A stretch of 53,328 nt of DNA, the filler included, from Jimgerdemannia flammicorona (Eukaryota), in assembly GCA_003990765.1 (NCBI GenBank). It is 2 parts of 2 records of this genome, joined end to end, with 100 filler letters (N's around TTAATTAATTAA, not from the genome) between each part and the next. Parts side by side here need not be neighbours in the genome. Positions count along the whole stretch, not along the records: positions 1 to 26,615 come from RBNJ01000712.1; 1 more part is not named here. The stretch is one strand, 5' to 3'. Within the stretch, counting starts at the first letter, position 1; the number at the start of each line of letters is the position of its first letter. A program made the translations under genes and the position numbers. The notes below the pieces were generated by a model that was not told the DNA's origin, ran no database searches, and saw only the letters and a list, made by a program, of their open reading frames with translations. This document shows positions 1 to 53,328 of this stretch, piece after piece.

Positions 1-239
1 AAAATAATAAATTTAATATTTTTAAATATCTCTAATATAAAACTATAATATATTATAATATAAAATATATTTATTTAGAGTATTTTTATTTAAATAATTA
101 AAATATAAAATTTAATAAAATATTAGTTCAGTTTTGAAATATACTATATCAATATTCTTAGTTCTAAACAAAGTCTCATTCTAGACTCTGAATCTAATAT
201 CTACTATATTACTATATTTTACTATCATCTTCTTCACTC

Positions 240-1095
240 TCTTTCTTATCTCAATTACTATCACTAGATATCTTCTTTACTAGAAGCTGGACCATTCTTG
301 GGTCTTATCTTAAGTACTATACTATCAGTATCACTATCTCACTAAAAGTCAACCTAGTCTTCAAGGTCTTCTTCAATGGCCCTGTCTTCTTGAAACTTAC
401 CTCAACTTTCTCTAACCCTCTCAGGAACTTTACTGTAGCTATCTTAGTTATCTACTTTATAATTAACTCTAAAACTATCTTTGTTATCACTATTAGTTCC
501 TAAAAGTACAATATGATAATAAATTCCAAGATCAACTTCTTGAGTAATAGAGCCACTATCAGGCTTATCATACTATCTACCAGATCTATTTTTTTCTCAT
601 TTCATCTGCTCAGCCCTGTCATCAGCAGTCCTATCTGGATTTTTTTTCAGATCCTCTCATTATACTTCTATTAGCTATCACATCTTTACCCCCAACAGTA
701 GTCCTATTAGCTCCTATGCTCACTTTGCTTGCCATTGACTCACTAGATCCTCCAGTATTTACTATTCTCTTTGCTCTAGTCTTGTTAGCCTAAGTATCTC
801 TAGGCTAACTCTCTGTCTTCACCTTATTAGTAAAACTCACCAGCCTCTGCCTCCTACTACTCTTAACCAGTAATCAACTTCTACCCTACTCTTTTTATCT
901 ATTTCCACTACTGAAAAACTCTATCTCTATATTATAATCTCTTCTAACATATTGTCAGTCAAAGGCCCCAGATTTACCTAATTTAGTATACTTATTAGAT
1001 TATTTATTGATTGTTATATTTCTATTACCTCTTTTTAATAAACTACTCAAAAGTATATTGTGAGGTTTATATAATATAAATATTAGTAGAGAAAG
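240..1095 (-). mobile_element. Heavily decayed LINE relic (5' UTR and ORF1 start), same family as 45142-49956
   Basis: Reverse complement of ~990-1095 (ctttctctactaatatttatatt...) aligns by eye with the LINE 5' end at 45142 (ctttctctgctataatttacatt...). 240-960 matches ORF1 segments at ~39500-40230. Very TA-rich with no open frame. Confidence 0.75.
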
Positions 1096-1124
1096 ATATA
1101 GACTTCACTTTTTCTAGGTATTTT

Positions 1125-2760
1125 TACTGATCTATCTCTTCCAACTCCTTGGTAGCCAGCTCATTCATCATTATATTCATCTAGTATAAATCACTAATAT
1201 GTTTTTCACTCAGAGTTATTAGCCTCTTCTCTCAGCAAGATAGTATTAGTATATATCAGTACTAGCTGACTTATTTCACTTCTTCTCTGAGATATCTTGT
1301 AGCTCATCCTTCTCTACTCTGATTATCTACTCCCTTTTAACTATATCTAATACTCCAAACTGAACTCTGAGCATACTCCTTATCTCTATATTCTTTACAA
1401 ATCTCCTTTTATAAATATTATCTATATCAGATATTTCTTCTTCTTCTCTCAGACCTCAAGTATACTATTATTATAAAGTTGCTGATCTCACACCTCTCTG
1501 CTCACTGCCAAATCAACCTCCTTCTCTTCTACTCTATTACTAGTTCAAATACTTATCTTTATCTCTTCTGAACTCTCTTTTGTCCTTAGTGTCACCTTTT
1601 CTTTCAGACTAGTCAATAGATCCCTCTACTGTTTTCTTCTCTAAGCCTTCTTCTATAAGCCTTCTTCTATATTATCTTATCTATATAAATTCTCTTATTA
1701 TTTATTATCTTCAGATGCATCAAAGCTATAAAGTCTATTATACTATTATATATCTCTCTGCTACTCTACTAAGTTTCTCTAGAGCCTCTACCAAATTCTT
1801 CTCCTCTTTCTTACTATCTTTTATTCTTATCATCTTATAAATAAAGATATTCTATACTAACAATAATGGCCAATTTCTGGTTCTCTCTCTCTACAAGTTA
1901 GAGTCAAATATTCATATTTCTCATCCTGAATAAGATCTTCTCTCATACTCTGAATCTAATATCTATAACTTTACCATACTCTCTTATAATCTCCTCAATT
2001 CTTCTCCTTATTTCAACAGTCATTACTATAAGAACTCCTTTTATCAGAAGCTATACTACTCTTAGATCCTACCTTAGATACTGAGCCATTAATACTACTA
2101 TCTTATCAACTAATAACCTAGTTCTCATAGCCTCCACTAATGACCTCTTCTTCTCAAACCCTATCTTACTCCTCTCTAGCTCATATAGAAACTTCACTAT
2201 AGCTACTTCAGTTATCTAATTAGCAATTAGACCTAAGACCATCTTTATCATTACTACTAACTCCTAGAAGTACAGAGATACTATAAATTCTAATATTGAC
2301 TTTTTGAGTAATAAAGCTATTATTAAATCTATTATACTATCTACTAAATCTATCTTTTCTATATATTCCATCTGCTCTATCTTACTATCAATAGTTATAT
2401 TTGGATTTTTTTTCAGATTTATCCTAACTCTGCTATCAATAGTTATACTCTATCTCTCAGTAATAGTCTCTTCAGTTCTTACACTAGCTCCTCCAGTCAT
2501 TGATCCTTCAGTTCTCTCTATACTTATCATATCCTATTCCTCAGACCTACTATCTCAAATACTCTCAGACTAACTATCTATCTTTATCTTAGCAGTAAAG
2601 CTCATTAACTCCTACTCTCCACTACTCAGGTTGGATAGTTAATCTCTATTAGTTCTATTCTATCTACCAGTATCACCAAAAGAGCTCATCTCTAAGCCAC
2701 AGTTTCTCTTAATATATTGCTAGCTAAATGCTCCAGGTCTACTTAATTCAGCTTATTTAT
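1125..2760 (-). mobile_element. Second heavily decayed LINE ORF1 relic
   Basis: Collinear similarity to 38630-40250, e.g. ccaactccttggtagccagctcattcat vs cccaactccttagccaccatgttgttcat, and the shared tggattttttttcagat motif. Confidence 0.75.
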
Positions 2761-2771
2761 TAAAATACTTA

Positions 2772-3700
2772 TTTTTTTTTTTTTTTAATAAACTCAGAGT
2801 TTGGTAGATTTTTATTAAGAAAAAACCTAGACCATATAGACCAAACCTCTTCCCTACTCTCTCTCAAATACGATATCTCTATTAAATCTAGACTAGCTAT
2901 TGTCCAGCAGCTCAATCATACTAGGTACAGCAGAGCTTATAATAGCCTATATCTCATTCTATATACTATGCTCTTTCTATTATCAGAGAATAAGAAACTA
3001 TATACTAATAACTAAAGAAGTATATCTAAAACCTCAATATATATAAGACTATATATATCTGAGCCAATTTATATAGTCTTTACTACTATAAGTAGAGTGA
3101 CAGATAAAGAAAAACCTCTCTCAAAGTACAGAATGGTAGATAGAATCTGGTTTTCTCTAATGAGATAAGTAGAGAACTTATATATAAGATAAAAGAAGAC
3201 CTCAAATACTCTACTACTCAAGTCTATAGATCTTGATTATATTATTATATCAGCTCTCAGTTCTAGTTAAATATAGCTAAGATATCTGATCTAAATAATC
3301 TCAGACCTCCTAACTATCTCTAATAATCAGAGTCCAATCTTATATATTATCAAAAGTAGCTAAAAGTAATATCTACTATCTAACTACTCTATATCAATCA
3401 GAAGGTCCTACTGATATACATAGTACTCACCTCTGTCTCAATAACTATCTCTAGTCTAGTACTTAACTAATTTATTATAATTAATCTTTCTTTTATCTAA
3501 AATAGCTATCTCTTCTTCTATCTCAACTCCACTCAAAAAATAGTCACCTATATCAGAACTATACTTACTAAGAAGCTCATCAAAGCTCAGAGAACTTTAT
3601 AATAGATACTGAGAACCTATAGATAACCTATACTAATACTTAATATCTAAGATCAGCTGACTCTCTATATAGTCTATGATATATCAAGTTAATATCTTAT
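2772..3700 (-). mobile_element. Possible 3' end of another decayed non-LTR element (poly-A tail on minus strand)
   Basis: Poly-T run at 2772-2786 followed by CpG-free, strand-biased decayed coding-like sequence. Family not recognised. Confidence 0.3.
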
Positions 3701-4949
3701 TGATAATAGTAAAAGAAAGAAGATACTATACTAAAATAAATATATTTCAGATATAACTAAAGATATTAGAAACTGTGAAAAAGTAGAGAAAACACTAATT
3801 TAATATCAATTGAGAGGTAACTTATCATCAATACCTCTCTCTCACTACTCTGCAACAGATATAGTAAACCAATCTGAGGTAAAAGAAGTATAAGTTATGG
3901 AAAAGAGACTTGAAAAATTATCTACAAAATCTTATATATAACTGATAAGATAGTAGAGAAAGGAGTGATTAGAATACTTATTTATTGATATATATATTAT
4001 TAATATCTTTTTCTAGAAAATAGTATAAAAAGTATTAAAAGCTATTTATATAATATCAATTATACTGAAAAAAAGAGTATAGAGCTTGTATATTTAGTCT
4101 ACTTGTCAGACTAAGTTTGAAGATTTATCATTAAGTTCTAATAAAAAAACTTTACTTTGTTTGAAATATTTTAAAAATTTATCTAGAATAAAGTATTAAA
4201 TATTTTATCACTTTTTAACAAAGTAACTATTAGCTTAAGTTAATTTATATAACTATTCTATCTTATAATTTATCTTTATTAAGTTAGTATATTATAATAT
4301 AATAGTTTTATAATTTTATATTAAAAGTTATATTTCTTAAATAATTATATAATAATAATAATAAATATATAATTAAAAAATATTATTTTAAATATATATT
4401 TGCTCAATATATAAATATAATTAAATATAATTAAATCTTAAGTCTAATATTACTAACTATATATAATAAAATTTTAAATAGTTTAATATTATTTAATATA
4501 CTAATTTATAACTATAATATAAATTTTTTTATTTTTTTTTATAAAAGAATTTTTATTTTATATTATTTATTATAAAAATAAAATATAAGATCTTTTATAT
4601 TTAAATAATGATTAATTTTATTAATATATTTTATTTATAATTAACTATTATTTTATAAGTTAATGATATTATAGTCTATACTTTAATATATTTTAAAAAT
4701 ATAATAAATATATATATTATATATATTATAATAAGATAATAGAGAAATATATCATATTATTATCAAAATTGGTTATTATAATTTAACTATATATTATATC
4801 AGATACATTAAATAACTAAGACTGCTCTATTGTACTAATTTATATAAATAAACCAAATAGCAAAATAAGGGTAGAAAGTATTTCTAGTTAGTATATCATA
4901 TCAGAATTTGAGATTTATATTTCTAACAGAAATAATTAAATATTATCAG

Positions 4950-5745
4950 AAATAGTAATCTATAGTTAACTATATAGTAATTAGATAGTAACTAATTCTA
5001 TAAAATACCAGAAATAAGAGTGAATAAACCTCAGTCTAAAAATCAAAGTAAAAGCTAATTGTCTAATATACTTAGAAAGAGAAATCTGCCAAAAAGTCAC
5101 TACTAAAAAGTTGTGAGCTATTTTTTACTCTGGTCTATTTTTCAATATAAAGAAGAAGTCTATCTATACAAAGTTAGTCTGTATAAGATATATCTTTATA
5201 GTGAACTTAGTTTATATAAATAAACCAGTTTTTGACACAACTTTACTTACTTGTTATATTTTTGATTTATATACTAGATAAGCCTAAAGAATTTGAGAAG
5301 TCTGTTATATTTTAGTATACTTACCAGACTAAGTCTGAGTAATATTGCCAAGTAATCTACTATTAAAAAAAATCTATTATTTTTAAAAGAAGTTCACCAA
5401 TTCAGAAAGATTTTATATTATCTAAGTTATCTAAGAAGTTTGCTAATTCATAAAGAATCTATATCAATCTAGCAAACTACTGATTCAGGAAGAATCTATA
5501 TCTTCTGAGTTATCTACTTTATTCAAGAAGTCTACTGAAATCACTATATTACACCAGACTATCTAATTAGAAAAACTACTAAAATTATCTATTATACAAA
5601 TAAGAAAACTCACTTAAGAATCTAGTATTGTCTTTATATTAGAAACTATTGAACATTTTATTGCTTTTTAACAAAGTAACTAGATGTTCAAGCTATTTTA
5701 CAAGTAGCTTCAATCTTGTAATCTATCTCTATTGAGCTGATATAT
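4950..5745 (+). repeat. Dispersed non-coding repeat, copy A (other copies 40960-41650 and partial 4090-4300)
   Basis: Shared blocks gtgaataaacctcagt, aagttgtgagct, tactctggtcta, aatataaagaagaagtctatct and acaaagtaactaga...attgagct. Internal repeats of a tctacttaccagactaagtct-like motif. Confidence 0.8.
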
Positions 5746-6008
5746 TTTATTTAGAGGCTCAACTGGAAGATTTTTTTTAAATCTATAACCAATAGTCAAA
5801 CTAGATATATTTCATACAATATTAATCTCTATTACTATAGAAGAATGAGTTATTACTAGTATTTGAACAGGAAGAGAAGTAATTGTCTCAAGACTTGCCA
5901 ATTATCTAATATCTGAAGAATTCTAACCAGAAGTCAATATAGTACAAAATTCTCAACTAGTACTAACAGACTTATCACCAGAAGACCTGACCCAACCAGA
6001 TTAACTAG

Positions 6009-7544
6009 TGTAATGGTGACCCCAGAATGATGACATCAGTACAGGAGACAGCCTTTCCTTGCAAGCCACCAGATCGGAGCACAAGAAGATCATACGGTAT
6101 ATGAGATGAGTAATGATGACCAACTGTGAGTTATTGTGACCACAATATAAGCATCTTGAAGAATATAAAAGAAGGATCAAGAAACCACAGTAGCAGCAAC
6201 CAACAAGAACCACCAATCCCAAAATAGCTCAAAGACTTACCACAAATGAAATGCCTGCTGCCTGCCAAACCTCAAGGTCAAGGAATCATCAAGACACCTC
6301 AGTTGAAGAAAGGATGTTCTAAGACATCAGAAGAGCCATGGGGACCCACTCAAGAAGGACTCCTAGTATCAACCTGGGTACTGCAGACCCTTATTACTTT
6401 ATTCTCTACTGCTATGAAATAGAAACAAGGATCACCATTGCTACCGAATGCCTTCAAATGTGGCAGGAGTATGAAATAAGAAACCTCCTCTGCTGGGAGT
6501 TCCCACAGGCTAGTACTTAAGAGCTACAAGATGCCACTTCCATGGATATACGCGAAATAAGGATAGCTAAGAAGATCCATCAGATCTTCAGGCATGCACC
6601 ATGGTTGATCCCCAACTTAGAGTATGTTAGAGTCTCGGATTTCAGAGACCTGTCATCCTGCTGTATCAATACACTAAAAGCCAAGGTGGCTACAGAAGCC
6701 CAGTCCACCATCACCCTCAATAGTGAAGAAGTAGAAGACTTCTGACATCCCATCCTTCAGGACAATCCAGACCAATTCCTGCAAGGATTGATCTCAGTAT
6801 TCCAAGGCCCAAGCATCTAGGTTAGATCTCCCCAAGACCCCACATTTGTCTCCTATTTTGTGGAAGAGAACTATATAGACTAGAGAGCTCCAGATCTTGT
6901 TCCTGATTTCCTTGCCACCAAATGTGATGATGTCATTGGTGATGATGTCATCCCACATGACATCGACATATGCGAAGTATGTGAACTGCATGATGACAAA
7001 TTCACAGATCTCATCTCTTTCAGTGATGATGATGATGAAGCCCCTATGGTCCTGAACTTTCTGCTCTAAGTTCTTTATTATACTGGATAATGCCAGCACC
7101 GGTATTCTCATGTAACACTGGATAATGCCAGCACCAATATTCTGAGGTAATGCAGAATTGTTCCAGCACTGGTATTTTGATGTCACACTAAATAATACCA
7201 GCATCCTGAACCTGTACAACCATCAGTGCCAACCCTGGAACTTAGTAGTTTTAGTTATTGGAATTTATATTTAGCTTTATATCTTAGCAACCATTGAATT
7301 GTATTTTGTATAAATACCTCTCTTATTTCCTCTGAAATAAAGTCAGTCAAGTTCACCTATACACACTTCCTTGCAAGCAATCTAAGAGATAACAAGACAG
7401 TTAAAGATATGAAGTTTGAGAACTATAAGACCTTGGGAAGGTACTCCAATAAGAACTTGCTTATAACAAACTTGAGTTAGTCTAAGAGATATATCTTGAA
7501 GAGAATCTGGCATATTTGAAGGACTCAGTGACCACTATGTGACA
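6009..7544 (+). repeat. 5' LTR of element 1 (1536 bp)
   Basis: Starts TG and ends CA, followed by ACT+TGG. TATAAATA at 7309, AATAAA at 7336, ~35-bp tandem repeats at ~7082-7205. The first 186 bp recur after the PPT at 13244. Confidence 0.85.
6251..7069 (+). pseudogene. Decayed ~272-codon ORF inside U3 of LTR 1, homologous to the LTR ORF at 50141-51292
   Basis: Single frame from ATG 6251 to TAA 7067 with five internal stops (TAA 6320, TAA 6518, TGA 6743, TAG 6818, TAG 6881), all explainable by C>T/G>A. Acidic C-terminus. Motif matches to the 383-aa ORF. Confidence 0.75.
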
Positions 7545-7600
7545 ACTTGGTACCCATTGGCTAGTGATTCAAGATGAATCTCTCACTTACAAGCTGAAAA

Positions 7601-10600
7601 ATGAACAACCCCTACAACAACTACTCTGACTACCAGAGTCACCCCTGCAAGAATACAAGACAAGATGGAAATATATCCCCCCACATTCTATGGATATACT
7701 ACTGAAGAGTCAATTCTGACCTTCATTGAAGACTTTGAACAATTCACCACCATATAAGCCCTTGGTGTGGATGCACAATTGGCCCTTCTACCAGTCAGCC
7801 TTAGAGGACCTGCCAGAGACAAGTTCAATGCAGCCACCATTGCTGATGCTGGTACAGCCAAACTTGCCAACATGAAGGCCTTCCTCAGAACAACATATTA
7901 TATCAAAGAGATCAAGCAAGCTCTCAAGGACCAACTCAATACTATCTGTCAGAGACTTAGTGAAGATCCCAACTCATTCTATATCTGAATTTGCCACCAG
8001 ATTGTCTTGGCTGACTATGATGACTGCCTCAAGGAACAAATAGCAGATTCAACCTTCCTCAAAGGAGTTCACCCTGAAATTGCCCTAGCAATCTGGTCTA
8101 CCCCAGCTATACTGACCCTTGATCAGAAAGTGGTCTTTGTACAGAGATATTGGACTGCCAGACACCCTGCCGAACACTCAATGGAGAAAATAACTAGCAT
8201 CAAGATGGAGTCAACAAAGCCAACTAGTATCATACCTGCCATAGTTATAAACAGACAATCAACCCCACCTACCCCCAAGACAGTCAAAGCTGACCCAGTG
8301 GAAGAACTCACCAAGTAGTTTGCCAAGATGACTGCACACCTTGGTGATATTGTTAGAGAAGTCCAAAGCACCAACAGGAGACCAGTGCAGAGATTTGCAG
8401 CCACTACAGAAGAATGCAATATCACATGCTTCAGATGTGGAGAAGAAGGCCACTATGTAAAGAGTTGCATGACTGAAACAAGATGCAAAGCCCAACCAAG
8501 CAATGTTAGCAGAACTAGAGAACAAACCAATGCAGTAGTCATTGAGGAGATTGGTGACACTGATGATAAAGAATACTACAAGGAGCTTGAATTCTACCCT
8601 ACTACTGAAGGTACCAGAACCCAGTCCAAGCCCTATGACAAGAAGGGCAATAGCAAGCCAGTTGGAAGACCAAAGAAGACCCCAACTGTCACTATTCAAA
8701 GTAAGACCCAATCCGAGGAGATTGATCTAGACATAGAGTTAGATGAAGCTGCTTGCCAAATTATCGAAGGCACTACTCCAGTCTCAGGAGAAAGTGAAAG
8801 CAAGAAGGAACAGAAGCTGTACAAGACCAAGATCCACCAGTATGATATCTACAAGGACCTCAAGAAACAGAAGGTCAATGCCACTTTTGGACAGCTAGCT
8901 GAAGTTCCTGCCTTCAGACAGCAGTTGAGAGTAGAACTTGCAACTACTGCCAAGAATCAAGAGTACAAGATTGTAGAAGCTCACAATGTACAGGAAGAAT
9001 CTGAGAACTCAGATAAAGAATCCAAAGACCAGCACAAGACATCAGCCTATACCCTATGTCAGATTGAAGACTGTATCTTTGATGCTATCATTGATACTGG
9101 TGTTGGAGGATGCCTCATGAGCAAGAAGATAATTGACTGCCTAGGTTGGGACATTGAAGAGTCCACTAAGATGGTCTATGTCACAGCAGATGGTACACGA
9201 GCTACCCCCCTTGGCAAAATCTGAGAAGTCCCCATCAAGATAGGAGGAGCTACCATTCCAGTAGATGTGATTGTTACAAGTGCCACTAACTATAACATCC
9301 TCATTGGCAACCAATGGCTTCACAAGGCCAAGGCCATCATTGATCTCAATGCCCAGAAGATGCAGATTAACTATAGAGGAAGAAAGGTATGAGTCTCTAT
9401 CAATATCCACAAAGGAGTCCTACCAGACATGGAGGAAGGAGATGAAGAGGATACAGAGGTCTTCATATACTTAGTGAACAAGAACAAGAGCAAGACACCC
9501 AAGCTCACAGATGAGCAGTGGTACAACAAGATCATTGATGGCTATGCCCCTCAAGGAAGATGCCCCCATGGTACTAGGATGTACTGCTCCAAACACCTGA
9601 ATGACTGCTGGTCCTGTATCAGTGAAGTCAGGAAAATCCACCAATAGAAACATAAGCAAGAAGCCGCCGAAGCAAAAAGGAAAGCTGAAGAAGATGACCA
9701 GCCCCCAGAGCTTCAAGCTGACAGTGATGATGAGGAGGAACAAGAATCAGACATCATCCTTAAGGTCAAGAAGTTTCACTCTGAAGCCAAGATCCCAGAA
9801 TATAAGACTGAAGGAGCCATAGAAATGGACCTTGCCAGCATTCAAGATGCTACTCTCGAACCACAAACCACCACCCTACTTGGCACTGGAATTGGAGTCA
9901 AGTTACTAGAGAACTATGCCAGAATTATCAAGACCAGGAGCAGTCTGGCCAAAAGCGAAATCTCAGTTAAAGGAGGAGTAATTAACCCTGATTACACTGG
10001 CAAGATCTTCCTCATAGTCAGGAATCACAACCACACCACTCTCTTCGAAGTCAAGAAGTATGACAGGATTGGCCAGATGCTGATCCACGAAATCAAGAAG
10101 TCCAAGATCATTGAAGCCATTGAACTCATCAAGACCAAGAGAGGAGAACAAGACTTTGGATCTACTAGAAGAGGAGCCTATGCTGCCACCAAGATTACCA
10201 AACTTGAGCACAAGAAAGACAAGGACCAGAACAAGCACACATATATCATTGGAGAAAAGTTTCTCCTAGAGGAACAACTCCTCAAGATCTTGTACCAGAA
10301 CAAAGAAGTACTTGCTACAGACTTCAGAGATATCCACAATCAAGAACCCAAGTACTACCATGAAGTTGACACTAGTGATACCAAGCCCATCTACCAGAAA
10401 GTCAGACCCATACCACCTGCCTACAGAGAATGGCTGTGAGCAGAACTCAAGAAAATGGAAGAAGCTGGAATCATCAAGCAAGCTATCAGTCCCTGGGCCT
10501 CACCCATTGTCCTTGCCCTGAAGAAAGGAAGCAAGCCTGGAGAGTTTGTACCAAGACTCTGTATTGACTACAGGAAGCTCAATACCATTACCAAGAAGGA

Positions 10601-11690
10601 TAGGCAGCTCTTGCCAAATATTCAAGAGATTCTTACCACTCTTGGAAGTGAAGCCAAATACTACACTACCTTGGATCTGTTCTCAGGCTTCCATCAGATT
10701 GGTCTCACTCAAGATACCAGTGAGAAATCAGCCTTCATCACACCTGACGCCACCTATATCTATCTGCGAATGCCATTTGGAATGTGCAATGCCCCAGCAA
10801 GTTTCCAGTGAATGATGAACAGAGTCTTCAGCAATGAGATTGGAAAATGGCTCTTTGTCTATGTTGATGATGTGATTATCTTCAGCAACACTACATGGGA
10901 ATATATCAATCACATACAGCTAGCCCTCAAGAAGCTCAAGGAGCATGGCCTCTACATCAAGCCTAAGAAATATAAGTTTGCAGCTCAGGAAATCGCCTAT
11001 CTAGGACACCTCATCAACCAGACTGAAATCCACACAGACCCTATGAAGATCGAGGCTGTTGCAGCCTACCCAAGACCCAGAACAACCACAGAAGTCCACG
11101 CCTTCCTTGGACTGGCCAGCTATTACAGAAGATTCATCAAAGGATATTCCAACATTACAGTACCTATCTATGAGCTACTGAAGAAGGAAACCAAATTTGA
11201 ATGAACCAAGGAGCACCAAGAAATCTTCAATGAACTCAAGACCAGGTTGACCCAAGCACCTATCCTCAGAAGACCAGACTGGAACCTAGAATTCATCCTG
11301 CAGACAGATGCGAGTGCTATAGGACTTAGAGCAGTCCTAGCTCAGAAGAAAGATGGACATGAATATGTCATCTCTTATGCAAGCTGAGGTACCCATGGAG
11401 CAGAACAAAACTACAAGTCATGTAAGCTCGAATGCTTAGCAGTAGTTTGGGCAGTAGATAAGTTCCACTACTACCTAGCTGGAAAACACTTCACCATTCA
11501 AACAGATCATTCTGCTCTTGCCTGGCTATTTCACACACTGAACCTCAAAGGAATATATGCCAGATAGATCTACAGACTGCAAGAGTATGACTGTACTATC
11601 AAGCACCACTTAGGAAAGACCAACACCAATATCAATGCACTCTCAAAGATACTCTGAAACACCCCCATCAAGACTATTCAACATGAATAA
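7601..11690 (+). pseudogene. Gag-pol of element 1: gag, CCHC knuckle, aspartic protease, Cys/His module, dUTPase, RT, RNase H
   Basis: Same-frame ORF fragments: CFRCGEEGHYVKSC knuckle; AIIDTG protease; dUTPase motifs RSSLA, GGVINPDYTGKI and RGEQDFGST; RT SPWASPIV..CIDYRKLN..MPFG..YVDD; RNase H FILQTDAS..TDHSAL..NALS. Many premature stops. Start approximate. Confidence 0.9.
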
Positions 11691-12888
11691 GGAGCTATAC
11701 TATAGATTAATCAGCTACCTTGAGCAGTGGAAGATGCCCAACCACCTCGAACTCTGGACAATCACCATCATCAACTGGACTTGGAAATAGTTTGAACTAG
11801 ACAACACTACACTCAGAAAAGAAGGAAAGCTAGTAATACCTGAACACAAGAAGTATCAAGTAATGAAGGAAGTATATGAGCAAGGATACTTAGGAGGAAC
11901 CAATACATATGACAAAGTAAGAAGAATTATGTGGTGGCCCAAGATGGAAGAAGACCTGCACCAATTTGTCAAAGGGTGTGACAAGTGCCAAAAACAGAAA
12001 TAAGATCAGCAAGACCAGGCACTCAGGTCATCAATAATTGAGCCTATTCTCTTCCACCACATTGTAATGGATATCATTGGACCACTACCAGTAATACTAT
12101 CAGAAAACTGCTATATTATAGTTATTGTAAACCTCTTCACTAAATGGATAGAGGCAGGAGCATTACAAGAAGCCAATGCCCTCTCTATAGCCGACTTCCT
12201 GCACCAAGAAATCATCTGCCACTACAAGACACTGAAGCAAATCACAACAGACCACAGAATGGAATTTGTCAATAGATTCTACAAGATAATGTATCAGAAA
12301 TACAAGATCCAGCACATCAAGACCACCACATACCACTCTCAAGAAAATGGAGAGACAAAGAGAACTAATAAGACCCTCAAGAACATCCTAACAAAGATCT
12401 CAGAGACATATGAGAATTGGGATAACTATCTCCCAACTGCCCTCTCTGTTCTATGAGACATATGGTCACAGAGTACACACTTTACCCCAAGGGAGCTGCT
12501 CTTCGGAGAAGAAGATTCTGATGGAACCTCAGCCACAAATCTAGATCTAACTTGGAGACAGGTTGATGCAGAAATCCAGAGACTACACCAAATCAGGGAG
12601 AAGGCTGAAGATTATATCACTAAGTCACAAGTACTGATAAGGAAGAATGCAGAAAAGAATCACAAGACCCTAGAACCCATCCAAATTGGAGAAAAGGTTC
12701 TACTGTATTGAAATATGGTAGAAGTCTCATGGTCATGAAAACTGGAGCCTAAATGGGAAGGACCCTTCTATATACAAGATATCAAGGGAACTACCTTCTG
12801 GCTTAGAAAAATCTCAGAGACCATACTGCCTACTATGGTATATAGGAACAGACTCAAGAAGTACTATGAACCTATACAAGAGAAGTAA
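11683..12888 (+). pseudogene. Integrase of element 1 (own ATG, different frame from RT-RH)
   Basis: MNKELYYRLISYL..., zinc-binding region WWPKM..CDKCQK, core MDIIGPLP..FTKWIEA..ITTD..ENGETKR, and GPY/F-type KWEGPF. Stop at 12886-12888. Confidence 0.88.
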
Positions 12889-13243
12889 AATGTGATGATC
12901 GCCTGTGAGGTTCTAGTCCATGAATCATAACAGCATGTCCTGTGACCAGCAGGCTATCTGTCTGGACCATTCTCTAAAGGATACGGCATTAGCAACTACT
13001 CATCCATGAGACTTTTGAAGTTAGAGGAGTTCGAACCGTCAACTGATTGGTCAAGATCAGAATCAGACCCTTGCTCTATATAAAGAGAGTGACTCTTCAC
13101 CATCATGCCAAAATACAAAGAGAAGATGCCAGTCCATAAATATCACTTTTCAACCCCTTGCCAGAGGTTATGAGATCAGCAAATTTTTCAGGACTGGACC
13201 AATAAATAAGGATGCTCAGGAAGATCCTTATTCAGAAGGAAGA

Positions 13244-13429
13244 TATAATGGTGACTCCAGAATAATAACATCAGCACAGAAGATAGCCTTTCCTTGCAAG
13301 CCACCAGATCAGAGCACAAGAAGATCATACAGTATATGAGATGAGCAATGATGACCAATTGTGAGTCATTGTGACCACAGTACAAGCATCCTGAAGAATA
13401 TAAAAGAAGGATCAAGAAACTGCAGTAGC
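13244..13429 (+). repeat. Truncated 3' LTR of element 1
   Basis: 186-bp direct repeat of 6009-6194 with 17 differences, all transitions. The terminal TG has mutated to TA. Confidence 0.9.
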
Positions 13430-14169
13430 TAAGTATATTATTAGTATATCTTATAGATAGAATTTTCTTCTTTATATATCTACTAATAGTATTAATATTT
13501 ATATAATTAATTAGTCTTAATTCTACTATATATATTAAATAAACTTTTATAGTTAAGGAACTATTAATTACTTATAAAGTACAGCAAACAGTAAGATAAT
13601 ATTACTATAGAGTTGAAATCAGTAATAATTTATAATAGTGATTCTACTATAGGTAGTGAGCAAATTTATATAGTAGTTAATTTCTATAGTATATCATACT
13701 TTCTGATATTATGATTCTTGTCTTACTAATTAATCTGAATACTAATTTTAAAGAAGGAGTAGTCTGTATATATAATTATACTAAAATTCTCATTCTTTTA
13801 AATTTTTGTAATAATTCTTTAGTACTTGTTCACTGGTATCAATTTGTTTATTATAAACTCATTCATAATTTTGATATTTTTAATTTAATTCTACTATAGT
13901 ATATAGAAGATATAGTTTATATATATTATTTCTGATTTTAAAGCAAAGAGAAAGAGTGATAATTATTTCTTTATTAGGATATGTCTGATTTAGTTATATA
14001 GTATCTATAGTATTTTATATTCTTCTTCTGATATATAGTCACTATATTGGCTAGAGCTCTTAGTTATTTTCAAAATATTAGTATAATATTTCTTTATTAG
14101 TAGGATAATTCTTATAAGGCCTTTTAATAATTGGTAATTTTGGAAATAAATTGAATAATGCTGAGTCTG

Positions 14170-14305
14170 TTCTGTATAACTCAGCAGTTATATGAATAAA
14201 ATCAGTCTTTGAATTATTGCTCTTATGTGACTTGGCAGTTATATAAATAATGGTCTATCTTAAATTGCTACTTTTATATGACTTAGCAGTTGTATAAATA
14301 TCAGT
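14170..14305. repeat. Degenerate ~51-bp tandem repeat (about 2.7 copies)
   Basis: A tatgactt(a/g)gcagttatataaata-like core recurs at ~14176, ~14227 and ~14278. Confidence 0.6.
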
Positions 14306-15442
14306 TACTTGTTTCAAATAGAGTACTATTTTAATGACTTACTGTAGTGAGTTTCTTATTTAGTAAGCATATAGTCCTCAGGACTTTAAAACTACAGTCT
14401 TAATGTCTTTAGCAAATCTATATAAAATCTGTACTAAATTTGGACAAATTGTGCAGTAAAATACTATATCCAGAATTTTACATAATATCTAACACTATAT
14501 TTTCACTTTATGCAAATTCTTTACAAAACTTTATACTGATTATATACAGCATTATCTTGTATATAATATTTATATAATTATCCAGTACTAATTTAGCACA
14601 AAATAATTCTTTGTAGAATCTATACCAAATTTTGCACCATATTTAAGTCAGCACCAAATCTGATACTGGATCTTGCATCCAATATTTTCTGCACACATTT
14701 TGTACAAAGCTCTGTACTGAGTATATACTGAATGCAGATTCCACACACACTATGCATAAGAATATTTTTCAGATGTTGGCCTGAAGAACGTTTGTTTGAT
14801 CTGCCTGGCTTAAAATCACACGAAGGGATCGAAAATTGGGGATATTGTTAGACGAACAACACGGAATGGAGCTCAGCCACGTAACCGACGGTCACCCAGT
14901 GCCGCTTCGTTTTCTTGGAGACATGTTGAAAATTTTGTTAGATCAGTTAATAATGAGCGTCACGAATCGATAAATGCCTGGATTACTTGAACACTGCGCT
15001 TCGAATGGATTAGTTGATGGCATGAAACGTTTCATTTCATTTACATCACCCTCCTCTTCAGAGCCTTGGCCTACATTATCGGCATCGCTTGTATAAACTT
15101 TGGCAACGAAGCTGGCTAAACCTCCGAAAATGCGAGGAAGACCCAAATCTCGGAGACTGGCGTCCCAACATTATTGAGAAAGGCATAAAATTCTATAACT
15201 TGCATCGCCAACTAGATGACTTCCTTGACAACCAATTTGGAAGTCGAAGGTATTGCCCAACAATGCAGAAATTCAATTCTACATGGCACTCCACTATGGT
15301 GGTTGTAAGTGATCTATCAAAGCAAATTGAGTGAGCTACAGCGAACCGATATTTGGAGGCGCAGTTAATTTTGCTGCATGTTATCAGGGGGGGTGCGTTG
15401 TAATTACCTGAGGGCAGCAGAGGTGCTCCTTGCGTCACACTT

Positions 15443-15597
15443 TAGTGACGTCACTATTTCGTATCGTCTGATGACGTATTTTGCGCTGATGACGTCTAGT
15501 GAACTGATAACGTCTAGTGCACTGATGACGTCTAGTGAACTGATAACGTCTAGTGCACTAGTGCACTGATGACGTCTAGTGCACTGATGACGTTTCA
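15443..15597. repeat. 18-bp minisatellite CTGATGACGTCTAGTGCA array with upstream perfect palindrome TAGTGACGTCACTA (CRE-like)
   Basis: Units at 15468, 15486, 15504, 15522, 15540, 15566 and 15584, with alternating A/B variants. Palindrome at 15443-15456. Confidence 0.9.
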
Positions 15598-16442
15598 GTC
15601 CCGTCGCGTCTCATCTATTTTAGACAACAATTTGTTTCGAACACTCCCTGAGTGATTGGCCCGGCGAAAACAGGACACATACAGTAAAAGGCGCTGCTGC
15701 GTCAATCGCTGGTCTGACCTTTGTTGAGGTCATCGTTGTAGAGTGGGATCCGTGGTTCTCTCTCTGTGGACTTGTTGCGAAACGGGTCTCCTAGGTGTAA
15801 ACCGAAGAAATAATCTATATATATATATATATATTAATCTATTTATGATACTAGAGTCAAAATGATCTACTTGGATTATTTTTACTCCTAATAATATAAG
15901 TCTATAGCCACTATATATATGTTTAATCAATGAAAGCTAAAATATGCTCAAGAATCTAGAAAGCTATAAAAAAGGGGTGGGAATAGTAATATAATTAATA
16001 GACCAACAGATTCTATGAGTTTAATTGAACACCATATGCGTATACTGTGATCTTCGGCCTCTTTTTCATAAAGTCGTGACTTTCTAGCATTCACCGGAAG
16101 GCGAATGCGAGTTGGAATCCAGATCGACAAAATATTTATAAAGTATTCATCTCTATAATGGGACGTACTCCTTTCCCTCGACACCAACCGTTCTCCCTGA
16201 GCCGCTACTTGCATTGACTCGGAACTTGCATGCTAAGGTGTGCCATTTACAATTGAACGTACGGTGAGGCCAGTGGCATGCAATCATGTAATGAACAGCA
16301 ATCGACACCATGCATGCCTAGGATGTACATTAATGATAACATTTTATTTTTGTTTTAAGCGATGATATACTTTACACAATATTTAAAAGAAATTAAAACA
16401 TTCATTCCATTCCATCATTCTTGCACCCATGTCCACGGTCTC

Positions 16443-18869
16443 TCAATCTCTATTGGCTTGAACAGAGGTACTGAGCTTCACTTTCGGGAGAAACAGACTG
16501 GCCACAAACGTGAGCACGGCGAATACAATATTGATTGAGAATGTCCATTGAATGGCGTGGAAGTATGCCGTGACCACGATATCCTTGTATTCGGGCGGGA
16601 GAGTTCGGATCGCGTCGACCGATTTGCGAGCAGTGTCAATGATCTTGGTGATGTGGAAGAGAGAAATAAGTTCATCAAACTCAGTGCATGAAAACTTGGT
16701 AGCGCAAAAGGACATTCGGATTTGCAAGATGCGGCGATTTTTAACGTCAAAAGAATGAGCCGTTGATGGTTTGTACTCACCAATTCCGCATTCGGACCAT
16801 GGATGTTTGCAATCAGCTCGGATTTCAAAAGAGATTGGAAAGTAGCGGAGCATATCGATATACCCAATACGCCTCCAGTCGACCGGAACAAGTATGACAT
16901 TGACGCAGCCACTGCAATATCTACCAAAGCGAATCAACAAATCCTGTGAGTCAAAATGATTACTGAGAGTAACAACAAATGAGTAGATTTGAATAACTTC
17001 ACTCCGACGACCACGAACCTTTTGGCTCGACACTGGCCAACATCGCAATTAGCGTGGTGGTCAGTCCCGATCCGAACCCGAATCCGACGATCACCAGCGG
17101 GGCAGAATATTGCCAATTGGGACCGCGCTCCAGGTTCCATGTCTTGAGCCCGCATGATCCCACAATTGTCAAGAAGAAGACAACCCACGTCAGCCCCCGG
17201 TACGTGCCGGTGCGCGTCATCAGTAGTCCCGCTGAGAGAGACCCGATCGCTGCGCCGACCACCTGGGGGACAAAGGCCAGGCCCGCTTGGGACGCGCTGG
17301 TGCCGTAGACAGCCTGTGTGTGCCAAGGGGAAAGGAGGAATGGGACCGAATTGGTGAGATCACTAGTGCAGTTGTTTTGGTCCAAAACGGAGATTTGATA
17401 ACGGTGAAGGGCGAGATATGTACCTGGAAATACAGCGGCACAAAGAAAATCATGGCATACGAGTTTATGCTCCCAAAGAAATTTGTCATAGACACCACGA
17501 ACGGAGCCCGCGCGCTGAACACTCGCCAAGGCAAGATGGGCTCACTTGCGACCTTGGCCTCGATCACTGCGAATGCTACCAGCATTCCAAGGCCGCCAAC
17601 AAGGCACGCGATGACGACAGGCGAATCCCACGACATCGTGTTGCCGCCCCATGACGTGCCCAAGAGCAGGCCCGTCACGCTCAGCACGAGAGATCCGCTG
17701 CCGAAGTAGTCAATCCGCTTAAGCTTGGTGGAGAGAGATTGGGTTGTGGATTTCGTGTTGTAATTGGTGATTTGTGTTGTGGTGATGAAGAAGCAAATGA
17801 CCAGCAGAGGGAGGTTGATGTAGAAGCAGTAACGCCAGCTGAAGTAATCGGCGATCCAGCCTCCGAGAGGGGCGCCAATAAGACTGGCGCTCTGGAAGAG
17901 GTATATCGGGTGAAATCAGTTTTCGTTATCGGTTCGAATTCGTTTCACCGGAGTCTTTCGAGAATCCGTAGTTGACATACATACCGCCCATGCAAGGTTG
18001 CCTATCCCTTGGAACTTTCCCCGCTGACGCATCGATACGACGTCACTCATCACGACGGTGCTCATAGTGTTCAGTCCGCCTAAAGGGATAAGCCATATTC
18101 ATTCACTATTTAGAATTATTGGATAACATTTAGACACGATGACAACTATACTTACCACCACCGAGGCCGGCAATGGCCCTCGCTATGACTAGCGACCAGA
18201 TGTCGGTAGCCGCACCGCATGCGGCTGAACCGATGAAAAACATGGAGGTCGCGAAGAGGAGGGTGGATTTGCGACCGAAGATGTCCGAGAGACGGCCATC
18301 TAGACATAACGGGTGGAAGGTGTATTTGAGACAAATAAATTCCTAACGCCGAAAAATACCAATTTAACGAATCTTCAAAGAAGGTTGGAGAGAATGGGGA
18401 AGCTTACACAGTGGTTGCAGAGCAGTGAAGCTGAGCAAATAGCTGGTGACGATCCACGAGACCTGGTTCGACGCGTGGAACTCGCTGCCAATCTTGGCAT
18501 AGATGGTCGACACAATTGAGCTGTCCAGCGCCGCGAGGAAGACACCGACCCAGAGTCTTTGGTAATGAAAATTTGTGAAGAGGGCGATTTAGTTTGAGAG
18601 AGAAGAATTGGATAGTCCCCGAGCATTGACAGTCGTGGATCCCATACGCAAACTACGGCACGCTTAGCCCTCGAGTTTCCTCTAGACCAGACAAAACCAA
18701 ATCTCATCACAACCTACCCTGTCATGATGATCCAAACGTTCTCGACGGTTTCCATTTCCACCTGAGCCTTTGAACCCGCAGAGGGCTCCTGCTGGGTAGC
18801 CTGATAATCGCCATCCTGACGCTTCTGCCCGTCAAGCAATGGTTTTCTCGCGTCTTCTATTGATGACAT
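16443..18869 (-). CDS. Multi-exon MFS transporter, DHA2 / Vba-like 14-TMS drug or basic amino acid:H+ antiporter
   Basis: ATG at 18869 (MSSIEDARKPLL...). Exons encode LWVGVFLAALDSSIVST, VSWIVTSYLLS, DIFGRK, AIAGLGGG, WRYCFYINLP, FFVPLYFQ, YLFRSTGGVLGISI and C-terminal FLPKVKL..RD*. GT-AG introns separate them; not all exon boundaries were resolved. Confidence 0.92.
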
Positions 18870-19799
18870 TGCGTTTTGCGATCTTCGTGAAATGAGGTGA
18901 TTTCGAGGAATTTATAAGTCACCGGTAGCACAAGAATCAAGGGGCCGGGACCGATCGGGAACGGGGATACAGAACGACTGTCAAACAAAATGAGACTCAC
19001 GAGGAGCATATACCTCACGCCACGTGCGTAGGATACGGGGACCCATCGCCGGCCGTTGGCGACAAATGCAAGAACAGGTGCGGATGGATAGAGCCAGCGC
19101 GTATATCGCGGAAGGGGATGGGTATGTAAGTGGAGAGCTAGAGCAAAGATTTTTTGCGCACTCTCGTTTGATCAACGCCGCAGAACATGACCGAGGATAA
19201 TCCCTGGCCCTGTGCCCTCCCAGATTCAGAACAGGCCCATAAGGAATACCATAAACTGCGGAGACCCGCGTTCATGCTGCATTAAGATTTTACTCCCTAT
19301 GATCATCGCTGCTCCTAATCATTAAGATAAGCCGGTAAATTTTCGGGTGTATAATGAGACCTTACATCCAGCAGATACTCATTGATCCAACGCTCTACTG
19401 GTCTATAGAGAGTCATGAAATGTATTGTATTGGGGAGGGTCTTTTTTTTTTTTTAACAAAAAAAAAGGGGGGGTTTCATGATCTTCAGCTTGTGGCATTC
19501 ATTGATTGTAGTACGAATATCAGGCCTTCTGAGATGAGAACCTTATGAAGGTACTAGCTAGAAACGTTGTCGGGGTTTCCTGTATCGGCAATACAGGAAA
19601 GGCGGTCGTGTGGAAATTGCGGGGTGTGGGATTTTCCGGTTGACACGATTGCCAGAAAAATCAAAGAAACAATCCCAAAATGTAGAACAAGAGCGACCAG
19701 ATATTAGTTTGGTTTGATTATTATCGGGGCAAGGCCTTTTTTGGCATTTGATCGGTTTGCATGTGAGTTTGACTTTTGTGGCTGAGGCATGATTGACCG

Positions 19800-19870
19800 T
19801 TATCAGCGATACTCTTTTTTTTTTTTTTTTTTTTTTTTTTTGGTTTCAAGGTTTATCAGCGATACTCTTT
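19800..19870 (-). mobile_element. TPRT-type micro-insertion (11 nt plus ~24-nt poly-A) flanked by an 18-bp target-site duplication
   Basis: ttatcagcgatactcttt occurs at 19800-19817 and 19853-19870, enclosing a poly-T run plus ggtttcaaggt. Confidence 0.75.
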
Positions 19871-22141
19871 ATGCACACTAAGATAGCCACTTCGTCTTGG
19901 TCCGACGCGCAAATTTCAAGTTGATGAGCATGACGTATTCCAATTTCAAGGGTCTACGTCATACCAATCGTAAATACAACGCTAACTTCCCTCCTACATC
20001 GTGAACTCTCTCACCTCCCATTGCAACCTTTCGTCTCATTATACCAGGCACCAAACCAAATAGCACGGTTTTCGTAAAGTGCGCTGGGGCCGGTCTTTAT
20101 AGCAAGTACCGAATGTGATAAACCGGGCGTGCCTCTCCAAGGCTAGGGTTTTAGAGACCGAATTGTTGATCCAACTTTGCTGTGTCGTTCGTCGATTCAC
20201 CGTGCACGGGAACCCAAGCGGCAGATTCGGCCTTGGGAAGTGAGCTTTGTGATTGTTGGTTTTTCGCCGACGATGTCAGTTGCACTAAGGATGAGTAAGC
20301 TGTTGGTGTGGATGGGTTCAGGTAAGCTTTGCTGGAATCTCAAGATCTCTCCTACTGTGAAAACAGAATAGCAACTGGAAGTTGTTCCAGTTTAATTTGT
20401 AGTATATATTCCGAGGTGACACCGACTTGTGGCGAAGTTGCATGCAAGTCATCTGTGACTTGCAAAGTTGTGTCGATAATCCTACGCCTGTAGGATGCAG
20501 CCCGATGATATAAGTTAGCAGTGAGGATCGAATGCCTTCTCTTCTTTGATTTAAAAGGCCCCTAGGAACTTTGCTTTCGCAATGTTGTTTGTGATCTGAA
20601 CTCAATCAGATTGTCACTTTTCGGAGTATATATACAAACCGATCGTCCGGTTCTCCCCCTGATTATGAGTGAGCACAGTCCCTTCGTCCATCGCACCATC
20701 ACACCATCGCACCATCGCAAGATCGCCCTTAGGGGGCTGGCGGCTCCTGACGTACATTTTGCCATGTCAAGTAGCTTGCATTTAAATCTCCGCGTCACGG
20801 GTACGATGATTATAGGAAGTTCGCGTGGATTCCCGTCTTTCCTTATTCCTCGGAATGTCCGATCTGGGCCCAAAAGGAGTTTCAAAGTTGATCGTGCTCT
20901 CAAAAAAAAAAAAAAAGACGATCCAACGAACCATGTCAAGCTCCGTAACAGCGATGTCACTCTCGTGTTCATTTGTCTTTGCCGACCTCTACCATAATAG
21001 TCTCCAAATCAAGTTCGCAGTTGACGCCATGGAAGAAAGAGAGGTTTCAACATTAAAAAAAAAAAAAAAAAAAAAAAAATTGATTAATTAATAAATAATC
21101 CTGTATGTATGCAAGCACTTGGTGAACTGCAAGGAAATAGTAGCAAGCCACTTTCGTCATAGTTGGTCTTGACAGCTTCTGATATATCCTGTATGTAACG
21201 TAACGCGAGGATTTAAAGCTACGATGCAAAATACTACCCCTGAATGAGATTAGGCGATGGGCTGATGGTAATGTTCATCTCGGACCTCGGAACTGCAAGT
21301 TTTTGACCATTCATGAATGCTTGTCGTCTATGCTACTCATTCGGCATTTCATTCCTCTATCCATGAACGTTAGGATGCGTCGCGATTATTTCCTGTGAGA
21401 TTCGTACATGAACCTATCGTCTTTGTTGTGTAGAATTTTCTATCTGCAAGGGAAACCTGCGGATTGATGGATCGGTTCCGAAATGGGCATCAATATATAG
21501 TGAACCCCCAGATTGGAAGTATCCCTTGCAAGGGCGTTAGGGGCAAGATCCACGCCTGTACTACAAGGTTGCCCTTAAGCTCGCCTTAATAGATACAAAT
21601 AATATAAATCAAAGTTAACTCCTCGCTCGGATTTGGTATCCTTAACATTACGTTATTATTTGATTGAGAGGTGTATTTATTCTATTGTAATCTCGCAAAG
21701 CAAATCAACTTATCATCCAGAGGGACGAAAGGAATGGATGTGCGGTGTATTAATCCACGATGTTTGACTCAGAACATTCGCCACGCGACGGACACGTGAC
21801 TTTGTGCGACAGCCTTTTTCAAATTGACGTGCTCTAGATGATAAGGCTAACGTTATACATAGTCAAAGCCGTACCTTATTCGGAGCACCGCGTTATTTAC
21901 AAAGCCTTAAATGAAGCCAAACTTCCTTCATCCCGTGTACCCCCCGCCGTGTATACAAAGTCATGGCACCACTAGAGCGGAGGATGTAACAAACAAGATT
22001 TGATTGCGGACAAACAAGGAAATGTCGGAAATTTGACAGATGCGCAACGCATAAATAGACGCGACGTTTCCGACGATCATGGCCCTCCAGCAGGTTCCAA
22101 AGTAACAATTGTCTATATTCTTCCGCCCAATTTCCATAAGC

Positions 22142-22886
22142 ATGCGCTACATCACTCTGCTCACCCTCGCAGCATTGGCCCTAGCCGCCCAGACTGTCGC
22201 CCAAGACGATAATCAATCGGGTAGTGGAAAGGGAAAGGGAAAGAAGGGGAAGGGGAGGAAAGGGATGGGGAAGGCAAGGATGACCTCGACGTCCTCGATA
22301 ACCACGACGACCAAGACGACCAAGGCGACCAAGACGACAACAGAGCCGCCGAAACCGACCCCCGGTAATGGCTACACGGTCAAGAACGCACAGGGAACTC
22401 GTTTTGGTACTGCTTTGAATGGCAACGCGTGCAACATCAGCGGAGCTGATCCGGCCGTTGCCGTCAATCGATCCGTAAGTCTTCTCGAGATTGCACTTTG
22501 CTCGTATGGCGATATGTTTTCACCGATTTATTAACCCGCCTCGATTACATTTGTGCGCTTCAACAGTGGTTTAAATCCGCCAACCCCAACAGCGACCCCA
22601 TCTGCGGCAAGACCGTCGCCATCACAAATTCGGATGGCAAAACGGTATATGCCACGGCCGTCGATGAATGTGTAGCTTGCGAAGCCGACAACCATCTCGA
22701 CATGACGTGAGTTTTTTTTTTTTTTTTTTTCGTCTCCGCCTCCGCACAATAAGACAAACTTCTAACCAAACTCTCCGCTATCTGTTTGTTTGCTGCAGAG
22801 ACGGTGTCTTCTACACCCTTGGTGGGACGGATGCGACCGGGCATTGCTACAACCTCCAATATACCATCTTAGATTGGAGCCTTTGA
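22142..22886 (+). CDS. Secreted expansin/loosenin-like (RlpA-like double-psi beta-barrel) protein, ~186 aa, 3 exons
   Basis: Exons 22142-22474, 22567-22706 and 22799-22886 (GTAAGT/CAG, GTGAGT/CAG; frame-consistent). Signal peptide MRYITLLTLAALALAAQTVA, G/K-rich and Thr-rich linker, DPBB motifs GNAC, AVAVN, NPNSDPICGKTV, VDECVAC and HLDM. Confidence 0.9.
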
Positions 22887-23984
22887 AATGCAAGAGCTCA
22901 ATAGAATTGTCAATGAAAGTTTGGCTGGAATCAAGCCTTCATCTGGCATTAGAGTATTGAAAAAGAAAAAGAAAAAAACTAGACATAGCATTCCATATCT
23001 ATCAATTTCCTCTAACTGAGCCTTATGCATCGATTGTATATAACTCGCTGCGCCAAAATAAACTGTGCTCACAGCTTTTCTCGTAAAACCTCGACACCAT
23101 TAATACTGCTTATGGGGGGGGGGGGCTAATAGCCAATTTACCGTTACGGGCGCGTCTGGTGCGCTTTTCCTCACTACCCGCGATATTGTCTCTGGGTTTT
23201 TTGTTTAGCACCTTCTACAATAAGGAGTGATTACTGTGATGCTCCATAACGACGACGCTCAAACACTGTACTCTATATTTATCAACCAAAGCTAATAATT
23301 AAGTGCTCTGATAAAGCCGCAGGGTCCGATTCTCGAATGCATGGTGGTATGTATATACGCAACTAACCTCGGGAGGTGTATTAAGCCTGCTGACCTGCAA
23401 CCATTATAATTCTTCCCACAATTCACAGCGCAGTGTCGAAGTGTTTGGTTGATTCATTTTTACCAGATCCTTCGTACTATTCGAAGGCGGGATGAAGCTC
23501 ACAGTGAGGATGTGTTTTGAAAGCAGAACTAAGGACAAAAAAAAAACAAAAAACAAAAAACGAAGGGGAGGGAAAGGGAGGGAGAAGGAGGGGGATAATA
23601 AAGAGAAAGAAAGCTATATCTATATACATCGTGGGCCATTTCGGCGACACTACGAAGAAATATAAAAAATAAAATAAAATAAAATAAACAACTAGGTAAA
23701 AAGAGAAACCCGGGCAGGAATTGAAAAGGGAAGCGTTGGGTATTTTTGTGAGGGATACAAAAGGGTTTAAAATGCGGGTGAAGGAAACCGTGGATGTGGG
23801 GGGATTGTCTTTAAAATACAAGGTCGCAATGCAGCAAAACAATCAAAGCAAGGAAAAGGGTTTAAAATAAAAAATAAAAATAACGTGGCAATTTAGCGTC
23901 GAAGGCAGCCAGTGCTCATGACATTGTTCGTGATGCTTTGATACATTTCAACGCGAGGGTCAATTTCAGCGAGTCGCTTTACTT

Positions 23985-26525
23985 TTACTCGTCACCGTTG
24001 AGACCGTTCCCATCGCCAACGACGGTCACGACCTGACCGTTCGGCATAACGATATCGAAGAAATCGCCTGAGTCGGTGAAAGTGAACTGGGACGCCATGT
24101 CTTCCGCCGTCGCATCAGGGTCCGACTCTTCTTGCTGGGCGCCACCCATCATCATGGACTGGCCCATCATCAAGGAGGACGAGTCCACCATGCCCATTTC
24201 CGGCTGTGCCATTGGAGCCCACATCTGCATGGGTGTCTCCATACCCCTGCTCATCATCACGGTTTGGTTGTTGTAGGCCGTTGACGCATCGGGGAACGGA
24301 AACTCCTCCTCGTCGGCGCTACTCATCATGGACAGCGGAGACGAACCGTGAGGGCCCCGGGTAGTGCGGTACGTGGAAAGATAAGCGGCCGTGGGCTGCA
24401 TCTGGGAAGGGTGCTCCATGTTGGTGGGCGTTGGCGGCGTGACCTCCGTGATGGGTGGCGGGATGGGGATGTTTGCTGGCTTGGCGGAAGGCTGGTCGCC
24501 AGCAGGCGACTGGAAGGACGCTGGGGCGAGAGGGGTCGGTACGGAAGCGGCGCGACGGTGGCGGATGTTGTTATTGGTCTGTTCGGCCACGGCGTAGACA
24601 CGGTGCTGCCTCTGTTCCGGTTCCGGGGGGGCCTGCACAGGGGTGGGCGTGCCCAAGGCGATGTACCTGAAGTTGTCGTAGCTGTGCCTTCGCGTTGGCT
24701 GCTTCACCTCCAACGTAGAGTCGGTGTTCAGGTTGAGCTGATCGACGATCCGGGTCACCTTGTGCATCCTCTCATCGGCAGCGGTGATTTCCAAAACCTC
24801 GTTCTTAAGCGGCTGCGCCAGTCCCTTCAACGAATGCTTGAAAAATCGCGACGCTTGCTTGCCTTCTGTGAAATCGCTGCACTGCGTCCACGAGATGGAG
24901 CCGTTGGGACCAGTAGGCATGCCGTCCTTGGTGTTCTCCATGTAGAAAAGCGGGCCACCGTTCAACTCGATTTCGATCTTGGCAAAAACGCCATCCAGCA
25001 AAATGTAGTCCAAGCTCGTGATGGCTTCGAACGAGAAGTCCATCTTAAAGTGGCTGGTGTTGTCGGTAATGTGCCAGCTCATCTTGCGCTCGGGGATGTT
25101 GTAGTAGCAAAGCAGATCTGTTGCGTTGATCTTCATGCGGCGCCAAGAGTTGATGATTAGAGTGTCGGCAGAGAACAGATGAGCAGCGACATTTGGCGAC
25201 GGTGCCGAGATAAGGTGCGGGTTTTGCATCGTATAGGGAGGTCGGATATCGAGCTGTGCCGGCATTTGCTGCCGTTGTTCTGTGTATAGGGAGAGAAGGA
25301 AAAAAAAAAGTTCGTTTAGAGAACTGCTTTCACCCCCTTTAATTTTTCTATTTTGCTTCCATTTCGGGTTGTCGTTAATTTTTTTTTTTTTTTTTTGGAC
25401 AGCGCTATATATAAAACACTTACCGTAAGGGTTCGGCATCGGCGTCGGTGACATCATCGACCCAACGGGAGTAGGCGAGAGGTACCTCAACTGAGGCTGC
25501 GGGCTAGGCGAGGCCGACGGACTTGGCGAGAAAGCCGGGCTAGGAAAGGCGGAGACGCCGTTGGACACGTAGGTCACACCGCCTGGGCCCTGCAAGAACT
25601 GGGGCCCGCCCATTGCGGCGAACTGAGGAGTAGGCGGCCATATACCAGGCATGGAGATACCAAGGCCGGCGTTGGGATGACCGTGCATGGGTGGCGGTGT
25701 GGACGAGCGCATACCCGGATTCATCTGCTGTTGAATATTGTGAAGCATGTCGCTGCTGTACGAGCGCGGAAGCGGAATGCGGCCGGCGTTGGGGTGGCCG
25801 TGAGGAGGTAGACCGGCACGGAAGGGGAACATACCGGCGGGATGCATTTGGCCGGGGAAGCCCGAGGCGAGAAACTGGGCCTTCATGGCCTCCTCTTGAA
25901 GGAGGTGGGCGCGCTTCTGGATGGTCTTGACCTTGGCCCGCCGGTTCTGGAACCAGATCTGAATGGACCGCTCGCTCATGTTGAGCTTCTCGGCTAGCTG
26001 CTCGCGGACCTTGCTGTTGGGCGAGGTGTTGCTGACGAAAGTCTCCTCCAGCACGGCAAGTTGCTCGGGCGTCGCGCGCGTCCGCTTTTTGGACGTCGAC
26101 GAGGTGGAGTGTTTCGATTTTGATGATGCCGAGGTGTTGTTATCGTCGTCCTTTTTGGCGGCACTGCCTTCCATTTTGACGGCGTCTTCATTCTTGTCCT
26201 CTGACCCGCTCCGGTCGTGCTCGTCATCGTTGTCGCGGTTCTCGTCGCTCTCGGAGCACGAGCTCCTTGGGCTATCGCAGTATTTGTTGTTTGCATAGTC
26301 CACGCCAAGATCAGGGGTGGGCGATTTCATTTTGAGTTTGGAAAGGCTCGCCATGGTGTCGGAAAAAGTGCGCTGCAGCTGAGGCGCGTTGCCGGGAACA
26401 GCCAGCGTGTTAAAGTTGTATATGTCGTCCTCCTCGCTGTCGTATGGGTTGTTGAAGTGCACGCCCACGAAGTTCTTCTTGCGCGGCGGCTCATTCATGG
26501 TGTAATCGGGTGCCCGGACAGCCAT
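23985..26525 (-). CDS. Homeobox transcription factor, Phx1/Hoy1/Pah1-type (~798 aa if the 144-nt intron 25280-25423 is spliced)
   Basis: Homeodomain KKRTRATPEQLAVLEETF..MSERSIQIWFQNRRAK. Conserved central domain SWRRM..DLLCYY..PLFYME..QCSDFTEGKQAS is typical of this family. Upstream exons could be hidden by the gap at 26616. Confidence 0.92.
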   Translation of the reverse strand: MAVRAPDYTMNEPPRKKNFVGVHFNNPYDSEEDDIYNFNTLAVPGNAPQLQRTFSDTMASLSKLKMKSPTPDLGVDYANNKYCDSPRSSCSESDENRDNDDEHDRSGSEDKNEDAVKMEGSAAKKDDDNNTSASSKSKHSTSSTSKKRTRATPEQLAVLEETFVSNTSPNSKVREQLAEKLNMSERSIQIWFQNRRAKVKTIQKRAHLLQEEAMKAQFLASGFPGQMHPAGMFPFRAGLPPHGHPNAGRIPLPRSYSSDMLHNIQQQMNPGMRSSTPPPMHGHPNAGLGISMPGIWPPTPQFAAMGGPQFLQGPGGVTYVSNGVSAFPSPAFSPSPSASPSPQPQLRYLSPTPVGSMMSPTPMPNPYGKCFIYSAVQKKKKKINDNPKWKQNRKIKGGESSSLNELFFFLLSLYTEQRQQMPAQLDIRPPYTMQNPHLISAPSPNVAAHLFSADTLIINSWRRMKINATDLLCYYNIPERKMSWHITDNTSHFKMDFSFEAITSLDYILLDGVFAKIEIELNGGPLFYMENTKDGMPTGPNGSISWTQCSDFTEGKQASRFFKHSLKGLAQPLKNEVLEITAADERMHKVTRIVDQLNLNTDSTLEVKQPTRRHSYDNFRYIALGTPTPVQAPPEPEQRQHRVYAVAEQTNNNIRHRRAASVPTPLAPASFQSPAGDQPSAKPANIPIPPPITEVTPPTPTNMEHPSQMQPTAAYLSTYRTTRGPHGSSPLSMMSSADEEEFPFPDASTAYNNQTVMMSRGMETPMQMWAPMAQPEMGMVDSSSLMMGQSMMMGGAQQEESDPDATAEDMASQFTFTDSGDFFDIVMPNGQVVTVVGDGNGLNGDE

Positions 26526-26615
26526 TGGGATATGATCGATTTTGTGGGATGAGGGGAAGGGAATGCTAGTGTGAAGGGCACTGCCAGTGGTGAGAAGTAG
26601 TGAGAGGTGGGGGGG

Positions 26616-26715
26616 NNNNNNNNNNNNNNNNNNNNNNNNNNNNNNNNNNNNNNNNNNNNTTAATTAATTAANNNNNNNNNNNNNNNNNNNNNNNNNNNNN
26701 NNNNNNNNNNNNNNN
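26616..26715. other. Artificial assembly spacer: 44 N + TTAATTAATTAA + 44 N
   Basis: Symmetric 100-bp N block with a central palindromic six-frame stop linker. Confidence 0.95.
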
Positions 26716-29700
26716 CGAAAAGCTGTCTTCTCAATGTCCTTCTCATCAATGAGAATCTGGTAGTAGCCATTTCACAAATCCAGTAGAGAAAAGGTCTTGG
26801 CCTTGAAGATTTGGTGTAGCAACTCATCAATCCTGGGCAAGGCATACTGATTCTTGATAGTGATCTTGTTGAGGGCTCTGTAGTCAATACACATTCGCAG
26901 AGAGCCATCCTTCTTCTTGACAAATAGAATTGGGGCTCCAAATGGAGAGCAGCTGGGTTCAATGTATCCTTGGGCCAGTAGTTTGGTCAATTCATCCTTG
27001 AGGGTCTTGAGCTCAGGTTGGGCTAGTTGATAGATACTCTTGTATGGAGGTTCAGATCCTGGAATAAGATCAATTCTATGTTGGATTTGGTGCTTGGGTG
27101 GGAGTCCTTGAGGATCTTGGAATACATCTTGGAATTCTTCAAACAGTTCTTGAGCTTCTGTTGGAATTGGGCTGCTTGTAGCTTCAGTGACTTCTTGTAC
27201 AGTACAGATGAAGTAGGTGTTTCCCTTTTTTCGAGAGAGTCTCTTCATTTGAATGGCAGAGATGATTTCGATTCCTTGATGGTTGGTACCTTCCTGGGGT
27301 GTCAGAGTGATCTTTCTGCCCTCATGGGTCAGGTTAACCTCGTTGGTTCTCCAGTTGATGTCTGGGTTGTGCTGGGTCAACTAGGCTTTTCCTAAGATAA
27401 TGTCTTGTCCTAGGAGGTCTACAATGCTGAAGTCCAACTTCTCCTGATATTTGCCAATCTTAAGCAAAAGGTCTTCGCAGATCTTAGTCAATGGTGCAGT
27501 CTTTCCATCACCAAAGGTAACACTTCTTTTCTCCATAGTTGGTCTTCTTCAGGCTCCAATCCTCTTGGCAGTCTTGGTACTGATGTAGTTTCCAGTAGCA
27601 CCACTATCAAGCAAGATATTGACATTTTGTCTGTGGACTTGGCCTGTGAACTTGATGCAACTATCCTCCTTCTTGATGGTATTGAGCTCTTCATCCTCGT
27701 TGTTGTCCCAATTGCTGTCAGTCTCCTCGAAGTCAGTTTCTCCCCATCCTTCGCAAGGAGGGTTGTCTTGTTTGGGTTCCTCAGTCTGTTGAGCTTGGCG
27801 CTTCTCAGATTGAATTTTGAAAACTTTGGAGAGGCATGCATGGCATTCACCAACATGTTCCATGCAGTACATTCGAATGGAATGAGGGCATCGTCCACAT
27901 GGTGCATAACCATCTGCAATTCTCTTATACCAGTTTTCATCATCTTCCTTCATGGTAGTGACCTTTTGACTTGGAGGTTTGTTGGTAGATCCAAACCCTT
28001 TCTTGCCACGGTCTGTCTGGGAGAGTTCGGGGACTTCTTCAATGGTGAGATCTTGATGGATTTCTTCAATGATTGCTTGGGCAATTCTTTGGCCTATTTT
28101 GACTTCAAATGAGGTATCTCAAAAATTTCGCAAAATGACATAGATTTCACCAGTAAATCCTTGGTCAACTACTCCTCCTCCTAGCCCAATGTTGAACTCT
28201 TTGGCTAGGCTGCTTTGCTCAGCAAGGCGGATGTATATACCTCTGGGGGCTTGCATTGCAATTCCTGTTCGCACTGTAGCATTGGTACTTGGTGGGATGG
28301 TGAGGTCTTGGCTGCTGTAGAGGTCATATCCAGCATCAGTTGGGTGAGCCTTGGTGGGGATGGTAGGCTTGTACCATATCTTCTGTACTTTGATGACATT
28401 CTCGGGGTTCTTCTTTCCTGGGCCTTCTCCAATGACAGTAATGTTCTGATTACTGGGTTCACCTGATCTGTTTCTCTTCTCAGGGTATTTGACTGAGATG
28501 TGTTCTGCTTTCTTGCAGATGAAGCACAATCCTTTTTCACGGAGCTGCTTCTTCTCATCCTCAGTGGGAGGTCTGGGTCCTCTGGGGTTTCGCTGGTTCC
28601 TTTGATCATATCTTTAGTCATATCTTTGATCATTCCTTTGATCATTTCTCCTGGTAGGATTTCTCCTATCTTGGGTATCTTTCTTATGTTCTTGATTTCG
28701 TGGAGCTTGTGCAGCAAGGATTTCACGGGCTCTTCTTTGTACTTGGGCAAAGCACCATGAGTAGTGGGGGCATCCTTGGGGAAGACCTTGTTCCTTGATC
28801 TTCTGGGTGAGCCAGTCTGGTAGGGCTGCAAAGAGATGGTTGGCTCTGGTACCATTGATGGCCAAATTGTTCTCCTAATAGGTAAGTCCAACTGTTTTGA
28901 GGTAGGCATCCATTCTGGTGGCAAAGGACTCTAGATCCTCTTCACCATTCTTGTGGAACTTCATCTGGGACAGTTTGTTCCATGTTTCTTGTATGTAGGC
29001 CGCATTTCGGAATTTGGTCAGTAGCAAGGCCTTGAGTCCTGGGCCTGCTTTATAGTCATCCCAACCTGGTCTATTGTTGCCAGGTGCTTGTCCATTGACT
29101 TGTGGGCGGGCTTCCCAGGTTACTGGGTGTTGTTCCAAGGTTCACCAGAATTCGGCTGCTGTTCCAGTGAAGAATGTGGCTACTGTTTCTACTTGTGCTG
29201 CTGATGTGGCAAACAGCTGTTGAAGGGTGCTGTTCTGGTTGTGGTGAGCATTCCTATAGATACTCGGTTGTCATTCCATTGGTTTGCTCAGTAGCCTGTG
29301 TCAACTGCATTGATGAAGTTTTCGATGTCACTGTTTTTTCCACTGAATGTTGGGATTCACAAGGTCTTGGTTGGTTTGTTCTGTTCAGCAATCTGTCCTA
29401 CTATCCCTGCTAGTGCTGCTAGCTGGGTGATCAGTGCTGTAATGTTGGCATCTACCATTGTGTTGACTATTGGTAGTGGGCCTGTTGGGGTAGATTCTCC
29501 TGAAGATTATTCCACCTAGTGGGGTTGTGGTGCTGTATGACTTGGGGTTGCTTGATTCCCAGATATTAAGTCAAAGAGTCCTGTGAGAGAGGGTAAACCA
29601 AATCTCGGTATAGGTGGCTGAGTTGGTTCTGAGGTCTGATCTTCTTGACCTGTAGTTCCTTGGTAAATTTCTAGGCCTGCTGTTCCTTGTTGGCTATCGT

Positions 29701-31172
29701 CAGACTGGTGATCTGTAGATTCTTCGTCTGACTCCCTTCCCTGATGAGATAGTGTATCCTCGTACTGACTAGGTCCTTCAAAGAGGATATCAGTCTCTGG
29801 CTGAGTTGATGGGCCTGCTCCTTGTTCAGCAGTAGGGGATGGTTGGCCTGCTTGCTCGTTCTCATACCTAGTTATGGCAGAGGCATAGTATACATACAAC
29901 TAGCCTGTAGTAGAGGGAGGTCTTGGTTGGGGTGTGGTGATATCTGTCAGAGGCAATCCACTCGGCAGCTGCTTCTCTTGCAGCAGGGGGTGTAATATAA
30001 TCTAAAAAATCCTGAGTGGCTGCAACAGTAGATTCTGGGGTCCTAGTGGTTCCAATGTGTCCTTGGAGAAGTTCGTAGAACCTACGGTGGCTAACAATAT
30101 TCCTAAGTCCTGGGTGGTATGTCCTAAAGATCTGGTATAGATCCTTGTAAGCCTGGTCAATTACAAGCTAGTGGGTCCTTGGGTCTGTAGTTTCCTGGTA
30201 CCACCTGGTCCTAATAGCAAGGGCTTCTCTGGCTCTGGTTTGAGGATCCACAGTTGTTCCTGGGGGTTACTCCTGTCCAAGGTTGGTCTTGTTCCAACTT
30301 CAGGAGTGTGTTCTTTGGTGCCTTCTTGGCTGGTAATCCACTGCTACCAAGTTGTAATAACTCTCACTTCTATCCCTCTCTTATCTTTTGGATAATTAGA
30401 GAAGTGGACTATTACTTAGGAACTTAGTACACAATGTGTATCAAGAAGCCTTCAGTTTGAGGAAGCGCTCGCTTAAAGTAGTTGTAGCAGCAGTACCTTA
30501 TCTTTCAAAGGTCTTTCTGATTTGCCTTCTATTTCAAAGGTCTTTCTCTTGTGCCCTATTTCAAGGGTCTTGTTCTTTGCTGTGCACAGACTGAATTCGC
30601 CTTGGAATTCAGGTTCAATGGGTTTACTTAAGTCTTTGGGGATTTATATACTGGTCTCAGTTCTGGCAGAAGTTAGCTAGACTTCTGGAGTTTAGTCAGA
30701 AACACTAGAGTCACTTAGATGTCATTACTAAGACTCAGGGGAATGTGTGTGTGTGGGGGGGACTTGATTCTTGTATCAAGGACTGAACTAAAAACTGCTT
30801 TATTTCGGATGGAAACTGGGGGGTATTTATACAAGTTGGTCTGCGATTTCTGACTAAGTATGAGTGACTAATTTGGTAACTATAATGAGGTTTGTGATCC
30901 CAACCTTTGTCAGGTGGTTTTTGGCAAAAACAACTTTGTGATCAGGACCTCAATTACTAGGCAATGATCAGCAACTGTGGCAACTGTTGCTGCGGCGCCG
31001 ATTGATGGGGATAAGCTGGATATCATTTTTCGCGTCGTTTCGCATTGTTCGTTCGTTCGTTATTCATATGTCACGCTTCGTTCGTATGATGACGTCATCG
31101 CTCGTCGGGTCACGTGATCGTTCGTCGTTCGTCGTTCGTCGTTCGTCGTTCGTCGTTCGTCGTTCTATTACA
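26716..31172 (-). mobile_element. Ty3/Gypsy LTR retrotransposon 3 (5' half; RT of Tf/chromovirus-like type), inserted in LINE ORF1
   Basis: LTR 30353-31172 bounded by TGTAATA/TATTACA. PBS TGGTAGCAGTGG (30338-30349, minus). Gag IPTFSG..ANQW; knuckle CFICKKAEHISVKYP; dUTPase DAGYDLYS..GGGVVDQGFTGEI..RGKKGFGST; protease [35 protein letters not shown] running into the gap. Confidence 0.92.
30353..31172 (-). repeat. 5' LTR of element 3 (820 bp)
   Basis: 7-bp terminal inverted repeat. Minus-strand TATAAATA at 30824-30831 and AATAAA at 30799-30804. LINE sequence resumes at 31173. Confidence 0.85.
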
Positions 31173-34100
31173 GTACCCATGGTGAGATACCTGAGGTGGG
31201 ACCCAAGAGTAGTGCAGCTTCTGGTGAAAGGAGTTCCCACTGTTACTGCTGTTGAGATGAGGAAGAGAGTCAAGGAGATCATGGAGGAGTATGGGGAGGT
31301 GGTTGATATTGGGTTCTGAGTGTGGGAAGGAACCTCCCTCTGCACAGGGGATGTTGACATCAGGATCCGGTTGGCAGGGAGAGAGGCTACTGGGAAGGCT
31401 CGGGACTGGCCCTCAGTGATGGTGTAGGGGGCTTTCTTGTACAAGGTGATGAGAGTGAAGGGGAGCAAGGAGGAGGAGGAGGATTTGTTGGAAGTACTGG
31501 AGGAGTTGAGTAGGGTGGTGGAGAGGAGGGCAAAGGCATGGAAGGCATTTGAGAAGTCGACGCATCTTGAGGTGGTTGGAGAGAAGCAAGTCTGCATCAA
31601 TAAGGAGGTGTGGGAGTGGTCCCAAGGGTGCTGAAGGCAGAGGGAGTTATTGGAGAAAATGGGAGTGGAGGTGAAGAGGAAGATAGGAGGTAGTGCAACC
31701 ACTGGAGGTGCTGAGGCAAGTGTCTGGGCTGCTGGTAGTAGAGGGAATGTGGAGGGGGGTCAGGAGGAGGCCAAGAAGGTGCTGAGCAAGAACCTGTATG
31801 AGGATGGTACATTGGAGGTTTGGGAGGAAACCTGGGAGGATTCACCTTCTCTCTCTCCCCTTATCAGAAGGGGACCAGTGGTGAGAGGTAGGGTGGTGGA
31901 GGATGTGCAGATGTGCAGAGCTCAGCAGGTGTGCTTTGGAGTCCCAAATGTGGAGAAGGGGGGATTGGTAAAGGCAACTAGAGAAGAGAAATTGGTGGAT
32001 GTCCCAGAGAAGGGATGGAATGAGTCAGCAAGTGTAGGGGTTGATACTACAATGTTGGATGGAGGGAGGCCAGTGACCCCAGGAGGGAAGGAGGTGGGGA
32101 ATCTGCTCTGGGTGTGCTGGATGATGAACAACTTGGCAGTGGAAGAGCTGGGGGAAGTTGACCTCCAAGTGATGAGCAATAAGCACTGGATAAGGATCCT
32201 GAAGGGCGATGGAGTGGTGGCAGTGCTGAAGGCAGAAATTCTGATGGTATACTTAGAGGAGGAGGGGTATGAGGTTGATAAGGAGAGGGAGGCTGCTCTG
32301 GCAGTTGTGGCGGGTGAGCAGGCTGCCCACTGTTGGGCTAAGTGACATGGACTGCAGCTCTGGCAAGAGGCTTGCTTGGAGTACTGCAAGGAGTTTGAGG
32401 AAAAGGAGGATGGGGAGATGGCTGAGATCCTGGCTGAATTGGAGGCTAAGAGGGCTGAGGAGGCAGAAGCTATTGCAGAGTGCAACCTGGATAGGGCACA
32501 GGAGGAAGTGGACATAGAGCAGTAGAGGACTCATTTGAAACTATATAATCTCTCTTATGAATAGTACAACCAATATTTTCTCTTTGAATGTGAATGGGCT
32601 ACAGGGGTCTTTTCAGTGCTGGAATATTTTTACTTGACTAAAGGGATTAGAGGCTGATCTCTTTCTTTTGTAGGATGTCAGATGTGAGGATGACTTGGAA
32701 GGGTTAGAATGGACAAGGGAATGGGGAGGGGAGGCAGTTTGGATGAGAAAGGTCAGGATACTGGTTCGGAGGGGCAGAGGGGAGATCCGGGATGTAAGGA
32801 ACTAGGGTGACAGGCTGGTTTGGGGAGAATGAATATGTGCAGGCTGGGAGCCAACCATGGTGGGTTCCTGCTACTGCCCTGCTATGAGGATTGAGTGTGT
32901 CAATTGGGTGAAGGGCCTCAGGGAGAGTGGGGTCCTCACTGAGGTGGGCATAGACTTGCTTGGTGGGGACTTTAATATGCTCAGAGATGCATTGGTAGAT
33001 AGGACCGACAGAGGGGGGGGGGCTGAGGGTAGGAGTGGTGGGCTGGAGGCATGGGAGGAGGTGGAAAGGTTGAGTGCTCTGGTGGATGCTGGTAGGGGGT
33101 TTTGGGGTGACAGGAGGGTATACACACATTGGACTGAAGGCCTGGGGACAAGAATTGATTGGATTTTGACAGCAAGCTGCCGGGGTCTCCATGTGTGGAA
33201 GTCACTGGAGATTGAGTGGTGTCCATGGTCGGATCATTGGGGTTTGCTAGGGCAGGGACATTTTGGGGGGAGTGGGGATGGGCCTGGACATTGGCACCTC
33301 AATTTCTCTTTGCTAGCTGATAAGATGCTGTGGGATAAGTGGGAGATAGAGATTTGACAGAAGGTGGAGGGCTGGATACAGGAGAGTGCCCCAGTCAGTG
33401 CCAGGTGGTTGAGGTTAAAAGATGCTGCCAGGGTCTACTGGAGTGAGGCTGGCAAAGTGGCTGGAAGAGGGAGAAGAAGTAAGGGAAGATGGGCTTCTGC
33501 TAGACTGACTAGGCTTTTGAAGGATTGGGCTGGTCTGGTGGAGTGAGAGGGGGGGGAGGACTGGAGAGTAAGGTGGGTGAAAATGGAAATTGGGGAACTA
33601 CAACAGGTGCTGCAGGATGAGGAGGAGGCGCAAGCACAGGGCCTGATGGCAAGGTTATGATGGCAGGGGCAGGAGGAAGGAGAAAGGCCTTCAAAGTATC
33701 TCATGAGGGCCCTTCAGGTAAGGAGGGTGAAGCAGAGATGGGAGGGAGTAGAGACACCTGATGGTTTACTAGTACATAGTATACAAGACATTCTCAGTAT
33801 GTTGAAGGGGTGCTGGAGTGGACTTTGGAGTGAGGAGGAGGATGGAGCAGGTGATGCCACCATTGACCATGCTCTGGAGGACTGGCACCCACTACAAGTA
33901 GAAGGGCTGGGTGACTTGGTATCACTAGTTTGAGAGGAGGAGATTCAATGGGTACTGGCCATGACTACTTTGGGCACAGCACCAGGGGAGGATGGTCTGC
34001 CCTGGGACTTCTGGAAGAAGATGGTGGGAGTTCCTAGAATACTGGGAGAGCTGACGGCATTGTGCAATCTGATACTACAGTCTGGGCAATGGGTGGGGGA

Positions 34101-36279
34101 GAAGGACCTTGGGCTGGTGATGTTGATTTTTAAGAACAAAGGGAGAAGAGAGGACTGGAAGAACTGGAGGCCGATTATGCTGCTGGATATGGACAGAAAG
34201 TTGGTCACTAAGGTGGTAGTTGCTAGATTGCAGAGTGTGGTCCAGCAGATCCTAGGTGAAGAGCAGCACAGCTTTATCAGAGGTCGGCTGATTAGAGATA
34301 GCATGGCTTGGGTGCATGGGGTTATTGAGGGGGCATGGGCATGTGGACTGGATAGTTGACTGGTTTTCCTGGATCAGGAGAAGGCATATGACCATGTTCA
34401 ATGAGTATGGTTGGCGAGAGTACTGGACAGAATTGGCATACATCCTCAGTTCAGGAAAGTAATGATCAGCCTACTGGAAAGGAGTAGGGCTGCTCTTATT
34501 TGCAATAGTCACAGGGGGGTGGCTTTTCCTCTGGGCAGGAGAGTACCTCAGGGTGACCCTCTATCCCCCATTCTGTATACTCTATCCTTGGAGCCACTGA
34601 TAGATAGGATTCATAGGAAAATAGTTGGGCTCTCCATCTATGGTATTGGGTGGAAAGTTGGTGCCATTGCGGATGATATAGTGGTCAGTCTGGGATCAAT
34701 TGAGGATGTCATAGAGCTCAAGAAGACAGTGGAATGGTATGAGGTCCACTCTGGGGCTCAGCTCAATTGGCACAAGTGTGAGATGATGGTGTTAGGCAGG
34801 GGACTAGTAGGAGGGGATGTCATTGGAACAATTGTCCCAGTGGGAGAGGTAGTGTAGTACCTGGGTATATTTCTGTCAGTCTATGGGTCGGTCCTTCCAA
34901 GACCCTAGTGAGAGCAGAGAATTGCAATCTGGGAGAAAGCTTTGCAGAGTTGGAGTGGCCATCATCTGTCTTTGATGGGGTGGATCTCAATTCTGAATAC
35001 TTACTGGCTTCCAAAGTTATGGTATTTAGCATATCACCTGGACTTTCCAGTCTGGGTGGTGAAGAGGTTAGTGAAACTGGCCAAAAGGTGGATCTGGGCT
35101 GGCAAATGAAGTCAGATCAGTTGGGAGGTTTTGTCTCTACTAGTGGTTAGAGGAGGCCTTGGGCTGGTGGACTTCCTGAAGTGGCTATTCTGCTTATGTG
35201 TGTGGTGGCTGAAGAGGGTAGTAGAGTTGTGTAGGAGTAGCTAGGTTCCCCTGATGTAGAAGGTTTGGGAGATGAGGTCATCACCAAGAGGCTCTATGGG
35301 AGATCTACTGTCCTTGGTTAGACTTTGGAACATTGGAAGATTATGATTCAAAGACTTCTGGTGGGGAGTAGTTGATGGTGCTCACCATATTGGAGTTCGA
35401 TGGCAAGAGAAAGAGGGAGAGGAGCCATGGGACCCAGTCATGTGGAGATGGGACTGAGTACTGCTGGGGGGTGTTCCTCTTTTGGACTTTGATATTGGTG
35501 ATGGAGTAGAGTACCAGCGGGGACCAGGCCAGGATCTTTGGCCCAGCAGCTGGCAACTAGCAGGTATTGGTGAGGAGTGAGACTGGAGTGGCATTTGAGC
35601 ATGGAGTGATAGAGTGTGATGCTGGATGCCGCCAAAGTATTGGGTGGTATGGTGGTAGATGCTAAGGAGGAATGTTATGCTCAACTTCTGATCAGACCAT
35701 CTCATAGAAGGGGGGAGCTTTGACTGTAAGGAGTGCCATAATGTAGGACAGGAGGGGGGATATGTGCAGATGCCTGAACATTGGCTGGGGGAATGTGAGG
35801 TGCTGAGTGACTTTTGGTTGGCAGTTGGTACTTAGCTTGGTGTAGTATATAGGGGAGATAGTGAGCAGGGTTGGTGGGAGGATTTGAGGGATAGATTGGT
35901 AGGGGGGGTGGGAAATGAGTGGCTCACCTTGGTGGGTTTTGGCAGTTTGGATGGAGTTAGCTGGTCACTGGTTGTTTGTTTTCGAAGATGAGAGGAGCAT
36001 GAGTTTGGGGGTACAGGTTTTGCAGTAGCAGGGGTTGATGGAGGATATAATGACAGGCTGGTGGCAAGGCTGGGGTCTGCAGGGAGGTAAGAGGTATCAA
36101 TTGGTAGAGAAAATCTACTGGAGGAGTGGGGGGAGAATGAGGGTAGTGGATGGAAGGGTAGTACTTATGTGAGAGGGTAGGGGGGGGGACCCCCCTGTGG
36201 GGATTGGGTAGTGCGAGAGGTGCATGTATTTACCAATAGAATGATCTGGTGCATTAATAAAGGATGGAGTCCAAGTGAC

Positions 36280-36312
<33 letters not shown>
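31173..36312 (+). mobile_element. L1/Tx1-like LINE (ORF1 interrupted by element 3; decayed ORF2 APE-RT-CCHC; poly-A tail)
   Basis: ORF2 ATG at 32557 (MNSTTNIFSLNVNGL); GGDFN, RIDWIL, SDH, APGEDG, NWRPIMLL, PQGDPLSP, IADD; C-terminal CKECH..EHWLGEC; AATAAA at ~36256 and poly-A at ~36283-36312. Confidence 0.92.
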
Positions 36313-36314
<2 letters not shown>

Positions 36315-39300
36315 AGCACTACTCTACTCCCTTCCAGTAGGCTGATCATTGCCACTTGGAACTGTTGAGGGACACCAATCTTATCCAGTACCTTTGCCCA
36401 CCAGATCTGCTTAACATGGTCATATACCTTCTTCTGATCTAGGAAAACCAGTCACTCATCTAGTCCACTGGCTCATACCCCTTCAATAACACCATGTACC
36501 CAGGCCATGCTATCCCTAATAAGTTGGCCCCCTACAAAACCTCACTGCTTCTCACCCATGACTTGCTGGGCCACCTTCTGCAGCCTCGCTACCACCACCT
36601 TAGTGACCAACTTTCTGTCTATATCCAGTTATCCCTCCTGCTCTTGTTCTTATAAAGCAGTGTCACCAGCCTCAGATCCTACTTGCCCACCCATCTCTCT
36701 GACTATAGTACCAAGTTACAAAGAGTCATCAGCTCTCCAAGCACTCCAGGGGCTCCCACTATCTTCTTCCAAAAGTCCCAGGGCAGACCATTCTCTCCTG
36801 GTACTATGCCCAGCATAGTTATGACAAGAACTTAGCAAATTTCCTCCTCCTGTACAGGCAATACTAAGCTGCCCAGCCCATCTGCCTGTGGTGGGTGCCA
36901 ATCCTCCAAAGCACAGTCAATAGTGGCAGCATCAGCCCCACTCTCCTCCTCACTCCACAAATCACTCTATCTCTCCTTTAATGAGCTGAGAATGTCTTGT
37001 ATACCATACACCAGCAGATCATCTGAATCTAGTACCCCCTCTCATTGCTGCTTTACTCTCCTCACCCAAAGGGACCTCATGAGGAACTTAGAGGGCCTCT
37101 TCCCTTCCTCCAGCCCCTGCCAACATAACCTTGCAGCCAAACTCAGAACCTGTACCTCCTTCTCCTTCTGTAACATCAGTTGTAATTCTGCAACCTCCAT
37201 TTTCACCCACACTAATCTCCAGTCCTCCACTCCCTTCAGGGCCAACAGACCAGCCCAATCTTCCAAAAGCCTAGGCAGTCTAGCAGAAGCCCACTTCACC
37301 CTCTTCCTCCTCTGTCTTCTGGCCACCTTGCCAGCCTCAATCTAGTAGACCCAAGCAGCCTTCTTCAACCTCATTTACCAGATACCAACTGGGGCACCTT
37401 CCTGTATCCAACCCTCCACTCTCTGCTGAATGTCCTCAGCCCACCTGTCACACAGTACCTTCTCATCCAACAAAGAGGAATTGAGGTGTCAATATCCAGG
37501 CCCATCCCCACTCCCTCCAAAATGACTCTGTCCCAGTAGCTCCCAATGATTAGACCATGGACACTACTCTACCTCTAGTGATTTCCAAACATCCAAGCCC
37601 TAGTAGTCCACCATCAGCACCCAGTCAATCCTCATTTCCAAGTCACTTATCCAGTACATGTATACCATTCTATTACCTCAGAACTCCCTGCCAGCATCCA
37701 CCAGAGCACTCAGTCTTTCCACCTCCTCTTATGCCTCCAGACCCCCACTCCTATCCTCAGCCCCCTGTCATCCATCAGTTCTATCCACCAGTACATTCTG
37801 GACTATATTAAAGTCCCCTCCAAGCATGTCCACTCCAGCCTCTGTAAGGGTCCCACTCTTCTGAAGACCCCTCACCCAATCCACACACTCACCCTGTACA
37901 GTAGAGCAGTAGTTGGAACCCACTATAACTGACTCCCAACCTGGTTGTATCTACTCTCCCCAAACTAGCCTATCTCTCTAGCTCCTCACATCCTGTATCT
38001 CCCCTCTGCCTCTCTGGACCAGAATCCCAACCTTGTCCTTCTAAACTACCAAACCTCCCTATTTCTTTGTCCATTTCAGTCTATTCAAGTCATCCTTATA
38101 TCTGATATTCTGTAAAAGAAAGAGATCAACCTCTAATCTCTTCTGCCAAGCAAAAATGTTCCTATGTTGAAATGAACCCCAAAGCTCATTTATATTTAGA
38201 GAAAAAATATTGGTTGTATTGTTTATAAGAAAGATTTTTAAATATTAAGAATATCCTCTACTGCTCTACATTCATCTCCTCCTGTGCCAAGTCCAGATCA
38301 TATTCAACATCCACCACCTCCTCTTCAACCCTCTTAGCCTCCAATCCAATCAGTAGTTCAGTAAGTTCCCCATCCTCCTTTTCCTCAAAGTCCTTATGAT
38401 ACTCCAAACAGACCTCCTACCAGAGCTGCAATCTATGTCTCTCAGCCCACCAGAGGGCAGTCTGCTCACCAGTAGCAACTGCTAGCTCTCTCTCTCTTGT
38501 CTTATTGACCTCATACTCTTTCTCTTCTAAGAAAACTGCAAGCACCTCTGCCTTCAGAGCCTCTCCCACTCCATCTTCATGTAGGATTTGTGCCCATTGA
38601 TCATCACTAAGTACTCTCAAGTCCACTTCCCCCAACTCCTTAGCCACCATGTTGTTCATTATCTGATACATCCACTGGAGGTTGCCCACCTTCTTTCCCC
38701 CTAGAATTGCTGATCTTCCTTCCCCCAGCATCAATATATCAGCCCCTGCACTTGCTGTCTCATCTTTCTCCTCCTCAGAGACACCCACCAATTCATCCTC
38801 ATCTGCCACCACCACCCATCTCCCTTTTACCACCTCAGGAACTCCAAAGTATACTTACTGGGCCCTCTATATTGGTACATCCTCTACCACCCTGCCTCTT
38901 GAGGCTAGACCTTGTCAAATAAGAGAAGGGGTGTCCTCCCAAACCTTAAGCATACTATTCACATATAGGTTATTGCTAGTCACCTCCTTGTCCACTTTAG
39001 GCCCCTCTACCACCATCTCACTATCTTCACCAGCCCAGACACTTGTCTTGGCTCCCTCTGTATCCTCAATTCCTCCAGCATCCCTCTTCGCCCTACTCTC
39101 CAGATTTGCCAGTAGCTCTCTCTATCTCTTGCATCCTTAGGACCTTTCCCACAGCACCTTATCTATGTGGATCTGCTTCCCATCTACTACCTCTAAATAC
39201 ATTGACTCCACATATACCTTCCAAGCCTTTGCCCTCCACTCTACTATACTACTCAGCTCCTTCAGTGCCTCCAACAAATCCTCTTCCTCCTCCTCACTCC

Positions 39301-40255
39301 TCTTCACCCTTGTCACCTTATACAAGAAGGCCCCCTATACCATAACTGAAGGCCAGTCTCAAGTCTTCCCAGTAGCTTCCTATCTGGCCAACCAAAACTG
39401 GACATCAATATCTCTAGTCCTAAATGAGGTCACTTCCCAGACCTGGAACCTGACATTGACCACCTCTCCATACTCAACCATGACTTCCTCAACTCTTCTC
39501 CTCATCTTCACAGCAGTCACTATGGATACCCCTTTCACCAGAAGTTGTACCACCCTGGGGTCTCATCTTAAGCAGTGTGTTATCAGAACACACACCTCTC
39601 TAACAGTCAGCCTAGCCTTCAGCACATCCTCCAATGGCCCTGCCTTCTCAAAGCCCACCTCTACTTCTTCCAATCTCTTCAGGAACTTCATAGATACTGC
39701 TTCAGCCACCTGCTTAGCAATTAGCCCCAATATCATTTTTGCTATCACTATTAAGCCCCAGAAGCATAAAGTAACTGTGAACTCTGAGATTGACTTCTTG
39801 AGTAACAGGTCCACCACCAGACCCATTACACTATCTGTCAGGTCTCCCATCCATCCAAGCCCCATCCTCTCAGCCCTGCTATCAGCAGTCACATCTGGAT
39901 TTTTTTCCAGATCACCAGTCACCACTCTATCAGCAGTTATACCCCCAGCTACTACTCCACCAGCTCTTCTACTTAACACCTCCAAGAGAGCCCCTCCTGG
40001 CCCCCCAGCAGCAGTCTTCTCCTTGTCACCCTGCAGCCATCTATCCAGTTCAGCCAGCTGGTTCCCCTATCTGACCTTTTTAGCAAAACTCATCTACTTC
40101 CCTCCTATCTGTACTATACCTCCTCCTTCACCACCTCTGACCTCTCTTCCTCCTGACAAAGTACTTGCTATCCCCAACTCTACTCTCTGACCTCTCTCCA
40201 CATACTGTCAGCCAAATACACTGGGGCCACCCTGCCCAGTACACTCCATAGAACT
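36312..40255 (-). mobile_element. LINE of the same family on the minus strand (ORF1, APE and part of RT), interrupted by the plus-strand LINE
   Basis: Reverse complement is collinear with 31173-34500 and 45250-49230. RT similarity runs right up to the neighbour's poly-A tail. Confidence 0.9.
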
Positions 40256-40959
40256 CCAATTTGAGGATATATTCTTAAGACATTTCTTTAAAGAATGGTA
40301 TAAAAGTAGGTGATATTTATTTATGTAATATGAGATATATCAGGAAGAGCCTTGCTGTCCATCTGCTTCTTATATATATTCTCATAGCTCTTTTGATATT
40401 AGAGAATATCTAATATTAGACCAATAGATCTGGGTGGTTTCTTGATCTTGCTATTTGGTGGGTGGTAGATATTTTATTTTGTAGTGAGTTTCTTATTTGT
40501 GGATAATATCTTATACTTCTTTTTGATACTTCTTTTATATCCTAAGGATCTTCTTCTTTGGTCCAGAGGTAGGGTCACCTGATTTGGAGTAGTATACTGC
40601 TGAGATCATTATAAGTCACATGAGTTTAAATATAGATTATCTTCTGGTCAAGATGAGTCATAGTTGAGTTACAATTTATAACAAGAGGCTTATGAAGTCT
40701 GAGTAGTCTCCTGGCTTTTGATGTCATTAGTTTCTAAGATATCATTATATTATATATATTATAATTTATATAAATAACTAGATGTACTAAATTAGATATA
40801 TTGATTTTATCTTAGCTGGAATACTTATTTCAACTAGAACACTCATTTCAACTAGAATACTCATTTTAAGTAAAATACTCATTCTATAGGGAATAATTAT
40901 TTTACATAGAAATAAGTAATCATACCTTCTCTAAAATAGCCTTATTGTATACATATTCT

Positions 40960-41650
40960 ATAATTATCTAGATAGTAATCAGATAGTAATTATATTTATA
41001 TAAAATATCTCAGAGATTCAAGTGAATAAACCTCAGTTCAAAAAGTCAAAGAAAAGTAAAAGCCAATTGTCTGATATACTTAAAAGGAGAATATCTACCA
41101 ATGAGCTACTGTTAAGAAGTTGTGAGCTTTATTTCTTTTCTACTCTGGTCTACTTTCTAATATAAAGAAGAAGTCTATCTGAAACTCTTAATATAACAAA
41201 GTCAGTCTAATAGATATACTTTCACAGTAAACTTATTTATGCAAATAAAATAGATATTTGACATAACTTTACTAGTTAATAAAAAGAGAAGTTTTCTGAT
41301 TTGGTCTGCTTACTTGATTAAGTCTGAAATCTATCATATTTTTATCTACTTACCAGATTAAGTCTAAAGAGAAATCTGTTACATTTTTGATCTACTTGTC
41401 AGATAAAGCTAAAGAACTTCGCTACCATTTTGAGAAATCTGTCTAAATTTACTATATTATATAGAATCTGTATAAGAAATAACTATATTATACAGAATTT
41501 TCACCTAATAAAAAAAATATACTAAAATCATCATTATTATATAAATAAGAGAACTTATACTTATTTTTGAACAAAGTAACTAGAGGCTCAAGCCTATCTA
41601 TATAGCTATTCCAATTTTGTAATTTGTCTTTATTGAGCTTAGTATATTAT
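40960..41650 (+). repeat. Dispersed non-coding repeat, copy B (see 4950-5745)
   Basis: Same conserved blocks as copy A, in the same order. Confidence 0.8.
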
Positions 41651-43168
41651 AATACTAATGAATATTATATTAAGTCTAATATAATATGTTAATACAAAAT
41701 AATACTAAGAATTTGTCTTCAAGCCATACTTATCTATTATATATAAATATCTAATAATAATTATTATTATTAACTATAATTTAATTTCAATCTCTTATCT
41801 AATATAAATTATATCATAAATATCATATCTATCATATGTATATCTATTATTAGCTTGTATTCATAAATACTCATTAGAACTTACTTAGCATTATTCATTA
41901 TCCTAATTTACTTTGTCAGTATCTGTTATACTTCTTTTAAAATATCAACCCACAGTTGTAAATTAGTCACTAGTACTAGTATAGCCAATGATATCAATAC
42001 TGAATAAAGCAAACTAGTCTTGTAAAAATTGATAAATACTAAGCCAATCCCATCTTTAATAATATTAATATTTCCTACTATCTACTGTTCTAGACTGCTA
42101 TAAGAATATAACTGCTGGCTACTACAACTACTTAGTTGGAGTCAGAATTATGAAAAAAATAAATAAAATAAAATAAAAAAACTCTTTATCATTCCTTAAC
42201 TAATTCCTGATCTCTTTATAATCTTCAAATAAATGCTATTATCTGTGATCATTATTATTACTAGTATTCAATTAGTTATTATTTATCATTATTATTTAAT
42301 TAATCATCTGTCATCTTTTGTCTATCTATATGACTCATATCTTGATATATAAGATAATATTAACTTTAATGAAAATTCTTTAGATTATATCTACTTTTAT
42401 AATAAATAGTATATTTCTTTCTTTATAATATATATATTTTCTTATCTATAATATAAATATCTACAACTTCATATCTATCATCACTATACTATTTCTTTAC
42501 TAACAAAAACTTATAATAATTTGCAATCAATATATAATATTTTATTAATTAAGAGATATATAGTATATTTTACAGATATTTTATAGAATTCTAGATATTA
42601 TTCAAGTTTTTTAAGTATTCCTAATAATATATTCTAAAGCATACAATCTGGACTAGTATTCCAGATATTCAAAAAGCTATATTCTGATTCTACTCATTTT
42701 GTAAATATGTAAGATATATCAGAATTTTGAAATATTTTTATAATATCATCCTTAATGATATTATCTCTAGTACTTAATATTACCTTAGCTATATTTATAC
42801 TAAAGTCATCCATAATACTATAGGTATTTCTTTTATAGTTAAAATATATCTCACAACAAATATTCTCCTCTCCAAGCTCAAGAATATGATACTGAAGTAT
42901 ATATATAACTATATTTATTTTGATATTGTCTCATTATTTTTCAATAAGACTACTACTACTACTACTACTCTCTGAAGTAAGGCTAATAGAGATCACTATG
43001 ACATATTTCTCAACTTTCTCTACTTCTAAACTTGCTATTAGTGAGATGACTAACTTCTCCAAAGAGGCTTTCAAGTTGCTCCTAGCAGAGGTAGTGACTC
43101 TTACTATACCTGAGCACTATACTTTACTCTCTGCTATTAACTAGATTTGGACATTTAATGAGAGTCTT

Positions 43169-43421
43169 CAGAGTATCTCTTACTCTGTAATACAGCCAAA
43201 TTTAGCTACAAAAAAAAACTACTATAAAAATATTATATAAATCAAAAGAAAATCAAAAAAATTAAATTACAAACAAAAAAATCCATTTTTTTAATTTTTC
43301 TTTTTTTTTTTATAATTTTATAATAAATATAAAATAAAAAAAAAAAAAAAAAATTAAAAAATTTAAAATTTTTTTGTAGCTAAATTTAGATGCATCATTT
43401 TACAGAATAAGAAATACACTA
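43169..43421. mobile_element. Putative MITE with ~45-50-bp degenerate terminal inverted repeats
   Basis: The left arm gtatctcttactctgtaa..aaatttagctacaaaaaaa pairs with the right arm tttttttgtagctaaattt..ttacagaataagaaatac. A/T homopolymer interior. Confidence 0.6.
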
Positions 43422-44449
43422 TTTATATGATATTAATAATATATTTCAGGATACAATAGTATGGTCCACCTTGGAGATAGCATATTGTATATCTTATTGT
43501 AGTCATTTTGACCTTACTCTTGTCTGTCTGCATCAACTCAAATTATTGTAGAGGTTGTTATACATTACCTGAGTCCTCTTTATACTATATGGCAATTTGC
43601 TATCATATCTATAAGAACACCATATGTCCTACTGGTCATTCATCTATAAGTTATAAAAATATATGCCACAATGTTAGTTTCCAGTATAATAAAATAAAAG
43701 TTAGCTCTCAAATGGTCATTTCAGAAGATGATCAGATTGTGGAGCTTCTATTAGAGAATCTGGATTAGATAGTACAGCTTTCTATTTCTAGGATGAATAT
43801 CTATACAAATGGGACATTGTTATAGAATCTATTGGCAACTCCAACTTATATGAAATTGGACTCATTGGAGGGGAATTCTCACATTTTGATACTTATAATT
43901 TAAGTAAACCATATGTATATATCTTCTGATCTGACAACAATGATCAATTTTTTTTTTTTGGGAAATGAATTCCTGTAGGTAATAGCATTTACACCTGTTC
44001 CTTTTCGATCAACAGATTCAATTATATATTCTGCTGTAGGCTTTCATGAGTCATACCAATATTTATCAGATAAAAGACTGCTGAGGTTGATTGATAGAAT
44101 CATAGATAGTTGGCTTAGAAATATGAATACTGTAATGGGCCTTATGTTACAGTTAATAGTTATAAGGATTCATATTTGTCATATATTTTATATTTGCCTT
44201 AACACTATTATCAAAATGGCAATTCAAAGATATAACAAATTTTCCTACAAAATTGATCAAAAATCAGTAATATCAAACTCCAATCACAGTTCAAATACTC
44301 TGAACAGCCTGGCAGGACTTAAAGCTTAACTCCCAATAAATATTTTAATGATAGAAAATCACTTTTTGTTATTTTATACATTGAGTTAGTAATTAAACTC
44401 TGGGACCTCCAGTTAAATGTTCAGTATATATATATAATATAAATACTTA

Positions 44450-45141
44450 GTGGGAGCAGTGAGTGGTGATCTAGGGAGAGGCCCTATAAGTTAGAGTAGC
44501 TGTCAGTTATCTCTAGCTGGGTATGTTTCTATTTTGAATATCTACTAGCTACTAAAGCTATAGTATCTGGCTTATCATCTAGACTTCCCAGCTTAGGTAG
44601 TAAAGCAATTGTTGAAACTGGCCAAGAGTTGGATCTGGGCTGAGAGAAGGAGTCAGATTAGCTGGGAAATCATATCTCTGCCAGTTACCAGAAGAGATCT
44701 GAGGCTGGTTGACTTTCCAAAGAGGCTGTACTGCCTGAGAGTATGGTAGCTGAAGAGGGTGGTGGAGCTGAGAAATAGTGGCTGAGTTCCTCTGATGAAG
44801 AGGGTCTGGGAGATGAGGTCCTCACCAAGAGGCTCTATAGGCAATCTACTGTTCTTGGTTGGGCTTCAGAACATTGGTCACTTGCAGTATAAGGGATACT
44901 AGTGGGGGGTTGTCGATGGGGCACACCACATTGGAATTCACTAGCAAAAAGATGAAGGGGAGATGCCTTGGGGCCCTGTGATGTAGAGATGGGACTGTGT
45001 ATTATTGGGGGGTTTCTCACTACTCAATTTTGATATTGGTGATAGAGTAGAGTATCAGAGGGGATTAGAACAGGATTTGTGGCCTAGTGGATGGCAGCAG
45101 GTAGGCATTGGGGAGAAGTGGGATTAGATGGCCAGCAGTAC
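44450..45141 (+). mobile_element. LINE ORF2 3'-region fragment
   Basis: Collinear with ~34900-35590 (gaaactggccaa..ggatctgggctg, gggagatgaggtc..ccaagaggctctat). Cut by the next LINE's 5' end. Confidence 0.8.
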
Positions 45142-48100
45142 CTTTCTCTGCTATAATTTACATTACACACACTTTTACAACATACTTTCAAGTTGTTTAT
45201 TGGAGAAAGGTATTAAGGCAATATCAACCAGCAAGCAAGCAGATACACGTACTAGGTCAGATAGACCTGGGGCCTTCAACTGGCAACATGTTGGGTGAAG
45301 GGATGGGCTTGGGATGGGGTCTTTCAGTGGTTTGAGTGGGCAAGACAGCTCGGGCAGTGGAAGTGGTGCTGGAGGTGGAGCTGGAGGGCAGGCAGAGAGA
45401 AGCTTTGCAGACATGCTGAGAGATAGTGGTTGGCTGGTGGGAACTTAGGGTGGGCAGGTAAGAGGGAAGAGGAAGCAGAAGGTTGGAGAAGCTAGAGGCA
45501 CTGGAGGAGCTAGACCTCAGTTGGTGGGTGGTAGGGCTGGTGGGGTGGCTGCTGGGAGTAGTGGTGGGACTGCTGATGGTGGTGTGACTGGGAATCTGAA
45601 AAAAAATCCAGATGTGACTATTGATGGTAGGGCTGGGCAGATGGGTCCAAAGCAGAAAAGAGACCTGGCTAATGATGTGATAGGGCTAGTAGTGGCACCA
45701 TTACTCAAGAAGTCAATTTCAGAGTTTATGGCTACCTTGTGCTTCCAGGGCTTGTCAGTGATGGCAAGGATAGTCCTGGGGCTTATCTTACAGCAGGTGG
45801 CTGGAGCAGCCTTGGTGAAGTTCCTGAAGGGGCTGGAGGAAATTGAGGTGGGCTTTGAGGAGGTGGGCCCACTAGATGAAACTCTGAAGACTGGAGTAGT
45901 GGTCAGAGAAGTGGTGGTCCCTATGGTGCACTGTCTTAGGTGGGACCCCAGGGTGGTGCAGTTGCTGGTAAAGGGGGTGTCTACAGTGACCAAGGCTGAG
46001 ACTAGAAGGAGGATAGAGGAGGTGATAGTGGAGTATGGCAATGTAGTGGATATTGGCTTCAAGATGTGGGAGGGGACCACCTTTAGGATAGGTGACATCA
46101 ATGTCAGGATTAGACTGGCTGAGAGGGAGGCCACAGAAAAGGTAAGTGACTGGCCCTCAGTATTGATGTGGGGAGCATTTGTCTATAAGGTGTCGAGGGT
46201 GAAGGGGAGTGAAGAGGAGGAGAAGGACTTGTTGGAAGTACTGGAGGAGTTGAGTGATATGGTCAAGCAGTGGGCGAAGGCCTGGAAGCTATATGAGGAG
46301 TTGACACACCTGGAGACTATTGATGGGAAGCATATTTGCACTGACTAGAGGCAGTGGGAGAGGGCTCAAGGGTGCAAGAGACAGTGGGAGCTGCTGGTGA
46401 GCATGAAAGGAGGGGTAAAGATGAAGGCTGAGGGCATTGGGAAGTCTGAGGGTGTAGAGGCAAGTATCTGGGCTAACAAGAGTAGAAGCACTGGGGAGGA
46501 GGGATTGGGAGGGGCTGAGAAGGTGCTACACAAGGACCCATTTGCTGATGGCACATTTGAAATATGGGACCTAGTCATAGAGGACACTCTCTCTCTGATC
46601 AGGCAGGGTCCAGCTATAAGGGGTCAGGTAGAGGAGAATGTGTTGATGAAGGGTGCTCAGCGGGTTCACTTTGGGGTTTCTGATGTGATGAAAGGCAGTC
46701 AGATGGTAGCAGTTGGCAAGGATGAGCTGGTGGATGTCCCAGAGAAGGGGTGAGATGAGACTACCAGTGTAGGGGCAGACACTATGATGCTCGATGCAGG
46801 GAGGCCAGGGATGCCAGGAGGGAAGGAGGTGGGGAACCTGCTGTGGATGAGCAAGATGATGGATAACTTTGCAGCTGAGGAGTTGGGGGAAGTGGACTTG
46901 CATATGATGCCTGAGAAGTATTGGGTGCAGATTCTGTATGGTGATGGGGTGGTAGCGGTACTGAAGGCAGAGATTCTTGTAATTTTCCTGGAGGAGAAGT
47001 GATATGAGGTTGATAAGGTGAGGGAGGCTGAGCTGGCAGTTATTGCAGGGGAGCAAGCTGCCTACTGTTGGACTGAGTGGCATGGATTATAACTCTGGCA
47101 GAAGGTATATCTAGAGTATTGTGAGGACTTTGAGAAAAAAGAGAATGGGGTATTGGCTGAACTTCTGGTCAGGTTGGAGGCACACGTGGCTGAAGAGAAA
47201 GCTCTGACTGCAGAGCATGATTTGGACTTGGCACAGGAGGAGTTGAATGCAGATTTATAGAGGGTGTGATTGATCAACAACATTATTCCTTATGAATAGT
47301 ATAACTAAAATTTTCTCTCTGAATGTGAATGGGTTAAGGAGATCTGGGCAGCATAGGAACATTTTTACTTAGCTTAAAGGATTGGAGGCCAATCTTTTTT
47401 TACTGCAGGATGTACAGTGTGAGGATGAGGATAATCAGGTAGAGTGGACTAGAGAATGGGGAGGGGATACTACTTGGTTTGGCAAAGTGGCAATTCTGGT
47501 GAAGAAGGGTAGAGGAGACTTGAGCAGAGTCAAGAACTAGGGCAACTGCTTGGTCTGGGGAGATTGGCATTGGCCAGGGTGGGAGTCAGTGAGAGTTGGC
47601 TCCTGCTACTGCCCTGCAGTGAGGGGTGAGAGGATTGTATAGATTAGAGATCTGCTGGAGGGGAGTATTCTCTTGAAGGAAGGAGTAGATGTTCTGGGTG
47701 GTGATTTTAATATGGTTAGGGATCTGCAATTAGATAGAACTGATGGAGAGAGAAATACAGGTGGGAGGAGTGGTGGTCTGGATGTATGGGAGGAGGTGGA
47801 GAATCTTAGCTCATTAGGAGATATGGGCAGAATACAGTGGGGCAACATGAGGGTCTACACACATTGGGTGAATGGCTTGGGTACAAGGATTGACTGGATT
47901 CTGATGGCTGAATGCTGGGGTATTGATGTTTGGAAGACTTTGGAGGTAGAGTGGTACCTATGGTCAGATCACTGAGGACTATTAGGGCAGGGGCAGTTTG
48001 GGGGGAGTGGAGATGGACCTGGATATTGGCACCTTAACTCCTCCCTGCTGGCTGAGAAGGTATTGTGGGACTTATGGGTGGAGGACATCCAGGCAAAGAT

Positions 48101-49956
48101 TCCTATCTGGAGGCATGAGGGTTGTCTGTGGGTGTCCGTTGAATGAGGTTGAAGGAGGCTGTGAGGGTCTATTGAGGAGGAGCTGGTAGGGAGGCTGGGA
48201 GACAGAGAAGGAGACACATATGGTATGCTTCTAATAGGCTGATGAGATTGCAGATAGCATGGGCTGATCTGCTTTCTTCTGAAGAGGGGGAGGATTGGAG
48301 ATTAGAGCAGATGAAATTGAAGGTGGTGGAGCTGCAACAGGTATTGAGAGAGGAGGAGGAGATTCATATGAAAGGAATGGCTGCCAGGCTATGGTGGCAG
48401 GGGCTTGAGGAGGGAGAGTGGCCTACTAGGTACTTGTCTAGGCTCCTTAAAGCTAAGAGAGTGTGACATTGGTGGGATGGGGTCTTTGATGCTGAGGGGG
48501 ATATGGTGCATAGCATACAACAGATCTTGAGAGTTTTAAAGGAGAGATGGCAGGGTCTGTGGAGTAAGAAGAAAGGGGGTGCTGATGAAGAGGTGATTGG
48601 AGATACACTGGAGGAGTGGGAGCTGCTACAGGTAGAGGGACTGGTTGACTTGATCTTACTGGTCCAAGAGGAGGAGATCCAGAGAGTCCTTGTAGTGACT
48701 AAGCTTGGGACTGCACCAGGGGAGGATGGGTTACCTTGGGACTTCTGGAAGAAGATGGCGAAGGTCCCTGGAGTGTTAGGTGAGATGACTGCCCTCTATG
48801 ACCATGTTCTTCTAAATGGTGAGTGGGTTGGTGAGCAGGACTTGGGGCTGGTGGCATTATTGTACAAAGACAAGAGGAGGTGAGAGGACTGGAAGAACTG
48901 GAGGCCAATCATGCTTCTGGATATAGACAGAAAGATGGTGACTAAGGTGATTATTGCAAGGCTACAGAAGATTGCCCAGCAGGTACTGAGTGAGGAGCAG
49001 TGGGGCTTTGTAGGAGACAGGCTTATCAGGGATGGGACTGCCTGGGTACATGGCATCATTGAAGGGGCCTGGACTTGTAGACTGGATGGTAGACTGGTCT
49101 TTTTGGACCAAGAGAAGGCCTATGACCATGTTTGGTAGGTGTGGCTGGGCAAGATACTGGACAGAATTGGTGTGCCCTCACAGTTTTGGACTTCTATATT
49201 GAGTTTGTTAGAGGATAGTAGGGTAGTGTTGATGTATAATGGTCACAGAGGTTTGGTATTTCCCTTGAGAAGAGGAGTTCCTCAGGGAGACCTGCTGTCT
49301 CCTATCCTTTATGCCCTTTCATTGGAACCTTTGTTAGATAGGATATGTCGGAAGGTGGCAGGGCTCTCTATATATAGTGTGGTGTGGAAGGTGGAGGCCT
49401 TTGCAGATGATATGGTGGTTGGACTTGGATCAGTGGTAGACGTAGAGGTACTCAAGAAAACAGTGGAATGGTATGAGGTACACTCTGGTGTGAAACTCAA
49501 CTGGCATAAGTGTGAGATGATGGTGTTGGAAAATGGGCTAGTGAGAGGAGATGTCATTGGAACAATTGTCCCTACAGGAGAGGTGGTGTAGTCTCTGGGC
49601 ATCTTCCTTTCTGTATATGGATCTGTCTTGCCATGAGTATGGTGGGAGAGGAGGGTGGCCATTTGGGGGGAGGCCCTTAGAGGTTGGAGGGGTCACCACA
49701 TCTCCCTGGTAGGGTGGGTGTTAATTCTAAATGTCTACTGGTTCCCCAAACTATGGTATGTGGTCTATCACTTAGACTTTTCAGCTTGGGTAGTAAAGAG
49801 GCTGATGAAACTGGCTAGAGATTGGATTTGGACAGGAAGAAGGTCCCATATCAGTTGGGATACTCTTGCAATATCAGTGGTTAGGGGAGGACTAGGCCTT
49901 GTAGATTTCCCTAAGCAGCTGCACTACCTGTATGCTTGGTGGTTGAAAAGGGCTAT
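45142..49956 (+). mobile_element. LINE with intact 5' end (ORF1 ~45288-47260, ORF2 from 47292), decayed, interrupted by LTR element 4
   Basis: 5' end shared with the relic at 1095. ORF2 starts MNSITKIFSLNVNGL; GGDFN, SDH, PQGDLLSP, FADD, GGLGLVDF. LINE homology stops abruptly at 49956. Confidence 0.92.
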
Positions 49957-52031
49957 TGTAAGCACACAACCTCCAAGCCACCGAAATTATACATCACCCT
50001 CTGAACAAAGCCACTGAAATTACACACGACCTCCGAACAAATCTGGAAATCACCTGCTTGATCATGAAGCTGAGTCAAACCGAAGTCACAGCGCACAAAG
50101 CTGAGTCAATACAAAGTCATGAAACACAAGATCTACACAAATGGAACCTTACCAATCAGGACCAAATGCATATATACTGAGCACCAAGACGCGTCGAATC
50201 AAAGAACCAAAACAAACAACAACCACAACTTCCAAATATACAAACATGACCACTGAGATCTACAACCGCATCCGTGCTGACATTTGGAATGCCATTGTCA
50301 ACCGAGCTACACCCCCTCTGCCCCTCATGAATATCCATAGCCTAGCACTCCTCTACTTCGTGGAAGCCCGATGGAATGCCCTGAACATGCTTAGTGAAGC
50401 CCACCGAATCGGACAAATCTCAAGCTACTACCAGATTGGCCGCCTCCTAGAAGACATGGTCGAACACCACTATGATACAGACATCACCCAGATGTCTCAA
50501 CACCAGAAGCTCATCGCTTGCAAACATCGAGAACTCTTCTATGAGTACAACACCTTTATTCCCCGCCTCCGAGTTACTACCAGCGAAATGGTTGCTACCC
50601 TGTCCTATGGCCAAATCGATGACATGATACAAGAAATCAACCACAAGTACCTCGAGTATGTCAAAACTACAGACAGAACCTTTCCACACCCTGATGACCA
50701 CATTCTACAAATGCCTCAAGTTGGATATGCCATGAAGGACGTCTACGATATAATCCACTTCGACGAAGATGAAGCAGAAGACAATGATCCCTCGGATACC
50801 AACATGACCTCTAGTCAAGGATCTCTGCCAACCCTGATCACTCCACCAACCTTGCCGATGAACTTACAACAGTTCATAACTGCATACGAGACTTATTGGG
50901 ACAATGACCACTGGCATGAATACCAACCCGTGTTCACCCCCGACTACTTCAACTACAATGAAGAGACCGGAGAACACAACCTGTACCTTCAGACAACCCT
51001 CGAGATTGAACCAACCACTCCACCACCCAAGTACGAGCGACTTGAACCACAGCCGCCATCTTACTACAATCTCATGACTCATAGTGCTGTAACCTATAGA
51101 AGGTATACAGACAGTGAATCCGATGAAAGCGAAGACAGTACACCCATTCTTCGCCCACCAACACCTTATCCAGCATATGAAACAGACGATGCTATCCTGT
51201 GGAATGGAGATGAAGTCCCAATGTATTACTACCTTAGCCAACAAGGAGAAGTAATCCGCGAACCACTCTTCCTAGATGACTACTTCATCTGAGATGATGC
51301 AATCGATGGTGATGTCATCGAGGACTACCCTGATAGCGCCTAAACCTATAAATAGTCTAGCAGTCATAATATAGATAGATTAGCCTTATACAACATGACT
51401 GTGAACTGACTCAGCAGTCAGATGATCTCTTGACATGTCAGATCACACTTGTACTACGTGACTGCATTCCGACTCAGCAAGGCACTTAGTGCTACATCCA
51501 TATCTAGCATAGTCTAGATAGCCCCTCACTAGTATAAATACCCCCTCCCCCAGACCTCAGAATCTCAGACTCAAACAGACTTGAACAATCTGAATGCAAC
51601 TCCTGAGCACTTTCCCACAATACCCCTTTATACAAATACTCCTAGTACAGCAATATCATGAATAGCAAATAAACCTATTTTATAACCCACAAACCACTCT
51701 TAAGTAAATCCGCTCCCTGTTAGGTCCTACTTCTAATCCTGTCACGAAATTTCCTAATTGGGTATTGTCTGCAGCGATACGCCAATTCAACTAAGCTGGT
51801 CTTAGTTTCTCGAACTTCCTGAAATACGGAAAATCCTGAACATCCAGAACTAGTCCAAAAAAGGACTTTGGTTGAGACGTCAACCCGATCTTGAAATCAA
51901 TAAGCGTAGAGGACGTACTCTATATGAAATTGATCTTGATCATAAGAAAACGGTCTTCCAGAATATCCAGAACTTCTAGAAAACCCTTCCAGAACTACGT
52001 AACGGTCACCCTAAAAAGTAACCCTCTTACA
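49957..52031 (+). repeat. 5' LTR of element 4 (2075 bp)
   Basis: 6-bp terminal inverted repeat. Starts exactly where LINE homology ends. TATAAATA at 51533, AATAAA at 51668, followed by ACT+PBS. The second LTR is not in the window. Confidence 0.8.
50141..51292 (+). CDS. LTR(U3)-encoded protein of unknown family, 383 aa, helical-looking N-half and acidic/Pro-rich C-half
   Basis: Uninterrupted ORF lying wholly inside the LTR, upstream of the TATA box. The TGA may be a mutated CGA, which would extend it to the TAA at ~51343. Confidence 0.8.
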   Translation: MEPYQSGPNAYILSTKTRRIKEPKQTTTTTSKYTNMTTEIYNRIRADIWNAIVNRATPPLPLMNIHSLALLYFVEARWNALNMLSEAHRIGQISSYYQIGRLLEDMVEHHYDTDITQMSQHQKLIACKHRELFYEYNTFIPRLRVTTSEMVATLSYGQIDDMIQEINHKYLEYVKTTDRTFPHPDDHILQMPQVGYAMKDVYDIIHFDEDEAEDNDPSDTNMTSSQGSLPTLITPPTLPMNLQQFITAYETYWDNDHWHEYQPVFTPDYFNYNEETGEHNLYLQTTLEIEPTTPPPKYERLEPQPPSYYNLMTHSAVTYRRYTDSESDESEDSTPILRPPTPYPAYETDDAILWNGDEVPMYYYLSQQGEVIREPLFLDDYFI

Positions 52032-52034
52032 ACT

Positions 52035-52046
52035 TGGTAGCAGCGG
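52035..52046 (+). other. Primer-binding site, likely tRNA-iMet
   Basis: TGGTAGCAGCGG lies 3 nt after the LTR's terminal CA. TGGTAGC matches the 3' end of eukaryotic initiator tRNA-Met. A CpG-decayed version occurs in element 3. Confidence 0.75.
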
Positions 52047-52138
52047 TTTACAATCCAGTTCCGCTTCAAGATGCTTCCTCACCCCACTACAAACCCTTCT
52101 GCGAATTCCTACAAGTTGGTATAAAGCCCAACCTCTGA

Positions 52139-53328
52139 ACTGGAATTTCTCCTGAACCTTCTGACAATCTGGAGAGAATTGAACCTGACGTACAAGGACA
52201 ATTTGACCTCCACACCTGCAACAAGTGGGACAAACTTCATTCAAAGAAAGAAGTACTCAAGTTAAACCAGCAAATAGGCGAAACCCTATTCACCGAACTC
52301 CTTGCACTACACCCAGCAAGTCAAGACGAAGAAGGTCTTATTGAAGCCTTCTTTACTCTTCTCAATAAGAGTTTTGTCAGCTCCGCAAATCCGAGTGACC
52401 TAGGACAACCAGCAGTAGTCTTTCTAGCCTTAGTTCCTTACGAAGCCCAAGCCTCTGTAGCCAAGTGGCTCAACTCTACCGACTTTCACCACATCAGGAC
52501 CAAGACCGCATTATACTATCGATTCCAGAACAGCAAGGCCCACCATATCCTTAAGGAAGAAGCAAGAGAAACCCTTTATCAACTACCTGACCCCAAACCT
52601 GAAGCAGGCCCTGCTACAACCCTACCTGAATCTGAAACCAATACTGAACCTGAACTTGACTTTGAATTAAGTCTATCTGAAATCAGATATACAACTGATT
52701 CTGTCTACTTTGACGCCAAGCAAACCCAATTACACGAGAACCAAACTGAAGAAGAGGAGGAGTATCTTACTGAATTCGATCCCGGATATACCACCGAAGG
52801 AGACGCACATCCATCAGGACAGAATACATCTACACAGCAACAAACAGCTATCTATCAAGCCCTCACTCCAGACCCACAACTACTACTCCAGCAGCTTACA
52901 CAGACTCAAAGAACCCCATCACACTCTGCACCAGTATCTCAAGTAGTACCAGTAACACCACTACCAGCAGTCCAACCACCTCCAGCAATCAACATGGCGA
53001 ACCAACAAATTCTGAATCTCACAGCCCAAGTAGCTATAATGGTAGCAACTATTACTGCCTTAGCCGAACAGACCCAATCTACCAAAAATCTGAGCCTACC
53101 TACCTTCAATGGTACTGTACAAGAAGTCCAAAGCTTCATCAGTGTAGTCGACAGCAACTTTGAAGCCAATCAATGGACCAATGAGCAAGTTGCTGACCAC
53201 GTTCTGACAAACAATCAAGACCACACCCTGGAACAACTCTTTGCTACCACTACAGCCTATGTCCGCCGAGTTGTTACATTCTTCCGAGGACCTGCCGAAG
53301 AATGGTGGCGAACCCTTCCTGAAAAACC
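52139..53328 (+). CDS. Gag of element 4 with long N-terminal extension (partial)
   Basis: No stop from 52139 to the window end. Capsid-like LPTFNGTVQEVQSFISVVDSNFEANQW..FFRGPAEEWW follows ATG 52994 and is homologous to element 3 gag. Confidence 0.82.

Follow-up and report, generated by a model that had tools for sequence, protein, structure and literature searches.

The Sag protein of MMTV, a retrovirus of vertebrates, is a membrane glycoprotein. Among the retroviral transactivators encoded at the 3' end, the foamy-virus protein Tas/Bel1, which is small, nuclear and equipped with an acidic activation region, acts on the LTR; its gene lies at that end, where it overlaps U3, and is expressed from an internal promoter of its own. 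The MMTV sag gene, or "LTR ORF" (e.g. PMC2118998), is a frame of ~300 codons in U3; it stands 5' of the LTR promoter, and each end of the provirus therefore has a copy. Extra genes are known from LTR retrotransposons, normally between pol and the 3' LTR, and a maintained gene inside an LTR corresponds to the arrangement of MMTV sag.

Extra ORFs, termed ORF3 or aORF, occur in the bdelloid elements Juno, Vesta and TelKA and in plant Athila-like elements, where excerpts of the source describe them as lineage-specific, of varied or unknown function and subject to modular gain and loss (PMC5408684); an "add. ORF" is drawn for fungal gypsy elements in part of a second source (PMC2864245). In the same excerpts, some aORF-carrying elements also have a dUTPase, and the known aORFs are located past pol and ahead of the 3' LTR, or before gag, with no mention of a position within the LTR (PMC5408684, PMC2864245). 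PosPlaTy3-5 of Postia placenta has its dUTPase between protease and RT, and the passages covered make no mention of an LTR-resident ORF (PMC2864245). Work on Podospora crapaud (PMC10787394), Talaromyces (PMC12037069) and Blumeria (10.64898/2026.05.04.722472) does not, in the excerpts covered, have ORFs inside LTRs as its subject. No description of a fungal LTR-resident ORF was found in the full-text library searched, which does not extend to many subscription journals or to supplements.

The DNA considered here, referred to as the window, is a stretch of 53,328 nucleotides from Jimgerdemannia flammicorona (GCA_003990765.1), made of two parts joined with filler. Two reading frames are at issue: ORF-A in a retrotransposon called element 1 and ORF-B in a second one, element 4. 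Our main reading, to which we assign a probability of about 0.6, is that C>T and G>A changes have decayed ORF-A, a copy of an accessory gene that is specific to its lineage and belongs to a Ty3/gypsy retrotransposon with a dUTPase in a soil fungus. The orphan accessory gene family to which it belongs is probably LTR-borne.

The window is eukaryotic and fungal, with host-type genes standing among decayed retroelements. It encodes a homeodomain protein with a HOY1-type PH-like domain as well as an MFS/TRI12-like transporter, and three LINE-like copies occupy 31.0-40.2 kb and 44.5-49.9 kb. Neither an Rfam family nor a tRNA gene was found anywhere in the window.

Retrotransposons of the window and placement of the two frames

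Element 1 (~6009-13429, plus strand) is a Ty3/gypsy element: it encodes gag with CCHC, protease, dUTPase, RT and integrase, every ORF being interrupted by stops, and RT stands ahead of integrase, which is the Ty3/gypsy order. Its Pfam matches are zf-CCHC and Asp_protease_2 at 8319-9224, dUTPase at 9648-10439, RVT_1 at 10440-11204 and rve at 12004-12456. The element and its LTRs comprise the following features.

6009..7544, plus strand: proposed 5' LTR of element 1 (TGTAATGG ... GTGACA), 1536 nt
6164..6171, plus strand: TATA-like TATAAAAG, 87 nt 5' of the ORF-A ATG, present in the 3' copy too
6251..7069, plus strand: ORF-A, an orphan accessory gene in decayed (pseudogene) form, as read from its frame, relatives and decay pattern
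6923..6952, plus strand: 30-nt block inside ORF-A, encoding DDVIGDDVI, common to the element 4 LTR (51290-51319)
7082..7203, plus strand: 35-nt tandem repeat, 3.5 copies, enhancer-like, between ORF-A and the TATA block
7308..7341, plus strand: core promoter block GTATAAATACC ... GAAATAAAG, common to three gypsy LTRs
7545..13243, plus strand: internal region of element 1, from Pfam matches and the ORF list, with a purine tract at 13234-13243
7548..7560, plus strand: PBS-like TGGTACCCATTGG, starting with TGG, read from the sequence
13244..13429, plus strand: 186-nt copy of the LTR at the 3' end of element 1, with AT-rich DNA beyond it

Element 4 starts at 49957 and leaves the window within gag, and a third gypsy element, on the minus strand at ~26.7-30.4 kb, carries a dUTPase. 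Their LTR features are these.

49957..52031, plus strand: 5' LTR of element 4 (TGTAAG ... CTTACA), 2075 nt
50141..51343, plus strand: ORF-B, 383 codons to a TGA at 51290-51292 and 16 further codons to a TAA at 51341-51343
30353..30990, minus strand: LTR remnant of the third gypsy element, no ORF, with a TATA block at 30832-30822, a PBS-like sequence at 30349-30338 and a LINE adjoining its upstream end

The LTR ends of element 4 are confirmed by its other copies, in which the same TGTAAGC start follows directly on a purine-rich tract and the contigs diverge right past 52031. The sequencing runs that these copies come from were taken from 22 rows, all of them Logan contigs, mostly of soil metagenomes and none listed as RNA, which are uninformative on starts, ends and expression. 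ORF-B and the TATA block at 51532 both lie between the confirmed LTR ends, with the ORF upstream of the promoter, and PBS-like TGGTAGCAGCGG follows at 52035-52046, just past the LTR. The gag of element 4 is related to that of the minus-strand element (E 1.8e-21) and has no detectable relation to that of element 1 (E 0.64), which is the kinship given in a preliminary description of this DNA; the RTs of element 1 and the minus-strand element are 41% identical. The same description assigned to the third element a short LTR without the ORF. No such ORF was found 5' of its TATA block, as far as the LINE that adjoins there, which makes the start of this LTR a provisional one.

ORF-A lies 242 nt from the start of the proposed LTR (6009) and ends 239 nt before its TATA block (7308). 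Positions 6011-6194 recur at 13246-13429 with 91% identity, straight after the purine tract AGAAGGAAGA (13234-13243); 16 of the 16 differences between the two copies are transitions, and in purine/pyrimidine code the copies are 100% identical. Searches by blastn in this code gave many short chance matches, and four matches were used, namely the 3' LTR copy, a fragment at 40.4 kb, a 27-nt shared block and the TATA block. Because the 3' copy breaks off before the ORF start, 57 nt short of the point matching it, we infer the U3 placement of ORF-A and the 6195-7544 part of the 5' LTR, 6011-6194 being the only part seen twice.

For this one locus, a short LTR of ~186 nt (6009-6194), followed by ORF-A as a leader ORF ahead of gag, would be the more economical arrangement, because the 186-nt 3' copy is followed by AT-rich DNA as in the 5' flank. 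The end of the 3' copy at 13429 then calls for no additional deletion, and the AT-rich array beyond it (13434-13533) resembles, at 69%, the array 5' of the element (4298-4399). However, an LTR of this size would end in GTAGC instead of CA, the bases after 6194 do not start with TGG, and the sole TATA-like site would stand 24 nt from the LTR end, so that R and U5 do not fit. The TATA block at 7308, in addition, is homologous to the block within the element 4 LTR, with an 11-mer identical to 51532-51542, and its match to 30835-30797 on the minus strand (32.8 bits) is the top control match and exceeds all 200 shuffles. Across the end of the long LTR the sequence reads ACA, AC, T and then the TGG-starting PBS-like run at 7548, which is the ACAAC-T spacer seen in elements 3 and 4, and its 11-mer ACAACTTGGTA is the same as that at the element 4 LTR end. 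The long LTR is therefore favoured, since it has this shared 11-mer and the shared TATA block and a 186-nt LTR is without the needed features; we regard the short LTR as unlikely, and ORF-A probably lies in U3 of a 1.5-kb LTR (6009-7544). The preliminary placement of both frames within LTRs thus holds for ORF-B, whose LTR is confirmed at both ends, and is likely for ORF-A, where the 3' copy matches just 6011-6194. It should be noted that the insertion limits of element 1 were not fixed by a continuity test of its flanks, since both belong to an internally repetitive AT-rich array.

Coding status of ORF-A and ORF-B

ORF-A is a single frame with its ATG at 6251 and its TAA at 7067-7069, amounting to 273 codons when counted from 6248. 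Five in-frame stops interrupt it (TAA 6320-6322, TAA 6518-6520, TGA 6743-6745, TAG 6818-6820 and TAG 6881-6883), which align with Q, Q, W, R/Q and W of its relatives, and every one of them is a single C>T or G>A step; the frame of ~272 codons with transition-type stops that had been described earlier was accordingly found again. The window copy departs from the clear consensus of its relatives in 40 columns, five of which are the stops. Single C>T or G>A changes make up 26 of these departures (11 of the 26 at CpG sites), the others being 3 reverse transitions, 8 transversions and 3 multi-change columns. Because stops and departures are mostly transitions, matching the differences between the LTR copies of element 1, the window copy of ORF-A is, as judged from its sequence, a decayed pseudogene copy of a real orphan gene.

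One further trace of the ORF-A region occurs in the window.

40366..40564, minus strand: degraded fragment like 6138-6357 (ORF-A leader and first ~35 codons), detected by tblastn and blastn

Residues 1-35 of the relative P0005 match this fragment by tblastn with 40% identity (E 0.042), and blastn gives 59.7% across 221 nt; a transition-tolerant alignment contains 80 identical positions, 34 transitions and 13 transversions. A translated search near the fragment at 40.4 kb did not find an element-1-like body.

Relatives of ORF-A come from environmental assemblies, where seven intact or partial sequences (P0004-P0008, P0011 and P0026) show 57-80% identity. Among 5.8 billion protein clusters, a word-seeded search picked out 280 candidates, five of which match P0002 with E values from 4e-29 to 5e-121, all on short environmental contigs; a profile search added P0026 (6 matches among 5746 candidates), and P0011 joined through a cluster look-up, as a cluster mate. 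Members of this family (P0002, P0004-P0008, P0011 and P0026) have significant similarity over their full length, with start and stop in common. P0005 (271 aa) starts with MPAA and ends with LNFLL, as window ORF-A does, and a C-terminal LNFLL or LNILL is found in five family sequences despite several indels in the tail, while a central block of ~75 residues is nearly invariant. The intact relatives differ pairwise at ~20% of residues and contain zero stops, an apparent intactness that is inflated by protein databases taking in open frames only. With the same start, stop and frame across indels, the ORF-A family is, on this comparative evidence, a real orphan gene kept as a coding frame.

ORF-B is a frame of similar standing. 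Opposite its TGA (51290-51292) the relative P0003 has an arginine, the similarity of the two goes on for 16 more codons to their common end, and the window ORF-B is probably slightly truncated from an ancestral frame of ~400 codons. Its relatives show 65% and 94% identity. Another match, P0010 (E 2.4e-4), was rejected as spurious: it is a tandem-repeat protein, of which six stretches match one short segment.

The frames might instead be open through base composition, given an A-rich coding strand that is poor in stops, or the DNA might be conserved as regulatory LTR sequence, as U3 is regulatory DNA; in either case neither would be a gene. However, ORF-B was open in 0 of 20000 shuffles, the other five frames across the ORF-A and ORF-B spans contain 7-26 stops each, and the frame survives indels in the relatives. 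Furthermore, among the 14 best-supported differences listed between copies of ORF-B, 7 are synonymous against an expected 33%, and 1 falls at codon position 2; for gag, 5 of 10 listed are synonymous, a ratio equal to that of ORF-B. A further 547 differences stand outside this listing. We therefore consider the absence of a gene very unlikely. Each ORF is a real maintained frame, ORF-A by its intact relatives and ORF-B by the shuffles and its relatives.

Neither ORF has a Pfam family at E <= 1. Among PDB sequence profiles, family A has zero matches and family B two, with E 0.15; in the ESM Atlas, P0001 is without a usable match, and the best score for P0005 is 0.83 or below, with TM <= 0.33. 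Metagenome, viral and prokaryote contig collections gave no confirmed locus for either family.

Relation between ORF-A and ORF-B

ORF-B is the positional counterpart of ORF-A, with the same layout, in a second element. The two frames have the same orientation, begin 242 and 184 nt from their LTR starts, and stop 239 and 240 nt from their TATA blocks (192 nt for ORF-B with read-through). Both proteins have a basic N-terminus and an acidic-aromatic last 90 aa with a net charge of -16 to -18, which agrees with the acidic tails reported for both in the preliminary description. Neither contains a hydrophobic segment (top 19-residue hydropathy 0.59-1.14), and AlphaFold2, at low confidence, predicts helices followed by disorder.

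This likeness in orientation, geometry and charge layout is what might be expected if ORF-A and ORF-B were diverged members of one ancient U3 family, inherited or exchanged between lineages and lost by the third element. The LTRs also have the TATA block and the 11-mer at the LTR end and PBS in common, and the 30-nt block lies near both 3' ends. In blastn this block reaches 80% identity (E 0.009), and it encodes DDVIGDDVI in ORF-A against DDAIDGDVI in the element 4 LTR; its score was reached by 5 of 200 shuffles and by 3 of 38 real control windows. However, the window contains its core GATGTCATC at three places, all within the LTRs of elements 1 and 4, and the copy at 6029 lies outside any ORF. 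Because of this copy, the block may be a DNA site instead of a protein motif.

Sequence comparison of the proteins themselves argues against a single family. BLASTP between ORF-A and ORF-B gives E 1.7, and of the 1000 shuffles made for each Smith-Waterman comparison with ORF-B, 104 reach the score of the window copy, 641 that of P0005 and 723 that of P0004, the last two being intact relatives. The preliminary description had aligned the two proteins by eye in collinear blocks that included an ungapped 30-mer. For the window copy this 30-mer is indeed the best ungapped block (score 33), a score reached by 33 of 300 shuffles; with intact P0004 the same block scores 25, and 214 of 300 shuffles do as well, so the blocks do not rise beyond chance.

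Profile methods gave similar results. Shuffles scored equally high in 420 of 2000 cases for the family A HMM against ORF-B and in 348 of 2000 for the family B HMM against P0004, no score being reported against P0005. When P0003 or read-through ORF-B was compared with family A, 8 of 8 further pairs had z <= 1.5, and the best local alignments switched between competing registers within the acidic tail. By hhalign, the register of the by-eye alignment was recovered twice, over 108 and 53 columns, which speaks for one family; the same comparisons have P 0.061-0.095 and a probability under 1%, the real score is equalled by 8 of 150 profiles with shuffled columns, and a reversed profile scores higher than the real one (21.5 vs 18.8). 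The AlphaFold2 models, whose mean pLDDT is 35.9 for family A (6 rows) and 32.6 for family B (3 rows), are too poor for a comparison of folds.

Because pairwise, HMM and profile-profile tests all stay at the level of shuffles, which is the outcome that the preliminary description had set as refuting it, the proposal of a single conserved U3 family whose members were swapped as modules is for now left without a sequence basis. Common descent may nevertheless have escaped detection, since RT is just 41% identical and a faster-evolving accessory gene could drift past detection. Overall, we regard common ancestry of ORF-A and ORF-B, and with it a single ancient U3 family, as rather doubtful. A more general caution follows from this case: ORFs in the same slot with a like charge layout gave a persuasive by-eye alignment that failed shuffle controls.

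These data would also fit two genes without common ancestry, which entered the long U3 of their respective lineages by capture or arose there de novo. Because U3 tolerates insertions, different elements could fill the same slot independently, and bdelloid LTR elements are documented to have gained extra ORFs independently, in modular fashion (PMC5408684). The lack of significant similarity in every test would follow directly, as would the different lengths (273 vs 400 codons), and no ORF is seen in the element whose gag is nearest to the element 4 gag. However, the geometry, the charge layout and the 30-nt block would then need coincidence or convergence, and no donor gene for ORF-A or ORF-B was found among 5.8 billion clusters or 1.84 billion representatives. 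Independent origin is possible, with the odds somewhat against it.

Possible role of ORF-A and comparison with known systems

On the main reading, that of a decayed copy of an accessory gene, the U3 location would let reverse transcription copy the ORF-A gene to both ends of each insertion, and the gene would persist in solo LTRs. A self-contained mRNA of ~1.1 kb is plausible because the TATA-like site at 6164 stands upstream of ORF-A and an LTR AATAAA stands downstream, at 7336. This TATA-like site is a possible ORF-A promoter, and transcription of ORF-A on its own from 6164, with polyadenylation at the LTR signal, has in our estimate about an even chance of being correct. The product, a protein of ~270 aa, would begin with an arginine-rich region, continue into a helical core and end in an acidic-aromatic tail that is disordered. 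Since this layout is that of many transcriptional activators and adaptors, we guess, at odds well below even, that the protein could be a putative trans-acting regulator of element expression or of host silencing.

A broader and improbable reading is that the fungal Ty3/gypsy elements of this clade house fast-evolving trans-acting regulators in U3, with ORF-A and ORF-B as diverged or exchanged alleles of the slot. If this were true, each insertion and each solo LTR would be a separate expression unit, and the two ORFs would be likened to retroviral 3' accessory transactivators or silencing antagonists. An LTR-resident gene, which is doubled with each insertion and outlasts its element in solo LTRs, would change models of the dosage, silencing and domestication of the element.

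Compared with known systems, element 1 and the minus-strand element (26.7-30.4 kb) have their dUTPase between protease and RT, as PosPlaTy3-5 does, and the dUTPase-bearing fungal Ty3/gypsy comparators are PosPlaTy3-5 of Postia placenta, Phanerochaete and Tuber Tmt1. The aORF types (env-like, GDSL and DEDDy) have recognisable domains, whereas ORF-A and ORF-B are without any; the location of aORFs between pol and the 3' LTR is likewise not that of ORF-A and ORF-B, which begin 242 and 184 nt past the LTR start. Foamy-virus Tas/Bel1 resembles ORF-A in layout only, as a possible mode of action. Finally, MMTV sag is the nearest positional precedent, as it shares with ORF-B, and probably with ORF-A, a location in the LTR upstream of the promoter. 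Unlike Sag, ORF-A and ORF-B have no Pfam match, no hydrophobic segment and no sequence relation to it, and their hosts are fungal Ty3/gypsy elements.

The end of ORF-B and short motifs of the LTRs

The terminal TGA of ORF-B, the 383-codon frame in the 5' LTR of element 4, is aligned opposite an arginine of P0003, a protein relative, and in-frame similarity to P0003 continues for 16 more codons until a common stop is reached (51290-51343). Because of this similarity past the TGA, the ORF-B copy in the window appears to have been shortened by a nonsense mutation near its end. Against an expectation of 0.6, the 53 kb hold three copies of the motif GATGTCATC, all confined to the two ORF-bearing LTRs (that of element 4 and the proposed one of element 1); the one outside the ORF lies on the opposite strand to the others. 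The motif may be a transcription-factor site.

6029-6037, GATGTCATC
6944-6952, GATGTCATC
51311-51319, GATGTCATC
50071-50077, TGAGTCA, 5' of ORF-B
50102-50108, TGAGTCA, 5' of ORF-B
7082-7203, tandem repeat with 3.5 copies of a 35-nt unit, proposed element 1 LTR, between ORF-A (the decayed accessory frame of element 1) and the TATA block
49975-50041, tandem repeat with 2.1 copies of a 33-nt unit, element 4 LTR, at its 5' edge

A short frame of ~58 codons (6246-6422), whose ATG is 5 nt upstream of that of ORF-A, overlaps the ORF-A start in a different reading frame.

Repeats and their decay

Decay across the window has a strong transition bias, with part of the changes at CpG, and this pattern suggests that the repeats were mutated by a methylation-linked or RIP-like process. 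The AT-rich blocks have repeats in common (4956-5336 with 40954-41365; 5622-5749 with 41522-41651). The three LINE-like copies exhibit 70-77% mutual identity and extreme strand GC skew (about 0.45-0.5); two are arranged tail to tail, one copy adjoins the third gypsy LTR, and one adjoins the element 4 LTR.

1-6000, 13430-14800 and 40200-44400, AT-rich blocks, GC 0.12-0.33
31000-36312 (+), LINE-like copy, RT domain detected
36330-40200 (-), LINE-like copy, RT domain detected
44489-49956 (+), LINE-like copy, RT domain detected

In an AT-rich block, with a LINE alongside, a fragment (40366-40564, -) resembles the ORF-A leader and first ~35 codons, heavily altered by transitions; a search for adjoining element-1-like pol found none.

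Host genes and dUTPase placement

At the N run (26615-26716), taken as masked or unassembled sequence, the minus-strand gypsy element is broken off inside RT, and the homeodomain gene adjoins.

16443-17915 (-), MFS/TRI12-like transporter, host gene, apparent introns
23985-26525 (-), homeodomain protein with TRF2/HOY1 PH-like domain, host gene
9648-10439 (+), dUTPase domain, element 1, between protease and RT
28119-28613 (-), dUTPase domain, third gypsy element, between protease and RT

The order protease-dUTPase-RT is reported from a few basidiomycete elements, in PMC2864245 for PosPlaTy3-5 of Postia placenta, and element 1 and the minus-strand gypsy element resemble these in their dUTPase placement.

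Follow-up and report, generated by a model that had tools for sequence, protein, structure and literature searches.

An unnamed Cys/His domain beside the dUTPase of Ty3/Gypsy retrotransposons with mirrored domain order in Jimgerdemannia flammicorona

Two retroelements in a 53,328-nucleotide stretch of Jimgerdemannia flammicorona DNA (the window, that is, the whole stretch analysed) encode a similar Cys/His module next to a dUTPase, with the surrounding domains arranged as gag-PR-module-dUTPase-RT in element 1 and as gag-dUTPase-module-PR-RT in element 3. What is this module, and is it the dUTPase that it accompanies? Both are dUTPase-bearing Ty3/Gypsy LTR retrotransposons with a trimeric-type dUTPase (PF00692) in the polyprotein (table 1). 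Element 1 has the full set of LTRs, gag CCHC, PR, RT, RNase H and integrase in Gypsy order, and its PR frame runs on to ...RGRKV and can be aligned with the PR of the related sequence P0018. Besides its dUTPase, element 3 shows only the gag CCHC, PR and the RT N-terminus, because the rest was lost at the N gap. Its PR shows sub-threshold Pfam matches at residues 158-188 of the piece 27552-28118 and an ILGKA motif in the piece 27548-27384, and its gag knuckle has a homolog in P0001, a copy of element 3 with 96% identity, which matches PF00098 at E 0.0043, under the curated cut-off. Both copies in the window are dead, the first with 30 in-frame stops and the second with stops, gag frameshifts and an RT that is cut short.

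Table 1. Features of elements 1 and 3, in window coordinates
Feature	Position	Strand	Basis
Element 1, 5' LTR core repeat	6011..6194	+	184-nt direct repeat, 91% identical to 13246-13429
Element 1, gag CCHC zinc knuckle	8421..8471	+	PF00098 E 2.5e-5, residues 35-51 of ORF piece 8319-9221
Element 1, aspartic protease (DTG)	9057..9389	+	Sub-threshold Asp_protease_2 and gag-asp_proteas, residues 247-300; in-frame stop 9222-9224
Element 1, Cys/His module	9498..9653, core W..C 9519-9617	+	Profile E 7.5e-31; no Pfam family
Element 1, dUTPase	9783..10166	+	PF00692 E 8.9e-23, residues 46-173 of piece 9648-10436
Element 1, RT and RNase H	10440..11384	+	RVT_1 E 1.2e-12, 6.7e-11; RT_RNaseH_2 E 1.5e-17; in-frame stops
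Element 1, integrase (H2C2 zinc domain and rve core)	11791..12453	+	PF17921 E 9.4e-16; PF00665 E 1e-9
Element 1, 3' LTR core repeat	13246..13429	+	Purine-rich tract precedes
Element 3, RT N-terminal part	26716..27380, RT 27380-26775	-	RVT_1 E 1.2e-4; ends at N runs 26616-26659, 26672-26715
Element 3, aspartic protease (DSG)	27384..27647	-	Sub-threshold gag-asp_proteas and Asp_protease_2; ILGKA; one in-frame stop
Element 3, Cys/His module	27795..27953, core 27932-27834	-	Profile E 1.6e-29
Element 3, dUTPase	27984..28364	-	PF00692 E 1.9e-16, 4.1e-7 on two pieces; in-frame stop 28119-28121
Element 3, gag CCHC knuckle (CFICKKAEH...)	28476..28526	-	Read from translation

The initial annotation had placed the motif correctly in both elements: it reads WYNKIIDGYAPQGRCPHGTRMYCSKHLNDCWSC in element 1 (9519-9617, plus strand) and WYKRIADGYAPCGRCPHSIRMYCMEHVGECHAC in element 3 (27932-27834), the latter on the minus strand, which had been left unstated. 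A profile of 11 modules searched against the six-frame translation of the window (E<=10, filters off) matched these two copies and no third. The two modules are 58-60% identical (28/48, BLASTP E 4e-22; 24/40), compared with 23% for PR (21/92), 42% for the RT N-terminus (33/79) and 35% for the dUTPase (61/173, element 1 against P0001 as the stand-in for element 3), so that, at least for this pair, the module is better conserved than its neighbors, as had been proposed.

We found that the conserved residues follow the spacing C-x-H-x12-C-x2-C. Across the module alignment C23 is invariant and P24, M29, Y30, C38, C41 and E7 are kept in at least 90% of the sequences, and among the 10 sequences with a dUTPase-module arrangement C457, P458, M463, Y464 and C475 are invariant, with H459 and C472 at 90% or above. 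H25 is replaced by Y in P0008 and P0010 and C38 by G in P0014, which may be decayed copies. Of the consensus first suggested (WYxxIxDGYAPxGRCPHxxRMYCxxHxxxCxxC), the C-x-H and C-x2-C pairs were retained, but the middle Cys and His (MYCxxH) were not, several relatives having MYSSSM instead. The pattern of conservation thus makes four zinc ligands likely, rather than six. The module is a discrete conserved Cys/His protein domain of about 48-50 residues, unnamed so far.

In fact, when all ORF pieces of the window and all relatives were scanned against Pfam, the module matched no family, in agreement with the first reading of the sequence, which had not recognised it. The sole weak matches were to the DUF1451 zinc ribbon (E 0.06) and to zf_RING_Vps8_fungal, the latter by P0005 with 18.7 bits, under the cut-off of 27.4. 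The family itself is small, with about 20 sequences found: an exhaustive HMMER scan of 1.84 billion proteins (1.84e9 representatives) yielded 10 credible relatives (E 3.6e-31 to 9.1e-5), a word-index search another four and a metagenome scan two loci. An initial word-index search had returned P0001 alone, a search with the dUTPase region of P0013 returned P0013 itself and P0017 and nothing else, and the viral contigs scanned contained no locus with the module. Intact long ORFs with the module include those of P0013 (514 aa) and P0015 (560 aa). The accessible portions of the literature on retroelement dUTPases hold no description of such a domain.

Several better known motifs were considered and rejected. 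The zf-CCHC knuckle (PF00098; C-x2-C-x4-H-x4-C) differs in spacing and gave no match to the module at E<=10; the Zn2Cys6 cluster (PF00172; C-x2-C-x6-C-x5-12-C-x2-C-x6-8-C) is spaced differently, has no Pfam match in the module and would need six Cys, against three that are conserved; and the integrase HHCC/H2C2 domain (PF17921; H-x3-7-H ... C-x2-C) matches the true integrase of element 1, at 11836-12000, and not the module. A profile search of the PDB produced no credible sequence relative, its sole matches being designer proteins built of PPR or alpha-solenoid repeats, whose scores arise by summing identical target repeats and which were rejected as homologs. The likeness to the pentatricopeptide repeat is confined to columns 9-25, with no single stretch passing alone, and the module occurs as one copy, in contrast to the tandem 35-residue helical hairpins of PPR proteins. 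Similarly, the match to P0011, a 1596-aa Cys-rich repeat protein (E 2.2e-4), was summed from 16 stretches and was set aside as a chance resemblance. The ESM Atlas gave no usable match.

The structure predicted by AF2 from the 11-sequence alignment is a helix (6-14), a beta-hairpin (21-29) and a second helix (39-49), confident when the module is folded alone (pLDDT 86). In a model of a 560-aa protein, poor as a whole (mean pLDDT 49), the module blocks reach 58-76 and the flanks only 41-47 and 29-35, the latter being predicted as disordered. Foldseek searches with the module model retrieved no match at E<=1e-3 in the PDB or in BFVD, and in a wide VIA-align comparison no chain out of 48,161 reached Z>=5, the best match (Z 3.2) being to TetR-type HTH regions. 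The second zinc site of treble-clef and RING-type domains consists of a C-x-H in a hairpin knuckle and a C-x2-C at the N-terminus of a helix. According to the predicted secondary structure, the Cys-x-His and Cys-x2-Cys of the module would occupy just these places, although it lacks the first C-x2-C pair and the cross-brace of a RING, is spaced differently and has no fold match. Ligand pattern and model together suggest a single zinc site, in which the clustering of the four ligands is deduced from the predicted secondary structure.

Mirrored order in the window could in principle reflect an assembly chimera, but uninterrupted ORFs on independent contigs show each of the two orders again (P0013 and P0007 that of element 1; P0015, P0006, P0008, P0009 and L002 that of element 3), and both are therefore real. 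Among 19 module copies, three have the arrangement PR-module-dUTPase, six dUTPase-module-PR and six a truncated dUTPase-module, so the module adjoins the dUTPase in 15 of them; two others are fragments too short to show adjacency, and in P0004 and L001 neither a dUTPase nor PR lies within reach. The idea that the module travels with dUTPase was thus borne out by most copies, but not as a rule, since it occurs in P0004 and L001 in the absence of a dUTPase, and P0017 and P0018, relatives of element 1, have PR-dUTPase-RT without it; residues 77-146 or so of P0013 are lacking in P0018, where the sequence on either side can still be aligned. It follows that the module is dispensable for dUTPase function. 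In undamaged copies the dUTPase motifs look intact, as read from the sequences. On its other side the module is flanked by PR in every copy that is long enough (by the PR tail in element 1, P0013 and P0007; element 3, P0006, P0008, P0009, P0015 and L002), about 45-50 residues away across an acidic linker. Its adjacency to PR is as consistent as that to the dUTPase.

The dUTPase tree divides cleanly by architecture (support 96/96), and the topology of the best module tree does not agree with it. In the module tree, the modules of P0005 and L001 group beside those of elements 1 and 3 (82/88). AU tests in which the modules of the dUTPase-module sequences (p 0.15) or those of the PR-module-dUTPase sequences (p 0.17) were held together rejected neither vertical descent nor transfer. 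Shuffling between lineages, as the initial annotation had envisaged, is plausible, though congruence is not rejected.

Taken as a whole, these data incline us, by a small degree, to regard the module as an optional zinc domain in the PR-dUTPase linker, possibly tethering the dUTPase to nucleic acid. It would fold independently within the flexible linker that joins PR and dUTPase in Pol proteins of two fungal Ty3/Gypsy lineages, and would bind one zinc ion in a treble-clef-like manner, with Cys-x-His at the tip of the beta-hairpin and Cys-x2-Cys where the C-terminal helix begins. As an optional accessory, which a close relative of element 1 lacks and which is found outside dUTPase contexts too, it would be acquired or lost as one unit. 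After processing by PR, it would remain on the PR-proximal end of the dUTPase, where its finger could bind nucleic acid (or protein) and so hold the enzyme at the reverse-transcription complex. In betaretroviruses the NC-dUTPase fusion serves this end, and in the rotifer Juno elements an extra Zn knuckle after the dUTPase may serve it.

Elements of this kind have known counterparts. Fungal dUTPase-bearing Gypsy elements and the variable position of their dUTPase are already known: the accessible text of Novikova et al. (2010; PMC2864245) places it at the Pol N-terminus, between PR and RT, or at the Pol C-terminus, with PosPlaTy3-3, -4 and -5 of Postia placenta, elements of Phanerochaete chrysosporium and Tmt1 of Tuber melanosporum among the cases. 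Our elements resemble these in combining gag-CCHC, PR, RT, RNase H and IN with a dUTPase, element 3 having the Pol N-terminus layout and element 1 that between PR and RT. That text mentions no Cys/His module by the dUTPase, whereas here one is common to both layouts, placed between PR and dUTPase. In M-PMV, NC-dUTPase is a homotrimeric fusion protein (PMC1802613; PMC4531489). The betaretroviral proteins (M-PMV, MMTV p30), which are transframe fusions, are similar to our case in that a trimeric dUTPase bears a covalently attached zinc finger and is encoded directly upstream of PR, in a gag(NC)-dUTPase-PR order identical to that of element 3. In them, however, the gag CCHC nucleocapsid itself is the finger, whereas our module is an additional domain of the C-x-H...C-x2-C type, unrelated to that knuckle and situated where the dUTPase faces PR; moreover, their function has been demonstrated, whereas that of the module is suggested by analogy. 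Juno LTR retrotransposons of bdelloid rotifers, as described in the accessible sections of Rodriguez and Arkhipova (2017; PMC5408684), whose theme is the sharing of modules among retroelement types, have the dUTPase between PR and RT, followed by an extra Zn knuckle. The likeness, drawn from that description, is that a retrotransposon dUTPase has an accessory zinc motif next to it; Juno differs in its animal host and in the place of the knuckle, which lies on the RT side rather than at the PR-dUTPase junction.

A further proposal, which we consider rather doubtful, is that the two Gypsy lineages with opposite dUTPase placement each recruited the same rare zinc domain into the PR-dUTPase junction, under convergent selection for coupling a dUTPase to a finger that binds nucleic acid, in which case its source may be a minor family of Cys-rich proteins, either of the host or of a third party.

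Because the linkage of the module to PR is as tight as that to the dUTPase, a role related to PR fits equally well. It could serve as an adaptor or spacer on the protease side, controlling PR dimerisation or the timing of its activation, displaying cleavage sites or simply separating the dimeric PR from the trimeric dUTPase, with no direct part in dUTPase targeting. The constant position of PR beyond the acidic linker and the predicted disorder of the flanks agree with such a role, but the modules of P0004 and L001 have neither PR nor dUTPase close by, and P0017 and P0018 share the PR-dUTPase junction without the module. Moreover, we know of no retroelement PR that needs such a domain, and we regard this explanation as unlikely.

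Less probable still is the capture of a DNA-binding module from a host family resembling cysteine-rich regulators, serving targeting or regulation and not dUTPase function. A W-C-x-C-x2-C lies beyond the module in P0004 and L001, the latter also having a C-x2-C-x6-C like the first half of a Zn2Cys6 cluster, and the position of P0005 and L001 in the module tree points the same way. Nevertheless, L001 has two in-frame stops and may thus be another dead mobile element, no module-bearing sequence matches Pfam Zn_clus, and only three such sequences are known, among which P0005, with 82 aa, does not extend far enough to reveal its context. Finally, an artefact, be it chance Cys/His similarity, an unrecognised edge of PR or dUTPase or a misassembled order, is refuted: two N runs abut element 3 and short Cys-rich motifs can match by chance, as P0011 did, but the similarity of the two modules and the restriction of the profile to them, the Pfam envelopes of dUTPase and PR stopping well outside the module, the completeness of both neighboring domains in P0018, the uninterrupted ORFs on other contigs and the location of the N gap in RT, downstream of the domains concerned, all stand against it.

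The practical gain from an optional zinc domain in the PR-dUTPase linker is small, since the family is rare, the copies in the window are dead and dUTPase-bearing fungal Gypsy layouts have been described before. Nonetheless, the Pol of retroelements is a short and well-catalogued list of domains, which an unnamed folded domain under selection extends, and a module fixed between PR and dUTPase in mirrored architectures offers a way to ask how dUTPases reach the reverse-transcription complex. If convergent recruitment were true, it would mean that a retroelement dUTPase needs tethering inside the particle to be useful, and that these elements arrived at the solution that betaretroviruses reached with NC-dUTPase. 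The module enlarges the known inventory of Gypsy-type elements modestly and is another case for the study of accessory modules that move between elements.

A small Cys/His domain, hereafter the module, constitutes a conserved, foldable and optional domain at the junction between aspartic protease (PR) and dUTPase in two retrotransposon architectures. Within the window (53,328 bp, G+C 42%), which harbors several dead retroelements, it occurs in two decayed Ty3/Gypsy LTR retrotransposons, elements 1 and 3. Element 1 occupies one reading frame of 1650 codons (7758-12708), free of frameshifts but interrupted by 30 in-frame stops, in the order gag, CCHC, PR, module, dUTPase, RT, RNase H and integrase. 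Element 3 has the order gag, CCHC, dUTPase, module, PR and RT N-terminus, with a frameshifted gag and an RT cut off by two 44-base N runs, which are assembly gaps (26616-26659 and 26672-26715). Both motifs and both domain orders of the initial annotation were correct, element 3 lying on the minus strand.

Features of elements 1 and 3 and of host genes in the window
Feature	Position	Strand	Remarks
Element 1 5' LTR core, 184 nt	6011-6194	+	91% identical to 13246-13429
Element 1 CCHC	8421-8471	+	
Element 1 PR	9057-9389	+	DTG
Element 1 module core	9519-9617	+	
Element 1 dUTPase	9783-10166	+	PF00692, E 8.9e-23
Element 1 3' LTR core, 184 nt	13246-13429	+	
MFS/TRI12-like transporter	~16.4-17.9 kb	-	fungal-looking host gene
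Homeodomain + TRF2/HOY1 PH-like gene	23988-26615	-	host gene
Element 3 RT N-terminus	27380-26775	-	ends at N runs
Element 3 PR	27647-27384	-	DSG
Element 3 module	27932-27834	-	
Element 3 dUTPase	28364-27984	-	
Element 3 CCHC	~28526	-	

The N runs directly abut the start of the homeodomain/HOY1-PH gene, likewise fungal-looking, and hide the true junction. TGA accounts for 19 of the 30 stops of element 1, and two of these can be aligned to the related protein P0013, which has Arg at those positions. The observed/expected CpG ratio is 0.09 in element 1, 0.20 in element 3 and 1.05 in the neighboring host gene (23988-26615); together with the TGA stops, this depletion suggests that the transposons were targeted by methylation-linked CpG-to-TpG decay. 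A non-LTR retrotransposon with matches to Exo_endo_phos and RVT_1 is present three times in the window, at 31200-35600 (+), 36300-39600 (inverted) and 45500-49900 (+); the copies have diverged (70-74% identity), and two of them form an inverted pair.

The modules of elements 1 and 3 share 28 of 48 residues (BLASTP E 4e-22), and when the window was translated in all six frames, a profile of 11 modules matched only these two sites (E 7.5e-31 and 1.6e-29); the similarity is therefore beyond chance. With filters off, a cut-off as loose as E<=10 added no further copy. As initially proposed, the module is better conserved than PR and dUTPase; it is the best-conserved segment of the pair, with 60% identity (24/40) against 23% for PR (21/92), 35% for dUTPase (61/173, with P0001, a 96%-identical copy, standing in for element 3) and 42% for the RT N-terminus (33/79). 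The two gags can be aligned only near the CCHC knuckle.

Nineteen sequences with a full-length module were available for a tally of neighbors. The order PR-module-dUTPase was found in three (element 1, P0007 and P0013, the last an intact 514-aa ORF extending into RT) and dUTPase-module-PR in six (element 3, P0006, P0008, P0009, the metagenome locus L002 and P0015, an intact 560-aa ORF running gag-CCHC-dUTPase-module-PR). Six others end after dUTPase-module (P0001, P0002, P0003, P0012, P0014, P0016), and P0005 (82 aa) and P0010 (63 aa) are too short for their context to be decided. Since both orders recur in uninterrupted frames on independent contigs, an assembly chimera is ruled out; the gap in element 3 is located in RT, outside the dUTPase-module-PR region. 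The suggestion that the module travels with dUTPase holds for 15 of the 19 sequences, but P0004 (53 aa before the module, 52 after) and the metagenome locus L001 (107 aa before, 213 after) have neither dUTPase nor PR within reach, and P0017 and P0018 carry a dUTPase and no module.

P0004 and L001 show W-C-x-C-x2-C after the module, and L001 also C-x2-C-x5-C and C-x2-C-x6-C. L001 (contig positions 2-1120) has two in-frame stops, and its upstream part matches Pfam SCNM1_acidic (30.2 bits, cut-off 27). Downstream of the module, both have acidic Trp motifs similar to the linker of element 3 (27790-27700, minus strand), which is acidic with Trp in G-W and W-D contexts (…CEGWGETDFEETDSNWDNNEDEE…). 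The gag of the dUTPase-module-PR lineage has a conserved C-P-H ... W-C-F motif (P0015 ~158-165, P0001 ~164-175), which matches the profile of the module in part, over very small stretches too short to judge.

Pfam assigned no family to the module, whether in the two window copies or in any relative, the only rows, far below threshold, being DUF1451 (E 0.06) and, for P0005, zf_RING_Vps8_fungal (18.7 bits, cut-off 27.4). In a sequence profile search of the PDB, the only matches were designer proteins with PPR or solenoid repeats, and we rejected this kinship because no single stretch passes alone, the score being a summed-repeat effect. The resembling part is the N-terminal WYxxIIDGYxxxGR helix (module columns 9-25, window 9519-9569, WYNKIIDGYAPQGRC), close to the pentatricopeptide repeat consensus, and probably reflects convergence of a helix-turn motif. 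The module is rare: of 1,835,955,588 representative proteins searched exhaustively with HMMER, 11 matched at E<=1e-3, of which ten are credible relatives (P0001-P0010, E 3.6e-31 to 9.1e-5) and one, a 1596-aa Cys-rich repeat protein, was rejected. When the 11-sequence profile was used in a word-index search, 13 of 2220 candidates matched, 12 of them carrying PF00692, and a JGI metagenome scan confirmed two loci out of 17 pattern matches. The viral-contig scan yielded no locus and the ESM Atlas search no match.

A confident AlphaFold2 model from the 11-sequence alignment (mean pLDDT 86) consists of a helix (6-14), a beta-hairpin (21-29), a short turn and a helix (39-49), with C-P-H (23-25) within the hairpin and C38-x2-C41 where the second helix begins. 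C23 is invariant, P24, M29, Y30, C38, C41 and E7 are conserved at >=90%, and H25 at >=90% among sequences with dUTPase before the module. The consensus first put forward, WYxxIxDGYAPxGRCPHxxRMYCxxHxxxCxxC, does not stand as such, the middle Cys and His of MYCxxH being replaced (MYSSSM) in several intact-looking relatives. With C23, H25, C38 and C41 conserved, we therefore propose a single putative C-H-C-C zinc site in place of six ligands, its geometry being predicted. In a model of the 560-aa P0015, poor overall (mean pLDDT 49), module blocks score 58-76 and the flanks 41-47 and 29-35, in keeping with a folded bead held between acidic linkers that are flexible. Fold searches with the module model gave no meaningful match.

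P0017 and its cluster mate P0018 (1116 aa) read CCHC x2-PR-dUTPase-RT-RNase H, the module being absent from both. By their identity to element 1 (42% over 663 aa of dUTPase-RT-RNase H, 31% over gag-PR) they belong to the same broad lineage. P0013 aligns to P0018 on both flanks (2-76 to 354-425, 147-514 to 405-784), and its residues ~77-146, the module plus a charged tail, are unmatched; the module has therefore been inserted into, or deleted from, the PR-dUTPase linker as a discrete unit. A dUTPase tree of 14 rows (leaving out L002, decayed, P0014, short, P0018-P0021 and outgroup dUTPases) separated three PR-module-dUTPase sequences plus P0017 from ten dUTPase-module sequences with support 96/96, so dUTPases follow architecture. 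The best module tree (19 rows, 54 columns) cuts across architecture, placing the modules of element 3 and P0001 with those of PR-module-dUTPase sequences and P0005/L001 (82/88, not starred), apart from other dUTPase-module sequences. Nevertheless, the AU test rejected neither grouping by architecture (dUTPase-module held together, p 0.15; PR-module-dUTPase held together, p 0.17), which leaves the proposed shuffling of modules among lineages plausible rather than demonstrated. Alternatively, there may have been a single old origin followed by loss in the P0017/P0018 branch.

The dUTPase motifs, as read from the sequences, look intact in undamaged copies. In the likeliest reading, the module binds zinc and would stay joined to the mature dUTPase at its PR-proximal end, tethering it to nucleic acid or another particle protein. 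The analogy is with betaretroviral dUTPase, a transframe fusion with zinc-knuckle nucleocapsid that is homotrimeric and binds oligonucleotide through its NC domains (PMC1802613, PMC4531489); rotifer Juno elements have their dUTPase between PR and RT, with an additional Zn knuckle after it (PMC5408684). The main rival to such tethering is a role on the PR side, as the module adjoins PR as constantly as dUTPase. Second comes a captured host DNA-binding module, an origin suggested by the dUTPase-less copies; L001-type sequences (also P0004 and P0005) could represent a host or third-party source.

Fungal Gypsy elements bearing dUTPase are known, with dUTPase at the Pol N-terminus, between PR and RT or at the C-terminus depending on the family, and independent acquisitions have been suggested (PMC2864245). 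With variable dUTPase position in print, the mirrored order as such is not new. No description of the shared module was found in the literature searched. The initial observation was thus borne out and its interpretation supported in part. Overall, the module adds a new and rare accessory domain, of putative function, to elements of a known kind; both window copies are dead, and its interest is modest.

Follow-up and report, generated by a model that had tools for sequence, protein, structure and literature searches.

Can a retrotransposon keep a gene inside its own long terminal repeat (LTR)? The question is raised by an element near the end of a 53,328-nucleotide stretch of Jimgerdemannia flammicorona DNA (assembly GCA_003990765.1), referred to here as the window, in which a sequence-only reading had placed an intact 383-residue protein within U3 of an LTR. 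We put a probability of about 0.6 on a real coding frame residing in U3 of the 5′ LTR of a young retrotransposon that was inserted in an older LINE, this frame being an accessory gene, possibly with its own promoter. The coordinates of the features are collected in Table 1.

Table 1 Features of the LTR, its open reading frame (ORF) and the adjoining sequence, in window coordinates
Feature	Position	Strand	Remark
GCTAT, predicted target-site duplication	49952..49956	+	Five bases preceding the LTR; LINE homology reaches here
5′ LTR of 2075 bp bounded by the inverted hexamers TGTAAG and CTTACA	49957..52031	+	
33-nt tandem repeat, 2.1 copies	49975..50041	+	Copy number differs among family members
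Two 22-nt direct repeats (86%), each with TGAGTCA (50071, 50102)	50067..50119	+	
383-codon ORF (383 aa) as present in the window	50141..51292	+	
TATATA, candidate TATA box for an ORF-specific transcript	50171..50176	+	Between Met1 and Met36; putative function
Probable true family frame, Met36 to TAA, 365 codons	50246..51343	+	Interrupted by the private TGA at 51290–51292
Two 40-nt direct repeats, inverted copies of the upstream TGAGTCA repeat units	51377..51479	+	
TATAAA within a 20-nt tandem repeat, candidate genomic-RNA promoter	51533..51538	+	Putative transcription start
AATAAA, the sole one in the LTR, candidate poly(A) signal	51668..51673	+	Putative function
Primer-binding site TGGTAGCAGCGG	52035..52046	+	3 nt past the LTR end
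Open internal frame, 396 codons, gag region	52139..53326	+	Runs off the window; first ATG at 52994

The limits of the LTR were examined from both sides. It opens with TGTAAG (49957–49962) and closes with CTTACA (52026–52031), short inverted repeats of the TG...CA form, and two other LINE copies of the window align to ~49956, with homology gone beyond. The primer-binding site TGGTAGCAGCGG is one that we take to resemble the 3′ end of initiator tRNA-Met; no tRNA gene was found within the window. Contigs of two sequencing runs, X1 and X2, cross the junction between 52031 and the primer-binding site. In three contigs of another run, X5, which derive from other copies and not from the window copy, the polypurine tract AAAGCTAAGAAGGGGAGAG abuts 49957 immediately on its 5′ side, as expected before a 3′ LTR. 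One X5 contig has a joint from 50736 back to 49955, the pattern that a nested insertion of a further copy would produce. The window holds no second LTR copy and stops 1.3 kb into the internal region, so that pol and the 3′ LTR of this element fall outside it. The delimitation first proposed, by the TGTAAG/CTTACA ends, the LINE breakpoint and the primer-binding site, was upheld, and the data support 49957–52031 acting like an LTR at both ends. Judged from the position of TATAAA at 51533, a candidate U3/R border lies near 51560–51570, and AATAAA would place the R/U5 border near 51690. An additional TATAAA is present at 51347.

The longest open sense frame of the LTR measures 389 codons. Among 2,000 dinucleotide-preserving shuffles of the LTR, the open frame had a mean of 90 and a maximum of 196 codons, and none (0/2000) reached 383; the ORF is therefore beyond chance. 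The claim of a 383-codon sense ORF situated 5′ of TATAAA (51533) and AATAAA (51668) was likewise confirmed. G is enriched at codon position 1 both in this ORF and in the gag frame, with shares at positions 1/2/3 of.279/.115/.137 from Met36 to TAA and.303/.093/.096 in gag. In base composition, the ORF (A.313, C.296, G.177, T.214) matches the internal region (.328,.294,.163,.215) and differs from the host homeobox gene and from the LINE. With the family stop, a TAA at 51341–51343, the frame of the family amounts to 400 codons from the first ATG, the 365 codons from Met36 (50246) being more likely. Between the end of the ORF and the primer-binding site at 52035 there are 743 nt when counted from 51292 and 692 nt when counted from 51343, and the end of the family frame at 51343 precedes both TATAAA and AATAAA, where transcription is presumed to start and end.

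Beyond the LTR, the gag frame shows coding-type periodicity, including in its ATG-less part, which takes up the first 285 codons. It matched 0 Pfam families, and longer relatives of it were not found. Paralogy between the LTR ORF and the gag leader was considered and rejected (best E 0.9).

Several observations bear on where translation of the LTR frame would begin. The database relative P0002 begins at Met36. Codons 1–35 lack periodicity (G share.114/.114/.114), all three of the variable places listed there (3/3) alter a residue, and one X5 contig carries a 4-nt deletion at 50210. Both of the indels listed across 4.5 kb fall 5′ of Met36. The ATG context of Met1 is as good as that of Met36. 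From the sequence, codons 1–35 are probably not coding, with Met36 as the start. No ATG occurs between 50167 and 50245, the interval that follows the putative TATATA box. Ahead of the ORF, the tandem repeats with TGAGTCA at 50071 and 50102 were found as the sequence-only reading had described them; TGAGTCA is, we presume, an AP-1/Gcn4-type site, and the repeats are a candidate enhancer of an LTR-internal promoter.

Protein searches (1.84 billion representatives; ~15 billion proteins) among sequences of near length, of shorter length and of any length returned only two true relatives, P0001 and P0002, both unnamed fragments and each on a contig of ~1 kb. P0002 is 94% identical to the ORF product. 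P0001, of metagenomic origin, is 65% identical over 230 residues; its two gaps, of 2 residues each, are in frame, no stop intervenes, and its end coincides with that of the family frame. It is known only through being an open frame, a source of ascertainment bias. A further hit, P0003 (E 2.4e-4), was rejected as spurious, being a tandem-repeat protein. For the ORF, Pfam gave 0 families, the ESM Atlas gave nothing and a sequence search of the PDB gave nothing below E 0.15. AlphaFold2 models had low confidence, with a pLDDT of 32.6 across the whole ORF and of 51.4 across residues 36–190; Foldseek found no PDB match at E ≤0.001, the best E of 0.3 being meaningless at that model confidence. Protein searches, Pfam and the PDB produced no match to a well-characterised host gene or env.

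The N-terminal ~140 residues of the product are probably helical, and the C-terminal half, rich in Pro and Tyr, is probably disordered. The acidic C-terminus that had been pointed out is present, with 36 D+E versus 6 K+R in 183 residues, and this half contains blocks conserved with the diverged relative P0001. The PPxY motifs PPKY and PPSY in the C-terminal half of the window copy were dismissed, as they are absent from P0001. If the protein acts as a silencing suppressor or transactivator, as was suggested, it is its acidity alone that would hint at such a role. The accompanying statement that the element keeps its CpGs holds, the CpG observed/expected ratio being 0.66 in the LTR versus 0.05–0.10 in the LINEs next to it and in the other LTR element, and a young insertion explains the retained CpGs equally well.

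The wider family was sampled in the three independent runs. Contigs matching 48800–53328 at ≥88% likeness numbered 5268 in X1, 717 in X2 and 532 in X5, and every one of the 30 depth bins was covered in all three runs. In the ORF part, mean depth relative to the internal part (bin means) was 1.6 in X1, 0.8 in X2 and 1.9 in X5, depth being a sum over contigs and unfit as a measure of copy number. The LTR tail (51367–51970) was deeper than the ORF part, by 2.3x, 7.7x and 2.4x in X1, X2 and X5, respectively, and LTR relatives without the ORF may accordingly exist. The LTR head was not deeper, as the bin 50008–50158 had a depth of 953 in X1 versus 840–1350 across the ORF. Loose contig ends at 49987 and 50008 resemble the next unit of the 33-nt tandem repeat. 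No ORF-skipping joint was among those listed, and the five listed joints all had a depth of ≤5. The junctions of the ORF with the LTR head and tail are common to the three runs; the ORF lies wholly within the LTR and is shared by a high-copy family. Scans of metagenome contigs with protein patterns gave no confirmed locus; the first used YGQIDDM alone, and in the six-pattern scan EDMVEHHY and WNGDEVPM hold private residues, which may explain why the scans did not recover even the JGI contig of P0002. Viral contigs gave no match to the protein patterns, and viral and genome contigs gave none to a degenerate DNA motif or to the junction of LTR end and primer site.

Comparison with these contigs showed that the ORF of the window copy is not intact, contrary to the sequence-only reading. 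The TGA at 51290–51292, 17 codons early, is private to this copy, and nearly all aligned contigs have a sense codon there. The non-window letter at 51290 accounts for 1241.2/1241.2 of the depth in X1 (30 contigs), 66.3/66.3 in X2 (3 contigs) and 98.9/101.5 in X5 (11 contigs). P0001 has Arg in place of the TGA, followed by 16 more residues that are like the window frame up to the TAA at 51341–51343. At further places the window copy differs from all or nearly all aligned contigs, and at least five of these differences alter a residue. The window copy is thus a decaying one, with private residue changes in addition to its private stop.

Disabled copies are also frequent elsewhere in the family. 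A CGA to TGA change at codon 77 (50369) introduces an early stop in 31% of X1 depth (21 contigs); the single X2 contig at that place carries the stop, and none of the 48 in X5 does. At this frequency many copies would be ORF-dead, and a copy may not require the ORF in cis. The listed variable places cover 40 of 392, and the 15 listed from Met36 to the TAA comprise seven synonymous, six residue-changing and two involving stops, with no clear purifying selection among close copies on these 15. Because many copies carry the early stop, selection is evident only across lineages.

These features of decay are what would be expected if the frame were a passenger, that is, a once-coding frame, captured or element-born, that has no function now and is open in some copies owing to the youth of the family. 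The codon-77 stop in nearly a third of X1 depth, the decay of the window copy itself, the lack of a selection signal among the 15 listed places and an orphan product without fold or family all fit this explanation. We nevertheless consider it unlikely. The lineage at 65% identity retains an open frame of 247 codons, in which all gaps are in frame and which ends at the same stop, whereas neutral drift to 65% would, by a rough estimate, give ~5 stops along with several frameshifts. That the composition matches the element fully argues for long residence, and the head and tail junctions of ORF and LTR recur in all three runs. A different assignment of the same DNA would put the ORF in R instead of U3: the genomic RNA would run from ~50200 with an R of ~1.5 kb, and the ORF would be its first cistron, repeated at the RNA 3′ end. 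The TGAGTCA repeats and TATATA (50171) 5′ of Met36, followed by the first AUG, agree with such an arrangement, and a gag frame that is ATG-less for 285 codons implies an unusual translation strategy in any case. The TATAAA at 51533, however, stands 135 nt before the sole AATAAA, giving an ordinary R of ~100 nt, and an R of 1.5 kb is far beyond the usual, so that we regard this assignment as very improbable.

The repeats around the ORF raise the matter of its origin. The repeats at 51377–51479 are inverted TGAGTCA units, so that a pair of inverted repeats brackets the ORF. The segments 50100–50121 and 51394–51415 match at 19/22 positions, a level attained in 0/100 shuffles, and 50069–50098 and 51449–51478 match at 70%. 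The region from ~50067 to 51479 could accordingly be a foreign cassette, a separate insertion or rearrangement fixed in one subfamily of an ancestral ORF-less LTR of ~650–700 bp, and the 2.3- to 7.7-fold excess in depth of the LTR tail from 51367 over the ORF part is in keeping with this. We give this origin only a slim chance, as no target-site duplication is seen in the sequence at the repeat ends, the repeats consist of TGAGTCA units that belong to the LTR itself, the ORF is unlike any transposase and its composition equals that of the element. Moreover, depth in the LTR head does not exceed that in the ORF part, and no joint that skips the segment was among those listed. A cassette origin would in any case not prevent the gene from belonging to the element today.

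Under the preferred reading, an accessory gene in U3, the ORF would be duplicated into both LTRs in each round of reverse transcription, lying as it does 5′ of TATAAA and AATAAA. Sequence between LTR base 1 and the primer-binding site can multiply with the family only via the RNA 3′ end and should therefore be in both LTRs; residence of the ORF in both is a deduction from this logic and from short contigs. The two TGAGTCA repeats and the TATATA at 50171 may form a second, upstream LTR promoter. Transcripts beginning near 50200 would first meet an AUG at Met36 and would be polyadenylated at the signal within the same LTR, making each LTR a self-contained unit of ~1.45 kb. The protein could then serve the family in trans, either as a regulator or as an adaptor to host factors. 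In its fullest form, which we put forward tentatively and hold to be rather doubtful, the proposal is that every LTR is a self-contained gene (enhancer repeats, TATA box, 365-codon orphan ORF and poly(A) signal) 5′ of the element promoter. Both LTRs and solo LTRs would be potential expression units, and hundreds of copies would supply a trans-acting protein that serves the element, for example in LTR transcription or by blunting silencing.

Extra genes of LTR retrotransposons are known and lie in the internal region, and whole genes inside an LTR are retroviral rarities, such as sag. To our knowledge, a self-contained gene in each LTR has not been described for LTR retrotransposons outside retroviruses. 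The sag gene of mouse mammary tumour virus (MMTV) encodes a superantigen in U3 of the LTR, and the present ORF would share with it a full sense frame of several hundred codons that lies in U3, in both LTRs and 5′ of the genomic promoter. The two have no sequence likeness, the host here is probably a fungus, env is not seen in the part of the element covered by the window, and Sag is a type II membrane glycoprotein, whereas the LTR ORF product is predicted to be acidic, with a helical part followed by a disordered one. Lentiviral nef and foamy-virus bet/bel2 are accessory frames that overlap U3 of the 3′ LTR. They would resemble the present case in that accessory coding sequence shares DNA with U3, but they start internally and merely overlap it, while here the whole frame lies in the LTR, probably under its own promoter, and homology is lacking. 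Neither sequence nor fold likeness to the MMTV Sag, Nef and Bet families was found in Pfam, the protein databases, the PDB or the low-confidence models.

Closer to the present element in kind are the additional ORFs (aORFs) of plant Ty3/gypsy and Ty1/copia retrotransposons, including Ogre ORF1 and antisense aORFs, which the accessible text of a review describes as orphan, lineage-specific and often domainless (PMC7264820). These, too, are orphan extra ORFs of LTR retrotransposons, but the same text places them in the internal region, either upstream of gag or downstream of pol (PMC7264820), and the present ORF sits inside the LTR instead. The phrases 'in the LTR' and 'within the LTR' occur 0 times in the portion of that review available (PMC7264820). 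LTR retrotransposons of bdelloid rotifers have, according to the accessible part of the source, captured a third ORF beyond gag and pol; those ORFs are internal, have recognisable domains and are shared between element types, in contrast to the domainless frame in the LTR described here (PMC5408684). The open-access text available, PMC9210276 and PMC6875170 included, yielded no example of an LTR retrotransposon whose LTR contains a whole ORF, which is weak evidence of absence given that matching was by exact phrase.

A conserved LTR gene in a non-retroviral element, if true, would mean that LTRs can become vehicles for genes. Protein could still be encoded by solo LTRs, which are usually regarded as dead remnants, and repeat masking would conceal a class of lineage-specific proteins from annotation. 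Only two fragments are present among ~15 billion database proteins, despite the abundance of the family in soil data. In a genome whose older repeats are heavily depleted of CpG, the ORF is a concrete candidate for an element-encoded regulator.

The long terminal repeat (LTR) delimited by the sequence-only reading was borne out at both ends. A third LINE copy is interrupted at 49957, with alignable homology to the two other LINE copies ending at about 49956; the TGTAAG and CTTACA termini and a primer-binding site are in place, and the same junctions recur in other copies. Logan contigs from two soil metagenome runs (X1 and X2) and from a further run, X5, were placed on 48800–53328 at a cut-off of at least 88% likeness, yielding 5268, 717 and 532 matching contigs, respectively, with 30 of 30 bins covered; most X1 contigs are 90–99% like the window. 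Given these counts and the full bin coverage in all three runs, the element is a member of a high-copy, polymorphic family. Three X5 contigs carry AAAGCTAAGAAGGGGAGAG, a polypurine tract at the 3′ LTR start, directly before base 49957, X1 and X2 contigs cross the junction from the LTR end (52031) to the primer-binding site, and one X5 contig leads from 50736 directly to 49955, as would result from insertion of another copy into an LTR. Both ends of 49957–52031 thus act as LTR ends in other copies. The ORF region is common to the family, and its junctions with the LTR head and tail are not private. Because sequence from the LTR start to the primer site multiplies only via copying from the RNA 3′ end, the ORF must occupy both LTRs, a conclusion reached by logic and not by direct sighting. 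Raw reads of X23, a run sharing its organism label with X5, gave 0 matches on 48800–53328; X5 contigs carry the family, and the organism so labeled may not carry the element.

Features of the LTR element and its surroundings, in window coordinates
Feature	Position	Strand	Details
LTR	49957–52031	+	2075 bp; TGTAAG start, CTTACA end
33-nt tandem repeat	49975–50041		upstream of ORF
Two 22-nt repeats with TGAGTCA	motifs at 50071, 50102		upstream of ORF
ORF	50141–51292	+	383 aa, as in window
TATA-like hexamers	50171, 51347, 51533		
Two 40-nt repeats	51377–51479		downstream of ORF; inverted copies of upstream units
AATAAA	51668		sole one in LTR
Primer-binding-site-like TGGTAGCAGCGG	52035–52046	+	3-nt spacer after LTR
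Open internal frame (gag frame)	52139–53326		396 codons; downstream of primer-binding site; exits window
LINE copies	31.2–39.6 kb, 44.5–45.1 kb, 46.7–49.96 kb		
Other LTR element	6011–13429		184-bp LTRs, 91% alike
Homeobox gene	23985–26525	−	intronless; 846-aa ORF; 57% G+C

The longest open sense frame spans 389 codons from stop to stop; 2000 dinucleotide-preserving shuffles averaged 90 and never exceeded 196. From Met36, the in-frame ATG at 50246, to a TAA at 51341, the G shares at codon positions 1, 2 and 3 are.279,.115 and.137, and the gag frame shares this pattern with.303,.093 and.096. Base composition of the ORF is that of the internal region, unlike that of the host gene and the LINE. 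The frame appears to be, or recently to have been, coding, and to be a long resident of the element; the reality of the gene is moderately supported. The ORF had been called intact, a description that other copies contradict. At 51290, the T of the window's TGA, contigs carry another letter that creates a sense codon (depth shares of 1241.2/1241.2 in X1, 30 contigs; 66.3/66.3 in X2, 3 contigs; 98.9/101.5 in X5, 11 contigs), and P0001, a fragmentary metagenomic protein and the one diverged relative found, has Arg at this place followed by 16 more residues that match the window frame to the TAA at 51341–51343. Because the contigs and P0001 read through the TGA, the family frame is 400 codons counted from Met1 (the first ATG, 50141). 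Met36 is nevertheless the favored start, giving a frame of 365 codons, because P0002, a second fragmentary relative (94% identical), begins there, codons 1–35 lack periodicity (G.114 at all three positions), 3 of the 3 variable places shown in these codons alter the residue, one contig has a 4-nt deletion within them, and TATATA (50171) lies between the two ATGs, with 50167–50245 free of ATG. The context of Met1 is good too, so the preference is only about 60:40.

The ORF product is, as far as these searches suggest, an orphan protein. Pfam returned 0 families, and 1.84 billion cluster representatives gave three matches, two of them real (P0001 and P0002) and the third a spurious repeat protein; a search of 5.8 billion clusters, covering near and shorter lengths, retrieved the same two again, each a single-member cluster from a contig of ~1 kb. 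No match was found in the PDB by sequence or in the ESM Atlas, and Foldseek with the AlphaFold2 models reached a best E of 0.3. Confidence in these models is low (pLDDT 32.6 over the full-length ORF, 51.4 over residues 36–190); they predict helices at about residues 38–176, with the remainder mostly unstructured. The product from Met36 has a pI of 4.5 and a net charge of −34. The acidic C terminus noted earlier is evident in the last 183 residues, which hold 36 D+E versus 6 K+R, together with 21 P and 18 Y. Among the blocks kept in P0001 are FPHPDDHILQMPQV, FTPDYFNYNE and PPTPYPAY, along with an acidic-hydrophobic tail that the early stop removes in the window.

In favor of selection, P0001, a 247-aa protein encoded on a metagenome contig of 998 bp, shows 65% identity across ORF residues 150–383; its gaps are two of 2 residues each, both in frame, it contains no stop, and it ends at the same place. 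By rough estimate, around five stops and a number of frameshifts would have accumulated under neutral drift to this distance. Only two indels across the 4.5 kb compared reach the listing threshold, both upstream of Met36. Counting against selection, it is only through its open frame that P0001 is known, and among the 40 of 392 variable places shown, 15 fall between Met36 and the TAA (7 synonymous, 6 residue-changing and 2 stop-involving). In addition, codon 77 (50369) reads TGA instead of CGA in 31% of X1 depth (21 contigs) and in the single X2 contig there, with 0 in X5, which points either to a CpG hot spot or to the spread of ORF-dead copies. Constraint on the ORF is indicated between lineages, not among close copies; this pattern is not proof, but it is the one expected for a transposon family with mostly dead copies.

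On the ordinary reading, U3 would extend from 49957 to ~51560, followed by an R of ~100 nt and a U5 of ~340 nt, and this predicted U3 end places the ORF in U3, as the sequence-only reading had it. The TGAGTCA repeats described ahead of the ORF are likewise present, in two 22-nt units. Since the 40-nt repeats invert these upstream units, the ORF is bracketed by an inverted pair of one motif: 50100–50121 pairs with 51394–51415 at 19/22 positions, a level reached in 0/100 shuffles, and 50069–50098 with 51449–51478 at 70%. The upstream repeats and the TATATA at 50171 could form a second promoter. Its transcript would begin at ~50200 and finish at the poly(A) site of the LTR itself, the first AUG being Met36. 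Alternatively, the ORF might be expressed via a spliced subgenomic RNA, as are sag or nef, or lie within a very long R. In the internal part, 52139–52993 comprises 285 open codons with a coding-type G pattern (.298/.084/.091) and no ATG, the first being at 52994; a non-AUG start, a start lost in the window copy, or splicing are possible.

Conceivably, the ancestral LTR was shorter and the ORF segment entered it later, a view kept alive by the inverted repeats around the ORF and by the LTR tail (51367–51970), which is deeper than the ORF part by 2.3x in X1, 7.7x in X2 and 2.4x in X5; the ORF part relative to the internal part stands at 1.6x, 0.8x and 1.9x (all means of bins, contig depth not being a copy number). 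Against such an entry, the LTR head is no deeper than the ORF, no segment-skipping joint occurs among the joints listed, and the repeat ends lack a target duplication. The tail may be shared by LTR relatives without the ORF or by other families.

The window is repeat-rich eukaryotic DNA with an AT-rich background of 19–30% G+C. The homeobox gene is a host-gene island amid CpG-depleted repeats, and its ORF matches the homeodomain at E 1e-20 and the TRF2/HOY1 PH-like domain at E 3.8e-13, HOY1 being a fungal gene. Together with the soil runs in which the family occurs, this domain pair suggests that the host is a soil fungus. ORFs of the other LTR element carry a zinc knuckle, an aspartic protease and a dUTPase domain (9825–10439, E 2.6e-20). 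At 31194–39568, a tail-to-tail pair of LINE copies forms a large inverted repeat (arms ~74% complementary, A-runs at its center at 36279–36326) with very strong G/C strand skew and a CpG observed/expected of 0.05–0.09. The claim that the element keeps its CpGs stands, as the ratio is 0.66 in the LTR versus 0.05–0.09 in the LINEs; it is 0.45 in the internal part, 1.07 in the host gene and 0.10 in the other LTR element. Across 48800–53328, 281 of the 316 places that vary in X1 are transitions, and the proportion is similar for X2 and X5. Frequently, a C or G in other copies corresponds to a T or A in the window, a pattern that fits deamination-type repeat decay. The retained CpG is most simply explained by a recent insertion, in a genome where repeats undergo methylation and mutation; protection by the ORF need not be involved.

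The whole MMTV sag ORF lies within U3, while nef and bet merely overlap it. By position sag is the nearest case, although the window ORF is not homologous to it; nef and bet, also without homology, overlap U3 only partly, whereas the window ORF is wholly in the LTR. In plant (PMC7264820) and rotifer (PMC5408684) LTR elements, extra ORFs are internal, unlike the window ORF, which is not homologous to them. Exact-phrase matching in open-access full text found no example of an LTR retrotransposon whose LTR holds an entire ORF. Accessory ORFs themselves being already known, what appears to be new here is the siting of one, in an LTR retrotransposon, within the LTR.
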